Shown piece after piece: positions 1 through 64,000 of a stretch of 64,000 nt of DNA. The stretch spans positions 62,775 through 126,774 of the forward strand of contig CAWVRN010000009.1 in NCBI GenBank assembly GCA_963932905.1. The letters are read 5' to 3'. The position numbers and the translations under genes were made by a program. Origin of the DNA: an uncultured Bdellovibrio sp. (lineage in GTDB: Bacteria > Bdellovibrionota > Bdellovibrionia > Bdellovibrionales > Bdellovibrionaceae). Every line of letters starts with the position of its first letter. Positions within the stretch are counted from its first letter, which is position 1. Below the pieces are notes generated by a model. The model saw nothing but the letters and a program-made list of their open reading frames with translations, was not told the origin of the DNA and searched no databases.

Positions 1-651
1 AAATTAAAACTGACTCGGGGATGTTTAGAAGTATTGAATCAGTTTAAAAACCCTGTAGCGATGATTACCAAGAACTCACTAGTCACTCGGGATATCGATA
101 TTCTTCAAGAGATGGCCGAATGGAACGGTTGTGTGGTGTTTCTTTCGATCACCACACTCGATACAGACCTTGCGCGCAGTTTAGAACCACGCACGTCGAC
201 TCCAGCGGCAAAGCTGGCAGCCATTGCCAAGCTCAGTGCGGCGGGGATTCCTACCGGCGTGAATGTGGCGCCTGTGATTCCGGGTTTGACGGACCAGGAA
301 GTGCCCTTGATTTTGAAAGCAGCGAACGAAGCGGGCGCGCAGATGGCGGGCTTTGGAATGCTGAGAATGCCGGGCGCTGTGTTGCCCGTTTTTCAAGAGT
401 GGGTGCAAATTCATCGTCCACTGCGCTATGAGAAAATTATGAATGCCGTTCGTGATATTCGTGATGGTGAATTGAACAGTTCAGAGTTTGGTGATCGCAT
501 GCGTGGTTCTGGGCCTCGGGCTGAACACATTCGCAATTTATTTAAGCTGACGACACGTAAATTAGGTTTAAATAAAATGGATATTGAACTTTGTTCAGCG
601 CATTTCAAACGTCCGCCTCAAATCGGCGATCAGCTGGCTTTTGATGTTTAA
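1..651 (+). CDS. Radical SAM protein, PA0069/Rv2578c (SplB-related) family, 5'-truncated by the window edge
   Basis: The frame is open from base 1 (KLKLTRGCLEVLNQFKNP...). It has the ITKN, SITTLD..LAR.LEPRT, APVIPGLTD and FGDRMRGSG motifs typical of the family C-terminal half. The CxxxCxxC motif would lie outside the window. Confidence 0.85.
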   Translation, partial: KLKLTRGCLEVLNQFKNPVAMITKNSLVTRDIDILQEMAEWNGCVVFLSITTLDTDLARSLEPRTSTPAAKLAAIAKLSAAGIPTGVNVAPVIPGLTDQEVPLILKAANEAGAQMAGFGMLRMPGAVLPVFQEWVQIHRPLRYEKIMNAVRDIRDGELNSSEFGDRMRGSGPRAEHIRNLFKLTTRKLGLNKMDIELCSAHFKRPPQIGDQLAFDV

Positions 652-655
652 TTTT

Positions 656-1345
656 TTAGTTAGTGAGCTCAACATGCGCCAATGAAACTGCTTTAGCCAT
701 CTTGCCACTATTGTCAATACCAAGCAGGGATCTGACCTCTGTGAGAGGCATTTCCATATAGCTTTCCAGGCGGATTCCAAACAAGGGCGGAATCGATTTA
801 CCAAGATGATAAAGCCTAAATAGGTCTTCAAAGTGTTGTGGAATGTCTAGCGGGTTATTTTGCGCCTCATGCAATAAGCCGCCGGATAGGATTATGGCTG
901 GAATCCCTGATTGTGTCTGGGCTAACGTGAACGCTTGAACTGCTAGTTCGGCTCTGTACGAGATATCCTCGTTAAGAAGGACATGATACATATCGTGCGT
1001 CTTATAGAGGCGCAGAATAAAATAGTCGATAGCTGATTGAATTTCAATTTCAGGATAAAAATTTAAGTCCAAGTTATGTTTTTGTAAAAATTCAAAATAC
1101 GTTCTACCAAAACTTCCACTTGGCATCTTGGAAAGTTCATCTGTTGAAAGTTGCGGAAAATATTTTTCTTCCCACATTTTCTTAAACGCATCGTTATTTA
1201 GATAGACCGATTGATAGTGATCAAAAAGTTCTTTTTTTTCAGGCATAGCGCGAATGGCATCTATGAATTTAAAGATTAACTCAGTACGTTTAGGGTTTTT
1301 TGCAAATTTTAAATAGTTAATTAGGAACCTTAGTTTGTTTATCAT
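656..1345 (-). CDS. Coq4 family (ubiquinone biosynthesis-like) protein
   Basis: MPSGSFGRTY, then the HDxxH-x11-E metal motif (THDMYHVL...AE). Confidence 0.8.
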   Translation of the reverse strand: MINKLRFLINYLKFAKNPKRTELIFKFIDAIRAMPEKKELFDHYQSVYLNNDAFKKMWEEKYFPQLSTDELSKMPSGSFGRTYFEFLQKHNLDLNFYPEIEIQSAIDYFILRLYKTHDMYHVLLNEDISYRAELAVQAFTLAQTQSGIPAIILSGGLLHEAQNNPLDIPQHFEDLFRLYHLGKSIPPLFGIRLESYMEMPLTEVRSLLGIDNSGKMAKAVSLAHVELTN

Positions 1346-1400
1346 GTGACCATTTTATCACGGGATCGGGAATTTCCTACTCGCGTTTGAACTTGATATT

Positions 1401-1453
1401 TCCCTTCCTAAATGTGAGTGGTTGTTATATAACTGCTCACATTTAGGAAGGGA
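1401..1453. promoter_or_regulatory. Perfect 18-bp inverted repeat, probable TetR operator, overlapping the TetR RBS
   Basis: tcccttcctaaatgtgag (1401-1418) and ctcacatttaggaaggga (1436-1453) lie between the divergent coq4 and tetR genes. Confidence 0.7.
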
Positions 1454-1459
1454 CTATCA

Positions 1460-2080
1460 ATGCCAATAAAAAACAAGAATTCAAGACGTTCACCGCTTCA
1501 AAATCGTTCGGTTCGACTCACTATGGATCTTATTGAAGGTGGATTTAAAGTTCTTGATCAATTCGGGTTGGAAAAATTCAGTACTAATAAAGTAGCTGAG
1601 GTTACAGGCGTTAGTATTGGATCAATTTATCAGTATTTTAGTAATAAAGAGGAGCTACTGTTAAGAATGATCGAGGTCACGACAACGGACATTCTGGTCG
1701 AAGTGACACAGAAAATGAATTCGCTAGAATTTGAGAACCCTCAAGATTTTGTAAATGTTTTTGTCTTCGACGTCTATTCATTATTTATGAAAAGAAAAAG
1801 TATCGGTCATATGCTTTTTCTATCAGGACGCAATGAAATCGGATTATTACTTATAAAAAAAAGTCGAGAAGAATTTATTTCTAAACTGATCGTTTACTAC
1901 AATGAACGTTTCCCAATTGAAAATGAAAGTGAAAAACAAAGTCGGAAGCAAACTTTAGAGGTTCTAGTGATTAGTTTTATGGGACTTGTCCAGGCGATTA
2001 TATTAGAGAAAAAAACAAAAAAAGAAGCTGACAGTTTGATGTTGAAATTCTCCCATTTAGCTCGGGCTGCAGTTTCATAA
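1460..2080 (+). CDS. TetR/AcrR family transcriptional regulator
   Basis: N-terminal HTH FSTNKVAEVTGVSIGSIYQYFSNKEELL. Confidence 0.92.
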   Translation: MPIKNKNSRRSPLQNRSVRLTMDLIEGGFKVLDQFGLEKFSTNKVAEVTGVSIGSIYQYFSNKEELLLRMIEVTTTDILVEVTQKMNSLEFENPQDFVNVFVFDVYSLFMKRKSIGHMLFLSGRNEIGLLLIKKSREEFISKLIVYYNERFPIENESEKQSRKQTLEVLVISFMGLVQAIILEKKTKKEADSLMLKFSHLARAAVS

Positions 2081-2145
2081 TTTAGGAAACTAATAATCTA
2101 GTTAAGTTATAAATAAGAAAATAGGTCTACAAGTGTTGGCATATT

Positions 2146-2169
2146 TTGATCGCAGAATTGAGCGATCAA
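2146..2169. terminator. Hairpin between convergent genes, possible terminator
   Basis: ttgatcgc-agaattga-gcgatcaa; no strong U-tract. Confidence 0.35.
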
Positions 2170-2291
2170 CTCTGAATAATTTATGACACCGAAGTCTATC
2201 CATGCAGCATGAGCGGTACCAAAGAACTCTGTGTCCGGTAGACTTCGCTCAAGTGTTTTTTTACGAGTCGCGTATTCACCTTTGTGATTCT

Positions 2292-3446
2292 CTATCTAAT
2301 TACCCGATTGATGGGGTCTAAACGACCGCTTTTAAAGTTGCCTAAGCTGACCGGCTTCGCACTGATTCGAAGGCTGGCCCCTTCAATACGCTGCAGTTTT
2401 AAATATGGACTCAACACAATTTCGTTCGTGTCCGGATTGAAAGAGTAATCGCGAGGGCGTTCTAAAATTTGCTCGTCGGCTGTTGATTCAGTGGATTGGC
2501 ACGTTCTAGCTTTCGAAAAACACACTTTCAAAGTTGTAATGTCAGGAGTGTAGTCTAATTGTCGCTTCTGAGCCGCCACACGCTGAACTAAGTTGTGACC
2601 AAATTCGGCTAAGTGGGAACCGAAATCCCGTGAACATAAATCCGCAAAGATACCTCCGGAAACTGACAGTAGTGAAGGGAAGGCCTGCACGGGACCTCGG
2701 CCATCTTTTGAGCAACTAGTGCTATTGTTGTCACGGTTAGGCAATGCAGCAGCGATCAATACTTTAGAGCGATCGCCACCTTTAAGATCTACCAATTGTT
2801 GATAAAAATCTTCAGCAGATAAACCCGGAGTCACATCGTCCGCATCTGTTAAGAAAATAACAGCAAGGTACGCGTCAGTTTGGTAGAAGCCCTTGTTTTT
2901 CTCTAAGTTCGTTTCTAGATCGGTCACCGCCAAAACGGGAGAGAATGATTCTTCGGCTTCTGGACCCCATTGAGTTCCGATCATCACCGTATTTTTCAAA
3001 ACCTCTTTAGGATTTGGTGTATCACGAGTGATAAATAACTGATCTGGGATTTCTTTACCGTCGGCACTTTTTAATTTTACTAATTCACCAAGTGGGTTCA
3101 TTTTTCTTACGCCCGACGGAATGTACTCCGTTTTATCATTTAGGTATTTTGAGTCATAAACTGGAACCACACCGATTCTGTAGTCAACGCGTGAGTTTTC
3201 AAAAAATGTTTCAGCAAATAATTGAATATTGGCTGCCATTTTTGCTTGATAACCCTTCATTGAGCCCGAGTTATCGACAACGAAAAGAATATTTACCTTT
3301 GGATCTGGTAAAACGGCTTCTTGTGTTACTTCTGCTGTGACTTCGCTGAATTTTTCTGGAGGCGCTTGGCGCTGAGGTGATTTGACGCCACACGCAGCCA
3401 TCAATACAGTCGTTGCTAAAGCGAGAGTTAAATTTTTAGTCATCAT
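2292..3446 (-). CDS. von Willebrand factor A domain lipoprotein, last gene of the Agl-Glt-type operon
   Basis: Lipobox LMAAC; MIDAS motif VVDNSGSM; IFLTDADD. Confidence 0.85.
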   Translation of the reverse strand: MMTKNLTLALATTVLMAACGVKSPQRQAPPEKFSEVTAEVTQEAVLPDPKVNILFVVDNSGSMKGYQAKMAANIQLFAETFFENSRVDYRIGVVPVYDSKYLNDKTEYIPSGVRKMNPLGELVKLKSADGKEIPDQLFITRDTPNPKEVLKNTVMIGTQWGPEAEESFSPVLAVTDLETNLEKNKGFYQTDAYLAVIFLTDADDVTPGLSAEDFYQQLVDLKGGDRSKVLIAAALPNRDNNSTSCSKDGRGPVQAFPSLLSVSGGIFADLCSRDFGSHLAEFGHNLVQRVAAQKRQLDYTPDITTLKVCFSKARTCQSTESTADEQILERPRDYSFNPDTNEIVLSPYLKLQRIEGASLRISAKPVSLGNFKSGRLDPINRVIR

Positions 3447-4282
3447 AGAGAGGCCCCTTTGTACGGACAGTTGTCAGTTTTCACTTCAAAATGTCCAACT
3501 TCATCCACCCAAACTTCGTCATCATTTACCGGGAACGTCATGCTTTTATTTGTGTCAATGCCAGAAAATTTTAATTTCTTGTTCTTACCGGCGTGATCTT
3601 TGTCCATCGTTAAAACGTTCTGGATTAATTCCACATCGATAATTTTCATTTTTTTCAAGTTCGTTTCAATTTCAGCTAGGTCTTGTTTCGCTAAAACTTT
3701 CAATCGAGCGTGCGCTTTTTCTCGCGCCCCTTTTTTAACTAGCGATTCTAGTTGAAGATCGCGATAGAAATAACGAGGGTATTTTTCTGCTTGTTGGCCA
3801 AGACTGCTCATAGTAATTATCGATTTCTTCATTTTTGATAATGTCGTCCAGGTCTCTTCGGACATAGACGGTTGATCGATCATGGATTGCAAAGCCTCTA
3901 CACGTGGAAGCATGCGTTTTTTGAAGATTTCGATTTTTTTAGTGACATCTTTGTACGCGCAGATTTTTAGCGATACGAACGTAGACAACATATACGTTTC
4001 GGGACCCACTTGTGGTGCCCAAACCGGTGATGTGATCGATTGCAAATCAGCTAATGATTCTTCAAATTTACCTTGGCGAGTGTGCGCCCATGCGCGTTCT
4101 TCCAAAGCCTCTAACCAAAAGTCTGAACTAGGTTGGATTTTTGAATAAATCTCTACAGCTGCGTCTAGCTTGCCTTTTTCATAAAGCGCGCGCGCTTTAT
4201 TCATTTTATCTTTATCACTACCCGCAGCAAAAGCTGTAGATAGGGATAAAGTTAGTAATAAGTTGGCGACTGTTTTTACCAT
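3443..4282 (-). CDS. Secreted TPR protein (GltC-like position in the operon)
   Basis: Signal peptide and TPR helices. The C-terminal WVDEVGHFEV...NC resembles the Glt TPR protein terminus. Confidence 0.7.
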   Translation of the reverse strand: MVKTVANLLLTLSLSTAFAAGSDKDKMNKARALYEKGKLDAAVEIYSKIQPSSDFWLEALEERAWAHTRQGKFEESLADLQSITSPVWAPQVGPETYMLSTFVSLKICAYKDVTKKIEIFKKRMLPRVEALQSMIDQPSMSEETWTTLSKMKKSIITMSSLGQQAEKYPRYFYRDLQLESLVKKGAREKAHARLKVLAKQDLAEIETNLKKMKIIDVELIQNVLTMDKDHAGKNKKLKFSGIDTNKSMTFPVNDDEVWVDEVGHFEVKTDNCPYKGASL

Positions 4283-5013
4283 ACAAGAATTCCGAGGCTG
4301 GCAACCACTTGTAGGTTGTTTTGTTTACGGTGATCCGTCAGTAATAAATCTTCGTACTGTTGGTAGCGAGCTTCTAAACGAGTCGTTAATCGTTGAGTTA
4401 ACCAAACCCCTGAACCTACACCAACTGAAGTTACATCTGTTGATCCTGTAAATAAATTAATTTTTCCGTAACCTAACTGAATGTACATATCAAACTGAGC
4501 GATTCCTGTGTCGAAAAGATTCATCTTTCCATAAATAGGGTAGTAGCTGATCGTCGCTAGTTGCGTATCTAACGTGTAATCAATCGCTGGGTATTTTTTA
4601 GTGCTACCTGGATTAATTTTTTGATCAGCTAGTGCTGCGTCCAATTGGTTTTCACCTTCAGGTGATAACGTATTGTATGATTTTTGGTATTGAACACCTA
4701 ACGACCAACGTGGGTTGATATGATATTCAAGGCGAGCGCCTACGTTTTGTGTTTTTACGTAGCTGTCACCACCACCATTGTAGGCGTAGTTACCCGCAAG
4801 TTCGATGCGATTGTTACGATCTACCAGACGATTTTGTACGACTCTTACTTTTTGGTTTGTATCCATGTTCTTAACACGTTCCACCACATCACGGTTGTCA
4901 CCGAGTGTACTGAATTCACTTTTTAGGTCTTTCTTTGTGCCACCTTGAGCCATTGCAAACGTTGGTACCAGCATCGAGATAACTAGAGTCGAAGTTAGAA
5001 TTAAGTTTCTCAT
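4276..5013 (-). CDS. Outer membrane beta-barrel protein (GltA/GltH-like)
   Basis: Signal peptide; VRVVQNR and YYPIYGKMNLF motifs; alternating beta strands; C-terminal aromatic W. Confidence 0.8.
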   Translation of the reverse strand: MRNLILTSTLVISMLVPTFAMAQGGTKKDLKSEFSTLGDNRDVVERVKNMDTNQKVRVVQNRLVDRNNRIELAGNYAYNGGGDSYVKTQNVGARLEYHINPRWSLGVQYQKSYNTLSPEGENQLDAALADQKINPGSTKKYPAIDYTLDTQLATISYYPIYGKMNLFDTGIAQFDMYIQLGYGKINLFTGSTDVTSVGVGSGVWLTQRLTTRLEARYQQYEDLLLTDHRKQNNLQVVASLGILVW

Positions 5014-6464
5014 TATTGCGCTCCTGTTTCAGTGGCTTGTTGAGCCGTTACTGGTGTTGGTTTCGCAGGGATCTTAGATTTCGGAGTTTCCACCTTTGCC
5101 GCGGGCACTTCTGCTTTCACCGCCGGTTTAGCTGGTGTTTTAGCTACTGGAGCTGGGCAGTTCTCTTCAGAAGGAATGACCGTGAATTCTTTAACGAAAG
5201 TTTCAGATTTTGATTTCTTACCTGTCACAGAATCGATTTTTAAGCTTAATTTCTTAGTCAACGGCGCTTTCACACACGTCGGAGCCCAAGTTAATTCACA
5301 ATTTTGAAGTGACAAATTAGTCGCGCTTTCTGGCGAGCAGATCAAATCTTTTTTACCTGTTAAACCAGAAATTTGTTGTGCCATATTTTTGATGCTGACT
5401 TGGCCTAAACCATTTCCAGCAACGGCTTTAAATTTAATAACAGTCGGTGCGCCCGCTTTGATTTCTTTAAGCGCGTCGTTTTCCCATTGGATTAATGGTA
5501 ACTGAGCCGCGTAACGACCTTTGAAGCACACTTGTTCTTTGATCGATTTAGTTCCTATCACGCTATCGACCATAATATGGAAACATACGTCCACAGCAGG
5601 TGACAGTGGATTTTCGATACCACGACGATCGCGATCTAATGGAAGCTCATCGACTTTCAGGATGTAGAAAAATCTCCAAGCTGTTTTTGAAGTTCCGATA
5701 CGTGCTGGATTAGCCGTTTTGCTGTAATCAAGTGTCACATAACGAGCGCCATCAACGCGGAAGGCTTCCGTGTTTGAATAAATATAAGAAGAGATGCGGA
5801 TCTCTGGAATGTTGGGACTATTAGCAGATGCTTTATCTTCGATATCTACAGTGAATGGAATTGATTGACCTTCATCGATACCATTTTCCAATTTTGTTTT
5901 GCCAATGATTGTTGGAATACTGTTGTCTTTAACAACCGTGACAGTGATTACGTCTTCTCGAGTCATGCCTTTTAAATTGAGATCAGTTGCCGCAGTCGAC
6001 GTTGTTCTTAATTTCAATTTAAATGATTCCGACGTCTTTCCGTTTGGAATTACTCCCAATGGCGGTGTCCACTTTAGTCCATGAACATTTAGTAGTGTTG
6101 TCGGAATGATTGTTGGGCGTGAGCTAATTGGAAAATCAGCTATTTCCATTTTAAACTCAGTTATTTTTTGAGATTTGGCAGTCATTTTAAAATAAAGAAC
6201 GCCTTCTTTGCCTTCAAGAAAGTTAGCGTTATTCACTTCATTGGTTCCTTGAAGTTTTAGATCTGCAAATTCGTTTCCTACCGGAACTGTTGCCGAAGTA
6301 AAAACTTCGGGAACAAATTTTTGTGATTCTGACTGTTCTGTCGTCGGCATACCTGTTTTTAACTCAGAGTATTTTTCCATCGGATCAGAAGATTGACCCA
6401 TGCACGACGTCAGTAGGGTACCCGCTGATATAATCAATAATGATTTGATAAGTTTAGTTTTCAT
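5013..6464 (-). CDS. Hypothetical beta-rich lipoprotein with Pro/Ala/Lys-rich tail
   Basis: Lipobox LLTSC; repeated WTP/WAP Ig/cadherin-like segments. Start set to the ATG after aagggg. Confidence 0.7.
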   Translation of the reverse strand: MKTKLIKSLLIISAGTLLTSCMGQSSDPMEKYSELKTGMPTTEQSESQKFVPEVFTSATVPVGNEFADLKLQGTNEVNNANFLEGKEGVLYFKMTAKSQKITEFKMEIADFPISSRPTIIPTTLLNVHGLKWTPPLGVIPNGKTSESFKLKLRTTSTAATDLNLKGMTREDVITVTVVKDNSIPTIIGKTKLENGIDEGQSIPFTVDIEDKASANSPNIPEIRISSYIYSNTEAFRVDGARYVTLDYSKTANPARIGTSKTAWRFFYILKVDELPLDRDRRGIENPLSPAVDVCFHIMVDSVIGTKSIKEQVCFKGRYAAQLPLIQWENDALKEIKAGAPTVIKFKAVAGNGLGQVSIKNMAQQISGLTGKKDLICSPESATNLSLQNCELTWAPTCVKAPLTKKLSLKIDSVTGKKSKSETFVKEFTVIPSEENCPAPVAKTPAKPAVKAEVPAAKVETPKSKIPAKPTPVTAQQATETGAQ

Positions 6465-6479
6465 ACGTAGCACCCCTTA

Positions 6480-7730
6480 TTAAGAATCCGTTACACGTCG
6501 TAATGCGAAAGGATAGTTAACCTTTACGTTCACGCCGCCATGTGGTTGAGGAAATTTCCAAGTTTTCAAGCGATCACGAATACAGTTTTCAACTGGCGCG
6601 TGACCAAGACTTGAATTATTGATTTTTGCTGTCGAAACACTGCCTGATGGACCAATGATGAAATTCATAGATACACGACCAGACAAATTAGGTTTCTTTT
6701 GTAGACCTTGCTCGTAGCAAAATCTAACTTCACTTAAATGACGGTTGATAACAGCTGCGATCGCATTGCGATCAAGGCCACCTTCAGTCCAAGCTTCACT
6801 TTCAATCGGTTCAAAGAATGAATTTCCAGAACCACCAGCACCAACTAAAGTTACTTTGCCGTAACCTGCGCGACCGCCGCCTTTGCCTTTAGTTCCGTAG
6901 CCACCGCCACCGCTAGCACGGTTGCCAGAACCTAGGGGAGCTGCGAACATTCCTTTAGAGTAAATCGAAGTTTGAACGCCGCCGCTACCAGCAGAACCAC
7001 CACGACCAATACCAGCCGTTGTTTGCGCTTGGTTTACTTGCAAGCCACCTTTTTGGTTAGACTTCTGCATGCTGCCTAAAATCCCTAGTGCGCCCATTTG
7101 AGCCACGTTAGGAGCTTTTTTAGCTACAGCTACGTTTGTGTTTTTACGACGTGTGATTTGTGCCGTAGGTTTTTTCTCTTGTTTCTTAGGTTTAATAATC
7201 TTTGCGATTTTTTGTTTAGGCATTTGTTTTTCAACGGGAGCGACAACTACTGGTGGTTTTTCGATTTGTTTACGATCTAAAACCTGGACGATTTCTAACT
7301 CTTCTTTCGGTGGAGTTGTGCTCGACGCAAAATAGCTGATACCTAACAAAAACAAAGCTACGAAAACAGCGGCAGCGGCTGTCTTTTTCAAGATAACTAC
7401 GAATTCTTTTGTGTCGTCTTCAGTTAGTTCAACGTTTTGCTGAACTTCTTCCGTTTCAGCCACTAGACTTAGTTCGCCAGTGATCGAACGAATAGGGTAG
7501 CGTTTTTTTAAATTAAAAAACTTTTTATCTACTGATTCTAGAACCGTGAATTCGACACCTGCTTTTTTCAAAGCTTGTAAATCACTGCACACTTCCATGC
7601 GGCGAGTGTCGTGACGTAGGATAAAGTTTAATTCATTTGTTTGCCATTCAACGGCACGAACGGTTTGACCCTGTTCGTTTTCAAGAAAGTAGATCTCTTT
7701 TTGTGAGTCTCTTTGTGTTGAAGAAGCCAT
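6480..7730 (-). CDS. AgmX/PglI (GltG/GltJ-like) TonB C-terminal domain membrane protein
   Basis: One TM helix, a Gly-rich linker, then GGLDRNAIAAVI...FCYEQGL...P.LSGRV...WKFPQPHGG.V.VNYPF. Confidence 0.88.
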   Translation of the reverse strand: MASSTQRDSQKEIYFLENEQGQTVRAVEWQTNELNFILRHDTRRMEVCSDLQALKKAGVEFTVLESVDKKFFNLKKRYPIRSITGELSLVAETEEVQQNVELTEDDTKEFVVILKKTAAAAVFVALFLLGISYFASSTTPPKEELEIVQVLDRKQIEKPPVVVAPVEKQMPKQKIAKIIKPKKQEKKPTAQITRRKNTNVAVAKKAPNVAQMGALGILGSMQKSNQKGGLQVNQAQTTAGIGRGGSAGSGGVQTSIYSKGMFAAPLGSGNRASGGGGYGTKGKGGGRAGYGKVTLVGAGGSGNSFFEPIESEAWTEGGLDRNAIAAVINRHLSEVRFCYEQGLQKKPNLSGRVSMNFIIGPSGSVSTAKINNSSLGHAPVENCIRDRLKTWKFPQPHGGVNVKVNYPFALRRVTDS

Positions 7731-7732
7731 AG

Positions 7733-8104
7733 TTACCTCATCCCTTTAGTACGCGCTACGCGATCTTGAAAGTTTTTGCGTACACCAATTAAATCATCGA
7801 TTGATTTTTCATTTTCTACGACTGACAAAGCTTCCATTGGTAATTGATATTTACCGCCGACAGCTTGATCACCAAAGCGAACATCGGTTGATAATCCTGA
7901 CTTGCTTGGTTGTTGCTGAGGCTGAGCTGGCGTTGCCGCCGTTTTATCCGTCGAGTTCACCTTTGCAGCGTCTGTTTTTGACATATTCTTTTTGGACAAA
8001 AAACTTGTCGTTGGCTTAACTGCCGCTTTCTTATTCTTTGTTGATGTAGATGCCGAAACAGTTCCCACTGCTAGTAATGAAACTAGAACGATAAGTGTTT
8101 TCAA
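7733..8104 (-). CDS. CglF/GltF-like small secreted gliding protein
   Basis: Signal peptide; C-terminal DVRFGDQAVGG...DLIGVRKNFQDRV resembles CglF; position between the TPR and AgmX genes. Confidence 0.6.
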   Translation of the reverse strand: MKTLIVLVSLLAVGTVSASTSTKNKKAAVKPTTSFLSKKNMSKTDAAKVNSTDKTAATPAQPQQQPSKSGLSTDVRFGDQAVGGKYQLPMEALSVVENEKSIDDLIGVRKNFQDRVARTKGMR

Positions 8105-11100
8105 TTTCTACCTCCCCGCGAGTTTAGTCGTGATTCTAAGTAAGCAACCATTGGGCCGCGTCCTAGAGCCTTTTGAAGTGATTTCAATTTCTCTATGTCA
8201 TTGAAATTAAAAGGATCTTCCACAATGCTCTTTTGCAGTTGATTGGCCTCGTTCGCCACTTTGTGTCGCTCACGAGTAAAGTTTATAAATGGATTCTCTT
8301 TCTGACCGCTTTGTTCAGCGGCTTTCTTTAATTTTTCAATTTCAGCCGATGCTAAACGCGAACCTGGCTTAGATGATTCTTCTGCTAAATCGAATAGATC
8401 TTTGAATACGGCTTGTTTAGTCGCCACATCCCACATCTCAGCCACTTTTTCTTTAACAGTGATGGCTTGGGTGATGTACGGCTTAACTTGAAGCTGAACT
8501 TGTTCTTGATAGAATTTCTTTTGAGCCGCATCTAACTGCTTAGGTGCTGGCAACGCTAGGATGTCTTGAACTAGCTTAGAATTCTCGTGGTACACTTGAG
8601 CTAACATAATTAACTGCAATGAAGTATCTTTAGCTTTGATGGCCGCCTGTGAACGTTTCTCTAACTGTTTGATTAGCTTGATACGTTCAACCAAGTTCTT
8701 TTGAATTACACGGTCAGATCGTCCTGAAAGGGGAGTTGAAGCCAGTTTCTTTTGCAATTGTTCAAAAGATTTAATTTCCATTGAACGAGCTAGAATTTGA
8801 GATTCAAATGTATCTTTCGACGATTTGTTCGCAAGGACAGTGCGGGCGATACCCATGTCCGCTGATTTTTCGTATGTGATCACACCAGCCGCCGCAAACA
8901 ATTGCGGATTGCCTTTTAAAACACGACTGTATTTAGAGAACAATTTTTTAGGCTCGCTGCTGAAATGAATCAACTGGTAAGCCGCGTACTGATTTTTTTC
9001 TTGGTCTTTTGAAACCGTCATAAATTTCAAATACTCTGGCGTTGGATCTTGGTGAGCCAATTCCATTAACAATGCAATTTTGAAATGGTGTTCGCCGATT
9101 TGAGATTTCTTAGGAGTAACTTGTTTTAACAACCGTAATGCACCTTGGAAATCCATACGCATTTCAGCGACCCAAGCGGCTTGATCCAGCGCCCAGTTTT
9201 TCTCATCCAGAGATAAACCGTCTAATCCTAAGTATTGTTCAGATGATTTAGCTACCATGTCTAAGTTTTTCAAACGTAGTGCGATCGCTAATTTGTTTTT
9301 AATCAATGTGCGTTTTTCACCAGCCGGCCAGCTAGAGTACGCCACTTTATCTAACTTAGTTAGTTGTGATGTTAACTGTTCTTTAGTTGAAACTGTGCTG
9401 TTGATGATCTTAGCGGCTTGGTTAAGGATCGATTTTCTCCATAGACCTAAGAAGTAAGCCGCACGTGGTTTAAACGTTTGAGAGAAAAGTAGAGAATCTT
9501 CTTCGATCTGTGCTTCGTTTTTCAAGATCACAGATGAATCTAAGCAAAGCTCTGATGATTTCTCGCGAATGCTTGCCGGGGCTTTAGCATCTACCGCTAG
9601 TTCACGGAAAAGATCAGCCGCTTGTACGTAATCTTCATTTTCATAAAAGATATGACCAATTTGGTATTTGATTTCATCGCGTTTTGGACCTTTAGGATTT
9701 AACTCCAGGTACAAACGGAATGATGATAACTGCATCGACGCATCTTCAGATAACTCAGCGGCTTCAATGGCGCCTAATAAAGATCCCTCGAACATACGAG
9801 CAAAGCGAGCTTCCGAGCGATCCATTTTTGCAAATAGATGTCCCGCTTTGCTGAATGCAGTGAACGCTTCTTGGTACATTTTGCGTTTTAATGAGGAATG
9901 TCCTGTCCAGTAGCTCATTTCAGCGTCATCAAATGCAGCTGTGTATTTGCCGAACCCAATAATTAACTCGGTGGTGGGTGCCCGCTCTTCGGCTTTACCC
10001 CAGTCAGTTAGAATTTTCTTAAGTCCTTGCTGACCTAAGGTACACTCATCGCCCGCTTTTTTACAGGCAGGACCTTTCAGTAACGCAATCGAGCGATCGA
10101 TTTCAGTCAAAAGCTTAGCTTTGTGACCAAGATCGTACTGAATACGAGTGATTTGAATTTGACCCTCTAGCTGACTAGCAAAATCTACTTCTTGTTTACC
10201 GATGATGGCCCATACTAACAGAGCGCTTTCTTTTTTAGCTGTGCGATCTAATTCAGTCGCTAAGTAAACTAAGTTTTTCTGACGAGCTGAATCTGGGCTT
10301 AGTGTCACAAGAGTCTGTACATCTGATTCAACGATATTGTTTCTAGCCATGAATGTCGCTAGATCGCGAGATACTTCTTCTTGGAAGCTGGTGTCGACAA
10401 CCATGGTTTTATCTGTTTTTGATTTCTTCAAAAACAGAGATTTGTTTTTTAATAAAGTAATAAGCTGTACTTGAGCTTCTTTAGTTTTGCCTAAGTTGTA
10501 TTGGCACCAAGCATCGCGATATAGCGCGTAGCCTTTAGATGGATTCTCTTTAATTTTTAAAGAGTCGCGAAATAGTTTTGAGGACTTATCAAATTCGCCT
10601 TTGTAAAACAGTATGTCGGCCCATTGGATTTGAGCCACAGCCACTGTTTCTTTTTTATTTTGAGCGGCATTTTTAACGATGCCCGCGTAAATTTTTACGG
10701 CGTCATCTTGGTTTTGCATTAATAAATGCAAATGCGCCGTTTGTAAAAGAACACGGCCTTTTTCTTGAGATTTTAATGATGGCAGAACTTGTGTGTAGAT
10801 TTTTACGGCTTTTGTTCTGTCCGTTGCTATTTGATCTTTATAAAGCTGATCGCCTTTGCCTTCTTTTTCTAAAGACCATAAGCGAGCACGCTCAGAATAC
10901 AAGTCCGCTAAACGTAATGCTAGCTGAGACTGCTTGTACATAGTGTCGTTATCGCGAATTGATAAAATCGACTCTAGTTTTTGGATTAATGAATCATGTG
11001 TCGAAAGATCCAGCTTCTCTGCTGCATTTACTAAAGGAGCGATAACTAAATGAGAGGCTAGTAGCGATGTGATCGCTACGAATCTCATTGTGTTGATAAA

Positions 11101-11124
11101 TTTAGTATAAGAAGCTTGTATCAT
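8101..11124 (-). CDS. Large periplasmic TPR protein (GltD/AgmU-like)
   Basis: 1007 aa; signal peptide; LRLADLYSE and many TPR repeats; operon context. Confidence 0.8.
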   Translation of the reverse strand: MIQASYTKFINTMRFVAITSLLASHLVIAPLVNAAEKLDLSTHDSLIQKLESILSIRDNDTMYKQSQLALRLADLYSERARLWSLEKEGKGDQLYKDQIATDRTKAVKIYTQVLPSLKSQEKGRVLLQTAHLHLLMQNQDDAVKIYAGIVKNAAQNKKETVAVAQIQWADILFYKGEFDKSSKLFRDSLKIKENPSKGYALYRDAWCQYNLGKTKEAQVQLITLLKNKSLFLKKSKTDKTMVVDTSFQEEVSRDLATFMARNNIVESDVQTLVTLSPDSARQKNLVYLATELDRTAKKESALLVWAIIGKQEVDFASQLEGQIQITRIQYDLGHKAKLLTEIDRSIALLKGPACKKAGDECTLGQQGLKKILTDWGKAEERAPTTELIIGFGKYTAAFDDAEMSYWTGHSSLKRKMYQEAFTAFSKAGHLFAKMDRSEARFARMFEGSLLGAIEAAELSEDASMQLSSFRLYLELNPKGPKRDEIKYQIGHIFYENEDYVQAADLFRELAVDAKAPASIREKSSELCLDSSVILKNEAQIEEDSLLFSQTFKPRAAYFLGLWRKSILNQAAKIINSTVSTKEQLTSQLTKLDKVAYSSWPAGEKRTLIKNKLAIALRLKNLDMVAKSSEQYLGLDGLSLDEKNWALDQAAWVAEMRMDFQGALRLLKQVTPKKSQIGEHHFKIALLMELAHQDPTPEYLKFMTVSKDQEKNQYAAYQLIHFSSEPKKLFSKYSRVLKGNPQLFAAAGVITYEKSADMGIARTVLANKSSKDTFESQILARSMEIKSFEQLQKKLASTPLSGRSDRVIQKNLVERIKLIKQLEKRSQAAIKAKDTSLQLIMLAQVYHENSKLVQDILALPAPKQLDAAQKKFYQEQVQLQVKPYITQAITVKEKVAEMWDVATKQAVFKDLFDLAEESSKPGSRLASAEIEKLKKAAEQSGQKENPFINFTRERHKVANEANQLQKSIVEDPFNFNDIEKLKSLQKALGRGPMVAYLESRLNSRGGRN

Positions 11125-11132
11125 AATTCTTC

Positions 11133-11630
11133 CTACTTGTTTCCTGCGTTGATGGCGTAGTTACCTGGAAGTACGGCAAATGCATACTTCTCGAAACCAG
11201 CAACACCACCGGCTCTTAAGATCAAACTAATTTTGTCGTAATCGGCATCTTTGTCCGCTTGGATGATCAGAGAATTTTTTTCTTCCGTTTTGCTGTCAAT
11301 TAAAACTTTAACGATAGTTTCAGATGTTGTTGGCTTGTCTTCGACAAAAATGTCGTTACCTTCCATGCGAACAACAACACCGGCGTTCATAATTTCAGTC
11401 AGAGTCGCCGTCGGCAGAGTTGTGTTTTTACCAACCGTTAAGTTTTGTAATTGGCCATTCATGTTTGAAAGTAAGAAAATAACCAAGATACAAAAAGCAT
11501 CGATCAACGTCGTTAAGTTCATCGCAAACAATAGGCTCTTGCCTTTGGATTTAACTCCGGCGGCACGCACGCGCTTTTGAATCAGCAGCGGGCTATTTTT
11601 AATTTGAGTAGCTAAAATACCTTGTTTCAT
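11133..11630 (-). CDS. ExbD/TolR family protein (AglS-like)
   Basis: NLTTLIDAFCILVIFLL TM helix with the conserved Asp; IIQADK motif. Confidence 0.9.
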   Translation of the reverse strand: MKQGILATQIKNSPLLIQKRVRAAGVKSKGKSLLFAMNLTTLIDAFCILVIFLLSNMNGQLQNLTVGKNTTLPTATLTEIMNAGVVVRMEGNDIFVEDKPTTSETIVKVLIDSKTEEKNSLIIQADKDADYDKISLILRAGGVAGFEKYAFAVLPGNYAINAGNK

Positions 11631-11674
11631 CGAATACGTCCTAGTTAGAGTCTGTAGCTAATTTTCTAAAGTGC

Positions 11675-12130
11675 TTAAATCGGTGAAAGACCAACGTCTT
11701 TGATGCCGTTCTGTTTTAGTAAATCCATTAAACGAATAACTTGATCATACTTAGTCGTCTTAGTTGGCAGAACATGGGCGTTCTCGATTTTTTGAGAGGT
11801 AGTAGCAAGAAGATAACTTTTTGCTTTCATCCAATCGATTTGCCCATCTTTTGCCGCTAGCGTATTTGATTTATCCGCCGCTTTTGGTTTTTTGATTGTC
11901 ACCGTGATATTGTTTTTCTCGTCGATAGAGACCCAAAGGCTAGCGCGTGGGTCTGTTTCATCCAGGCTTTGTCCACCGATCGCTTGTTTGGTTTCTAGTG
12001 ATCGGACTTCAACCCAAACCACTGTCATCAACAAGAAACAAATACAGACAGAAAGAATATCGAAAACGGGAAGCAAATTAAGCTCAACGTTTAAATCTTT
12101 TTTTCCACCTGATCCAGAAGCTAATCCCAT
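11675..12130 (-). CDS. ExbD/TolR family protein (AglQ-like)
   Basis: ELNLLPVFDILSVCICFLL TM helix with the conserved Asp; YDQVIRLMD. Confidence 0.9.
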   Translation of the reverse strand: MGLASGSGGKKDLNVELNLLPVFDILSVCICFLLMTVVWVEVRSLETKQAIGGQSLDETDPRASLWVSIDEKNNITVTIKKPKAADKSNTLAAKDGQIDWMKAKSYLLATTSQKIENAHVLPTKTTKYDQVIRLMDLLKQNGIKDVGLSPI

Positions 12131-12171
12131 AACAACCTCACGTTCCTAAATATGATCTGTTTTAACTCGTA

Positions 12172-12852
12172 CTACTCTTGGCTTGCTTTTGATTTCTTTT
12201 GAACCGGCTCGTAACTGTAAGTTAACCAGTTGTAGACCATCAATGCTGTTTGATTTACGTCTTCAGAAACTGAGTTAGCGCGATTTTGAAGAACTGCGAA
12301 CATCGCAAGGGCCGGGATCGCAACTAATAAACCGTACGCTGTTGCGTACATTGCCATCGAGATACCTTGTGATAACAACGCTGCTTTTTCCGCTGGGTTA
12401 ACGTTAGCTACCGCAGCGAAAGAGTCGATAAGACCGATGATTGTACCTAATAGACCAGCTAATGTGCCGATGTTACCGATAGCGGCTAAGAAACCAGTGC
12501 GTTTTTCAACGGCTGAGGCTTCAGCTAATAATACTTCATCCATTTTAGATTGGATTTCTTCACTACCACCGCGAGCTTGCGCGGCTTGTGTTCCAGCTAC
12601 GATAACTTTACCGATGGCTGAATCTTTTTGTGAAAGCTTTTGCGCTTTCGCTAGTACTGTTTCAAGACGACCTTTTTTAATGTCTTCTTCAAACGTCTTT
12701 GCCACCTTTTTGTTGTCTAAAGAGCGCGACACATAAAGTGCGTAAACTCTTTCGATGATGATCGCTAGAGAGAAAATCTGTCCAACGAAAATGATCCACA
12801 TAACAAAGCCACCATGGCCGAATGCGTGAATGATATTTGTAAAAAATGCCAT
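12172..12852 (-). CDS. MotA/TolQ/ExbB proton channel (AglR-like)
   Basis: TLAGLLGTIIGLI...GISMAMYATAYGLLVAIP. Start moved to the ATG at 12852, after gaggtag. Confidence 0.92.
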   Translation of the reverse strand: MAFFTNIIHAFGHGGFVMWIIFVGQIFSLAIIIERVYALYVSRSLDNKKVAKTFEEDIKKGRLETVLAKAQKLSQKDSAIGKVIVAGTQAAQARGGSEEIQSKMDEVLLAEASAVEKRTGFLAAIGNIGTLAGLLGTIIGLIDSFAAVANVNPAEKAALLSQGISMAMYATAYGLLVAIPALAMFAVLQNRANSVSEDVNQTALMVYNWLTYSYEPVQKKSKASQE

Positions 12853-12908
12853 AACTACCTCTTTTTTCATGTTTTTACAGGTTAGCACCTGGTTCGGGAG
12901 AGGTAGTG

Positions 12909-12925
12909 AGCAACGACTAGGCCGA
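12909..12925 (-). promoter_or_regulatory. Putative sigma54 -24/-12 promoter of the Agl-Glt operon
   Basis: The minus strand reads tcGGcctagtcgttGCt (GG-N10-GC with TTGC), about 57 bp upstream of the start. Confidence 0.55.
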
Positions 12926-13057
12926 AACCTCTACTGCAATCTAAACAGGGTAGAGGTCAAATTTTCTTAAATGAAAAGATTTTGGACACTCGATAATGAC
13001 AATTGCGGTCCGCACCGAAACAAAAACGGGCCCTGTTATTTTCTGAACAGGGAGAAA

Positions 13058-15427
13058 TTACATATCGTATCGACCAACGCTTAGATGCGATTCAACCTGT
13101 TTACGGATCGCATTTACATCTAACGTCGATAGCTTATCATTAGCTTTTGACGGCAGAACTAAAGAATCCTTATTCAATTTGAACTTGATCACTGAGTTTG
13201 GGTCCGTACATTTCATATCTGTCGCCGTTAATTCGCAGGTACGCAGCGTTTGTGACGTTTGGTTTTCAATTGAGTATTTGAACGGGAAGATAGGGACTAA
13301 ATGCTTAGGGATGCCCACTGTATGACGTAGCTTGCTTTCAAGGACGCGGCTCCATGATTCATTGGAAAATGCGATGGTTACATTCTGTTTTGCAATTAGT
13401 TGAAGTGAATCACCGTTGACGAATGTAAACTCAAGAGGAAAACTCTCTTGGCCTTCGATAATTGTAAGAGTACCGACATTGTTGGCCTTCAGATTCAAAT
13501 CAAATACGAAGTTTACATTTTCAATTGGCTCTTCGCTTAGAGGCATACGGCTAGTGAACGGCTCTTTCCCATCGACGCCAACCGTAGATTGGATTTCACC
13601 CGCGATTTGTTTCAGTGAATACGTAACGATACCGCCAGAGGTTTGCGACCTGTTGATTGCGCCTGTTAATTTAGTATTTAAGAATTTAAATTCAGACGCT
13701 AATCCATAATAACGGATAAGAATTTCTTTTAATTCGTCTTGGTATGTCGAAGCAGTTACTACGTTATAGAAATCAAGAACGGCGCCTGATTTAGGGTAGT
13801 TGGCTTTCACTTTTTCATTGAGCGTTTTATGAAGAGTCGCATTAGTTTCTGCCGTCGCCGAAATTTTACATTGAGTCAGCAAAATATTTTTAAGCACGGT
13901 TAATTGATATGGGCTGCTGATGTCTGAGGTTTTTTCCTTAGAAAGTTTGATTAATGTGTCGCTAGTTTCATTGATACATTTTTCAAACGATGGAAGATCT
14001 TTCAGTTCAATAGGCGCAGTTGTTGGCTGAACAGTCGCAGACGCTGTTTTATCTTTAGGAATCGGAGCTGCTGACGCTGCCTGCGCTACAGGTTTAACCG
14101 CAGCTTTATTCGAATCTTTTGGTTTGCCATAGGCGCTGTAAGCTTGACGGCGAGTTTTCAGGTTTTCATTTTTAGCTTCCGTTTCAGCGAAGAATTTGAT
14201 TTCCGCTGCAGAATCGGGGAACGATTTAGTCGCGACGTCCACCACGGTTTGAGTCATGAATAATTCAACCGTATTCTCTTTAATACTCGAACGACCACAC
14301 ATCGCGGCTGCGGCTAATTTTAGTTCCAGTAATTCATGCGGTGTAGCCGCTTTCGCTTTTGCGGATTTCATACCGCCAAGACCCTTGTTGACAAGTTCTG
14401 TGAAGCATCCTTTGAATGTGGTGTAGACTTCAGATTCTTTTTTGTCTTTCTTTTTATCGTCATTGGCCCCAGTAACAGCTGGTTTCGCAGCCGGCGCCAC
14501 GGTGTTAACAACGGGCGCAGAGGCGACGGGAGTTCCTGTAGCTACTTTGTTTGTTGTAACAGTAGGAGCAGCTGCTGCCTTGTCTGTGGCTTTCGGAGCT
14601 GCAGAGGAAGCTGCTTTATCTGCCGGTTTAACAGCCACGGCAGCTGGAGTCGTAGCAACCACCGCCGGTGTTGGCTGAAGTTGAGGTGTTGCGATCGGTT
14701 GAACGGACGGTGCCGCGCTTGTTTGGTTTGGCGCTGCCGCCAATGCCGCTGCTTCCGCAGCGACTTGATCATAAAGTTTAGCACGCTCGGACTCAGAAGC
14801 TTTTTCACCTTCAATACCCATGAAGGTATCAACGATTTCATCGACATCTGAAAATTTACTTAATGTGTACTCTGCGATTTTCTTGTTAATCGAAGCTTCA
14901 GCTTCATCTGCTTTTGCAGCCGGCTTTGGACAGTCCTTTAATATAGCTAATTTAGTTTCAAATAGTTTCTTAGCCGCAATAGTTTTCGTGTCTTTATCGC
15001 GTTCTTTAGAAATAGCGGAAGAAATTTTCGGACTGATGCACTCTTCAAATAGTTCCAGTTCGGTTTTTTTGGTGTTTGATTGAGTGATACTAACACCTGG
15101 CTGAGTCACCGTAGCCGTTGAGCCACCTCTAGATGAAGTACCTGCCGCCGAACTGTCGGACGAAGCCGCTGGATTTCCTTTCGCTTCATCAGCGGGCGTC
15201 GGAGTCGAAACTGGTGCCGCACCCGAAGTCTCACCGCCAGTAGCCCCTGGTTTAGGATCTTCTTTAATAGGCCCAGTGACTGGAGGCGTATCTTTCTTGG
15301 CATCTTTTGCTTCCACTTTTTCAGCTGGTTTAGCTTTCGCATCCTTGTTTGTGTTCTTCTTCGTACAACCCGATGCCAAAGTCAGACAACTAATAGATAA
15401 AATTAGTAGTTTATATCCTGGTTTCAT
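13058..15427 (-). CDS. Large hypothetical lipoprotein with Pro/Thr/Ala-rich linkers and three repeated Cys-containing helical modules
   Basis: Lipobox LASGC; RBS aaggag 6 nt before the ATG at 15427. Confidence 0.75.
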   Translation of the reverse strand: MKPGYKLLILSISCLTLASGCTKKNTNKDAKAKPAEKVEAKDAKKDTPPVTGPIKEDPKPGATGGETSGAAPVSTPTPADEAKGNPAASSDSSAAGTSSRGGSTATVTQPGVSITQSNTKKTELELFEECISPKISSAISKERDKDTKTIAAKKLFETKLAILKDCPKPAAKADEAEASINKKIAEYTLSKFSDVDEIVDTFMGIEGEKASESERAKLYDQVAAEAAALAAAPNQTSAAPSVQPIATPQLQPTPAVVATTPAAVAVKPADKAASSAAPKATDKAAAAPTVTTNKVATGTPVASAPVVNTVAPAAKPAVTGANDDKKKDKKESEVYTTFKGCFTELVNKGLGGMKSAKAKAATPHELLELKLAAAAMCGRSSIKENTVELFMTQTVVDVATKSFPDSAAEIKFFAETEAKNENLKTRRQAYSAYGKPKDSNKAAVKPVAQAASAAPIPKDKTASATVQPTTAPIELKDLPSFEKCINETSDTLIKLSKEKTSDISSPYQLTVLKNILLTQCKISATAETNATLHKTLNEKVKANYPKSGAVLDFYNVVTASTYQDELKEILIRYYGLASEFKFLNTKLTGAINRSQTSGGIVTYSLKQIAGEIQSTVGVDGKEPFTSRMPLSEEPIENVNFVFDLNLKANNVGTLTIIEGQESFPLEFTFVNGDSLQLIAKQNVTIAFSNESWSRVLESKLRHTVGIPKHLVPIFPFKYSIENQTSQTLRTCELTATDMKCTDPNSVIKFKLNKDSLVLPSKANDKLSTLDVNAIRKQVESHLSVGRYDM

Positions 15428-15602
15428 AGCCATCTCCTTAGGAAGGGTCTTTTCATCCAAGAGAGGTTAGTTCAATTTCCATGGCACAAATTGAGACTTC
15501 ATCGCGGATATAGAGGGTTTGGGAACGGTTTCGGGGGACGTACCTAATGGGTGATTACGGTCGTCTAATTTTAAGACAGTGGGCGGCCGGGTGCGGATGA
15601 AA

Positions 15603-15835
15603 TTTTTTTTGAGTTTGGCCCTCGCATTGGTAGCTTTGGATCGGGGTGGTGCGAGGGTCTTCCTTTTGCGGAATTTCGTTTTAAAGGTATATGGAAAAGC
15701 CTCGGCAATCCTCGCCGTGCGCTTTACGCCGGCTGCGGAACTCATTTTTCCATATACCTTTAAAACGAAATTCCGCAAAAGGAAGACCGAGCTTGAATTG
15801 AAAGCTGCCAATGCGAGGGATAAACTCAAAAAAAA
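15603..15835. repeat. Nested long palindromic element (MITE/REPIN-like)
   Basis: A perfect 43-bp IR (15656-15698 / 15746-15788) sits inside a 35-bp IR with 3 mismatches (15603-15637 / 15801-15835). Confidence 0.9.
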
Positions 15836-15861
15836 AGCCCGAGGTTTTATCCTTGGGCCTT
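15828..15861 (-). terminator. Intrinsic terminator of the beta-propeller gene
   Basis: The minus strand reads aggcccaagg-ataaaa-cctcgggc-ttttttttt. Confidence 0.7.
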
Positions 15862-15895
15862 GTCGTTTTTGTAAATTTAGATCTTACTTTCTAGT

Positions 15896-18800
15896 TTATT
15901 CTAGGAAGAATTGTTTTACTCCGAATAATCCTGAACTCACTTCTATACTTCTTTGTTCTGGAGAGAAGTGGATGCTGTCTGACGATGAACTGTAGCCTTC
16001 GAGTACTGATACTACGGGCATTGCCTTTTGTTTTTTATTTTGCCAATCTACCGGTGCTAAAGGGACTACCGATGGGCGTGTGTTGCCGGCTTGGAATTTT
16101 ACGACTTGGATTTGTCTCCAGCTTTTTACTACGCCGTAGAATAATCCTGGTTCTTTTTGGTCGGCAAATACTTTAGCTAGGCTAGCGTATTCGATGGTGT
16201 CTGGCATTGTGAATACATCTTGAGTTAAATATGCATCTTTATCGGCAGTCACTACTTGTAAGGAAGCGCGGCTGTTGTAGTTGTCGCGGACTTTGCTTGT
16301 GTATTTCATTAAACTTAGATTTTTAGAATAAGATTTAGGTAACGCTAGGTAATTTAAATCATCTGCTGCTGATTCCAACATATCTACCAATACTGCTTTA
16401 GTGCCTTTTTCTGACTTCACTAATTTTAATGATGTTAAACTTGTCGTCGTATTCAATACTTCTTGTTCTTTGGTAGCGTAGATATCATTTACCCAGCTGT
16501 CGGAAACAACCACTACCGAACCGTCATAGGCTATAACATCGCCCGGAATATTAAACCCATCGCCGCACGATAGAGTTTGATTCTGCCACGAAAGTGGAAA
16601 TAATTCATTTCTAGTCGCTGTGCTGTACGTTTTTGCAAAATCTTTAGTTAAATCGACAGATGTTTTTCTAACTAAGAACAATTCGTTGTTGAATTGCTTA
16701 ACGTCGGCGCGAGTTGATTTTGAAAGACCACATTTATCGATAGATACTGTTTTTGGTTCAGCCGCTTTATCCGCAGATACTAAACGTAATTCATTTCCTA
16801 CACTCACTAATGTTTCACCCGAAGCTAATTTCAAGAATGAAGCCTGGCGGTAACCATAACCTGGAGGCATGATACCCATCGCAGCGCTGCTGTTAGCACT
16901 TACGTCGATTGAAAACTCAGAACCAGATCCCGCTTCCCATGATTTAGTCGAAGTCGCTTTCAGAGCTTTGTTAGCGCCCAAAGAGATTTCATGTAATTGA
17001 TATGTTTGCAAATAACGATTGTTTTCATAGCCAGACTTGCTTGTTAATACTAACATGGTCTTTTTATCAGCGTTGATTAAATGTGCCGTGTGGGAACCTT
17101 GTAGAACCACTTCACTTAGTACTGCCGGTTTTTCAGCATCTACATCCATTTTAGAAACCGTTCTTAAGATTGTTTTTTCTGTTGAATTCGCAGGCCAAGA
17201 ATTACCTTCTGTGATCACCTGAACACCTAAATCGCCCACTGTTACAAACGCTTTAATGTTACGAGCTAATTCCAGCACGTTAACCGCTTGTACAGTAGTC
17301 GAAGGCGCATTTGAATTGGCACCAAATGTAACTAACGAAGAATCTGAAAAACTGTTGATACGGTTGATTTCAGAGTTTGTGAAAATACGGCGAATCCAAG
17401 ATGAATCACCAGCTAAGAATGAACCTTCTTTAAAGATCGCATCTGTATCTGTCGTACCTAGGTCGAACGAAATGATCTGACCACCGCTTTGGTAAGATGA
17501 TACGCCATTTGAATTTTTGTAATAACGAGAACCTTCAAAAAGGATTTCGCCTTTACCATTTTCATCAGGACGAAATTCAATCTTTTTATCTTCGCCGCTA
17601 AAATTAGCCCAGAATTGTGAACCAGATAATATTAAAGATGACACTTCAGTGGCTTTAGCCGATTTGCCATTGGATGTGATTTCAAAAAGTTTAACTTGGG
17701 CAAAACGTTTGTTGTCTTCGTTATTAACGGCGGGAACAATCCAACCTAAACCAACGATATAGTTTTTGCCTTTATAGCTGATTGGCTCCGCACGTGAAAT
17801 CCAACCATCAAACGTTAAACGTTGTACGTGACGAACACCTTTTTCCGGAGCCGAAATATCAAATAGATCTAACGGGTCGACTTGGTTCGCTGGAACCCAG
17901 AAAACGTATAACCAATCACCATAAATACGTACGTCTTGTAAGTTAGCGCTTAAACCCGTCGTATCGCCCGTCGTTACCACGCTATCAGGCATGATTTTAC
18001 GAACTTGATCTTTAGTTAAAACGAAACGACCGTAAACACCCCAAGTGGCGTCTTGAGTCCATTTTGATTTTGCCACTTCAGAATCTGTGCCTTTATCTGT
18101 TTCGGATTTCACTTGCTTTTCAATATATAAACGTCTTAATTCCGCTTCGTTTTCTGATAAGATTTCAGAATTTTTAGTAGGGAATTTAAATGTTTCAACA
18201 GCGACGCGACCAATTCTTGGCGATGAATTGTTTGCTGTTGGTTGTCCTGTGATGGTGTAGTTGCTAACCACGATTAGAGTGTTGTTTTTGATTTGCATTT
18301 GGTGTGGGCGCTGAATTGTGCCCTTAACCGAAACGGTCATGACGGATTGAATTTTACCTTTGTCATCAGAAATATCTACGACTTGAACCATACTTTGACG
18401 GTCCCACCAACCCCAACCATGTTCTGATAAATGGGCGATTAGATAGTACTTATAAGAATCGCCTTCAGGAACAGTGACAACTCTTAGGTTGTTTCCGTAA
18501 ACGGCAGGAAGAGATAAGTTAGCTTCTTGAATTTTGCTCACTTGTTTTCCGCTTAAGTCAAACGAAGTCACGATTCCTTGAGACAGACTTTGTGTTTCTG
18601 AATAACGGTAGGAATTAGTATCTGGGCGAAGAGTTGTCACCGTGTAAAGAACGCTGCCCACCATGCGTGAGTCTGCGATTTCACCTTTAAGATCGATTTT
18701 TTCAGCTAGAATTGGATTTTCAGGTTTAGATACATCGTAAACTAAAATACGACTCTGATTTTCATTATAGTTGTAGGACTGAGTCGCCGAATCAAACCAA

Positions 18801-19288
18801 ACTCTCTCAAGAACAAACAAACGATCTTGAACTGCATCTAAGTACATATCTGATGGATAGTTACCTGTTGGCTCTGCGCGACCTAATAATTTAGGTTTTT
18901 CAGTTCCATCAACATAGCTAACGACTTGAAGCCCGCGATAGTTATTTAAAAGATAAAGTAATTTTGAGCCCGGTTTTCCCACTTTAAATACGTCGGCTTC
19001 TTGTTCGGCACGGGGGCCTGCGCCGGCCGTGGGTGACGGAGCCGCAGCACGAGCCGCTTCCAGTCTGAAGCCCCCGCCGCGAGTTGCCGTAAGGAACGAT
19101 GTCTGACCACGATAGCGAGTTAAATCCCCACGTAGAGCGGATGTACCTTCTTTAGGTGCGGCCATCAACGACGAAGCGTTGTTCGCGGATAACGAACCTT
19201 CGTCCTTTTTAGTCGAGCAACCAATAGAAAGAAGAGCTACTGTAGTTAAAGATAATGTTAACGTTGATAAAGTGTATGGTTTCATCAT
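15896..19288 (-). CDS. Beta-propeller domain (Beta_propel-type) lipoprotein
   Basis: Lipobox LSIGC; family motifs QEADVFKV, YDVSKPENP, DSRMVG and QVDPLDLFDIS. Confidence 0.8.
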   Translation of the reverse strand: MMKPYTLSTLTLSLTTVALLSIGCSTKKDEGSLSANNASSLMAAPKEGTSALRGDLTRYRGQTSFLTATRGGGFRLEAARAAAPSPTAGAGPRAEQEADVFKVGKPGSKLLYLLNNYRGLQVVSYVDGTEKPKLLGRAEPTGNYPSDMYLDAVQDRLFVLERVWFDSATQSYNYNENQSRILVYDVSKPENPILAEKIDLKGEIADSRMVGSVLYTVTTLRPDTNSYRYSETQSLSQGIVTSFDLSGKQVSKIQEANLSLPAVYGNNLRVVTVPEGDSYKYYLIAHLSEHGWGWWDRQSMVQVVDISDDKGKIQSVMTVSVKGTIQRPHQMQIKNNTLIVVSNYTITGQPTANNSSPRIGRVAVETFKFPTKNSEILSENEAELRRLYIEKQVKSETDKGTDSEVAKSKWTQDATWGVYGRFVLTKDQVRKIMPDSVVTTGDTTGLSANLQDVRIYGDWLYVFWVPANQVDPLDLFDISAPEKGVRHVQRLTFDGWISRAEPISYKGKNYIVGLGWIVPAVNNEDNKRFAQVKLFEITSNGKSAKATEVSSLILSGSQFWANFSGEDKKIEFRPDENGKGEILFEGSRYYKNSNGVSSYQSGGQIISFDLGTTDTDAIFKEGSFLAGDSSWIRRIFTNSEINRINSFSDSSLVTFGANSNAPSTTVQAVNVLELARNIKAFVTVGDLGVQVITEGNSWPANSTEKTILRTVSKMDVDAEKPAVLSEVVLQGSHTAHLINADKKTMLVLTSKSGYENNRYLQTYQLHEISLGANKALKATSTKSWEAGSGSEFSIDVSANSSAAMGIMPPGYGYRQASFLKLASGETLVSVGNELRLVSADKAAEPKTVSIDKCGLSKSTRADVKQFNNELFLVRKTSVDLTKDFAKTYSTATRNELFPLSWQNQTLSCGDGFNIPGDVIAYDGSVVVVSDSWVNDIYATKEQEVLNTTTSLTSLKLVKSEKGTKAVLVDMLESAADDLNYLALPKSYSKNLSLMKYTSKVRDNYNSRASLQVVTADKDAYLTQDVFTMPDTIEYASLAKVFADQKEPGLFYGVVKSWRQIQVVKFQAGNTRPSVVPLAPVDWQNKKQKAMPVVSVLEGYSSSSDSIHFSPEQRSIEVSSGLFGVKQFFLE

Positions 19289-19493
19289 GGGCGACGAATC
19301 TCCTGTAAAGCAGCCGAGATAGCTGTTTAGTTTTTAAAATCGTCGCACTCTAGCACCAAGAATCAAGAAATTCGAAAACAAAAAAAAATGACGGGTAAAC
19401 CTTGCTAAATAAGTAGAGTTTCCGAAAAAAATTCAAACTGTGAAATGGCTTCAATGATAGGCAGTCAAACCAATTCCACAAGTGTTGTTAAGG

Positions 19494-20318
19494 CTATTTA
19501 GAAATATAGAAGCTTAAACAGCTGTTAGGAACCATGTAACCAAGGTCTTTGTATTTAAACCATGGGTAAACCAGTTGGCCCCAAACGCGGTACGGGCCTT
19601 CTTTTTTGATTCGAGCTCTAACGATTCGAACGACTGAGTCGCGTTGTTCTGCGCTGATTAAGCCATCATTATGCATTAAGATGGCTAGGTCACCCGCATT
19701 GTGAAAGGCCTTTTGGTCTTGGCGAAGGCTTTGAGTATTAGGGGTTTTGGGTTTATAAACGATATGAATATAGGTTAAGACCTTGATTTCCTTGCCGACC
19801 TGTTCTGATAATTTTTTAATCGCATTTGATATTTTTCTATAAATAGCCGGATCTTGTTCACCATTATCACCGATAAGAACTACCTCATCCGGCAGATCAT
19901 TTTTAATAGCCGCCATGATAGTTTCAAATTTGTGTTCACGATGTCTTAATTTATCAAGTAAATTAGTAGGAAAATGATTTTTAGGATTGGGAAATCGAAA
20001 GTTTTTTAAAAGGGCACGATGGGCATCATTTACGGTGAAGTCAATACCATTGGTCACGTAAGAAAACGAAATTTTGTTTCCTAATTTTTGCTGATTTTTT
20101 CTAGCTTCAGTGTAGACGGTATTCATTCCAAAAAATAATTGTTCTGGGTAGGACGAGAACGCAGCATTTTCTGCAAAATCATGGACGTAGGAAATTTTAA
20201 TGGTGTCATCAACGTCAGAAAATACACGGATCTTTTTTGGGCCGTCAGCTGCGGAGAGATTAGCAGCCGGTAACAAATAAAAGGCTATTGTAAACACAAT
20301 TGACAAAACTTTTCCCAT
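19494..20318 (-). CDS. Secreted App1-family phosphatidate phosphatase-like protein (HAD-like)
   Basis: SDVDDTIK and LIGDNGEQDPAIY motifs. Start moved to 20318, which gives a signal peptide and removes the overlap with ppc. Confidence 0.8.
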   Translation of the reverse strand: MGKVLSIVFTIAFYLLPAANLSAADGPKKIRVFSDVDDTIKISYVHDFAENAAFSSYPEQLFFGMNTVYTEARKNQQKLGNKISFSYVTNGIDFTVNDAHRALLKNFRFPNPKNHFPTNLLDKLRHREHKFETIMAAIKNDLPDEVVLIGDNGEQDPAIYRKISNAIKKLSEQVGKEIKVLTYIHIVYKPKTPNTQSLRQDQKAFHNAGDLAILMHNDGLISAEQRDSVVRIVRARIKKEGPYRVWGQLVYPWFKYKDLGYMVPNSCLSFYISK

Positions 20319-20460
20319 AAACGTCCTATATTCGAGTGTGATAATCGCAAGGAATTCAATGCAGTATTTAGACCATTTTTGCCCCAGATGCCTTCGGGGC
20401 AAAAAGTCTCTAAAGTACTTATTTCTTCTCATTATTTGAAATATGTTTTTTACTCGGCTT

Positions 20461-22794
20461 ATGAAATTAGCCGTCGAATTAAGAAGCCTAGTCCATGAAT
20501 CTGTCGCTTTATTAGGAACTGTTATCAAACATCGGGTCGGGGATAGCGGTTACCGTCGAATAGAAAAAATTCGGCAGCAGATGACATCCTTTCGTCATCA
20601 ATCAGAAAGAAAATCTGAAAAAATGTTAGAAGAGTTGGCGACTCATCTAGTAAAACTAAAACAAGACGAACGATACGAAATTGCGCACTCGTTCACTTTA
20701 ATGCTTGAGTTAATGAACACGTCGGAAAATGCCTATCGCAGTTTTCGCCTCAGTCAAAAAAGTGCAGCGCCGATGGAAAAAAACAAACCGGCCTCAATTA
20801 CCTATGTGTTAACGGCCCATCCCACGGAAGCACGGGCACCAAAGAACATCAATATTTTTAATGAAATTCAAACTCTACTTATTTCCATTTTAGAAAATTC
20901 GACTGCGGGGCAAAAGGTCAACCTGACCGAGCAAAATAAAAATGATTTTCAGCATTTGCTTGAAATCGCCTGGCGTACTTCGATCGTGCGTCAGCGATCG
21001 CCGAAAGTAAAAGATGAGGCCGAATATATATACTCGCAAGTTTTCCGTGAAAATGTTTTGTTTTCACTGATGGATGCTAATCGCAGCGAAGTCGCATTTC
21101 GCCTTGGTAGCTGGGTGGGCGGGGACAAAGATGGCCATCCTGGGGTCGATGAAAAAACGATGATTCAAAGCCTAACTTTATCTAGCGGCCATATTTTATT
21201 GGTACTGAATGAATTACTAAAAGAAGTCAGTGCCACTGTCGATTCCGTAGGACATTCTAATTTGATTCAGCACGTTTCGAAATTACAGTCGCGGCTGCGA
21301 ACGTGCCGCGTGCTAAAGCCCGGTGACCTTAAAAAGATTCAGCTGTGTCATTCTTTATTTTTAAGACTGCAAAAGGAATACAAAAATCTTTTCTACAGCG
21401 AACACCCTCAGCTACGTCGCATAGATCAGATTTTTATATTGTTTCCAGGATTAGTGATCCCCCTAGAACTGAGAGAGTCGTCGGATGTTCTGATGTCAAA
21501 GCCGCCCAAGAGTAAACGATTAGTCATCGATCGGATGTTAGAAAAAGTCGGCGGTCTATGCGGATCGGGTGATCCGCGCTTTTACATTCGCGGGTTTATT
21601 ATTGCGATGACCCAGTCTGCTGAACACTTGAAAATGGCGGCCAGCAAGCAAAGAAAAGTTTTTGGTGCAGCTAAATTACCAATCATCCCGCTTTTTGAAG
21701 AAGCGCAGTCGCTGGCCAATTCCGATAAAATCATGCGCGATGTTTTAAAAGATCGAGAACTAAAATCCGTCATCAAAAATTATTGGCGTTCTACCGTTGA
21801 GATGATGGTGGGCTATTCTGATTCTAGTAAAGAGGGCGGAGTTTTACCCAGTCGGTTGGCAATTTCATTAGCACTGCCGAAACTGGAACGGTTGTGTCGG
21901 CATGCAGGCGTAACACCGGTGTTTTTCCATGGCTCAGGAGGCAGTGTCGATCGCGACGGGGGAAATATCGAAGACCAAATGGTTTGGTGGCCTCGGTCGG
22001 CGGCTAGGCGCTACAAAGTGACTATTCAAGGTGAAATGGTGGAACGATCGATGGCGACGCCGGCGATTGCCCGTCGTCAGCTTGAAAAGATTGCACATAG
22101 TTCAAGTATTGTATTAAGCCGTCGCTTTCATGTTCAGAAAAGTTTGGCCTTAAACACGTTTACAGAAAAAATTACGCACGCGTATCGTCGCAAGGTCACA
22201 GACCCAGATTTTCTTCAAATCGTTGGTGCGGCGACTCCGTATTCGTATATTAATTATTTAAAAATAGGATCTCGGCCAGCTAAGCGTCAGCAAGAGTTAA
22301 CCGTCAAAGGTCTACGCGCAATTCCGTGGATTTTATGTTGGACACAAACTCGGCTGTTATTTCCCACGTGGTGGGGCGTGGGAAGCGCTTGGCGTTCCAC
22401 CAGCAAGACCGACCGAGTTAAATTGAAATCAGCATTTGAAAACGACGCGGTTTTTACGTCGTACGTGAAAGCTTTAGATTTTACTTTGGCAAAGGTGGAA
22501 CTAGAAGTTTTTAAAATCTACTTAAAACAAAGCCGTTTACCCCAGACACTCATTCAAGATTTTAGTAACGAGGTGAACCAAGAATTCCGATGGGCCTGCC
22601 AATTTGTAAGTGCTATGACCGGCTCGTCAAAGCGCTTAGCCCACAAAGAGTGGTTAAAAGAAAGCATCGATTTGCGGTCAACGATGATTCATCCGTTAAA
22701 TGTGCTGCAAATTATTGCACAAAAAAATAAAGAAATTGCCTTGTTGAGACTAACAGTCACCGGGATTTCTGCCGGCATGATGGCGACCGGATAA
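20461..22794 (+). CDS. ppc: Phosphoenolpyruvate carboxylase (divergent, short type)
   Basis: VLTAHPTEA, GSWVGGDKDGHP, MVGYSDSSKEGG, GSRPAKR, LRAIPW and C-terminal GISAGMMATG. Confidence 0.93.
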   Translation: MKLAVELRSLVHESVALLGTVIKHRVGDSGYRRIEKIRQQMTSFRHQSERKSEKMLEELATHLVKLKQDERYEIAHSFTLMLELMNTSENAYRSFRLSQKSAAPMEKNKPASITYVLTAHPTEARAPKNINIFNEIQTLLISILENSTAGQKVNLTEQNKNDFQHLLEIAWRTSIVRQRSPKVKDEAEYIYSQVFRENVLFSLMDANRSEVAFRLGSWVGGDKDGHPGVDEKTMIQSLTLSSGHILLVLNELLKEVSATVDSVGHSNLIQHVSKLQSRLRTCRVLKPGDLKKIQLCHSLFLRLQKEYKNLFYSEHPQLRRIDQIFILFPGLVIPLELRESSDVLMSKPPKSKRLVIDRMLEKVGGLCGSGDPRFYIRGFIIAMTQSAEHLKMAASKQRKVFGAAKLPIIPLFEEAQSLANSDKIMRDVLKDRELKSVIKNYWRSTVEMMVGYSDSSKEGGVLPSRLAISLALPKLERLCRHAGVTPVFFHGSGGSVDRDGGNIEDQMVWWPRSAARRYKVTIQGEMVERSMATPAIARRQLEKIAHSSSIVLSRRFHVQKSLALNTFTEKITHAYRRKVTDPDFLQIVGAATPYSYINYLKIGSRPAKRQQELTVKGLRAIPWILCWTQTRLLFPTWWGVGSAWRSTSKTDRVKLKSAFENDAVFTSYVKALDFTLAKVELEVFKIYLKQSRLPQTLIQDFSNEVNQEFRWACQFVSAMTGSSKRLAHKEWLKESIDLRSTMIHPLNVLQIIAQKNKEIALLRLTVTGISAGMMATG

Positions 22795-22908
22795 ATAAAA
22801 GTAAAAAATCTAGTTTAGTCCTTGATTTGACCCCAATTGTTGAACATAGTGCGGCCTTTGCCGCCAAACGCAATATAGCGGCCTAAATTCAATGAGTTGG
22901 GGAGCATT

Positions 22909-24780
22909 ATGTCCATTAAAGAATTAAGCGACGATCAAGTAAAAAGCATGACCTTGTTAGAAAAAGATAAATGGTGGTTTGAAAATGTTTACCAAGGCAA
23001 TGCACCTCAGTTAACAATTCGTTCGGCGATCACAGGTATGTTACTTGGCGGAATTCTAAGTCTGACAAATTTATACGTTGGTATTAAAACCGGATGGACT
23101 TTGGAAGTTGGGGTAACTTCAGTTATCTTATCATTTGCTATCTTTAAATTATTCGCACGTTTTAAAATCGGAAATGAAATGGGCGTTCTAGAAAATAACG
23201 CCATGCAATCGATTGCGACCAGTGCGGGTTACATGACGGCGCCGATGATGGCATCGTTACCAGCGTACATGATGGTAACTAATAAAGTGATCCCTATGTG
23301 GCAAACCTACTGGTGGATTGTCATCCTATCTTTGTTAGGTGTTTTGTTTGCGTTTCCATTGAAACGTCGTTTTATCAATGACGAACAGTTGCCGTTTCCA
23401 GAAGGCTATGCTTCGGGTGTTGTACTTGATAGCTTACATTCAGATACAGGCAAAGAAGGTATCTTCAAAGCCAAAGTCCTAATGGGCGGTGCGGGTGTAG
23501 CGGCGATAACTGAATTTTTACGAAATGAGCCGATCATGACAAAACTAAAAGCTCCGTTTTTAGTTTTACCAGAATACTGGGATGATTTAATTTATAAATT
23601 TGCAACTCCGGCCATTTTCGGTACGCCAATGAAAGACTTAACTATCCGTTTAGATTCTTCGATCGTGTTGATGGGTACAGGCGGACTAATGAGCATGAAG
23701 ACAGCAATGTCGATGTTACTAGGTGCTATTCTGAATTATTTTATTCTAGCTCCGTATTTAATTAAAATCGGTATTATTTCGCACGCGACATTCAAGGGGA
23801 TCACTATGTGGTCGCTGTGGTTTGGTGTGGCGATGATGACGACAGCTTCTTTATATTCTTTCTTTGCGCGTCCAGAAATTATTCTGTCGGCATTTAAACG
23901 TAAAACGAAAGAAGTGAAAACTAAAGATGCTGATCCATTAAAAGATATCGAATTGCCGGTTTGGATTTCCTTGGTTGGTATCCCTATAGTGGGCGCGATC
24001 GCTGTTTGGATGGGTCATGCATGGTTTGGCGTTGAATGGTGGTTAGGTGTGATTGCGATTCCATTGGTATTTGTATTCACTTTGATCGCGGTGAATTCGA
24101 CGGGCTTGACAGCAATCACTCCCGGAAGTGCGTTAGGTAAATTGACTCAAGTGACATACAGTATGTTGGCCCCAGGACAGATCGCGACGAATTTAATGAC
24201 GGCGGGAATTACCAGTGAAGTGTCACTGAATTCTAGTAATCTATTAATGGATATCAAGCCCGGTTACATGCTGGGTGGTAAACCTCGCCATCAGGCAGTT
24301 GGTCACATTCTAGGGATCTTTGCCGGTGGTTTGGTTGCTGTTCCTGTATTCTACATGTTATTCCATAATGATATTTCGTTATTCACATCTGAAAAATTAC
24401 CTCTGCCTTCGGCTACCGTATGGAAAGCTGTGGCGGAAGTTCTGACAGTGGGTCTTGCGGCTCTTCATCCGACGGCTCAATTAGCGGCACTAGTCGGGGG
24501 AATTTTAGGTATCATCATGGCGTACCTTGATCAGAAAACAAAAGGTAAATTCCCAATTTCTGCCGTGGGTGTTGGATTAGCATTCGTTCTACGTTTCACA
24601 GATTCTTTAATGATGGCTTTAGGCGCATTATTCTTCTGGGTTATTGGAAAAATGGCTAAGGATAAATCATCGGTTACTTACCGTGCGTTTATCGACAATC
24701 AAGAAACAATGTCTGCTGGCGTAATTGCCGGTGGATCGATCATTGGATTGATCTTGTTGATTCTAGAGACAAGCATTTAA
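22909..24780 (+). CDS. OPT family oligopeptide transporter
   Basis: QLTIRS, YVGIKTG, LENNAMQSIATSAG, LPFPEG and DIKPGYMLG; many TM helices. Confidence 0.93.
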   Translation: MSIKELSDDQVKSMTLLEKDKWWFENVYQGNAPQLTIRSAITGMLLGGILSLTNLYVGIKTGWTLEVGVTSVILSFAIFKLFARFKIGNEMGVLENNAMQSIATSAGYMTAPMMASLPAYMMVTNKVIPMWQTYWWIVILSLLGVLFAFPLKRRFINDEQLPFPEGYASGVVLDSLHSDTGKEGIFKAKVLMGGAGVAAITEFLRNEPIMTKLKAPFLVLPEYWDDLIYKFATPAIFGTPMKDLTIRLDSSIVLMGTGGLMSMKTAMSMLLGAILNYFILAPYLIKIGIISHATFKGITMWSLWFGVAMMTTASLYSFFARPEIILSAFKRKTKEVKTKDADPLKDIELPVWISLVGIPIVGAIAVWMGHAWFGVEWWLGVIAIPLVFVFTLIAVNSTGLTAITPGSALGKLTQVTYSMLAPGQIATNLMTAGITSEVSLNSSNLLMDIKPGYMLGGKPRHQAVGHILGIFAGGLVAVPVFYMLFHNDISLFTSEKLPLPSATVWKAVAEVLTVGLAALHPTAQLAALVGGILGIIMAYLDQKTKGKFPISAVGVGLAFVLRFTDSLMMALGALFFWVIGKMAKDKSSVTYRAFIDNQETMSAGVIAGGSIIGLILLILETSI

Positions 24781-24807
24781 TCGCTAAAAATAAATTTTAT
24801 TAAATCT

Positions 24808-24844
24808 AAAAGGCGTTACATTTTGAATCGTAACGCCTTTTTTT
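24808..24844 (+). terminator. Intrinsic terminator after the OPT gene
   Basis: aaaaggcgttac-N10-gtaacgccttttttt. Confidence 0.85.
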
Positions 24845-24845
24845 A

Positions 24846-24861
24846 TGGTCCTAGGTTTGCT
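24846..24861 (+). promoter_or_regulatory. Putative sigma54 promoter of the PA2779/PA2778 pair
   Basis: tGGtcctaggtttGCt (GG-N10-GC). Confidence 0.5.
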
Positions 24862-24934
24862 TTATCTCAAAGTAGTGGATGTTTTCGTTCTGATTTGGGG
24901 AAAATTTCCATATACAAACATCTATTGGGGGCTT

Positions 24935-25324
24935 ATGAAAACAAGTGTATTAAAAAAAATGATGCGGTTAGTGATGGTTGTTTTGATGATGATACCACTG
25001 CCACAAATGGCGCTCGCATCCAATGGGCAAAAAGAAATGGTTACGGCGTCCGCCGTACTAGATGAAATGAATAGGGTGGCGCTACCAACATCTAGACAGC
25101 AACAAGAAAAAGAAATTCAAGCCTTCTTGCAAAATGATCAAGTGAAAGCACAGCTTCACGCCAAAGGAGTTTCAGCAGAGGAAATGACCTCGCGTTTAGC
25201 GAGTTTGTCGGATCAAGAATTAAAATCCATGTCGACTCAAATTCAACAATCACGCGCGGGTGGTGATTTGCTTGTGACGGTATTGTTAATTGTCCTAATT
25301 ATCTATTTTATTAAACGGATTTAG
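24935..25324 (+). CDS. PA2779 family secreted/membrane protein
   Basis: Signal peptide; GVSAEE...RLASLSDQEL...AGGD followed by a C-terminal TM helix; adjacent to a PA2778-type gene. Confidence 0.85.
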   Translation: MKTSVLKKMMRLVMVVLMMIPLPQMALASNGQKEMVTASAVLDEMNRVALPTSRQQQEKEIQAFLQNDQVKAQLHAKGVSAEEMTSRLASLSDQELKSMSTQIQQSRAGGDLLVTVLLIVLIIYFIKRI

Positions 25325-25336
25325 GTGTGTTAATAA

Positions 25337-26173
25337 ATGAAATTGAAATACTTTTTCTCACTCACACTATGGACAGTAATTAATTTTGGGTGCGCGACCA
25401 CTGTGGTATTGGAAGCGCCATCCATGATGTCATTATCTTTACCAAAAGAGCAAGTAATACCCAACGTTGAGTTTATAGACCAAGAAAAAGATTTCTGTGG
25501 GCCAGCGACCGTGACGATGGCGCTTCGTTGGAATGGGATCGACGCCGACATCAATCACGTGGCCCAGAATGTATTCACCCCCGAATTGTCCGGCTCGTTG
25601 CCAGTTGATATTCTGAGCGCAAATCGCCGTTACGGAATGCTTGCCATGTCCGTGAATACTATGGATTCTTTGATGACAGAAATTGCAGCGAACAATCCTG
25701 TCATAGTCTTTCAAAATCTGACAGTCAGTTGGGCTCCGCAATGGCACTATGCTTTGGTAGTCGGTTACGATCTGACTCGGAAAAAAATAGTATTACATAC
25801 CGGACATCAGCCCTATATGGAGATGGATCTGTCAGATTTCGAGTACACTTGGAACCTGGCTGATAATTGGGGGCTAGTTGTTTTGTCTCCCGATAAACTA
25901 TCAAGTTCCGCATCGGAAATGGATCACGTAAAAGCGGCTGTTATCCTAGAGCAACTAAAGAAATCGGAGGATGCGAGTGTCAGCTATCAACGTATTTTAG
26001 AAAAGTGGCCTAACAACTTGGTCGCACTGATTGGTGCTGCAAATAATGCTTATCAAAATGGCAATCGTAAGCTGGCTATTCGGATTTTAAAACATGCTGT
26101 GAAGGTTCATCCAGAATCTGTCGCGGCCAAAAATAATCTGACAATCGCGATCGCCGAAAAAATAAAAAAATAA
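25337..26173 (+). CDS. PA2778 family C39-like cysteine peptidase with C-terminal TPR (lipoprotein)
   Basis: Q-x4-CGPA, NPVIVFQNL..W.PQWHYALVVGYD, TPR tail. Confidence 0.9.
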   Translation: MKLKYFFSLTLWTVINFGCATTVVLEAPSMMSLSLPKEQVIPNVEFIDQEKDFCGPATVTMALRWNGIDADINHVAQNVFTPELSGSLPVDILSANRRYGMLAMSVNTMDSLMTEIAANNPVIVFQNLTVSWAPQWHYALVVGYDLTRKKIVLHTGHQPYMEMDLSDFEYTWNLADNWGLVVLSPDKLSSSASEMDHVKAAVILEQLKKSEDASVSYQRILEKWPNNLVALIGAANNAYQNGNRKLAIRILKHAVKVHPESVAAKNNLTIAIAEKIKK

Positions 26174-26262
26174 ATCTCACCCCAAGTCACAGCTTTTTTA
26201 GTTGTAACCGTAAAAATGCTGTCCTACCTTTTTTGTCTATAACTAAATCAAAAGGGGTTGTT

Positions 26263-27216
26263 ATGAAAACAATGATGTTGGTACTATTATTTTTCGTGGG
26301 TGCCGCTCAGGCTCAATCACGCTATGGTTTCGCCTATTACGGGTCTCCGCAAATGCGCTGGACATTGCCAGCAAATAATTTACATAGGGAAGATACTGGC
26401 CGCGTGGCGAATATCACTGAACAACGGTTTGGACAGATCATTGACGAAGTGATGGCTGTTTGGACACCGGTAGCAAAAGCTAAAGGTGTTACATTAACAG
26501 CGGAAAAACGTTGGTCAGATCCAACGGTTAACGCGTCTGCGTCTCAAAGCGGAAAAAACTGGGTTGTAAATATGTACGGCGGTTTAGCTCGTCGTCCAGA
26601 AGTCACTGAAGATGGTTTTGCACTCGTAGTATGTCATGAATTAGGTCATCATTTCGGTGGTTACTCTTTCTACGGTCGCACAGACTGGGCATCAGCTGAA
26701 GGTGAATCTGATTTCTTCGCTACAAACGTTTGTGCGAAATACATCTGGGGCAAACAACAAAATAGAAACGTACTTTACCGTCGCCTTCGTGAAACACCAC
26801 CCGTTGTTCAAAAAGCGTGTGAAACTGTTTGGAACGGAAATGCAAATGCACAAGCTTGGTGTGTACGTACGGCTCTAGGTGGTCATTCCCTAGCGACTTT
26901 ACTTCATGCAATCGGAGGCAGAAATGCAGCTCCAGCTCCAAGTTTTGATACTCCTGATAAAACGGTAGTAACTAAAACGTCGGTATCACATCCTAAAGCA
27001 CAGTGCCGTTTGGATACTTATTTTTCTGGCGCTCTTTGCACAGCTAAATGGGATCTAAATGTTATTCCAGCGAAAAATTTCTCTGGTGGACAAGACACTC
27101 CACAAGCTGAACAAGAAGCGATGAAATACTCTTGCTTTACAGCAGGTGGCGCAAAAGTAGGCGTGCGTCCTCTTTGCTGGTTCAAGCCTTTAAATTCGGG
27201 TTTCCGCACTTTCTAA
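26263..27216 (+). CDS. Secreted zinc metalloprotease (HExxH)
   Basis: Signal peptide; VNASA...MYGGLARRPEVTEDGFALVVCHELGHH...EGESDFFA; HPKAQCRLDTY. Confidence 0.85.
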   Translation: MKTMMLVLLFFVGAAQAQSRYGFAYYGSPQMRWTLPANNLHREDTGRVANITEQRFGQIIDEVMAVWTPVAKAKGVTLTAEKRWSDPTVNASASQSGKNWVVNMYGGLARRPEVTEDGFALVVCHELGHHFGGYSFYGRTDWASAEGESDFFATNVCAKYIWGKQQNRNVLYRRLRETPPVVQKACETVWNGNANAQAWCVRTALGGHSLATLLHAIGGRNAAPAPSFDTPDKTVVTKTSVSHPKAQCRLDTYFSGALCTAKWDLNVIPAKNFSGGQDTPQAEQEAMKYSCFTAGGAKVGVRPLCWFKPLNSGFRTF

Positions 27217-27247
27217 TTTTATTTTGATTGAAATGTTAAAATAAACA

Positions 27248-27293
27248 AATGGCGCGCTCTTTACTGAAAATGTATAGACGTGCCATTTTTTTT
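27248..27293 (+). terminator. Possible intrinsic terminator
   Basis: aatggcgcg...cgtgccatt followed by a T-tract; the loop is large. Confidence 0.45.
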
Positions 27294-27326
27294 AGGTTGG
27301 GATTACAAGCATAAAGGAGATCATGT

Positions 27327-27704
27327 ATGAAATATCTTTTAGTTCTATTGATGGTTCTAGTTGGTGCAAAAGTAATGGCGGAACCAGGTCCTGGTGGTGT
27401 TATTGAAAATCGTGCTATATCAGTGAAAGTTTTAGGTGGATTCACAGGCTTCGATGCTGATGGGTACAAAGTCGTTCGTGCGGCAATGGCGTCATTAATC
27501 ACTGAAGGTGTTGTTGATCATTTCGTGACCACAGCTTGGGGTTTTGAAGGCGGGCACACGTTCTGTGTTCAGTTAAATCCCGATCCTAATTTCACACTCG
27601 ATCGTATCACAAAAATGTTAGCGGCCATTAAGCCGGGAAATAACACCATTTATGAATATCACGAAGTTCTTTCGTGCATTGGCGATACATCAGAATCTAA
27701 ATAA
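27327..27704 (+). CDS. Hypothetical secreted protein
   Basis: RBS aaggag; signal peptide; two Cys; WGFEGG motif. Confidence 0.75.
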   Translation: MKYLLVLLMVLVGAKVMAEPGPGGVIENRAISVKVLGGFTGFDADGYKVVRAAMASLITEGVVDHFVTTAWGFEGGHTFCVQLNPDPNFTLDRITKMLAAIKPGNNTIYEYHEVLSCIGDTSESK

Positions 27705-27880
27705 TCTGTTTAGCTCTTTGCAACCTTGGGACAAATTGGGGCCTTTTTCGGGGAAAAAATCTCTCAGAACAAGGGTTCTTCAGATATGCCTAAGCTATGA
27801 ACCCTGCAAAAACTTCCTAGCGTAGCGTTAATTTCCTGTAAGTGATTGAGAGATTTCGCTTCGCCATATAGATTCACGCT

Positions 27881-29362
27881 ATGAAAATTAATCATCCGAT
27901 TCTTATTCAAGGTGGTATGGGTATCGCAGTTTCCGATTGGAAACTAGCGCGGACCGTTTCTTTAACTGGACAGCTGGGCGTTGTCTCTGGAACGGCCATA
28001 AATTCAGTCCTGGTCCGCCGTCTTCAGGATGGAGATAAAGACGGTAATATTCGTCGCGCTTTAAAAGCATTTCCCTCACAAACGATCGCTCAAAAAATTA
28101 TCGACTCTTTTTATATTGAAGGTGGTCGTCCGGCAGGTCAGCCTTATAAACGGGCACTAATGTACAACGTGGTGTCTCCGGTCGCTTTGCTCCAACAAAC
28201 GGTAGCGGCTTGTTTTGTTGAAGTTTGGCTAGCTAAAGAGGGTCATTGCGGCGTTGTGGGTGTTAACTTGCTTGAAAAAATTCATTTACCAAATTTGGCC
28301 TGCCTATATGGCGCCATGTTGGCTGACGTGGATTACGTAATTATGGGAGCCGGGATTCCACGTGAAATTCCAGGTGTGTTGGATTTGTTTGCTGAAAATA
28401 AAAAAGCCAGTTTGAAAATTCCAGTGGCGGGCGGGGACGACACGTTAACTCACTTTGATCCTCATGCTGTCATGGACGGTATGGAGTTGAAACCTCTGAA
28501 GCGTCCTTTCTTTTTCCCGATTGTTTCAAGTGCTACTTTAGCTTTAAGTTTAAAGAAAAAATCGACAGGACGAGTAGACGGTTTCATCGTAGAAGGTCCT
28601 TTAGCGGGTGGCCACAATGCGCCTCCGCGTGGACAGATGCAGTTGAACGAGCGTGGTGAACCCATTTACGGTGTTCGTGACCAAGTCGATCTAGCAGATA
28701 TGGCGGCACTTGAATTACCGTTTTGGATGGCGGGCGATTACGCGACTCCAGATAAAATGAAAGCCGTTCGTGATCAAGGTGCACATGGGATTCAAGTGGG
28801 AACTCTATTTGCATTTTCAGAAGAATCTGGCGTTGATCGCAAGCTAAGATTAGATGCGATCAAAACAATCTTAACGACAACGCCACCAGATGGGGGGTGG
28901 ATTTTCACGGATCCCAGATCTTCGCCAACAGGATTTCCCTTCAAAGCGGCTCGATTGCCGGGCAGTATTTCAGAAAAAGCCAATTATCTAAATCGCAAAC
29001 GTATTTGTGATTTGGGATATCTTAGACACACATACAAAAAACCAGATGGAACTTTAGGTCAGCGTTGCCCAGCAGAACCGGTTGCGGACTATATCAAAAA
29101 AGGTGGCCTGGAGGAAGATACAGTTGGTCGTAAGTGCCTGTGTAATGCCTTAATGGCCGATATTGGCATGGCACAAATTCAAGCCGATGGAACACCTGAA
29201 ATTCATTTATTAACCGCAGGTGATGATCTAAATAACATCGGCCGTTTGGTCAAAGCTGGTCAAGGAACCTACGCCGCTACCGACGTCATTGCGTACCTTC
29301 TAGGACCAGAGGTTGCAAAAACGAAATTACCAAAAACACGCGAAGAACTGAGTTCGCTTTAA
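27881..29362 (+). CDS. Nitronate monooxygenase / 2-nitropropane dioxygenase-like FMN enzyme
   Basis: IQGGMGIAVS, MGAGIP, EGPLAGGHNAPPRG, GIQVGTLF, SPTGFPFK and CLCNAL. Confidence 0.9.
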   Translation: MKINHPILIQGGMGIAVSDWKLARTVSLTGQLGVVSGTAINSVLVRRLQDGDKDGNIRRALKAFPSQTIAQKIIDSFYIEGGRPAGQPYKRALMYNVVSPVALLQQTVAACFVEVWLAKEGHCGVVGVNLLEKIHLPNLACLYGAMLADVDYVIMGAGIPREIPGVLDLFAENKKASLKIPVAGGDDTLTHFDPHAVMDGMELKPLKRPFFFPIVSSATLALSLKKKSTGRVDGFIVEGPLAGGHNAPPRGQMQLNERGEPIYGVRDQVDLADMAALELPFWMAGDYATPDKMKAVRDQGAHGIQVGTLFAFSEESGVDRKLRLDAIKTILTTTPPDGGWIFTDPRSSPTGFPFKAARLPGSISEKANYLNRKRICDLGYLRHTYKKPDGTLGQRCPAEPVADYIKKGGLEEDTVGRKCLCNALMADIGMAQIQADGTPEIHLLTAGDDLNNIGRLVKAGQGTYAATDVIAYLLGPEVAKTKLPKTREELSSL

Positions 29363-29583
29363 AGCTCTGAAAAAATAAGCTTTGCTGGCTGAATATCTGA
29401 TACGAGCAGAATAAACGGTTCTTTACTAGAGCTAATGATCAGTTTTTTTGTATCATTTTGATATCCTGTTGTTAGTATACATATGAAATCATTAGCTATT
29501 TAACGAGGTTTGCATTGTTTTCATTACATTCTATTGCTAAACTGCTATCGATTTCCTTAAATTATACCGATAAGAATCATGGT

Positions 29584-31056
29584 ATGAAAAAATCTTGTTT
29601 AAGAGATATAATTTACCTTGTCCAAAACATAGTTTTTCCAGATGTTCGTCTCATTTTGAATTATGCAAACTCACAAAACAATGGACAGATTTTAAGAATT
29701 ATTCTTTTACAAAGTTATATTTTGCTTTTGGGCTGCACTTTAAATTCAAGAATTTACGATCTAAATCCAAAACCCGTACCCATCACTTTGGCAAGCGTAA
29801 GCCCAAATCAGAGTTTCTTTTTGGGGGGAGAAAAAATCACAATTTCCGGAACCGGATTTAGAGAAGGAATTTCTGTTTTTATTGAAGATAAAGAATGTTC
29901 GAATTTAGTTGTCCTAAGTCAGGAAAGCCTAAATTGTATCGCTCCAAAATTCGATATGGCAAACTTAGATTCGTCAAGTGGCGCTACGGAAAAGCAATTG
30001 AAAGCGATTAGTAGTAAAAAGCTGAGTGTAAGTATTAAGTCGCCTGATGGAACCAAAGTAAATTTAGCAGAAGCCTTTCAGTATAAAAGCGATGCGTTTA
30101 CAAAAGTTGAACTTTTTTCAGGCCGCCTTTCTAATGCCGGGCGATCCAATGGAATTGGAACACAAATAAAATTTTATCGCCCCTCAAAGGCGATTATTCA
30201 TGATGGATACATGTACGTTTCCGACACTGGAAATCAACTCATTCGCCGAATTAATATGAGTACCCTTCAATCTGAGGATCTTGCAGGAAAGTGTTTTCAA
30301 CGAGGGTCGACCGATGGAATTGGAACCAATGCCACTTTTAACGATCCAATGGGCTTGGTAGCAGTTGGAAATAATCTTTTCGTAGTTGAAAACCAATCCT
30401 GCATCGTAAGAAAAATTGATCTGACCACCAAGCAAGTTTCACTTTTCGCGGGTCAGCCAGATAACTGTTCTGCTGCTAGTGATAACGTAGTGGGGACAAA
30501 TGCTGCCTTTTCAAATCTCTCAGGGATAACGGCTGATAATAACTTCCTCTATGTATCAGACGACAGCTCAAACCTTCGCAAAATTTCTCTGAGCGGGACG
30601 AATAGTGTAACGACGGTGAACGTTGATCCAAACGTTTATATGACCCTAATGGATATCACCCTTATGAATCAAGCGCTTTATATGACTGAAACTGATAATA
30701 TAAATTCTTATTATATTACCAAATTAGATCTTACAACCGGAGCTACGTCTACCGTATTAGGCCCGATATCTGTGCAAGCATCAGGAATAACAAATGACGG
30801 AGCTTATTTATATGTTTCCTCCTCGTCTTCAGATAGAATAGCAAAAGTGGATCTCAATTCACCTTCTCTAGTCACCTTAGTTGGCACTACATATGGAAAT
30901 ACCGACGGTGTAGGAACTGCTGCTAGGCTCGCTGCCCCAGCGGGTTTATTTTACTATAACAATGAAATCTATTTTTCGTCTTATAGTTCTCATAATATTA
31001 GAAAGTTTCACACGGGGACATTAGAAGTAAAAACCATCGTTGGTGATTCAAAATGA
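29584..31056 (+). CDS. IPT/TIG plus NHL-repeat beta-propeller protein (start uncertain)
   Basis: SVSPN...GGEKITISGTGF (IPT); repeated G-x-x-DG-x-GT-x-A-x-F-x-x-P NHL units; LLGC lipobox-like segment. Confidence 0.8.
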   Translation: MKKSCLRDIIYLVQNIVFPDVRLILNYANSQNNGQILRIILLQSYILLLGCTLNSRIYDLNPKPVPITLASVSPNQSFFLGGEKITISGTGFREGISVFIEDKECSNLVVLSQESLNCIAPKFDMANLDSSSGATEKQLKAISSKKLSVSIKSPDGTKVNLAEAFQYKSDAFTKVELFSGRLSNAGRSNGIGTQIKFYRPSKAIIHDGYMYVSDTGNQLIRRINMSTLQSEDLAGKCFQRGSTDGIGTNATFNDPMGLVAVGNNLFVVENQSCIVRKIDLTTKQVSLFAGQPDNCSAASDNVVGTNAAFSNLSGITADNNFLYVSDDSSNLRKISLSGTNSVTTVNVDPNVYMTLMDITLMNQALYMTETDNINSYYITKLDLTTGATSTVLGPISVQASGITNDGAYLYVSSSSSDRIAKVDLNSPSLVTLVGTTYGNTDGVGTAARLAAPAGLFYYNNEIYFSSYSSHNIRKFHTGTLEVKTIVGDSK

Positions 31057-32081
31057 AATATTTAAAGAATAAAAAACAAGTTTTAGTTTCTATTTGTTCG
31101 TTGTTCCTAACTCTAGGACTAAGCGGCTGTTTATTCGAAAGTTTTATGGATACTGGATTGGATTTACATGAGGAATATCCGACCATCTTAATTGCCGATG
31201 AAAATTACTTATATAAAGCCGCCTTTTCGAATCCTGGATCTGGAAACAAAACACGAATAGAAAGAACGGATATCAAAAACGGACAAAGTGAAATTTTGAT
31301 TGGTTCAGAGGAAATTGGATTTGTAAATGGAACTGGTACTTCAGTTCGCTTCGAAAATATTTCTGCGATGGTCAAAGTTCCAAATTCAAATTTGATCTAT
31401 ATTGGTGATAAATGCACAATTAGAAAATTGGATATTGCTTTGTTATCAGTGAATGTGGTTGCAGGATCAAGTACTAACTGTGTCGCACAGAATGGAATAG
31501 GTACATCAGCGTATTTTTCGACAATAAAAGGTCTTGTCGTGAAAGATAACTTTTTATTCATAGCAGACAATACGGCATTAAGAAAAATGAATCTAACCTC
31601 ACTTGAGGTGACTACAATTGCCGGTTCGCTCAGTGCGTCTGGAGATACGAACGACACCGGTACAAATGCAAGATTTGGGTTAATTGGAGATTTAGCTCTT
31701 ATACAAGATGATATATATTTATTGGATCTGACCTATTCGAAAATAAAAAAAGTTTCGTTGGCAACCAGTCTCGTAACCACTTTTATCGGAAGTGGAACAT
31801 GGGCATCAAAAGATGGAGTCGGTTTAGATGCCCAAGTTTATTTTAACACATCTCGAATGTCTTCCGATGGAGTTAACTTTTTATTTTTTACTGAGGACGT
31901 CGCCATTCGAAAAGTTGATATTTCTAAGCAGGAAGTAACAACTATCGTGAAGTTTGACGACGCAAGGGAAGATATCGATGGTTCTATTAGTACGGCAAAA
32001 AGTTTTTTCCCTTCAGGAATTGTTTATACAAATGAAGGTCTTTTCTTTTCCAATTATTCTGGCATCCGAAGATTAAGATAA
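31053..32081 (+). CDS. NHL-repeat lipoprotein
   Basis: Lipobox LSGC; repeats GFVNGTGTSVRF, QNGIGTSAYF and DTGTNARF; ATGA overlap with the upstream gene. Confidence 0.8.
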   Translation: MKYLKNKKQVLVSICSLFLTLGLSGCLFESFMDTGLDLHEEYPTILIADENYLYKAAFSNPGSGNKTRIERTDIKNGQSEILIGSEEIGFVNGTGTSVRFENISAMVKVPNSNLIYIGDKCTIRKLDIALLSVNVVAGSSTNCVAQNGIGTSAYFSTIKGLVVKDNFLFIADNTALRKMNLTSLEVTTIAGSLSASGDTNDTGTNARFGLIGDLALIQDDIYLLDLTYSKIKKVSLATSLVTTFIGSGTWASKDGVGLDAQVYFNTSRMSSDGVNFLFFTEDVAIRKVDISKQEVTTIVKFDDAREDIDGSISTAKSFFPSGIVYTNEGLFFSNYSGIRRLR

Positions 32082-32299
32082 CAGGAATAAAAAATAAAAC
32101 CATTTACCTCTGTAATTTTCAAATTCGAGTGAGTCAACGGGTAGATATTGCGACATATGGTGTTTCGAAATGAGTCTAAGTTTTTCTTAAAAATTTTATT
32201 TTCCGTCGATAACTTTGGCACTTTTTGCATTTTCAACCAAGTTGATACTTAATTAAATTTGTTTACCGTCTTGTAGAAGAGGGAGCTTATAATAAGGCT

Positions 32300-32869
32300 A
32301 TGAGGAATAATCCAATGCTAAATAAAACAAAGTCTTTTCTTTTAGTTTTCGCCCTAATTTCAACGTCTTTAACATTGAGTTCTTGTCGTTCTTCTTCGTC
32401 CAGCGATCCAGCAGAAAATGCCAATGGAACTTTAGAGAGTGGAAACGAGGACCATATAGTGGGATCTGACGCTGCATCTTATTATGAGAAGGAGGATGCT
32501 AATAATTCTTCGTCAAGTAAATCTGAAAATGTGGGATATACACTGGATAAAGTAGGTTTAGTAATTCACGGCACATTTGCTGACTCCGCGGGATCTGTTT
32601 CTAATGATTTTTATAAATTTAATACGGGAACGTTTAGCAAAATCAATGTGCAAGTGTACGTTGACGGAAAAAAGGAAACAGAAGCAAATCACCTAACAAC
32701 AATTTCCCTAAATGCGGCTGTTGATGACGGTTACTCGACATTGATGGGAAATGGTTATTTTATTCGTGGTTGGATTCAGCCATCAAAAGAATGGTTGCTC
32801 AATATTCTTCCTCCCACCGGCACGCCAGCCTCACAGAACTATACCATCGAACTAATTGGCGTTGATTAG
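32300..32869 (+). CDS. Hypothetical lipoprotein (possible PPC-like beta-sandwich)
   Basis: Lipobox LSSC; DFYKF...NYTIEL pattern. Confidence 0.65.
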   Translation: MRNNPMLNKTKSFLLVFALISTSLTLSSCRSSSSSDPAENANGTLESGNEDHIVGSDAASYYEKEDANNSSSSKSENVGYTLDKVGLVIHGTFADSAGSVSNDFYKFNTGTFSKINVQVYVDGKKETEANHLTTISLNAAVDDGYSTLMGNGYFIRGWIQPSKEWLLNILPPTGTPASQNYTIELIGVD

Positions 32870-32885
32870 AAAACTCATCTCCCGG

Positions 32886-33144
32886 GAACTGGCTCCTTAG
32901 CTTGCGGCTAAGAAGCTAAAATCTATTGGAAAGACAGTTGTTTAGTTGAAATTTAAAAGCGCTGTCTTGAAACAGTTTTTCAAAAAAAAAATATTATCCG
33001 AATTAACTCGTAATACATTCGAGTTTCGATCCCTCAAAAAAAGCGAGCGTGTTGAATCTTTCTGGATTTTAGATAGCACGTTTTAAATTCACTTGATTTG
33101 GCGATATTTTACTTGGCCTTAGCCGCAGGCTAAGGGGCCAGTTC
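32886..33144. mobile_element. 259-bp MITE/REPIN-like element with 27-bp terminal inverted repeats
   Basis: gaactggctccttagcttgcggctaag (32886-32912) and cttagccgcaggctaaggggccagttc (33118-33144) differ by 2 mismatches; non-coding. Confidence 0.7.
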
Positions 33145-33243
33145 AGAGTGACCTTGCTATGGGCTTGCAAAGTGCCGTTTTTGGGCCTAAGTGGCTAAAT
33201 ATAAACAGGTGAAATTATTTAATCACTATTTTATATTCCGACA

Positions 33244-33990
33244 ATGCGAATGTTTGTTGATTTATTAATAGGGCTTTCCTTTCTGTTGATGTCTTCAACG
33301 GCTACTGCGGATCAGGCATGCTTAGGGTTTTATGGGCAACGTCCTGGTCCTAATTTAGGATTCAATGCAATCCAAGACTCAGCCAAGCTAGAACGCATTT
33401 TATCTAACCACAGTGCCAAAGCCCATGCGGAAGCTGAAATCGAAGCTCAGCGACTTATTAACGATTTTAACGGCGCTAATGAGCGCGTAAAGTTTATGAG
33501 AAGATCGGGTAGGCATGCCCTTGTTGGGGTGGCTTGGACGGGGTATTTATTGGCCTCCCTTTATGTTGGTGGTATAACTGTGCCTGCGCTGCGCGATGCT
33601 GGCCATGTGAATTTCTTGACCCTACATTATTCTAATTTCTTTGAAGGGTTTGGCTTTATGGGGGCATTCCATCATACGGTTTGCGCGGGTGCGACCGCGT
33701 GTATGGCACTTGTCAGTCGGATTCAGCCGACATTGCGGAGTAAAATAGAAGGCTATGTTCGTTCCGTGCATCGATCGATCTCTGCCAAGAAAGGGTCTTT
33801 AAAGTTAGCTATTCCAAAGTACGAAATAGTACCGTCCGTTTTAACTATGAGCCTCTTTACCGCAGCTAACAGCTATTTTGAGATTTTTGACCACAAAGGT
33901 GATTGGACTGATTTCTACGTGGGACAAACGGGTTTAATTTTATACTATGTGACCAAAGCGATGGTCGCTAGTCATCACAAATTCGGATAA
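33244..33990 (+). CDS. Hypothetical secreted/membrane protein enclosed by long inverted repeats
   Basis: Signal peptide followed by CLGFY; several hydrophobic helices; the stop codon lies inside the downstream repeat. Confidence 0.7.
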   Translation: MRMFVDLLIGLSFLLMSSTATADQACLGFYGQRPGPNLGFNAIQDSAKLERILSNHSAKAHAEAEIEAQRLINDFNGANERVKFMRRSGRHALVGVAWTGYLLASLYVGGITVPALRDAGHVNFLTLHYSNFFEGFGFMGAFHHTVCAGATACMALVSRIQPTLRSKIEGYVRSVHRSISAKKGSLKLAIPKYEIVPSVLTMSLFTAANSYFEIFDHKGDWTDFYVGQTGLILYYVTKAMVASHHKFG

Positions 33991-34097
33991 TAATTTTTTT
34001 TGAAAAACTGTTTCAAGACAGCTCTTTTAAATTTCAACTAAACAACTGTCTTTCCAATAGAATTTAGCTTCTTAGCCGCAAGCTAAGGAGCCAGTTC
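33980..34097 (-). repeat. Inverted near-identical copy of 32886-33004 (about 118 bp)
   Basis: The reverse complement matches 32886-33004 with about 4 differences. Confidence 0.92.
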
Positions 34098-34203
34098 TTG
34101 AACAATACATAATTCTATCAAAAAATCTCAAAATGTGTCGTTCCAATCGATCTATTCTGATTTTTTCCGATCATATGATAGAGTTGTCATTGGGGTACAT
34201 AAA

Positions 34204-35994
34204 ATGAAATTCAAGCCCGTTTATCTGCTTTTGATGAGTTCGATGACGACCTCTTTATTTTTTTTTCAAAACTGTCGAATTAATCAGGGGTTTGAAAGCG
34301 CGAATATGGTTGGTTCGGTGGACCACGATTCTAAATCAGATGAGACTTCTGATGAAGGAACTGGTGGCGATTCAATTATGTCATCTGATCCAGGAACAGG
34401 TACGACAGGTCAAACCGGCCAATCGACTGATTTAATAGCCAAATCAGCACCCGGTTTTCCAAAGGTCGATGTTTGGCCGCCGCCCATTGACTATGGTGAG
34501 TTTAATTCAACAGGTTGTGCCGGACCGCTTATTGGTTCTAGTCGGACACTTAATGTTGGGCCAGGACAAACATATGCTGAATTAACAGATGTTCCTTGGC
34601 TAAGCTTGGGTGCCGGTGATGTGGTAAATATTTATTACCGCGACATAGCCTATAAGACTAAATTTGGAATTATTAGCGTCGCTAACGCACAAAAACCATT
34701 CATTATAAATGGTGTTACTAATAGTTCATGTTTAAAACCGGTACTTGATGGACAAGGTGCTGTAACCGCGACTGACGCTAGAGCAATGAATTTTGGGTCC
34801 GACATACAAGAATCGGGACTTATTACAATTCATCGTCCACCGAATACAACTGGAACCCATAAAGCGAAGTATATAATCATACAAAATTTAAAAATAGTAA
34901 ATGTAAGATCAGGTTCGACATTTAAGAACAACATGAATTCAATTCAGAGCTATGGCATATTTTCGGCTGCTATTTATTCCCCACGAGTTGACTACTTATA
35001 TATAAAAAATTGCGAATTTTTGAACAATGCTCAAGCTCTATTTACGAACTCAAAGGGCGGAAGTGAGATCGATTTTAGTTCATACTTGATACTAAGAGGA
35101 AACTATGTTGATGGCAGTGGTTACAATGATGATGATCATGAACATGGCGCTTACACCCAAGGCTATCGGACATTGATCGAAGGAAACTACTTTGGACGTG
35201 CGCAAGGTGGTTCTTCAGTAAAAGATCGCAGCAGTGCCACCGTGTTTAGATACAACAAAGTCGATGTGAGCGCGCGAGGACTGGATCTGGTAGAAACAGA
35301 AGAGGAGTATTTTAATAATGTTAAATCTGATCCTCTGTATCACCATGCATGGGTTTACGGGAACTTGTTTACAAATGACAATAGTTCGCCGAACGGTTTT
35401 TCAATTAGAATGATTCATTGGGGGTTTGATAACTCTTCGGCCCATGCTCGCACAGGAACTCTTTATTTCTATAATAATACGATCCTTAACAAAGGAACAG
35501 ATCCGACCGGAAGCTATTGGTATGCAAGTGTGTTTCAAATGGGTTCTGGTGGTTACAATGCTGACAATCCTTCCAATTACCAAATAAATGCTTGGGAAAA
35601 TGTATTTACTAACGAGGCTATCAGTACGGGCTATGGTAAAGTTGAATTTAGACTGTTGTGGGATCTGGGTAAGGTGAATTTCTTTGGTACTAATTATTTA
35701 ACTTCCAACTGGAAGAGGCCAACAGATGGTGTCTTGATAGAGAATAGCAGCAGTATTATTGAAAGTTCGGCAGGAGTTATTGACCATGGATCGCTCTCTC
35801 CACTTTTAGGAAGTCCTATTTTAAATAAAGGGATAACGTATAATCCAACTTTTAGTGCACATACAGGTATATCTGGATTTTCAGCTACCAATCTTTTACA
35901 TAATTCTGAATTTGCAATGGGTAGTAATAGAATTCCATATATTAAGGCAAAATTTTTGAGCGGATTAAGGGATCTTGGCGCACTTGAAAAATAA
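34204..35994 (+). CDS. Right-handed beta-helix (pectin lyase-like) putative polysaccharide-degrading lipoprotein
   Basis: FFFQNC lipobox; NVGPGQTY..L.DVPW.SL.AGD.V.I; Asn-ladder repeats; HEHGAYTQ, KDRS. Confidence 0.7.
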   Translation: MKFKPVYLLLMSSMTTSLFFFQNCRINQGFESANMVGSVDHDSKSDETSDEGTGGDSIMSSDPGTGTTGQTGQSTDLIAKSAPGFPKVDVWPPPIDYGEFNSTGCAGPLIGSSRTLNVGPGQTYAELTDVPWLSLGAGDVVNIYYRDIAYKTKFGIISVANAQKPFIINGVTNSSCLKPVLDGQGAVTATDARAMNFGSDIQESGLITIHRPPNTTGTHKAKYIIIQNLKIVNVRSGSTFKNNMNSIQSYGIFSAAIYSPRVDYLYIKNCEFLNNAQALFTNSKGGSEIDFSSYLILRGNYVDGSGYNDDDHEHGAYTQGYRTLIEGNYFGRAQGGSSVKDRSSATVFRYNKVDVSARGLDLVETEEEYFNNVKSDPLYHHAWVYGNLFTNDNSSPNGFSIRMIHWGFDNSSAHARTGTLYFYNNTILNKGTDPTGSYWYASVFQMGSGGYNADNPSNYQINAWENVFTNEAISTGYGKVEFRLLWDLGKVNFFGTNYLTSNWKRPTDGVLIENSSSIIESSAGVIDHGSLSPLLGSPILNKGITYNPTFSAHTGISGFSATNLLHNSEFAMGSNRIPYIKAKFLSGLRDLGALEK

Positions 35995-36079
35995 AACTCT
36001 TTATTCAGACGCTCTCCATCACCTACACGCCATGGAGTAGCACTGATTACCCTGATTTTGAACGAATGACCGCCTGATT

Positions 36080-36418
36080 TTAGCTCTTTTTTTCGAGCAG
36101 CTCGCGGGCGGTATTTCCAAAATGAGAACGGATGTCCAAATTTGCTCCTGCCCTTAAAAGGTGTTTGACCATTGTTTCGTTATTTTGACTGATGGCTATA
36201 TGAAGAGGTGTTTCACCCATTTCTCCGATTGCATTTATATCGGCTTCGGCTTCAATCAGGATAATTGCTCCTTCGGTATCGTTTTTCCACAAGAGCTTAT
36301 GAAGGGGAGTGTCTCCGCTAGCATCCCGGGAGGAAACAGTTATTGCAACATTTCCATTGTTATCGGGAAACATAATGTCCGATACCGATTCAAGTACGGA
36401 TGCTAAAGAACGTTTCAT
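36080..36418 (-). CDS. Ankyrin repeat protein
   Basis: GDTPLH and GETPLHIA repeats. Confidence 0.88.
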   Translation of the reverse strand: MKRSLASVLESVSDIMFPDNNGNVAITVSSRDASGDTPLHKLLWKNDTEGAIILIEAEADINAIGEMGETPLHIAISQNNETMVKHLLRAGANLDIRSHFGNTARELLEKKS

Positions 36419-36765
36419 TTTTTGTGCTTATGCGTTTGCGTGAGAGAGAGGACTAATCCAGGAGAGAAGCCGTGTCCACAAGACTCACAGCAAAGGTCCG
36501 TAAGAATCATGTCACCTTGGAGTTCGTGTTGTTTCATCTTAGTTCCGTCATTGAGACAATATAGGGGGCTCTTCAACCACGCTTGCTGAATCGATCGTTG
36601 AGTTGTCCCCTTGAAAAAAGAGTGGGTGATCATTTCAAGGGCTAATTGGCTTAACTTCATTTGCCCTGCCTCGCAGATGGCTTGTACCAAATTGTCAGCT
36701 TCGAATTTGACTTTCATTGCGAGTCCACACAATGGACAGTGGCACTTGCTTGGTTCACCCTTCAT
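36415..36765 (-). CDS. Hypothetical Cys-rich (zinc-ribbon-like) protein
   Basis: CPLC, CLND and CESC; 4-bp overlap with the ankyrin gene. Confidence 0.55.
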   Translation of the reverse strand: MKGEPSKCHCPLCGLAMKVKFEADNLVQAICEAGQMKLSQLALEMITHSFFKGTTQRSIQQAWLKSPLYCLNDGTKMKQHELQGDMILTDLCCESCGHGFSPGLVLSLTQTHKHKK

Positions 36766-36837
36766 ACTATGATTTTAGGAAGTTCGATATGAGGATGCAA
36801 CAACTAATTTAATTTAAAATACTTCCCCGTGTGAATA

Positions 36838-38484
36838 TCACTGAATACTAAAGTGTGATAAACGGCCATTGAAGTAAAGTAGTTTGGACCAGTTTGAATT
36901 GTGAATACTCAAGGCATAAGTATAAACTCCGGTTGAAATTGAAGCTGGCAATCTATGATTATGCCAAGAGATTTCTACAGGGGTATGGCGAACCAGATTC
37001 ATTTTCTGAGTCGATGAGTTGATAAGAGAACCTTTTGAGTCATAATAAAAAACAGTGATATTCGCGTCGTTAATATCATAGTTCGTTACTAAATTGAATG
37101 AAATCGACGTTTTTGATGTCACGATGACATGATTGACGTCATAATCCTTAACGACTTTGAATTTTTGGATATTGCCTCGATAAAATAATTGTTTCGAATA
37201 GTCAGAATTGTGTATTGTCATAGAGACGCTATAGGAACCGACTGGTAGTGTTGAAGGTAATTTATATCCCAGGGTATCCAATTGGACGATTTGATTTTTT
37301 TTAAACGAACCTTTGATGGCGTAACTTCCTGCCAACCGGCCGTTTATATCCGTGTAATAAAAAGTGGTTATGGTGTTGTCAAGACTATTGTTCGACTTTA
37401 CTTGCGCGGATAGGGTCAGTGGGAAGCCCGCTGATGGTTGGTTGTCGCTTAGGCTTGAATTTTCTAGACTCAGCGAATATCCAAAAAGTTTTTTAAATGT
37501 CGCGGACGAATTGGGAAAAAGTGAGGGATTCTTAGAATCACCGTACAATCGATGGTCACCATCAGATGCTAACTCAAAATAGCTATGATAAGCGATGTTG
37601 TTTATCGGATCATGTATATAATTATACATCTGCTCTATGAAGTAAGGATTATCCCCTCCCGCTCCGTAGGTATACTTTTCATCCCATACACCCCATTCTG
37701 GAATGGCCATCGGTTTTTTACGTAGTTGTGAAAAGTTTCTAATTCGATCTAGGTTAGATTTAATGGCGATCCAATTTCGCTTTTGCCTATCTAGTCTGCA
37801 TGTCGTATTGCAGCCGGTAGGGAAAGGGTAAGTATTTGAAGTGTACCAAACGTCATAGACGTCTGTTGAGATATAATCAACATAGCTATCGCCCGGGTAT
37901 GTCGCGTTTAACATGGTTGAAGAGGTGCCGGGAATAGGATTCCAATCAAACTTCCACTGTGCCGCTGGTTGGGTTTTTCGTAGGACATTTACAATGCGTC
38001 TATAACACTGGACAAACAACGATTCTTTGCCTTTTGCGGTCCAGGGATACCAATTGCCGCTAAATTCATGACCGACCCGGATTATGGCTTTATTAAAACC
38101 ATAGCTCATCAAGCTATTAGCTAGTGGTATCCACCTTGAGTCCAATTTGCCTGCAGCGCACTGCTCTAGGGTTTCTCCGGGACTCAGCATATGGGCTGTA
38201 TAATGGAGGTTTCTAGACTTTGAAAGGCTAGCCCATGTTTGCCAAGGTTTTAATTGCCATCCGATATTGTATGGCGCATTCCAGTTTATCGGCGAAGCCG
38301 AAGCCATCGCCAAATCAAAATTTCTATTTAACCAGGTTACTCGTTGTGTTTGCTGTAGCAAAGCACTTGAGGGCTCACCAACCGTCATTGAAAACAACGG
38401 TGCTGCTGTCGCGAATTGAGCTATGGAATAAATTGATACAGTAAAAACCAAATAAACTTTAGATAGCGAATCTTGACTCCCCAT
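36838..38484 (-). CDS. Secreted glycoside hydrolase family 26 with two C-terminal beta-sandwich modules
   Basis: IRVGHEFSGNWYPW (acid/base Glu), YPGDSYVDYISTDVYD and KPMAIPEWG (nucleophile). Start 38484 follows ggggga. Confidence 0.88.
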   Translation of the reverse strand: MGSQDSLSKVYLVFTVSIYSIAQFATAAPLFSMTVGEPSSALLQQTQRVTWLNRNFDLAMASASPINWNAPYNIGWQLKPWQTWASLSKSRNLHYTAHMLSPGETLEQCAAGKLDSRWIPLANSLMSYGFNKAIIRVGHEFSGNWYPWTAKGKESLFVQCYRRIVNVLRKTQPAAQWKFDWNPIPGTSSTMLNATYPGDSYVDYISTDVYDVWYTSNTYPFPTGCNTTCRLDRQKRNWIAIKSNLDRIRNFSQLRKKPMAIPEWGVWDEKYTYGAGGDNPYFIEQMYNYIHDPINNIAYHSYFELASDGDHRLYGDSKNPSLFPNSSATFKKLFGYSLSLENSSLSDNQPSAGFPLTLSAQVKSNNSLDNTITTFYYTDINGRLAGSYAIKGSFKKNQIVQLDTLGYKLPSTLPVGSYSVSMTIHNSDYSKQLFYRGNIQKFKVVKDYDVNHVIVTSKTSISFNLVTNYDINDANITVFYYDSKGSLINSSTQKMNLVRHTPVEISWHNHRLPASISTGVYTYALSIHNSNWSKLLYFNGRLSHFSIQ

Positions 38485-38508
38485 CGTTCCCCCAACGGTA
38501 CGAGCCTT

Positions 38509-38525
38509 TGCAAGGCATAGACCCA
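38509..38525 (-). promoter_or_regulatory. Putative sigma54 promoter of the GH26 gene
   Basis: The minus strand reads tgGGtctatgccttGCa (GG-N10-GC), about 25 bp before the start. Confidence 0.5.
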
Positions 38526-38652
38526 ATAAACACCGCAAAAATCAAAAGTATTCGATTTAAAAATTAAACTAGTGAAAATATGTTTAACATTTATTTAAAG
38601 ATGAAAAAGTTCGACATCAAATGATGTCTGTATACTAATGTCTAAAAGCGTG

Positions 38653-39438
38653 TCAAATGCCTTTGAAAAGCGAAATTAATATCTCAGCGCTAAGTCTCTC
38701 AAGATTTTTCTCATCTGCTTCCTGTGTTCGTCCATACGAATCAATGTAATCAACACTAAATTGGCCGTGCTCGTTTGCTTTGGCAGTTAAATGATGTCTC
38801 TTTTTTTCGGTAGTTACGAGGGAGCCAAATCGGGTTTCAATATAGATACGTATGGATTTGATTGATCCCGCGGACTGAAGACTTTTCAGATTGATATCAA
38901 TCGATGTTGCGACGGCGCCGGGCTCGTCAACAGTGCTATTTTCTGAACCTGCTAATATGTCGTTGATATTCGAAGTGGTTAAATTTATTCCTTTGTAGTC
39001 TTTGCTGAATATATTAGCGTTGTTTTGAAAATGGCATGCTTCAACGCCCCCTCTTCTGGCATCGATTAACATCATACACTGTAGCAATTGAAATTCGTTA
39101 TCTTGTTTATTGTAGCCCTGTTTGAAATAAATTAAATATGGCACTTTTTCAGGTTGCGCCATCGCCATAGAGACGCGAAGTGGAATTTTTCTACTTTCGA
39201 TGTACCCGAAACTTGTTAGCATTTTCTTGTCATTGCGGCATAACTGACGAACTATTTTATTCTGTTCATTTGCAGCACATTCAATCTTATCATAGTAACT
39301 GAGGGTCTGAGTCAGCATATCCTTATTTTTCGGACCCAAATTTAATTTATAGATCGAATCGTCAGTGGCCGCGAATAACGACGATACGCAGGCAGTAATT
39401 AGAAAAGCTAAAGAATAATTGAAAATTGATTTTGTCAT
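38653..39438 (-). CDS. Hypothetical secreted protein
   Basis: RBS aaagga; signal peptide; 261-aa ORF with no recognised motif. Confidence 0.7.
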   Translation of the reverse strand: MTKSIFNYSLAFLITACVSSLFAATDDSIYKLNLGPKNKDMLTQTLSYYDKIECAANEQNKIVRQLCRNDKKMLTSFGYIESRKIPLRVSMAMAQPEKVPYLIYFKQGYNKQDNEFQLLQCMMLIDARRGGVEACHFQNNANIFSKDYKGINLTTSNINDILAGSENSTVDEPGAVATSIDINLKSLQSAGSIKSIRIYIETRFGSLVTTEKKRHHLTAKANEHGQFSVDYIDSYGRTQEADEKNLERLSAEILISLFKGI

Positions 39439-39632
39439 AGTTTTTCCTTTGCTATCCGAAACTTCAAACCAAATTTAAATCTCTTTAAAATGACCTGATA
39501 ATTTCTCACACTGTTAACACACTAACTCTACCACCCCGTGTGATTGCAATCGTCAGGTCTTGATGAACTCTTATTTAATTGGATTCGATGGTAAAATGCT
39601 GTCTAAAGTAGACTCAATGTGACGTTTCTGGC

Positions 39633-42600
39633 GTGGTCTCTCTTCAAAAGAGTCTGGTCCATTTTTTGGATAGTAGTCCTAGCGTGAACCCATGGTACCT
39701 TTCCTCTTGTTTGAATTTGAAATTTGTCGCTGTCTTGGACAGATGTCTACCGTTATTGAGATGTCTCGTTTTGATGCTGTCATTGGTCTTTTTGCCGAAC
39801 TATAGTTCTGCTTCAAATGAGAAAACCGATGTCTCCAAAGAGCAGATTTTTAAAGCACTTAGAGAGGAGTACGGTCCTGACCTTGAAGAGTCTCGCTTGC
39901 CCACAATTAAAAAGGTAATTGGTGATGGATTTAGACGAATTTCAATTGCCCATGCCGGTCGCTTTCGTGATGTTGCTATTCACACGGAGCTACACATAGT
40001 CGACTCTGACGAGATTAACGCAATTGTCGGATCTACGCGGGAACACTCAAAGTCTCGAATAAAAAATATAGCTGTATTGACCACTGGTATTTTGCGGTTC
40101 TTTTTTAAAGACATTGAAGGCCAAGAGGATTTTCAAGTGAGAGTAAATGAGTTGATTGGAATTTTAGCCCATGAGCTGGGCCACACCGTAGATCAGTTGG
40201 ATAGAAATGGAATTGAAAATCACTACACTTCAAAAGCAAACCAAGCGGTAGAGATCAGAGCTGACGCTGAGGCTACTGAAATTCTCCAAGCGGCTAAATT
40301 AGACCCAAACTATTTAGTTTCAGCGTTAAGGCGACTACTTTCTCTTCCTCTAACTGGGTTCGATCCACTTTTTGCGGGGACTAGCACCCATCCGGAAACC
40401 TTTGTTCGCATCAGTAGTTTGGAACTGAAATTGAGTTTGGATAAAATTACGAAAGGTTCAAGACCGATCGAACAAATTGTTTTTACCCCCGAGACAGTTG
40501 CAACGGCAATGCAAGAGGTAAATCGAGAACTGACTCTCCGTTCAGGTATAGAGTTGCCTAATAATTTGGAATCACTGAGGCGGTTATTGAGTGAGAAAAA
40601 AGAGTTATCGGCTGTTGAGTTAAATGCCTGGTTGATTTGGTTTGACCGTTATATTGAAAAATATCCTGATATTGATACTAAAGGTACATATGATTTGGTA
40701 GAAATAGTTAAACTATTTTCGGTTCAAACGAAATTTGTTTGCGATAGTTCGCAATGTTTAAAAAAACTTTTTGAAAACATAAATGTTCTTCGTGGATTTG
40801 AAACTGTACCCCATAAAGAATATGTTCAAAAGTTACCATTCTTTAAAACCGATCTTTATTCTGTGAATGAGTACGGGCGATCATTGGCTACATTTGGGAA
40901 ATTTATTCATCCGGAACTAGTGAAAAGCTATTTAGAAAAAGATAACTCAGTGGCAATTGAATTTTGGAAAAGTTTTTCTAAATCTCCCTCTGACATGCTA
41001 TCGCAACAATCCCTAACAGAGTATTTCGGATGGGTGCAGCTGTTTTTTGATAGCTATTTTGAAAATTTGCGTAAACCAATAGCTATTGGAAATACGTCAA
41101 GGTTTGATTTCTTTGGTCTTCTGCCTAGCGACAGTAACAAAAGCATCTGGTCACTGGCTTTGTTGTTGAAAAATAAAAATCCAGAATTGGGCCGAATCGC
41201 ACGGTCGGCTATGCAAGAAATTTGGAATAATCGTGGATTCTGGGCCTTTATAGAATTAAATTCGGAAGTGAATAACAGATTTGATTGGATGTTTATTGCC
41301 AAAGAACTTGGTATTGACAAGAGCGTGGTTGGTAGTTCCGTTCAAAAGTCATTGATCGAGTTTTTAGATCAGCATTTTGAAAGCTTGCCCGATTTCGAAC
41401 AATCTCAGTTTTTTGGGCAGAGATATTCAGTTAAATCCCTTTTTTCAGTTAACAAGAGAAAGCCATTTTGGATTACTGAGTCACTTAGTCAAAAGTTTGA
41501 ACGCGTTTTAGAAAAAATAAGAGATCAAAAAGTAAAAGCGAAATATTCAGAATTACTTTTCTCTTCTTTGTCAGTCTACTATCCAAATATTTCCAATAAG
41601 CGTTATGAAACTAAGTTGACTAAAGAACTTAATCGCAGTGACTTAGCCGAGCTGTCTACAATTCAAAAAATTAAAACGCGTGCCGTTGAGATTTGGAATT
41701 TGTCGACAGGAATTATAGATAAAGAACTCCGGGTTTACAATCCTATTTGGATTGCACATACCGCAAGGGTGATAGCCAACTCAAAAATAGACTCCGTATT
41801 GAAAGCCGATTTTATTAGATATTTAGCCTTTGGAGTGGATGACTTGCCAAAGGAATTACCCACAGTTCCATTTGCAAAGCTTCCGGACCAGTTTCTGCCT
41901 GAGTTTTATCAACTGCTTCGGGAGTACGGGATTATCACTGACATTTTTGATCTTATGGCTAAGATTGCTCAGTTGGAAAAGAAGAGCTTTATTAAATTTA
42001 AAAATTTTGAATCTGAAAGCTCGTTTGATCCAGTTGAAGAAGACCGAAAGAATTTGTTAGTCAAGTTAGGTCCGATTTTTTATGAGGAATTGAAGGAACG
42101 GGTTTCAAAAGAAACTAGTTTACGCGATTTTAAAAAAATTGTTTTTGAAGTCAGTCGTTGGTTTTCTTATTTTGGGAAAAAAAATGAATTCGGAATTTCG
42201 CCAAAAATTAGTGGTCTTTTAGTCGAAAAGTTAAAGGAATTTACACTGTCTCCTTCTGAATCGCTGGCTCTGTTTTATCGAATCACAAGAATTGGCACCA
42301 ACGAAACGACAGATAGATATTTTAAAGACAACATACTTCCTCAATTGGAAAATAGTGGGAGGGTTAAAATTATTCAAAGTGTCTTGGCTAAGGATTTAAT
42401 AAATTCTGAATCATTAAAAACGGATCTGGCGGCGGTAGTCGTGAAAAATAATTTGTCTTTGGGAATGGATTTGTTTGACGTTTCTAGCTTGATCAATAAG
42501 TTGCTTCCTAAAGATTCTTTATATCGAGACGCGTATTTAGAATCAATTGGTTGGGACCATGACTTAACCGGTCCCTTTTTAAAAGGACATGTTGAGGATG

Positions 42601-44435
42601 AAAAGTCATCCAATTGGAGACGTATGACTCCTTACTCGGTAAATGTTGCATCGACCGTAAGTTCATACGTTCAAACTTTAAATTCTACATTAAGGCTAGA
42701 GTTTTTGGATTTTGTAGTTAGAGCTGAAAAGGGAAGTTTGCTTCCTAACTCTATTTATGATTATTTAAAAAGAGATCTTATAGAGAAGCTATCTCCAGAC
42801 GAGAAAGTAAACGAATTCTATATTAAAAAAATCGATAGGACACTATATGGGTTTAAAGTCCAGATAGAGAAATTTTTAGGCGAAACCAACCCCGCCCAGC
42901 GAGTTCCTATTATTCTGGCCGTTGCCACCCATGGATCTAACTCTCTGTATGGGTCGACTTCATTGATGGAGTATTTAATTCAAAAGTACCTTGGAGTCGC
43001 CCCAAATTCGGAAAAGTTTTTTTATATTAAAACATATTTAGAATTATTAGATCCTAGTGAAAAAAATGTAGTTTTCTCTTATTTATTGGCAAATTCTGGT
43101 GGGTCTGTGGAAACGGTGGGAAAAAATAGTTCTATCGCAAGTCTTCTTAAACTGTTTGGACCTATCGGAATTAAATTTGGGCAATTGGCTGCTGTATGGA
43201 ATATTTTTGGTGCTGAACACCAGGATGCTCTAGAGGAGCTTTATCATAAAGCCCCAGCGATGAGTAAGTATGATGTTGAAAACGAATTAAACAAATCGAT
43301 AACGAAAAGTTTTTTTGAACAAAACATTAAACTTAAGAAAGTGCTTGGTAGTGCCAGTATTAAAACCGTCGTTTTAAGCCAATATAAAGATGGGCCAGAT
43401 ATAGCAATTATGTTGAAACGTCCCTATGCGTCCGGTCAGATTGATGCAAGTCTTGATCTGGCGAAAAAATTTCTAGCTCGTCTCAAGGCCCAGGGGGTAG
43501 AGTTTCAGAGCCCATTGTTTGGGCCAATGGTTGCCGCCATTGAGGCCGAAATAGCTCAGGAAACAAATTTTAAAATAGAGGTCGAAAACTATAAAATCGC
43601 CGACCGAGTTGTTAACGCGATCCAAATGAATAAAAAAACTGAAAGGCAGACAGGTTGGAAGTTCTCAGTTCCTAAAGTTATAGAAGATTTTCCAGTTAAT
43701 GAGTCGCTTTTTGCGGTGGAAGCGGTAGCCGGCGTTTCGTTAAAAGACTATTTGAAAGATGCTACAGTATCCGAATTTGATAAAAAACAAGTGGTTGAGC
43801 TTGTTACTGAAATGTCTTTGGATATGTTATTTGAATACGGTTATTTTGATCCAGATCGACATCCGGGAAATTGGATAATTGATAAAGATAGTAAAAAAAT
43901 CTATTTTATTGATGCGGGTAAGTTAACCAACTTTTCAGCAAAGAAATCAAAGTGGAAATGGGACCCTAGATTAACGTTAGCCTCCTTTTTAAAAGCACTT
44001 CATTCTAGAAGTATTAATGAGTTGGTTCACTACGCATCGTTAATGACTGAATCGGGAACAGTTTCTCCTGAATCAAAAGAAAAGGCGAAGAATCTCATTA
44101 AAAAATTATCTGATGAAACCTTGGAGATAAACCCAGATTTTTTAAAAACCGTCGTTGAAATATTTTATAAATCCGGATTCGATATCGACCATCTTTACAC
44201 TTTTGGAGCTCTGAAGGGCCTTATGGTGTTAAATGGTAAAGTTGACGGCAAACCGGTAGTGGAACCCAAGACATTCGCTAGACTGATCGAAAAATCGGTA
44301 CGTCGCTTGCTAATCGGTAAACTACCAGCCATCGGAATAGAAAAAGCCTCGACTGGGCTTAGGCAGCTCATTGGCAATCAAAATTCGAAACGAAGAAACA
44401 GTTCAAATACTTGCCTGGGTTTTTATTCTAAATAG
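39633..44435 (+). CDS. Large fusion protein: N-terminal M48-like zinc peptidase plus C-terminal AarF/ABC1/UbiB atypical kinase (true start probably about 39756-39774)
   Basis: Peptidase part: EINA...GILAHELGH...EIRAD...STHP. Kinase part: GPIGIKFGQ, LGSASIKTV, E.NFKIE, DPDRHPGN and IDAG. Confidence 0.85.
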   Translation: MVSLQKSLVHFLDSSPSVNPWYLSSCLNLKFVAVLDRCLPLLRCLVLMLSLVFLPNYSSASNEKTDVSKEQIFKALREEYGPDLEESRLPTIKKVIGDGFRRISIAHAGRFRDVAIHTELHIVDSDEINAIVGSTREHSKSRIKNIAVLTTGILRFFFKDIEGQEDFQVRVNELIGILAHELGHTVDQLDRNGIENHYTSKANQAVEIRADAEATEILQAAKLDPNYLVSALRRLLSLPLTGFDPLFAGTSTHPETFVRISSLELKLSLDKITKGSRPIEQIVFTPETVATAMQEVNRELTLRSGIELPNNLESLRRLLSEKKELSAVELNAWLIWFDRYIEKYPDIDTKGTYDLVEIVKLFSVQTKFVCDSSQCLKKLFENINVLRGFETVPHKEYVQKLPFFKTDLYSVNEYGRSLATFGKFIHPELVKSYLEKDNSVAIEFWKSFSKSPSDMLSQQSLTEYFGWVQLFFDSYFENLRKPIAIGNTSRFDFFGLLPSDSNKSIWSLALLLKNKNPELGRIARSAMQEIWNNRGFWAFIELNSEVNNRFDWMFIAKELGIDKSVVGSSVQKSLIEFLDQHFESLPDFEQSQFFGQRYSVKSLFSVNKRKPFWITESLSQKFERVLEKIRDQKVKAKYSELLFSSLSVYYPNISNKRYETKLTKELNRSDLAELSTIQKIKTRAVEIWNLSTGIIDKELRVYNPIWIAHTARVIANSKIDSVLKADFIRYLAFGVDDLPKELPTVPFAKLPDQFLPEFYQLLREYGIITDIFDLMAKIAQLEKKSFIKFKNFESESSFDPVEEDRKNLLVKLGPIFYEELKERVSKETSLRDFKKIVFEVSRWFSYFGKKNEFGISPKISGLLVEKLKEFTLSPSESLALFYRITRIGTNETTDRYFKDNILPQLENSGRVKIIQSVLAKDLINSESLKTDLAAVVVKNNLSLGMDLFDVSSLINKLLPKDSLYRDAYLESIGWDHDLTGPFLKGHVEDEKSSNWRRMTPYSVNVASTVSSYVQTLNSTLRLEFLDFVVRAEKGSLLPNSIYDYLKRDLIEKLSPDEKVNEFYIKKIDRTLYGFKVQIEKFLGETNPAQRVPIILAVATHGSNSLYGSTSLMEYLIQKYLGVAPNSEKFFYIKTYLELLDPSEKNVVFSYLLANSGGSVETVGKNSSIASLLKLFGPIGIKFGQLAAVWNIFGAEHQDALEELYHKAPAMSKYDVENELNKSITKSFFEQNIKLKKVLGSASIKTVVLSQYKDGPDIAIMLKRPYASGQIDASLDLAKKFLARLKAQGVEFQSPLFGPMVAAIEAEIAQETNFKIEVENYKIADRVVNAIQMNKKTERQTGWKFSVPKVIEDFPVNESLFAVEAVAGVSLKDYLKDATVSEFDKKQVVELVTEMSLDMLFEYGYFDPDRHPGNWIIDKDSKKIYFIDAGKLTNFSAKKSKWKWDPRLTLASFLKALHSRSINELVHYASLMTESGTVSPESKEKAKNLIKKLSDETLEINPDFLKTVVEIFYKSGFDIDHLYTFGALKGLMVLNGKVDGKPVVEPKTFARLIEKSVRRLLIGKLPAIGIEKASTGLRQLIGNQNSKRRNSSNTCLGFYSK

Positions 44436-44573
44436 ATTTAAAAATCAATTTCTAGATTTGTCTTCTTTGCTCTATAGAACTCGCAGAATCCAAATCGAAA
44501 TTAACTTTATTGAATTTTATTTTTAAGAAGCAGTAAACTGGTTTTATGGGTTGTGATGGAAAACTGCTACACA

Positions 44574-47500
44574 TCAAAGTCGAATAAGCTGCTCAAAATC
44601 TTCTTTTGATAGTGATCGAGGACCACTGGCTAATTCAGCAGTTTCTTTTTCTTTGCCGTCGGTGGTTTCGAGATCGGTGAACAAAGATTGGAATTTCTGG
44701 TCTTTGCGATCTTTTAAAATTTCAATCTTTTCTTCGAGCGATTCATGCATGATGTATTTAAATACTTGGACGGCCTTGGTTTGGCCCATGCGGTGCGCTC
44801 GATCCGTCGCTTGGTTTTCTACAGCCGGATTCCACCAAGGTTCGATATGAAATACATAACTCGCCTTAGTTAAATTCAATCCAACGCCACCAGTTTTTAA
44901 TGTCATCAACAGAACCATGCCTTTTGAGCTTTGTGAAAATTCCGAAATTATTTTTTGCCGTTTTGATGTGCTGATGCCACCGTGGATGGTCATCACCGGG
45001 ATTCCAGCATCCGATAACAATTTTTCTGTGTGCTCCAATGTTTGTAGAAACTGAGTGAAAACTAAAACACTTTCGCCGGATTCGACAATTTCTTTCACCG
45101 AATCCATCAAGGTTTCCAGTTTCGGCGGCACTTTTTCATATTTCACATCGGGTAGGGCGGCGGGGTCCGAACAGACTTGGCGTAGGCGAAGTAAAGCCGT
45201 GAACATTTCTAACTGAACTTCTGCCACACCTTGAACGGCCATGACTTCGTGAATACGTCGATTAAATGACAAGGCGACATTTCGATAAATATCTTTTTGT
45301 TCCTCTTCAAAGGCAATTTTAACAACCGTTTCTTGCTTGGGTGGCAGTTGATCCAAAATTTCTTTTTTGGCGCGTCTTAGAACTAGCGGTTTTATTTTTA
45401 ACTTTAGATTTTGAATTAATTCATAATCGATAACTGGACTGTTAACGTAGCCACGTCGGAAATCTTCCAAAGGTCCTAGACTGCCGGGTACTAATAAATC
45501 TATTAGTGAGTAAAATTCACCAAAGTGATTTTCCATTGGAGTGCCTGTTAACGCTATTTTAAATCTAGCATTGAGCGAGCGAGCGGCATTTGTTCGTTTG
45601 GAATTAATATTTTTGATATTTTGAGCTTCGTCAAAAATTACAATATTCCAAGTATGACGACTGATGACCTCACTATGCTCAAGCATCATTCCGTAGGTAA
45701 TTAGTACAAGCTTTTCTTTTTTCTTGGCAACTAAGGCCGCAATGTTTTCGCGGGTGTCATTGCTAAAAATAGCAACGGGAATTTCCGGGGTGAATTTTTC
45801 TATTTCGCTTCGCCAGTTGAAAACTAAAGACGAAGGAAGGACCACCAGCACCGTACCCATTTCACCCTTTGACCGTAGATTTTCTAAGAACGTAAGAGTC
45901 TGCAATGTTTTACCAAGACCCATATCGTCAGCCAGCAGCGCTCCTAATTTCAACTTGTAAAGGTCTTGAAGCCACTGAACCCCAGTTTTTTGGTAGGGTT
46001 TTAAATCGGCCTTAATTGTAGAAGGTAATTCTAATATTCGCGTCGTTTCGCCCAAACGATCGTAGAAATCACACAGTGCCTGCCATTCTGAATCACCTTG
46101 AAACGGAACTCCGGCTTTGCGTAGGGCCAGCAGAAACAAAGTTTGGCTGCGAGGTAGTTGATAATAAGTATCACGCCCTCGTCGAGTCGATTCCATTTTG
46201 CTTTTCTGGAGTGTCTTCCAAAAATCTTCAAGCAGACGTAGCGATGGAATTTGTTTTTGTGGAACGAGATAGAGTTTATTTTCATATTCAATAACGCCAC
46301 CGGATCCTAGCCGCAGAATATTGCTTGGGTCGATTTCCTGGCCCATAAGGAAAAATTTGGGACTAAGTTCGAACCAATTGATCTGCGACTGATCCATACG
46401 GTCAGCAATTTTAAAATTTATATCTAAATCAGAATCAGCGAGTTCATGAATAGGTTGATCATTTAAAAATATCTTAAAACCAAACGGAACTATATATTGA
46501 ATGATTTCAAGGGCGCCACCTAACGACGTTTCGGGAAAATAAAATTTGGCTTGGCTGACAGTAGATTCCGTTTCAAAACTGCCAGACGATATTCTACTTA
46601 AAAGTGGGACCCGTACTTTTTTAAAACAACCACCTTGTGAGGTCAGTGCTAGACGTTTAAGTAATTCATAAATTAATCGGAACTCGCGCTGTAGAACTCC
46701 GTCCATGATGACTTCACCTGATTCAGAATAGAATGATTCGCCTTGATTAATATCCACTTGAATTTGATCGACGAAACGATCGAAACACGCGAGCACGGAC
46801 CTTGATACTAGATCTGCTAGCGTCGTGGATTCCGTCAATTCGCCATCCTGACTACTGGTAAGCAATAATTTTATTTTTTCCTGTATAGCCGGAAACACGG
46901 CATCGTTCGCTAGAGGCGTTCCATCCAACAAGGTTTTTTCAAAATGAACGGAAAGGGTTTCAAGAAAAATATATTGAAGAATCCCCAAATGTTTTAAGAG
47001 AGCCAAATCCCATTCCCGTTGAAACGAATCCGTACTGGCCATATCGCGGGCTTGAGTTTCTAAGGCATAGGGTAAACCTTGCGATAGACACATCAGGTAA
47101 TGGGCGGATCGCTGTGACCAACCCGATCTGGAGATACTTTTCTGGCCCGGAACTCGTGCCTCATGCTGAACAATGAAATGTCCGTTGTCAGAAAAACGAA
47201 CTTCCGTTTGGCTTCGCTGTGCCTCTACCGTGTGCGAATCACCGCTGATTTTAACGGGCAGGGCCCGGCTGCGAAGATATTTAATTATCTCTTTAGTTTT
47301 TAACTCACTAGATAGTTCAAATGTCGGCATACCGATGCTGGCGTCCAAAATTAATGAATCGGAAATCGCAGCTAGACGTTCTTGCAGTTGACTGAATTCC
47401 ATTCTCCATGGATGAACAACGACCACGCCGTTTTCTGGTTCGAATGCATAAGAATCGTAGAAGTAAAATCGACGATGTCGCAACGAAACGATTTTGAATT

Positions 47501-48122
47501 CGGTTTTAAAACGCTTGCGATCTTCAAAATCAACTCGCCAATCCAGTTCATTCTCAGTTTCTAATTCGATGACCTGCAAAGGGAGGATTTTAGATGATTG
47601 ACTATGGGTTTGCAAAAGTACTTTTAGACGTTTTTGCCTGTGGCCTGTGATGATTCGATTCAGCAGTGATTGAATGATTTCCTCGGTGGGTCTGACCTCA
47701 GGTCCCGATTCGGTTTGTGTCAGTGGCCATGGCCGCATCGAAATTTGATCATGGTGCCAATGCGATGATTTCAACTGCGGCAAAAATTCTTCAGGGATCA
47801 ACTTATGCAGCGACATCCGCAGGATTTCTTTGGCTGAAACTTGCGCTCCATTGCTGAAATTGTAACGAATCATTTCCACCATGCGGTAGAGTTGATTGAC
47901 GATGACGAATTCATATTTTGAATAGGCAGAAAGTCGTCGTACAAAAACTTCCGGCATAAAGGGTAAATAGGGTGCCTCGATTTCAGCGTTTTTAGAAGGA
48001 CCAATTAATTTGAAGGAGGTAGTTGACGTGGGAATTAGGCTAGCGATACTGGGGCCCTTTATTGGTGAGGGCTCGTCAAGTAATAGACTAATTGATTGAA
48101 ATTCAACGTTTGCGCTAGTCAT
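44574..48122 (-). CDS. SNF2/SWI2 family DEAD/DEAH-box helicase
   Basis: LADDMGLGKTLQ, DEAQNIKN, LTGTPMENH, GGVGLNLT and ENQATDRAHRMGQ. Confidence 0.95.
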   Translation of the reverse strand: MTSANVEFQSISLLLDEPSPIKGPSIASLIPTSTTSFKLIGPSKNAEIEAPYLPFMPEVFVRRLSAYSKYEFVIVNQLYRMVEMIRYNFSNGAQVSAKEILRMSLHKLIPEEFLPQLKSSHWHHDQISMRPWPLTQTESGPEVRPTEEIIQSLLNRIITGHRQKRLKVLLQTHSQSSKILPLQVIELETENELDWRVDFEDRKRFKTEFKIVSLRHRRFYFYDSYAFEPENGVVVVHPWRMEFSQLQERLAAISDSLILDASIGMPTFELSSELKTKEIIKYLRSRALPVKISGDSHTVEAQRSQTEVRFSDNGHFIVQHEARVPGQKSISRSGWSQRSAHYLMCLSQGLPYALETQARDMASTDSFQREWDLALLKHLGILQYIFLETLSVHFEKTLLDGTPLANDAVFPAIQEKIKLLLTSSQDGELTESTTLADLVSRSVLACFDRFVDQIQVDINQGESFYSESGEVIMDGVLQREFRLIYELLKRLALTSQGGCFKKVRVPLLSRISSGSFETESTVSQAKFYFPETSLGGALEIIQYIVPFGFKIFLNDQPIHELADSDLDINFKIADRMDQSQINWFELSPKFFLMGQEIDPSNILRLGSGGVIEYENKLYLVPQKQIPSLRLLEDFWKTLQKSKMESTRRGRDTYYQLPRSQTLFLLALRKAGVPFQGDSEWQALCDFYDRLGETTRILELPSTIKADLKPYQKTGVQWLQDLYKLKLGALLADDMGLGKTLQTLTFLENLRSKGEMGTVLVVLPSSLVFNWRSEIEKFTPEIPVAIFSNDTRENIAALVAKKKEKLVLITYGMMLEHSEVISRHTWNIVIFDEAQNIKNINSKRTNAARSLNARFKIALTGTPMENHFGEFYSLIDLLVPGSLGPLEDFRRGYVNSPVIDYELIQNLKLKIKPLVLRRAKKEILDQLPPKQETVVKIAFEEEQKDIYRNVALSFNRRIHEVMAVQGVAEVQLEMFTALLRLRQVCSDPAALPDVKYEKVPPKLETLMDSVKEIVESGESVLVFTQFLQTLEHTEKLLSDAGIPVMTIHGGISTSKRQKIISEFSQSSKGMVLLMTLKTGGVGLNLTKASYVFHIEPWWNPAVENQATDRAHRMGQTKAVQVFKYIMHESLEEKIEILKDRKDQKFQSLFTDLETTDGKEKETAELASGPRSLSKEDFEQLIRL

Positions 48123-48137
48123 GAACAGCGATTTTAA

Positions 48138-48470
48138 TCACTGCGTAGATAGCCGGTCAACAGTAGTAAACACTTTTTTAAAACGCCATGGAATGCGCCA
48201 TTGCCAGCGTGAACCAGCTTCAAATAAGCGCATTGTTCCTGGAGTCATTTCAAAACACTCTTTAGTTTCGATATTTTCAACCTCGGCACGTCCTTCTAAA
48301 ACATAGACGGTTTCAGTCCATTCAAATTCTAGATCCAGCAATCCGGGCCCACATTCCCAAATGCCTATTTGAATATCATTACTAGCTGTTTGAGCTCCAA
48401 TACCTAGTAGTTGAGGAGGTTCGTTGCGACCGCCAAAGTTAAACGGTTTCATAGTTAGGTCTGTCGTCAT
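48138..48470 (-). CDS. Small cupin (DUF861/EutQ-like)
   Basis: GIWECGPG...ETVYVLEG...W...FKKVF. The ATGA overlap with the methyltransferase sets the start at 48470. Confidence 0.85.
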   Translation of the reverse strand: MTTDLTMKPFNFGGRNEPPQLLGIGAQTASNDIQIGIWECGPGLLDLEFEWTETVYVLEGRAEVENIETKECFEMTPGTMRLFEAGSRWQWRIPWRFKKVFTTVDRLSTQ

Positions 48471-49252
48471 GGTTTTTCTCCACTGACGACGTACCAAAAG
48501 TGACTAAAACTTGCCTCGGGCATTTGCGATAGCTGGCGGAGATCGGCAATAGCTTGCGCGCCTTGAGGTCGATCGGATGGATCTAAATAGATATTTAGGC
48601 TTGGCATTAACGTTTCAACCAGAAATTCAATATCAGGTCCTCCGCCAATAATGGGCTGCACTTCTGTTTGAATATTTTTAAATCGAAGCTGTTTTAAATA
48701 CGGTGTTAATTTGCGGCCCACGTTGGGATCGCCTCCTAATTTTCGCTGGCCCTCTTGAACTTTGGCCCAAAAGTCCTTGAACGAGGGTGGGGCGGGTTCA
48801 AAAAACATGCAGTCGCGATCGGCGTCTTCGATTAAAACTCGTCCACCTGGTTTTAGTACACGCAAAATATTTTGCAGCGCTCTTATCGGATCGCTCAGGT
48901 GCATGAACACCAATCGAGCGTAAACAAAATCAAATTGATTGTCCTGAAACGGAAGATCGTAAACATCGGCTTGTCTGAAGGTTAAATTCCTTTGCAGGCT
49001 AGACACATCCAGCAAGTCATGACTGCGATCTATGGCAACCACTTGGGAATTTGGATAGAGTTCAGACATAATACGCGCGCGAATCCCCTGAGCCGTGCCG
49101 ACCTCAAGTGTATGACCTTCCATCGGGTAGCCATGCCGTCGTAGTAGATCGGGAAATCCATCAAGGCGCATTTGAGCCCGTTGTGCTAACATCTTGGCTT
49201 CGTGGTGACGGCCTTCTAATTTTTCAAACTGGTAAGAACCAAATGGTTTCAT
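48467..49252 (-). CDS. Class I SAM-dependent methyltransferase
   Basis: LEVGTAQG, ADVYDLPFQDNQFDFVYARLVFMHL and RVLKPGG. Confidence 0.92.
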   Translation of the reverse strand: MKPFGSYQFEKLEGRHHEAKMLAQRAQMRLDGFPDLLRRHGYPMEGHTLEVGTAQGIRARIMSELYPNSQVVAIDRSHDLLDVSSLQRNLTFRQADVYDLPFQDNQFDFVYARLVFMHLSDPIRALQNILRVLKPGGRVLIEDADRDCMFFEPAPPSFKDFWAKVQEGQRKLGGDPNVGRKLTPYLKQLRFKNIQTEVQPIIGGGPDIEFLVETLMPSLNIYLDPSDRPQGAQAIADLRQLSQMPEASFSHFWYVVSGEKP

Positions 49253-49878
49253 AAATTCCTCACATAACGTAACTCAGGAAACGATCCTTCAAATTTGTAA
49301 GTAAGGTTACGTCCTAGTTTTCGTTCGCAATAGTCTAGAGCCTGTTGTCCATGTGTTGTCATATCTAATACGGCAACGATCACTGGTCGGTGCGATCGAT
49401 AGCTAGATTGTTGCCATCCCAATGGGTTTTCAAAAAAATGATAGCCCATTTGCTTCAGTGTGTTTTGTCGTGGCGATCCACTAACAAATGTTCCAACAAC
49501 CAAAGGGATACAGTGGTGCAGGGCCATTTTTAAAAACCAATAACGCAAAATAAGATTCAGTCCTTGGGACTGGTGTGACTGGATCGTGGCCGCGCGACTC
49601 AGCAGAATCGCGGGCCATTGTAGAGTCTTTGGGAAATCCCAAGGACATTCTAACTTTTTTTCTAGTAATGATTGATCCGCAATCAATTCACCGCGCATCG
49701 TAGAGACCATTTTCTGATTGTCTCGGGCCACCATCACGTAACTTTGACTGTCAGAAATACTCCATCGCAAAGTGCTGAGGTCCAACGTGTAACCATTGGC
49801 CTGCGCGTACTCTTGTTTGCGCAAGTTTTCTATTTCTAAAGTCGCATCATCCTCGGCAAAATAAATCGATTGAGTCAT
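49249..49878 (-). CDS. GNAT-fold acyltransferase (LuxI/FeeM-like)
   Basis: LRKQEY...D.QSYVMVA...VSTMRG...LSRAAT..HQSQGL...MGY. ATGA overlaps at both ends give start 49878. Confidence 0.6.
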   Translation of the reverse strand: MTQSIYFAEDDATLEIENLRKQEYAQANGYTLDLSTLRWSISDSQSYVMVARDNQKMVSTMRGELIADQSLLEKKLECPWDFPKTLQWPAILLSRAATIQSHQSQGLNLILRYWFLKMALHHCIPLVVGTFVSGSPRQNTLKQMGYHFFENPLGWQQSSYRSHRPVIVAVLDMTTHGQQALDYCERKLGRNLTYKFEGSFPELRYVRNL

Positions 49879-51233
49879 AGAACACCATCTAACAAAGTTA
49901 GGCGATGGTCTTCTGGTCCTGTCGTTTTCATATTTTCCAACATTGGCAATGTAACGATGCGGTCTGACAGTCGACCCAAGCACGACAGATTGGCAAAACC
50001 AGGCCCTTGCATTAACCCGGCTAGCATCGGCAAATGCAATGTCGGTGTCAGTCCTCCCACCGATAGATCGGCTTGAATTGACGCCGCAATTTTTGATTGA
50101 GTCAACGGTTCACCTAATACATGTTCTAATCTATTCAAAGCTTCGACCGACAGAAATTTCCTAAGAGTCGACATTTGGTCAAAACCGCTGGCTAAAATCA
50201 CCTGATCGTAATCGCGCCTTGAAACAGTTCCCGCATAGTTGATATCTAATGATAGACGACCTTCATTTTCCGAAATGTTTTCGACTCGACCGGCAATAAT
50301 CTGATGACGAAGTTGTTCATTCAAAATAGTCATAGCATGAGTTGAAAATACTCCCAAATCCGTGCGTTCGATAAAATCAATACGGTCTTTAAGTTCTAGA
50401 TTCTGCCATTGATTGCGCTCGGGCTGACTGTAGACTTGATTTTCGTAGTAGCTTTCGGCGCGAGTAGAAATAAATCCCTTTGGGGAAATGATATCTACAC
50501 GCACGTTTGGTGCATACTGAGAAAGGGCAAGCAGTGCCGACGCTGCATTTTCTCCCGCACCGATAATGGCGATGCGGCCTTGAGCAGCGAACTTTTTACT
50601 TTTCATTGCGGACCAGAATGATTCCAGATCATATGTGTTCTTTGGAATTTTGCCGTCTTTCAAAAAATCTGTACGCGTGTGCCCTGGACCGGTCAGCATT
50701 AAACGATCGGCTTCCAAACTGTAAAGATACGGTTCACCATCCGTATTTTTTAAGTTTAGCTCCCAGCGAGATCGTTTCGAATTTAATCCGATGGCTGTCA
50801 CTTCCGCAGAAACTATGGAAACGTGAGGCTCTAGTTGAGCCGAAACCCAGCGTAAATAATCTGTCCAAAATAAATGGCACGGAGCCGGACGACCGCGATC
50901 TACCCAGTCAGAAAAACGACCGGTTTGAACCAGGAACGACATCCACGTGAATTGCAGTAAGCGTTGTTTAATTCTTTGATTTAAATGTTTGTCGGCGATG
51001 TCAGTTTCTATGGGGAATACGACGTCTTTTTCCGGCGATGTACCTAACTTCATCTCGCCATTAGTGTAACCGAACTCACCAGACCAGTTAGCTGCCACGT
51101 TATGTCGTTCAATTATGATTACGCGATCTACGGGTAAACTAAATTCCTCAAGAACTTTAGCTTTCACCGCCGTGGCGATACCTTTTGGACCAGCACCAAT
51201 GACAACTAGTGTTTTTCTAGGTGATTTAAGCAT
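49875..51233 (-). CDS. Lysine N6-hydroxylase (flavin N-hydroxylating monooxygenase, MbtG/NbtG-like)
   Basis: VIGAGPKG, AANW...LGTSPEKDVVFP, NADPH motif IIGAGENAAS and QGPGFANLSCLGRLSDRI, all close to mycobacterial MbtG. Confidence 0.9.
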   Translation of the reverse strand: MLKSPRKTLVVIGAGPKGIATAVKAKVLEEFSLPVDRVIIIERHNVAANWSGEFGYTNGEMKLGTSPEKDVVFPIETDIADKHLNQRIKQRLLQFTWMSFLVQTGRFSDWVDRGRPAPCHLFWTDYLRWVSAQLEPHVSIVSAEVTAIGLNSKRSRWELNLKNTDGEPYLYSLEADRLMLTGPGHTRTDFLKDGKIPKNTYDLESFWSAMKSKKFAAQGRIAIIGAGENAASALLALSQYAPNVRVDIISPKGFISTRAESYYENQVYSQPERNQWQNLELKDRIDFIERTDLGVFSTHAMTILNEQLRHQIIAGRVENISENEGRLSLDINYAGTVSRRDYDQVILASGFDQMSTLRKFLSVEALNRLEHVLGEPLTQSKIAASIQADLSVGGLTPTLHLPMLAGLMQGPGFANLSCLGRLSDRIVTLPMLENMKTTGPEDHRLTLLDGVL

Positions 51234-52248
51234 GTAACAAACTCCGTTCATTGTGGCCTGATTCTAAAGCGCGACCAATACGCTGACTGATTTCTAGAGA
51301 AAACTTAAAAGCGGTTCCGCCCCAACCCGTAGCTAACATCATTTTTGGTTGACCCATTAAGTAGCCCGCAAATCCTAAACGGTTAGGTGAATAGCAGTCG
51401 TTGGCCGTCACCTCGACCGGTTGACCGGTCCAAAGTTTTTCTTTCAAACGTTTTGAATTGAGATCTGCTAGAATCAAATGATCACCTGGCCCCAAGCGGG
51501 CAAAATCTAACGTTTCGCGATCGAAGTAACTTGGCAGTATCATCTGTTGATCTTTTTTCTGAACATGATACGTCGTTAGTTTTTGTGAACGTAACGAATG
51601 ACCGATGCCTAAATCATGAAGGTGAGGCAGTAAACGTGCCCCACCAGCTAAGATGACTGTTTTGGCAGTGATGCTGGATTTCTGCGAGAAAATTTTGTAC
51701 TGACCGCGGAAATGGCAAATGCGATCGACTTCAAAATCATCCACGATGGTCATTCCTGATTTTTCACTGAACGAAAGCAAATCATCGGCGAAACGAATTG
51801 GTGACAGATGCGATCCCAGTGGCTCGTACACAGCCCATTGGTCGTCGGCCCAATGGAATGCAGGAAATTTCAAGCGTCCCGCTGCTGGGGTTAGAATTTC
51901 AAATGCATAACCAGCTGAGTCCATTTTTTGAAAATTGGCCGAGTATTGAGGAAATCGGCGTGAATTAAAGAAATACAAATGTCCATTCGGTTGCTGTTTT
52001 TCAGTGATAATATGCCGATCTTGGTATTTTTTTAGTAACGCGAAATTATTTAAAGCCAGTTCAACATGTTCCAAGTTTTCATGAAACACGCGCAACATGC
52101 CACCCGAACTGGCTGTCGCGCTGACTGTTTTTCGGCCGCTATCAATAATAACGTTATTTCTGATACCTCGACGAGTCAGTTCATAAGCTATGCTACTACC
52201 GATGCAACCAGCGCCGATGATGGCGTGGTCAAACTCAAGAATTTTCAT
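51226..52248 (-). CDS. FAD-dependent oxidoreductase (DAO/glycine oxidase family)
   Basis: IIGAGCIGSSIAYEL, ATASSGGMLR and ATGWGGTAFKFS. Confidence 0.88.
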   Translation of the reverse strand: MKILEFDHAIIGAGCIGSSIAYELTRRGIRNNVIIDSGRKTVSATASSGGMLRVFHENLEHVELALNNFALLKKYQDRHIITEKQQPNGHLYFFNSRRFPQYSANFQKMDSAGYAFEILTPAAGRLKFPAFHWADDQWAVYEPLGSHLSPIRFADDLLSFSEKSGMTIVDDFEVDRICHFRGQYKIFSQKSSITAKTVILAGGARLLPHLHDLGIGHSLRSQKLTTYHVQKKDQQMILPSYFDRETLDFARLGPGDHLILADLNSKRLKEKLWTGQPVEVTANDCYSPNRLGFAGYLMGQPKMMLATGWGGTAFKFSLEISQRIGRALESGHNERSLLHA

Positions 52249-54023
52249 AGTGCCTCCTCTTGGGAATCTGCATAGACATCCAGAGATAAAATGGATAAAA
52301 TTTTATTGGCGGTTCTCGGCATAAATGATTGCAATGCGGTTCCTAATGTATGGATACGGATTTTATCGTTAGATAAATGTCCCATGCCTTGGACCGTCGA
52401 ATCTATAAAATTTAAAATCAAGCGACTCGCTGGTCGCGGATCAAAATTTTCTGGCGTCATCAGCATTTCGAAGTCTTTTAGAAACCGTTGGCTTTGGATG
52501 ATGACGTTAGGTGCGGCTTCGGCGTTAACGTCAGACGGATTCAAATTCGATAGTCCTTTTGATTTCACAATTGCCACAGCTTGATCGAAAATTTGATTCA
52601 GCGAAATTTGTAAATCTTTCGAAAACGAATTAAATTTTTCTAGCTCAAAATTGGACGTATGCAGCGACGGACGAATCTGGCTTAGATAGAGCCTTAAATG
52701 TTCACTATCACCCGTAAACTCGTCGGCCCAAATCGCATGCTCACGGCTGGTTGAAAATTTAGCGCCGTCAAGTAATAGGAATTCATTTGTGATCACCGCG
52801 TTTGGCAGTTTTACATTTTGATTCATTGCTTTTAATAAAGCGGGTATAAACATCAAATAGTAAAAACTATTGTCAAAGCCAAAGCTATGAACCCAAAATT
52901 TATTTCCTAATGCAAATTGTTCGTAATGAGCCGCCATTTCAAACCATACGTGGATATTGCGGCCATCGACCTGAATACCTAAATCATTTTTAGTCGGGTA
53001 GGCGACAAGGATTTTGCTTTCTGGTTGCGTTTGCACTTCTTGCACTAGCTGTCGTAATCGCGGAGATAAATTCAATCTCTTCAATTCGTTTTTGATTAAC
53101 GGTAAATGGGCTTTAAGATCAAACGTGTACACCGATTTCGTTTTTGAGTGAGCGGCCTGGCCGCAGCGTCCGCAATGGATGTTATTCAATCGATACGCTG
53201 GCACAACAATGCCGCAGGATTCGCAGCCACCACGACTGCTCGATCCGCACTGTGGGCACATGCCATCCGCATGAACATCCACTAAAGTTAAATCGCAGTG
53301 AGTGCAATGGGGGATGGCTATTGTTTCTAATTTGATAACTCCGTCTGCGACCGCAGTATTGAAAAACGTTTTGATTTTATTTTGGTAGTCTATGTTTTGG
53401 CTGGGTTCGATGAATTCGTCAAAATGAATATCCATATTAACAAACCCGCGTTGAATACGCGCGCGTCGGTGTGATCGGAAATCACCGGTTTCTAGTTGAA
53501 GTGAGCGCGCTTTTTCCCCGACATAATTTTGATGATCATCCGTGCCTGTGTGAGTGACCACGTCGACATTTTTCGACTGTAAATAGCGCGAAAGAATATC
53601 GGCGGCCAAGTACGGTCCGCTGATATGTCCCAGATGAAGCGGTCCGTTGGGCGTGGGTGGAGCCACGGTGATTAGAACATCAGAGGGAAGCTTTGGAATG
53701 TCGAAGTCTTCAGTATATATAGATAGAAACTGAAGGGACAAATCTCCAGTATTTTTCAAGATGTGCAGACTAAAAGGTGGAATTTGAATCAGGTCCCCGG
53801 CGTGAACCGGTGCGGAATTTTCACCAATAGTCATCTGACCCTGACCTTGGATAATGAAAAAAATTTCAGGTTCAAAGTGTTTGTGAGCGGCGGTTTTTTC
53901 GCCGGGCTCGATAATACAAAATGTAGTATTTAAAGCGTCATTAAATCCGATTTTAGATAAGGAATGGCATAAGATGCCGTAGGCGTTTTTATACTGAGCT
54001 TGATTGATGGATGTGATGTTCAT
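52245..54023 (-). CDS. Cupin / methionyl-tRNA-synthetase-like fusion (hydrazine synthetase, Spb40/PyrN/Tri28 family)
   Basis: N-terminal cupin HKHFEPE...H; then PPTPNGPLHLGHISGPYLAAD, four CxxC knuckles, FGFDNSF and KFSTSR. RBS aaggag sets the start at 54023. Confidence 0.9.
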   Translation of the reverse strand: MNITSINQAQYKNAYGILCHSLSKIGFNDALNTTFCIIEPGEKTAAHKHFEPEIFFIIQGQGQMTIGENSAPVHAGDLIQIPPFSLHILKNTGDLSLQFLSIYTEDFDIPKLPSDVLITVAPPTPNGPLHLGHISGPYLAADILSRYLQSKNVDVVTHTGTDDHQNYVGEKARSLQLETGDFRSHRRARIQRGFVNMDIHFDEFIEPSQNIDYQNKIKTFFNTAVADGVIKLETIAIPHCTHCDLTLVDVHADGMCPQCGSSSRGGCESCGIVVPAYRLNNIHCGRCGQAAHSKTKSVYTFDLKAHLPLIKNELKRLNLSPRLRQLVQEVQTQPESKILVAYPTKNDLGIQVDGRNIHVWFEMAAHYEQFALGNKFWVHSFGFDNSFYYLMFIPALLKAMNQNVKLPNAVITNEFLLLDGAKFSTSREHAIWADEFTGDSEHLRLYLSQIRPSLHTSNFELEKFNSFSKDLQISLNQIFDQAVAIVKSKGLSNLNPSDVNAEAAPNVIIQSQRFLKDFEMLMTPENFDPRPASRLILNFIDSTVQGMGHLSNDKIRIHTLGTALQSFMPRTANKILSILSLDVYADSQEEAL

Positions 54024-54071
54024 AGGAACTCTCCTTAACTTGAAGGGCAACCTACTCTAAAATTTAGATGA

Positions 54072-54117
54072 ATAAAAATGATCTATTTTCATAAATTCCG
54101 TTGAAAATTATAGAATG
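54072..54117. promoter_or_regulatory. LysR-type T-N11-A boxes in the divergent promoter
   Basis: aTaaaaatgatctAt (54072-54086) and cgtTgaaaattatagAatg (54099-54117). Confidence 0.55.
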
Positions 54118-54148
54118 ATTGGTACAACATCGGTCATCGGAGGGTTCT

Positions 54149-55042
54149 ATGAAATTTGACCAGCTTCAATATTTCGTCGAAACGGCACGGCGCCAACATA
54201 TCGGGCAGGCCGCACGTTTTTTAAATATTTCTCCGAGTGCCATTAGTCACAGCATCGCCGCGTTAGAAGAAGAGTTCGGCCGTATACTGTTTGAAAAACA
54301 GGGTCGTCAAATTAAGCTCACTCAGCATGGTAAGTTACTATTAGATCGCGCTGAATTTCTATTATCTGAAGCCGGCCGCATTCGCGAAGAAATCTCATCA
54401 GAACAATCATCGATGCGTGGCCATTATCGATTAGCGGCGACTCACACATTGTGTTCGGAATTTTTAGTTCCTGTGTGGATGGGTATTCAAGCCGAACACC
54501 CGGCCTTAACGTCTACATTGCATTCGTTGCGATCGGGCGAAGTTCTGGCTCGGGTGGGTGCGGGTGAAGTGGATTTGGGTATTTGTTTTTCCCCGCAAAC
54601 GGGCCCCAATCATGAACAGGAAGTTTTGCATCAAGGCAAGTTGGTAATCTGTTTCGGAAAAAAACATCCGTTCCTAAAAGACCGTCGGGTCGAAGACCTA
54701 GATCGCTATCCCAGCGTTGCGGCCTTGGCAGCGCAAGGGATTGAAAATTGCGAAAATCATCCCGCGTTTCAACGGCTACGTATTCAACCGAAAATTATTA
54801 ATATGTTCGATAGTTACGACGTGGCGATCGAGTCGTTAAAACATAGTCAGGCGTGGACATTGTTGCCAGACTTTATCGCCTATGCTCATCGAAATGAAAT
54901 CGAAACGTATATCCCGCGCGCTTGGGATGCCGATTACAAAATCGTGGCGGTATGGCCTAAATACCGTATCCGCACGCAAGCGTTGGATTACGTAATCGAA
55001 GGCGTGGCGAAGAAAGTTCGCGCGCTAGCCGAACGCGTCTAG
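54149..55042 (+). CDS. LysR family transcriptional regulator
   Basis: MKFDQLQYFVETA...AARFLNISPSAISHSIAALEEEFG..LF; RBS ggagg. Confidence 0.95.
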   Translation: MKFDQLQYFVETARRQHIGQAARFLNISPSAISHSIAALEEEFGRILFEKQGRQIKLTQHGKLLLDRAEFLLSEAGRIREEISSEQSSMRGHYRLAATHTLCSEFLVPVWMGIQAEHPALTSTLHSLRSGEVLARVGAGEVDLGICFSPQTGPNHEQEVLHQGKLVICFGKKHPFLKDRRVEDLDRYPSVAALAAQGIENCENHPAFQRLRIQPKIINMFDSYDVAIESLKHSQAWTLLPDFIAYAHRNEIETYIPRAWDADYKIVAVWPKYRIRTQALDYVIEGVAKKVRALAERV

Positions 55043-55080
55043 TGCGGGGGCCAGCATCTTAGCTTGAATTTGCAAATCTT

Positions 55081-55101
55081 TCGTTGAGTTTTTCAGAACG
55101 A
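55081..55101. promoter_or_regulatory. LysR-type box upstream of the DMT transporter
   Basis: tcgtT-gagtttttcag-Aacga is an inverted repeat with T-N11-A spacing and resembles 54099-54117. Confidence 0.55.
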
Positions 55102-55157
55102 TTTCCGTTAAAATTCATCAGTTTTAATTAAACGGCATTTAGAATAAAAGTCCCTCT

Positions 55158-56021
55158 ATGAGTTTTCGATTCGGCCTGTGGGCGATCCTTTTAGTTATAA
55201 GTTTGTCGGTGACGGGGTTATCGATTCGCTTGCTTGCAGATCGGCATGTGCCACTGTCGCAGAGTTTATTGGCGCGTGGATTAGTCTGTTTAATCCTGGT
55301 TTGGGGTTGGGCTAAACGCCAGCAACTATCTTTGATCCCAAAATCTATTAAGACCCAAGTTTTTCGCGCATTGATCGCAGGACTGGCACTGACATTTTTT
55401 TCCATGAGTTACAACTGGTTGTCGGCCTCTACAGTCGCAGTGCTTTCTAATATTGATGTTCCCATGCTCGTGATCTTGGGGTCATTTGTCGGGCAGAATT
55501 CTACGTTGCGGGCAAAGCTGCTGTCTTTGATTTCGATCGTCATCCTTGCCATATATACCTTAAGTCTGCAGCGGCAGCCGCAGTGGCTATTGGGGATTTC
55601 TGTTTTAGGGATCGGTACCGTGCTGTTGTGCTTTGGTTATTTCTTTATCAAGAAAAGTATGACTGAAGAAAACGAAGTTATCACTGTCCTAACTCCTTCG
55701 CTTGCGATAATCGCCTATGGTCTGGTGCAATGGGGTTTGGAACCCATGACCACATCGGTGTGGAATTCTCTGTCTGTCATCAGCGTGATAATTTCTGGTA
55801 TTGGTATGTTTGGCGCCTACTACGCTACTATGCGGTTATATGAATTAACCGATATCACGACGGCAGAATTTCCGACGTTGCTATCATCGGTTGCCATTCA
55901 ACCAATGGAAGCGATTTTTTTTCGTGAATCCCTGAGTGTATCTCACCTGTGGTTATCTATCGTTTTTGTTTTTGTAACGTATTTAATTTTGCGAACAGAA
56001 AACAAAGAGGCCGTTGTATGA
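55158..56021 (+). CDS. DMT/EamA family exporter
   Basis: 287 aa with about 10 TM helices in two repeats. Confidence 0.8.
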   Translation: MSFRFGLWAILLVISLSVTGLSIRLLADRHVPLSQSLLARGLVCLILVWGWAKRQQLSLIPKSIKTQVFRALIAGLALTFFSMSYNWLSASTVAVLSNIDVPMLVILGSFVGQNSTLRAKLLSLISIVILAIYTLSLQRQPQWLLGISVLGIGTVLLCFGYFFIKKSMTEENEVITVLTPSLAIIAYGLVQWGLEPMTTSVWNSLSVISVIISGIGMFGAYYATMRLYELTDITTAEFPTLLSSVAIQPMEAIFFRESLSVSHLWLSIVFVFVTYLILRTENKEAVV

Positions 56022-56470
56022 AGACTGTCGAAATGAATTTGCCGCGAATAAAACAAACTCTGGATTTTTCGTGCGGAGCCGCCTGTTTTGAAAGTATGTA
56101 TCAGTTCTTAAAGCGAGGCGAACATGCTGACGATTTGTTTTTTGCTCGCGAACTCGGAACTCTGGAACTGGGCTATACGTCACCGGAAAGGATCGCTGAA
56201 CTTGCGCAGCGCTATCGATTTAAGGTGAATTTTCAGAAAAATCTAACATTGTCAAAACTTCAAATCGCGTTTGATGGTACGGCCGTGCTATTTGTCACTT
56301 GGTGGTATGAAGATTCAGGTCATTACAGTTTAGTTAAGTCGATGGATGATAGCTATATCACATTGATGGACCCCTGGGAGGCTCGCGAGGATAAGGACAA
56401 TCGGATTTTGTTAGCTGATTTTGAAAAATTCTGGACTCAGCGAGGCGCAGTCTTGATTTCAGTGGCTTAA
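56018..56470 (+). CDS. Stand-alone C39-like cysteine peptidase
   Basis: QTLDFSCGAAC, GHYSLV and LMDP; ATGA overlap with the DMT gene. Confidence 0.8.
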   Translation: MKTVEMNLPRIKQTLDFSCGAACFESMYQFLKRGEHADDLFFARELGTLELGYTSPERIAELAQRYRFKVNFQKNLTLSKLQIAFDGTAVLFVTWWYEDSGHYSLVKSMDDSYITLMDPWEAREDKDNRILLADFEKFWTQRGAVLISVA

Positions 56471-56490
56471 AAATCGTATGATACCTGCAT

Positions 56491-57255
56491 ATGAAATTAG
56501 TCAGCTGGAATGTAAATGGAATCCGTGCCTGTGGTAAGGGTGGATTTCTAAAATGGTTTGAAAGTGAAGGAGCCGATATCGTTTGCGTGCAAGAAATTAA
56601 AGCGCATCCGGATCAGCTGGAAGAAGATTTTAAAAACCCAATGAAGTACCACGCAGTATGGAATCCGGCGCAGAAACCCGGTTACAGCGGTACTGCGATT
56701 TTCTCGAAGAAAGAACCACTGGATATACAAGTCGGTATCGGCGATAAAGAAATCGACAAAGAAGGTCGAGTCATCATTGCAAAATTCCCGAAATTCACGT
56801 TGATTAATTCCTATTTTCCAAACAGTCAGCGTGATCACGCGCGGTTGCCATTTAAATTAGAATTCTGTAAAAAATTTCTAAAAAAAGCCGAATCCCTTCG
56901 TAACAAAGGTGAAAACCTAATCCTGTGCGCGGACTGGAATATTGCTCATCAAGAAATTGATTTGAAAAATCCAAAAACGAATAAAAAAAATGCCGGGTTT
57001 TTGCCAGAGGAACGGGCGTGGATGGACGAATTTATTGAAACAGGCTATGTCGATGCGTTTCGTGAGTTTCAAAAAGAAGGTGGCCACTACACGTGGTGGA
57101 GTTATAGACCCGGCGTGCGTGAAAAGAATGTGGGTTGGCGATTAGATTATTTCATGGCGAATGAAGAATTCAAAGATCGCTTGAAAGATTCGTATCACCG
57201 AAACGATATCTTCGGCTCTGATCATTGCCCCGTAGTTGTGGAATTAAAAAAGTAG
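56491..57255 (+). CDS. xth: Exodeoxyribonuclease III
   Basis: SWNVNGIRA, QEIK, GYSGTA, DWNIAH, YTWWSYR, GWRLDY and SDHCP. Confidence 0.96.
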   Translation: MKLVSWNVNGIRACGKGGFLKWFESEGADIVCVQEIKAHPDQLEEDFKNPMKYHAVWNPAQKPGYSGTAIFSKKEPLDIQVGIGDKEIDKEGRVIIAKFPKFTLINSYFPNSQRDHARLPFKLEFCKKFLKKAESLRNKGENLILCADWNIAHQEIDLKNPKTNKKNAGFLPEERAWMDEFIETGYVDAFREFQKEGGHYTWWSYRPGVREKNVGWRLDYFMANEEFKDRLKDSYHRNDIFGSDHCPVVVELKK

Positions 57256-57312
57256 TTCAGTTGCTAAAAACACCTTGCCCATTTACGATATGTAAATATA
57301 AAGGAGATTTTT

Positions 57313-57408
57313 ATGTCTGATTTAATGAAGTTAATCCAGGAAGCCGATGTGGCCTCTGTTGAACAGAACGAGCATTTGCCAACAGATGGATACGACGGCG
57401 TGGTTTAA
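57313..57408 (+). CDS. Small 31-aa ORF MSDLMKLIQEADVASVEQNEHLPTDGYDGVV
   Basis: Strong RBS aaggag 6 nt upstream; it sits in an otherwise empty intergenic region and is below the ORF-track size cut-off. Confidence 0.55.
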   Translation: MSDLMKLIQEADVASVEQNEHLPTDGYDGVV

Positions 57409-57705
57409 CTTCGGTCAATGTGTTCCTCCGAGTGGTGGTCACAGATGAGAGTACAAATCTAATTCCCAGAGCCATTTAAAAATTGTCGTCGACATGGCAC
57501 AAGAATAGTTTCCTCAAGAAAACTTGAGATTGTGTTAAATGTGAACGAAAATTTTGTTTTGAAAAAATAAGATCATTCAATTCGATACGAATAAATAGTG
57601 CCAACAAGATGGAGATTTCTTAAGATTTTGTAAGTTATAGAAATGTATAGAGTATTATGGATTAGGGATTCTCAAGGAAAAAGCGGTCGGGCCGAAAGGT
57701 TAGAT

Positions 57706-58125
57706 ATGAATAACTATGAAATAGAATTGAAATCGTTTTTTTTAGATCAAGTTTCACAAGCAATCTCTGATAACGAGAAGAACTTTCTAGAGCTAAAGGA
57801 AGACCCATCGAATGCAGCTTTGGTAGATAAGATATTTCGTTGGACCCATAGCCTTAAAGGAGGCGCAAGAGCCTTAGGTTTTTTCCAGCTAGGGGTCTTC
57901 AACCATGAACTTGAGTCTGTGCTGCTAAAGATTAGAAATAAAGAATTGGTCGCGAACAAAATAACCGTAAACTTACTACTTCGCTGCAATGATCAAATGC
58001 GTATATTTGTAAATACGTGGCAAAAAAATCAAACGGACGCAGTGGATTGCAAAGAGTTAGTCGATGAAATTCGCTTATTGAGCGGCTTTGAAGACACAGT
58101 GGACGGGGGGAAAGGCGCCACTTAA
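57706..58125 (+). CDS. Stand-alone Hpt (CheA P1-like) phosphotransfer protein
   Basis: IFRWTHSLKGGARALGF...HELESVL. Confidence 0.85.
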   Translation: MNNYEIELKSFFLDQVSQAISDNEKNFLELKEDPSNAALVDKIFRWTHSLKGGARALGFFQLGVFNHELESVLLKIRNKELVANKITVNLLLRCNDQMRIFVNTWQKNQTDAVDCKELVDEIRLLSGFEDTVDGGKGAT

Positions 58126-58234
58126 GCCAAATTCTGTGTGGGATTTCTGCCCCGAAAAACCGCTGTAGGGCGAATAAATTAGATTTCGTCATGGCCAAAA
58201 ATTTGCTTTTAGAAACAATGACTTAGGAGTCAGC

Positions 58235-59839
58235 ATGAATACCGTTCATCCGGAAGAAAGCATTTCGCCATGGTCGGCAACTGTCGAGATGCCTGAGTTT
58301 TCACCGTTGCGAAACGACATCACAGTTGATGTTTGTGTTGTCGGAGGTGGCATTGGTGGTTTAACAACAGCCTACTTGTTAATGAAGGAAGGCAAAACGG
58401 TGTGCGTACTGGAGAGCTTCGAGCTAGGTAGCGGGCAAACTGCCCGTACGACAGCACAGTTTTCAAATGTATTAGGTCATCGTTATTATGAACTTGAAAA
58501 ATTGCATGGTTTGGATGGCGCAAAGCTAGTGGCGCGCAGCCATACGGCCGCAATTGAAAAAGTAGCGCAAATAATTCATGAAGAAAATATCGACTGTGAA
58601 TTTGAACGAATTTCCGGATATTTGTTCCAAAGTGAAAAAGATAGGCAAGACGATAGTCAAACCGATACTTTAGAAAGGGAATTTGAAGCCTGTCAGCAGG
58701 TAGGATTAAATGCAGTCGTAAAATTAGAAAGTATGCCAATTAAAGGATTTAACCGTTCTAGTCTGCGCTTTCCGAAGCAAGCACAGCTGCATCCGTTAAA
58801 ATATTTAAAACGTTTGGCAGAAATTTTAAATGATGGTGGTGTGCAAATATACACGCATTCATTTGCGGAAAAATTTCAAGGTGGCAAAGATAGTTTTGTT
58901 AGAACTCGTGATGGACACACCGTGAAATGTCAATCGATTGTGGTGGCTACAAATACTCCCATTAATGACATGTTTGCACTTCATACAAAACAATATGCCT
59001 ATCGTAGCTATGTGCTTGCATTTAGAATTCCTGAAGATGTAGTGGAAAGCGCACTTTATTGGGACACCGAAGATCCCTATCATTATGTTCGTTGCGAGTC
59101 AGGTCATACCCTTATAGTGGGTGGTGAAGACCATAAGACAGGGCAAGAGCTACATCCTGAACGTTGCTATGAACGTCTGGAAACTTGGGCACGGAAACAT
59201 TTCTCGTTTCTAGGCGAAGTTTTATATCGTTGGTCAGGACAGGTAATGGAGCCGATGGATGGTCTTGGGTTTTTAGGACGTAATCCTGGCGATTATGATA
59301 ATGTCTACGTGATCACGGGGGATGCTGGCAATGGTATGACTCATGGGACGATCGGTGCAATGTTGGTTTCGGATCAAATCATGAACAGAAAAAATCAATG
59401 GGAATCCTTGTATAGTCCATCGCGCATTTCGTTGCGAGCCACCTCCACTTTCTTAAAAGAAAATTTAAATACCGCCGCTCAGTATGCGGATTGGGTCACA
59501 ACAAAGTCGGTAAATACATTGGACGACTTATCTTATGGCGAAGGGAAAGTCTTTCGCGATGGATTTCAATTGGTTGCAGCCTATCGAAATGAAAATGGAG
59601 CCTGCCACACAGTGTCTGCTGTATGTCCTCACCTGGGTGGTGTTGTGTCTTGGAATTCGGCGGAAAAGTCTTGGGATTGTCCTTGTCATGGGTCCAGATT
59701 TGATGGCCATGGTAAAGTCATCGAAGGTCCTGCCATCACGGATTTGAAACCCATCGATTATGTCCAGCCAGCAATGACGGCAGAACGAGTTGTGCCAACA
59801 TTGCCGACTTATGGGACAGATGACTTATCACCAGTTTAG
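58235..59839 (+). CDS. FAD-dependent oxidoreductase with C-terminal Rieske domain (YhfW-like)
   Basis: [26 protein letters not shown] and [10 protein letters not shown]. Confidence 0.93.
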
Positions 59840-59842
59840 TCG

Positions 59843-60235
59843 CTAGTAGCAATGCATAATGTAGACGTTGTCGTGGATAGAAAGGAACGCACGCTTTTGA
59901 CCTTCAACTACGCGCAGTAAAGAAGCGCCGTAATAAGCGCCTCCGTCTTTTTCTATGCTTTTCTCAGCGGCTAAAATAGTCGTTGAATCGTGAGCAATTA
60001 AATCTTTTAGGCCGGACCGTACGGGTAGGCTTAATGGTGGAGCCGCATCGGTATCACCTTCACTTATTTCTTCAAACTGAATGACAAGTTTCGCAGTTTT
60101 GCCGCCATCATCAGATTGAATTTTTAATTCTGCCAAAGCATAGCCATTCGTGCTGCATTTTAAAAGATCAGTCGTTTCAGCAAAAGCCATTGAAGTTAGA
60201 ACGAGGGAAAAGAATAGGAAAATAAATTTAGTCAT
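59843..60235 (-). CDS. Hypothetical secreted protein
   Basis: RBS aaggag; signal peptide; Cys near both ends. Confidence 0.7.
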   Translation of the reverse strand: MTKFIFLFFSLVLTSMAFAETTDLLKCSTNGYALAELKIQSDDGGKTAKLVIQFEEISEGDTDAAPPLSLPVRSGLKDLIAHDSTTILAAEKSIEKDGGAYYGASLLRVVEGQKRAFLSIHDNVYIMHCY

Positions 60236-60354
60236 AAAAACTCCTTTGCCAGTGATAATGCCACGATTTCTGTCGGCGTGAAGGAATACTTAAATTTGAG
60301 GAAGAGTAATTGATGTAAGATGTTAATATTACTTGGCAATGTTGTAATTTAAAA

Positions 60355-62772
60355 TTAGCTTGAACGAGTGGTTTCGTCTAAATATTTTTCTAGAATCTGG
60401 CCCAGTTTTTCGATCGTGACTGGTTTAGCTATATGATCGTTCATACCGGCAGATCGGCATACTTTTGCCTCGCCCGCCATCGCATTGGCGGTCAATGCAA
60501 GGATAGGAATATTGCAATACGGAAACTCTTTGCTTTGTCGAATTATTCGCGAGGCTTCGTAGCCATCCATTTCTGGCATTTGGCAGTCCATTAAAATCAG
60601 ATCATACGGAATTTCATTTAAAGTTTTTAAAACTTCCTTACCGTTAGCTACAGCATCCGCGTGGTAGCCCAGTTTTTGTAGCATCTTAGTTGTGATTAAC
60701 TGATTTACTAAATTATCTTCGGCGACAAGAATTCTAGCTTTGCGAGTTCTAGATGATGAGGCTAACGGCACTTCCGTTTCGGCTTTTTTTAAAGGTTTAA
60801 TCGATGATTTTTTCAAGGTGATATCAAATGTAAACGTCGATCCTGAGCCTTCTTCACTTTGAATAGAAATATGACCATTCATTTTTTCGATCAAGCTTTT
60901 GCAAATGGTCAATCCCAATCCGGTCCCCCCGAAATGGCGGTGAGTGGACGCATCACCTTGAGTGAATGGTCGAAATAGGCGATCTTGGATTTCTATTGGA
61001 ATTCCGATACCAGTATCTTTAACTTCAAATTTTATATGAGCTTCGACGTCTGTTTCGTAAATGGGATAGGCGCAAAGTGAAACGGAACCTTTGTTTGTAA
61101 ATTTGATGGCGTTTCCAATTAAATTAAACAATACCTGCTTTAAACGTCCGGGATCACCCTTGAATGCCACCGGCATATTGCTGGCGATATCAGTGCTGAA
61201 TTTGATATTTTTTTTGTCTGCAGAAAAAATTAATGTTTTTCTAACATCTTCGATCGCGTCAGATAAATTAAAATCAATCATTTCAAAATCTAATTTACCG
61301 GCTTCGATTTTTGAGAAATCCAATATGTCATTGATGACGGTCAAAAGAGTTTCTCCGGATCGACGAATGGTATTGACGTAATCCTGCTGCTCCGACGATA
61401 GGTTTGTGTCTGATAATAAACCGGTCATACCAATCACGCCGTTGATGGGAGTGCGAATTTCGTGACTCACGTTGGATAAGAATTCCGATTTCAGTTTCGA
61501 GGCCACTTGCGCCGAATGTTCACGTACAGCTAAGTCGGCACGATCTTTCTCTGCCTGTTTGCGCAAATCGATATCTTCAATGATAGAAATAAAGTAGTCA
61601 GGTTGGCCGTTTTGTTTCCAGACTAGGGCCACAGTCAGATTCACCCAAACTGTTGATTGGTCTTTCTTGATGTAGCGCTTTTCCATCGTGTATTGATCGA
61701 TTTCGTGATTCAACATTTGATTAAGTAGCGAAATATCTTGATTTAAATCATCAGGGTGTGTGATTTGTTGAAACGATAGATTTAATAATTCAGTTTCCGT
61801 ATAACCAACGATTTCGCATATTTTACGATTGACGCGAAGCCATTTACCTTCGGGGCTTACATGTGCAATGCCGACGCCGGCTTGATTGAACGTAGCTGCT
61901 AGCTGACGTTCTAATTTTTTGTTTTCAGTGATATCCATTTGAGTCAAAATTAAATACTTTTCACCATTGAGTTCAAAAACACTTCCGTTGTTAGTTACGA
62001 CAAGCTGGCGACCTGATTTAGTGTATAATTTCATTTCTAGATTGCGTGAATTTCTGTGATCTTTTAAACGCTGACGAGCTACTTCTCGCTCTTTTTCATC
62101 CTGAACGATACCCAATTCGATGGTCGTTTTGCCAAGAACTTCTTCTTTTGAAAACTCAAATAACTCGGTCCATGCCGAATTGACGTCGCAAAATCGCCCA
62201 TCGGGCCAGCTTAACAATGATTTTGGTAAGGGTGAATTTTCGTAAATAGTTAAAAACTTCTGTTCATTTTCACGAAGGCGATCTTGGTGTCTTTGTTTTT
62301 CTGTGATGTCTTCTGAATATAGAATGACGCCACCAATATCGTTTTCGTCATTATACCAAGGTCGAATTTCCCAGCGGTACCAGTGCCAGGATCCATTTAT
62401 CATAAATTTTTCGCCTTCATTTTTTTCTACAGCGCCAGCTAAACAGCGTAAATGAATGTCCCGGCGTTTAGCAGAAGTAGGAAATAAATCATAATGGCTT
62501 AAGCCACGTACCGGTCGTTTTTCAATTTTGTGACTGACAAACCATTGATCACTGCAGAATAGATAGCGCATATCTTTATCTAACATCGCTACCGAGTAAG
62601 GACACTGTTCAACGAACATACGAAGGCGATGTTCGCTCGATTCAAGTTCATCCATAGCGCGACGTTTGCCTTCGTTATATTCTTGATCACGTCGAGCGAT
62701 TTTTTGGAAACCTTTCCAAGTTATCAAAACGGTCATGATAGAATAAATAGCAATAGTTAAAACAAAGTCCAT
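60355..62772 (-). CDS. Hybrid sensor histidine kinase (3 PAS, HisKA, HATPase, REC)
   Basis: KSEFLSNVSHEIRTPING, NAIKFT, GGTGLGL; receiver AEDN...LMDCQMPEMDG...KP. Confidence 0.95.
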   Translation of the reverse strand: MDFVLTIAIYSIMTVLITWKGFQKIARRDQEYNEGKRRAMDELESSEHRLRMFVEQCPYSVAMLDKDMRYLFCSDQWFVSHKIEKRPVRGLSHYDLFPTSAKRRDIHLRCLAGAVEKNEGEKFMINGSWHWYRWEIRPWYNDENDIGGVILYSEDITEKQRHQDRLRENEQKFLTIYENSPLPKSLLSWPDGRFCDVNSAWTELFEFSKEEVLGKTTIELGIVQDEKEREVARQRLKDHRNSRNLEMKLYTKSGRQLVVTNNGSVFELNGEKYLILTQMDITENKKLERQLAATFNQAGVGIAHVSPEGKWLRVNRKICEIVGYTETELLNLSFQQITHPDDLNQDISLLNQMLNHEIDQYTMEKRYIKKDQSTVWVNLTVALVWKQNGQPDYFISIIEDIDLRKQAEKDRADLAVREHSAQVASKLKSEFLSNVSHEIRTPINGVIGMTGLLSDTNLSSEQQDYVNTIRRSGETLLTVINDILDFSKIEAGKLDFEMIDFNLSDAIEDVRKTLIFSADKKNIKFSTDIASNMPVAFKGDPGRLKQVLFNLIGNAIKFTNKGSVSLCAYPIYETDVEAHIKFEVKDTGIGIPIEIQDRLFRPFTQGDASTHRHFGGTGLGLTICKSLIEKMNGHISIQSEEGSGSTFTFDITLKKSSIKPLKKAETEVPLASSSRTRKARILVAEDNLVNQLITTKMLQKLGYHADAVANGKEVLKTLNEIPYDLILMDCQMPEMDGYEASRIIRQSKEFPYCNIPILALTANAMAGEAKVCRSAGMNDHIAKPVTIEKLGQILEKYLDETTRSS

Positions 62773-62968
62773 TCATACAGTTTAGCGGCATTTCGACAGG
62801 GAATAACTATATTTCGGCTCCATTTTTCTTGAGGAAAAGTGATTTCAAGAAAAAACAACACGTTGGCGCTTCAGGATGATTGTTGCTTCAAATTGGTTGA
62901 GCACAGTAACGAGTGTGTTAGTCTAAGCACTTAATATCTTGCGCATTTAATGTGTTTGCTAATTCGAG

Positions 62969-62997
62969 TTGACAAAAGTAAGCGCGCTTACTATAAT
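62969..62997 (+). promoter_or_regulatory. Consensus sigma70 promoter with an embedded perfect 16-bp palindrome (probable MarR operator)
   Basis: TTGACA-17 nt-TATAAT; agtaagcgcgcttact at 62977-62992. Confidence 0.85.
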
Positions 62998-63015
62998 GGG
63001 AAAACGAGGTGAAGC

Positions 63016-63260
63016 ATGATTATTACAAAACATACAATTAAAACAACAGCGGCTCCTGAGGACATATGGTCTATGTGGAGCAACATCGCAGCATGGAATC
63101 AGTGGGATCATGGTATTGAATCAGGACATTTGGATGGCGCGTTCGCTGAACGGGGGTGCTGACTTTCATTTTTGCCAAGCTCATCGGTAGCGGTATAAAA
63201 AAAGATATGCCCGGTTGTATGGAAAAACTGGTACAAATAGCAGAGGCGAAGTCGTCATAA
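63016..63260 (+). pseudogene. SRPBCC/polyketide cyclase family pseudogene (internal deletion and frameshift)
   Basis: RBS gaggtg; MIITKHTIKTTAAPEDIWSMWSNIAAWNQWDHGIESGHLDGAF then a stop at 63160-63162. The family-like C-terminus LTFIFAKLIGSGIKKDMPGCMEKLVQIAE follows at once in another frame. Confidence 0.75.
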
Positions 63261-63281
63261 TTTGGTGACAAAAAGGAATAT

Positions 63282-63731
63282 TTGAAAAAAAACAATTTAG
63301 AGACCCAGTTCCCTGATTCAAAAGAAAGTTTGGGATTTTCCTTGTGGAAAGTCTCAAATAAATTGCAACGATTGCATCGAAGCGGCCTGAAAGAAATCAA
63401 TCTGACGCCCACTCAGTTTTCACTGCTGGCGTGTATAGTTTATATGGACTCTTCAGGTGAAGTGATGACTCAGTCCTTCTTGTGTCAGCATACGCAAATG
63501 GATAAAATGCTGGTGTCTGACGTGATTAAGTCGCTAGTAACAAAAAAACTGGTATCAAAGAAAGATAATCCAAAGGATTCCCGCGCATTCGTGATTGCTG
63601 CCACAGACGAGGGAACGAAGATGGCAAATAAAGCTGTAAAAATCGTCGAAGATATTGATAATGAATTCTTCTCCAAAGTTAGAAATCGATCTGCATTTAA
63701 CTTTGACTTAATCAACCTTTTGGCCGATTAG
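63282..63731 (+). CDS. MarR family transcriptional regulator
   Basis: GFSLWKVSN...LTPTQFSLLA...DKMLVSDVIKSL..KKLV...DSRA. Confidence 0.9.
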   Translation: MKKNNLETQFPDSKESLGFSLWKVSNKLQRLHRSGLKEINLTPTQFSLLACIVYMDSSGEVMTQSFLCQHTQMDKMLVSDVIKSLVTKKLVSKKDNPKDSRAFVIAATDEGTKMANKAVKIVEDIDNEFFSKVRNRSAFNFDLINLLAD

Positions 63732-63791
63732 GTCATACCTACGCTTGACTTTATTTCCTATAGAATTTTAGAATTGTTATTCCTATAGTGC

Positions 63792-63876
63792 GCGCCCGTG
63801 GTGAAATTGGTAGACACGTACGCTTGAGGTGCGTAAGTCGAAAGATGTGGCGGTTCAAGTCCGCCCGGGCGCACCA
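63792..63876 (+). tRNA. tRNA-Leu (anticodon GAG)
   Basis: Acceptor stem gcgcccg/cgggcgc; D-loop aattggtaga; anticodon arm tacgc-ttGAGgt-gcgta; long variable arm; T-loop ttcaagt; encoded CCA. Confidence 0.96.
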
Positions 63877-63911
63877 TTCTGGCAAGTATTCGAACTGCGA
63901 TGCCGTCTTGT

Positions 63912-63937
63912 GGTCCATTCCGGGGACATGGGTAACA
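63912..63937. mobile_element. Possible degenerate IS481-family terminal inverted repeat downstream of the tRNA
   Basis: ggtccattccggggacatgggtaaca resembles IS481-type ends as recalled; no transposase is visible in the window. Confidence 0.3.
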
Positions 63938-64000
63938 GTTTATTCCGGTTCTACACGGCCCATGGTGGGTAATTTCAAAAAGTCATTCAAGCACAAGCAT

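Follow-up and report, generated by a model that had tools for sequence, protein, structure and literature searches.

Layout and conservation of the locus

The segment described here occupies positions 48138-56470 of a 64-kb window (the whole stretch of 64,000 nucleotides that was analysed) from an uncultured Bdellovibrio sp. The sequence-only reading had placed there six overlapping minus-strand genes, a divergent LysR gene, a DMT exporter and a C39-like gene, and our analysis of the open reading frames confirmed all nine at the same coordinates, including the stop/start overlaps. The six minus-strand genes are translationally coupled. They encode a cupin/MetRS-like fusion (52245-54023) that has an N-terminal Zn-cupin and a MetRS-like aminoacyl-adenylate-forming domain and is treated below as a predicted hydrazine synthetase (HS); a DAO-family FAD amine oxidase (51226-52248; Pfam DAO, E 2.7e-25); an NbtG-like flavin L-lysine N6-monooxygenase (49875-51251; Lys_Orn_oxgnase PF13434, E 8e-14); a GNAT-fold putative acyltransferase of the long FeeM/LuxI-like type with 209 residues (49249-49878, in an ORF of 49249-49983); a class I SAM-dependent methyltransferase (48467-49252; Methyltransf_11, E 3.8e-22); and a small Cupin_3 (EutQ-like) protein (48138-48470, ORF 48138-48497; E 2.2e-11). 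Adjoining this operon on the plus strand are the divergent LysR-type regulator (54149-55042, ORF 54119-55042; HTH_1 and LysR_substrate domains), a DMT/EamA-like permease with 10 transmembrane segments that we propose to be an exporter (55158-56021) and a stand-alone, cytoplasmic C39-like papain-fold cysteine hydrolase of 150 aa (56018-56470, ORF 55949-56470; Peptidase_C39, E 1e-9).

The HS and DAO genes, the hydroxylase and GNAT genes, the GNAT and methyltransferase genes, the methyltransferase and small cupin genes (48467-48470) and the permease and C39 genes all meet in ATGA overlaps, and the DAO and hydroxylase genes overlap by 8-26 nt. Several start codons were refined. The HS frame extends to a TTG at 54050 (601 aa), but its start is placed at the ATG at 54023, which has an AAGGAG site upstream; the sequence-only reading had arrived at the same span. 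The other refined starts are ATG codons at 49878 (GNAT), 48470 (small cupin), 54149 (LysR) and 56018 (C39), and for the last of these an identical 150-aa gene call (P0243) exists in the protein collection.

The absence of any NRPS, adenylation, carrier-protein or PKS gene, which had been claimed at the outset, held up: none of the 50 window ORFs of at least 110 aa contains an AMP-binding, adenylation, PP-binding/carrier, condensation, ketosynthase, NRPS or PKS domain. Since the operon is so tightly overlapping, a small carrier gene could not fit into it either.

A search of gene neighbourhoods across genomes, as the sequence-only reading had suggested, retrieved 25 loci with the fusion protein as query; 15 of them, mostly from metagenome-assembled genomes of Bdellovibrionota, carry the same gene set, and because of this recurrence we conclude that the grouping is real and more than a product of chance. 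The DAO gene adjoins the HS gene in 14 of the 15 module loci, the permease is present in 14 and the small Cupin_3 protein, an accessory part, in 7. In one locus (L021) the seven non-regulatory genes all share a strand, and there the hydroxylase and the GNAT form a single ORF of 638 aa; in two others the permease and the C39 protein are one ORF (451 aa in L010, 440 aa in L011). These two kinds of gene fusion tie the parts of the module together. The C39 gene was not found in L014 and L015, nor the methyltransferase gene in L015, although the flanking DNA is present.

The fusion protein and its core partners

In the 601-aa frame the Pfam Cupin_2 domain spans residues 45-112 (E 3e-14) and tRNA-synt_1g residues 125-474 (E 2e-47). 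The best matches among solved structures are those of the C-terminal part of PyrN, the hydrazine synthetase of pyrazomycin biosynthesis (9VQ4/9L8V, E 5e-41), followed by archaeal MetRS (1rqg, E 5e-35) and, far behind, E. coli MetRS (about 1e-13); PyrN-C is ahead of archaeal MetRS by a modest difference (144 versus 124 bits). HLGH and KFSTS occur in the window protein and in all 43 HS-like rows of our alignment, whereas the five housekeeping MetRS rows all carry K/R/Q-M/F-SKS where the HS-like rows have KFSTS; PyrN is described as having HLGH and KFSTG. The window cupin has H56, H58, E62 and H96 in an H-x-H-x3-E...H arrangement whose spacing is identical to that of the PyrN metal and catalytic residues H50, H52, E56 and H90, the Glu being reported as essential (PMC8664883). 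Judged against published descriptions of PyrN (PDB 9L8V, 9VQ4, 9VQJ, 9VR2), the two proteins thus share HLGH, KFSTG/S and the complete cupin pattern, and both have two Cys4 zinc knuckles, the window protein containing four CxxC motifs, and a D/N pair that in PyrN binds the amino acid backbone.

A conventional explanation would make the fusion an additional methionyl-tRNA synthetase, drug-resistant or specialised, with unrelated neighbours. The NCBIfam MetRS models do match it at E 2e-70, and its homologues are publicly annotated as "methionyl-tRNA synthetase" or "class I tRNA ligase family protein". These scores, however, fall far below the curated cut-offs (238 versus 553 bits); KFSTS stands in place of KMSKS, the pocket differs from that of MetRS at five of the eight code positions, the same genome has a separate canonical MetRS (E 1.5e-151), and the surrounding genes are conserved as a set and coupled in translation. 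In a tree of HS-like proteins and five housekeeping MetRS, the two clades are split with an SH-aLRT support of 100, so that the fusion does not cluster with true MetRS, the outcome that would have spoken against the original proposal. We regard the MetRS explanation as scarcely credible. As this tree sets uncharacterised HS-like proteins against housekeeping MetRS, assignment to the family of the characterised hydrazine synthetases rests on the motifs, the PDB match and the gene context, including a flavin N-hydroxylase gene of NbtG-like type two genes downstream. By its sequence features, then, the fusion is a hydrazine synthetase and not a methionyl-tRNA synthetase, as had been anticipated.

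A Kitasatospora aureofaciens locus (L029) was considered as a source of a Tri28 reference and rejected. Nearby genes encode a luciferase-like monooxygenase, a BBE/FAD_binding_4 protein and an MMPL transporter, the HS-like ORF of 566-597 aa is the sole HS-like gene of that genome, and Tri28 is reported as a 74.7-kDa protein; for these reasons the locus is not the tri operon.

The pocket code of the window enzyme, APDQWMNY, has six of eight residues in common with TPDQWMNH, reported for the glycine enzymes Spb40 and AzsN, and differs at two. The comparison covered glycine, glutamate and threonine types, the others being represented by the published codes of PyrN (glutamate, SFVQALNR) and ThzN (threonine, SADQWYGH). 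Where PyrN forms its glutamate pocket with Arg390 and Arg425, the aligned window residues are His375 and Tyr398. Glycine is therefore, from the predicted pocket, the most likely amino acid partner. Neither APDQWMNY nor PPDQWMNY was found in our literature search, and published supplementary lists of hydrazine synthetases may carry APDQWMNY or include enzymes from Bdellovibrionota.

The best PDB match of the hydroxylase is the L-lysine monooxygenase NbtG (4d7e, E 1.3e-85), with residues 13-434 aligned to 2-413; this full-length match upholds the earlier assignment as a lysine N6-hydroxylase. In the PDB the DAO protein weakly matches dimethylglycine dehydrogenase and sarcosine oxidase, and it has a weak similarity to the DAO protein adjacent to an actinobacterial HS (E 9e-5 over 70 residues). 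From the position of its gene, we propose that it cleaves the lysine-amino acid hydrazine oxidatively and so frees a hydrazino acid.

Proposed tailoring, export and regulation

The family assignments made from the sequence alone were all borne out, and so was the GNAT fold given to the ORF at 49249-49983, which has no Pfam or NCBIfam match. A sequence-profile search of the PDB returned nothing useful for this protein (best E 0.44), and the fold is established by an AlphaFold2 model (pLDDT 91.5) and its structural matches, in which FeeM/LuxI-like types are tied with ordinary GNATs. The GNAT family (126 proteins) and the C39 subfamily (110) are both small. Among the 119 GNAT matches listed with a contig on record, 49 are on contigs equal in length to contigs with HS matches, and the cassette GNAT was not found at the actinobacterial HS loci L025 and L032.

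Two alternatives turn largely on this enzyme. In the first, the core chemistry is the same, but the FeeM/LuxI-like GNAT permanently adds a fatty or other long acyl group to yield an N-acyl hydrazide that resembles a lipo-amino acid and serves as signal or surfactant, with LysR sensing the product and the C39-like enzyme serving in turnover or immunity. The longest structural alignments (of 209 residues) are indeed with FeeM (168) and the CoA-dependent AHL synthases BjaI (192) and RpaI (182), ordinary GNATs reaching about 140-155; Pfam FeeM (PF21926) matches below threshold (E 0.021-0.033) in 7 of 13 family members, the atlas neighbours of the GNAT are FeeM-type clusters, and the regulator and its two operator-like sites, described below, are very conserved. 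We consider a permanent long-chain acylation unlikely. The second alternative would have the hydroxylase and the GNAT make N6-acyl-N6-hydroxylysine and the fusion ligate an amino acid with no N-N bond being made, the product being a small metal chelator. The hydroxylase-GNAT fusion of L021 would also fit an acylation of N6-hydroxylysine, NbtG is a siderophore-pathway enzyme, and the window contains ExbB/ExbD genes at another place (11133-12888). Yet the cupin domain retains all four residues required for N-N formation, HS and DAO form a conserved pair, like that of known hydrazine cassettes, the module contains no IucA/IucC, NRPS or TonB-receptor gene, and the GNAT gives no Acetyltransf_8-type match even at E 10; a chelator is very unlikely. 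We favour instead the proposal that the GNAT acylates the distal nitrogen of the hydrazino acid.

Every NCBIfam match of the methyltransferase falls below its cut-off; in the PDB it matches 3mgg (E 3e-22) and then the N-methyltransferases PEAMT, MitM and SDMT (E 1e-13 to 1e-7). The small Cupin_3 protein is without the canonical His ligands. The permease scores just under the EamA cut-off (27.6 versus 28.2 bits).

The C39-like protein matches the C39 domains of PCAT1 and ComA in profile searches (E about 1e-4), and its catalytic set Q13, C19, H102 and D118 (150-aa numbering) is invariant in 11 of 11 sequences. An AlphaFold2 model of residues 1-151 of the 173-aa ORF, which includes 23 spurious N-terminal residues and omits the last 22, gave Foldseek matches to the ComA and LahT peptidase domains (TM about 0.6) that are weak (best E 3e-3) and consistently papain/C39-like. 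PCAT1, ComA and LahT offer the parallel of a papain-fold C39 domain that bears the Gln/Cys/His/Asp set and is joined or coupled to an exporter. The partner here is, however, a DMT permease instead of an ABC transporter, the C39 domain standing alone in the window and being fused to the permease in relatives; a Pfam scan of the module found neither an ABC transporter nor a precursor peptide, and the substrate proposed below is an acyl-hydrazide. No report of such a C39-DMT permease pairing in a small-molecule pathway was found in the literature consulted.

The divergent promoter region between the HS and LysR genes contains an operator-like block (54068-54107, minus strand) with the conserved form TTTTCAAC-N7-TGAAAAT.GATCATTTTTATTCAT. 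This fixed-spacing block is present in all 16 HS/LysR intergenic regions compared (the window and 15 loci), TTTTCAAC being exact in 14 of them. The pattern TRAAAWNNATCANTTTTWWT occurs twice in the 64-kb window, where 0.11 matches would be expected, the pattern having been derived from these same sites: the first is at 54071-54090 and the second, a further copy of the motif on the plus strand, at 55109-55128, upstream of the permease gene. A matching site, with at most two mismatches, occurs in the LysR-EamA spacer of 10 of 13 loci. At each of the 15 loci conservation is higher for the regulator than for HS (for instance, 96% versus 72% in L009). We propose that LysR binds the conserved putative operator at both promoters.

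A probable carrier-free pathway for an N-N metabolite

Taken together, the module most likely links lysine to glycine by an N-N bond and sends a small compound of hydrazine type out of the cell. By homology, the NbtG-like flavoenzyme would hydroxylate L-lysine at N6; HS's MetRS-like domain would then adenylate an amino acid, most likely glycine, and esterify it to the N6-hydroxyl; and the Zn-cupin domain would rearrange the ester to form the N-N bond of N6-(carboxymethylamino)lysine; for the Lys-Gly adduct the triacsin study gives m/z 220.1292 [M+H]+. Genomic context suggests the later steps: the DAO oxidase would cut off the lysine side to leave hydrazinoacetic acid, the FeeM/LuxI-like GNAT may acylate the distal nitrogen with a protecting group by analogy with Tri31 and DobB, the methyltransferase may methylate the acyl-hydrazino acid at N or O, and the C39-like hydrolase, at the cytoplasmic face of the permease, may deacylate the compound during export, LysR acting at the putative operator of both promoters. 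To this reading, a LysR-controlled, carrier-free module for the biosynthesis and export of a small N-N metabolite by these steps, we assign a probability of roughly 0.7. The idea, put forward in the sequence-only reading, that the product is acylated or methylated and then exported has a precedent, since the GNATs Tri31 of triacsin and DobB of the Dob diazo pathway (PMC13061610) are reported to succinylate hydrazinoacetate. A more elaborate version would be a "peptidase-containing DMT exporter", in which methylated hydrazinoacetate is masked intracellularly as an acyl-hydrazide and unmasked at export by a C39-type hydrolase borrowed from bacteriocin exporters, to act as a warhead against prey or competitors while LysR senses the pathway; in this complete form it is rather doubtful.

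The closest described systems are Spb38-43 (s56-p1) and Tri26-31 (triacsin), which, as published accounts present them, likewise combine a lysine N6-hydroxylase, a glycine-type HS, a DAO-like oxidase and a GNAT-type acyltransferase of about 25 kDa, the likeness of GNAT and oxidase being at the level of the family. Unlike them, the present module is without an AMP-dependent ligase, an ACP and an acyl-ACP dehydrogenase, and has in addition the methyltransferase, small Cupin_3 protein, C39-like hydrolase, DMT permease and LysR regulator. With the Dob pathway (DobG, DobE, DobB, DobA) it would share the logic of a GNAT that protects hydrazinoacetate and a peptidase-family hydrolase that deprotects it. 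DobA, which later takes off the succinyl group, is nevertheless described as a peptidase of the C45 family whose substrate is a carrier-bound intermediate (PMC13061610), whereas the module hydrolase is C39-like, carrier-free and coupled or fused to a permease. The por cluster of Pseudomonas orientalis (Por9/Por11) is, according to a review, a Gram-negative HS cluster that uses glycine and whose final product is unknown; the likeness lies in HS and glycine use, Por9 acting on ornithine, unlike the lysine-type module.

Hydrazine synthetases form a large family, with an estimate of more than 1,200 members (PMC13149037), and have already been reported from Proteobacteria. The core enzymes of the module are accordingly of known kind; the tailoring and export genes around that core are uncharacterised. 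In a literature search on Bdellovibrio and hydrazine, the titles and abstract openings contained nothing on such a pathway. The hydrazinoacetate pathways of s56-p1, triacsin, azaserine and Dob are all described as handing their building block to carrier proteins, and the module would reveal the fate of hydrazinoacetate in bacteria without a carrier. It would also bring a DMT permease and the C39 "double-glycine" peptidase fold together in a pathway for a small molecule, and its three core enzymes would enlarge the set of glycine-type biocatalysts with ones of mesophilic, Gram-negative origin.

To our knowledge, Bdellovibrio-like bacteria have no reputation as producers of natural products, and for that reason an exported N-N compound that is conserved and has a regulator of its own would offer a concrete way into their chemical ecology.

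Architecture of the cluster and its regulator

All nine of the genes that the sequence-only reading had placed at 48138-56470 were recovered by ORF listing and Pfam scans. The minus strand encodes a small Cupin_3 protein (48138-48497, likely start 48470), a SAM methyltransferase (48467-49252), a GNAT-fold ORF that has no Pfam or NCBIfam match (49249-49983, likely start 49878), a Lys/Orn N-monooxygenase (49875-51251), a DAO-family oxidase (51226-52248) and the Cupin_2 + MetRS-like fusion (52245-54050), whose likely start is the ATG at 54023, preceded by an AAGGAG site; the methyltransferase, hydroxylase and oxidase were assigned by Pfam scan. On the plus strand are a LysR regulator (54119-55042, likely start 54149), an EamA-like permease (55158-56021; 27.6 bits, just short of the 28.2 cut-off) and a Peptidase_C39-like protein (55949-56470), whose likely start at 56018 agrees with an identical 150-aa gene call (P0243). 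The overlapping junctions that had been reported are evident in the sequence, with ATGA stop/start overlaps at fusion/oxidase, hydroxylase/GNAT, GNAT/methyltransferase, methyltransferase/small cupin and permease/C39; the oxidase and hydroxylase genes overlap by 8-26 nt.

The cluster is flanked by an SNF2 helicase and an endonuclease/exonuclease/phosphatase-family protein, and because these are syntenic with the module only in the four closest loci, the limits originally proposed for it are right. Directly upstream of the helicase, 39633-44435 encodes a protein of 1600 aa that has an atypical kinase domain of the ABC1 type and weakly matches M48 peptidases. A 534-aa DAO-family flavoprotein with a C-terminal Rieske [2Fe-2S] domain (58235-59839) adjoins an Hpt-domain protein and is not conserved alongside the module. 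Elsewhere in the window, a long run of minus-strand ORFs (8101-19288), mostly without Pfam matches, contains a 1007-aa TPR protein, an ExbB/ExbD/ExbD set, an 800-aa ORF without match and a 1130-aa beta-propeller protein.

In 15/15 module loci, conservation is higher for the LysR regulator than for the synthetase (96% versus 72% in the locus L009). The divergent intergenic region contains a fixed-spacing block, TTTTCAAC-N7-TGAAAA..ATCA.TTTTATTCAT (54068-54107), seen in 16/16 sequences, with TTTTCAAC exact in 14 of them. An operator-like pattern, which is post hoc in that it was built from the block that it then matches, occurs twice in the window where 0.11 matches are expected, once at 54071-54090 and once ahead of the permease gene (55109-55128). 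With up to 2 mismatches the promoter-proximal site is found in 11/15 loci and the permease-upstream site in 10 of the 13 that have that spacer.

The fusion protein and its probable substrates

The homology evidence indicates that the fusion is a hydrazine synthetase and not a methionyl-tRNA synthetase. Among solved structures it matches 9VQ4 and 9L8V best (E 5e-41); a preprint describes these entries as PyrN-C, the MetRS-like part of pyrazomycin's hydrazine synthetase (bioRxiv 10.1101/2025.08.22.671884). The MetRS structures follow at E 5e-35 for archaeal 1rqg and about 1e-13 for the E. coli enzyme. It falls far under the cut-offs of all NCBIfam MetRS models (238 versus 553 bits). HLGH is common to PyrN and the fusion, whereas the KFSTG of PyrN is KFSTS here and KMSKS in MetRS. 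In a 48-row alignment, HLGH or HVGH with KFSTS occurs in 43/43 synthetase-like rows and K/R/Q-M/F-SKS in 5/5 housekeeping MetRS rows. The cupin residues H56, H58, E62 and H96 (601-aa numbering) are spaced identically to PyrN H50, H52, E56 and H90; E56 is reported to be essential (PMC8664883). The four CxxC motifs of the fusion match the two zinc knuckles of PyrN-C. A separate MetRS is encoded on another contig of the same genome (E 1.5e-151), and five related genomes with a fusion paralogue also keep their own. In a quick IQ-TREE phylogeny of the MetRS-like domain (LG+G4, SH-aLRT only), the 43 synthetase-like rows, the fusion among them, split from the 5 MetRS rows with a support of 100, none of the 48 rows being a biochemically characterised enzyme; the placement outside MetRS that had been predicted stands. 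The 15 module proteins are united in the same tree (support 96).

The partner hydroxylase is most like a lysine enzyme, matching the L-lysine N6-monooxygenase NbtG (PDB 4d7e) over its full length at E 1.3e-85, versus E 1e-10 or worse for ornithine hydroxylases. For the amino-acid substrate, eight pocket positions (Matsuda et al., as quoted in PMC12376268) were mapped onto the fusion via the PyrN-C alignment, giving the code APDQWMNY, identical in 14/14 other module proteins. Among published codes, the glycine enzymes Spb40 and AzsN have TPDQWMNH, PyrN (Glu) has SFVQALNR and ThzN (Thr) has SADQWYGH. The glycine code agrees at 6/8 residues, and in place of the glutamate-binding R390 and R425 of PyrN the fusion has His375 and Tyr398. 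From these residues we predict that the substrate is glycine, with a probability of about 55%; another small amino acid is a distinctly less probable candidate.

Conservation and distribution of the module

The nine genes are one conserved module, present in 15 (L009-L023) of the 25 loci that the fusion protein retrieved. LysR occurs in 15/15 of these; the oxidase, hydroxylase and GNAT each in 14/15 (L017 ends at a contig edge); the permease in 14/15 (L016 ends likewise); the methyltransferase in 13/15 (not found in L015; contig edge in L017); the C39 protein in 11/15 (not found in L014 and L015; contig edges in L016 and L020); and the small cupin in 7/15. In L021 the seven non-regulatory genes share one strand: the permease separates GNAT from methyltransferase, C39 comes last in the operon, and a single 638-aa ORF (L021:12819-14735) encodes hydroxylase and GNAT together. 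The permease and C39 are one stop-free ORF in two related MAG loci (451 aa, L010:2972-4324; 440 aa, L011:1371-2690), a type of fusion for which no description was found in the literature examined.

Only 126 proteins make up the GNAT family across 5.8 billion clusters, and none of them is named. Among the listed GNAT matches with a contig on record, 49/119 share their longest-contig size with listed synthetase matches, a proxy for co-location. The C39 subfamily numbers 110 members, with a sharp fall in score past about 107.

Fusion matches at E 1e-60 or better occur in 19 of 401 phylum genomes sampled, this one included, and in 12/203 genera. They include 3/3 other genomes of the same genus and 4/53 of the family, and are absent at that threshold from the family's two best-sampled genera (0/26 and 0/14). 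The 13 weakest phylum matches (34-37% identity) may represent clusters of other types. Most module loci carry the labels of Bdellovibrio, Bdellovibrionaceae, Pseudobdellovibrionaceae or Bacteriovoracaceae MAGs; from taxonomy alone we infer a predatory lifestyle for the host. The module copies of four loci (L015, L016, L018, L019) sit on contigs that carry the labels Gammaproteobacteria, Proteobacteria, Deltaproteobacteria and Polynucleobacter and nest among Bdellovibrionota copies in the tree, which points to either horizontal transfer or errors of binning or labelling.

The remaining ten loci (L024-L033) are actinobacterial and have only the synthetase in common with the module. Three that were scanned (L025, L029, L032) have a different architecture, in which a DAO and a FAD_binding_4/BBE oxidase follow a synthetase with the pocket code PPDQWMNY; a luciferase-like monooxygenase occurs in L025 and L029, and a typical PF13434 hydroxylase in L025 and L032. 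The Kitasatospora aureofaciens locus (L029) was considered as the triacsin operon and rejected.

Tailoring enzymes and a proposed pathway

The ORF without a Pfam match has a predicted GNAT fold (pLDDT 91.5), and Foldseek matches its model to GNAT acetyltransferases and CoA-dependent AHL synthases; a sub-threshold Pfam FeeM match is found in 7/13 members, and its atlas neighbours are FeeM-type clusters. The oxidase bears a weak likeness to dimethylglycine dehydrogenase and sarcosine oxidase, and a weak one (E 9e-5) to a DAO adjacent to an actinobacterial synthetase. The methyltransferase is a generic class I enzyme whose nearest solved structures are 3mgg and then, weakly, N-methyltransferases. 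In the C39-like protein Gln, Cys, His and Asp are invariant, its profile matches the peptidase domains of PCAT1 and ComA, and no hydrophobic stretch is seen at its N-terminus. Elsewhere in the window, another protein of C39 type (Peptidase_C39_2, 278 aa, 25337-26173) has a DUF6627 protein and an OPT oligopeptide transporter as neighbours.

In the triacsin pathway, Tri26-28 are described as converting lysine and glycine to hydrazinoacetate without tRNA, after which the GNAT Tri31 puts a succinyl group on the distal nitrogen and an AMP-ligase and ACP take over (triacsin preprint). That preprint gives m/z 220.1292 [M+H]+ for the lysine-glycine adduct N6-(carboxymethylamino)lysine and m/z 257.0517 for hydrazinoacetate derivatised with DNFB. 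In the Dob diazo pathway the GNAT DobB likewise succinylates the distal nitrogen, and the C45 peptidase DobA is reported later to strip the succinyl group (Nature 2026, PMC13061610). The window encodes candidate enzymes for the first four of these steps and a candidate deprotecting hydrolase, and the description of the cluster as carrier-free held, no ligase, carrier or dehydrogenase domain being found among 50 window ORFs of at least 110 aa. This combination of presence and absence leads us to propose a pathway in which hydrazinoacetate would be made first and then protected by N-acylation, with methylation to follow and a C39-mediated deprotection that would be coupled to DMT export. Homology suggests the first three enzymatic steps; the later ones are proposed from context, the two gene fusions and published precedent. 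In less probable rival readings the GNAT would instead attach a lipid chain or acylate N6-hydroxylysine to a hydroxamate.

Hydrazine synthetases are described as a large known family that already includes Proteobacteria (review PMC11705231; PMC13149037). Neither the accessory gene set nor its concentration in Bdellovibrionota was found in the literature searched, which excluded Matsuda 2024 and several supplements.
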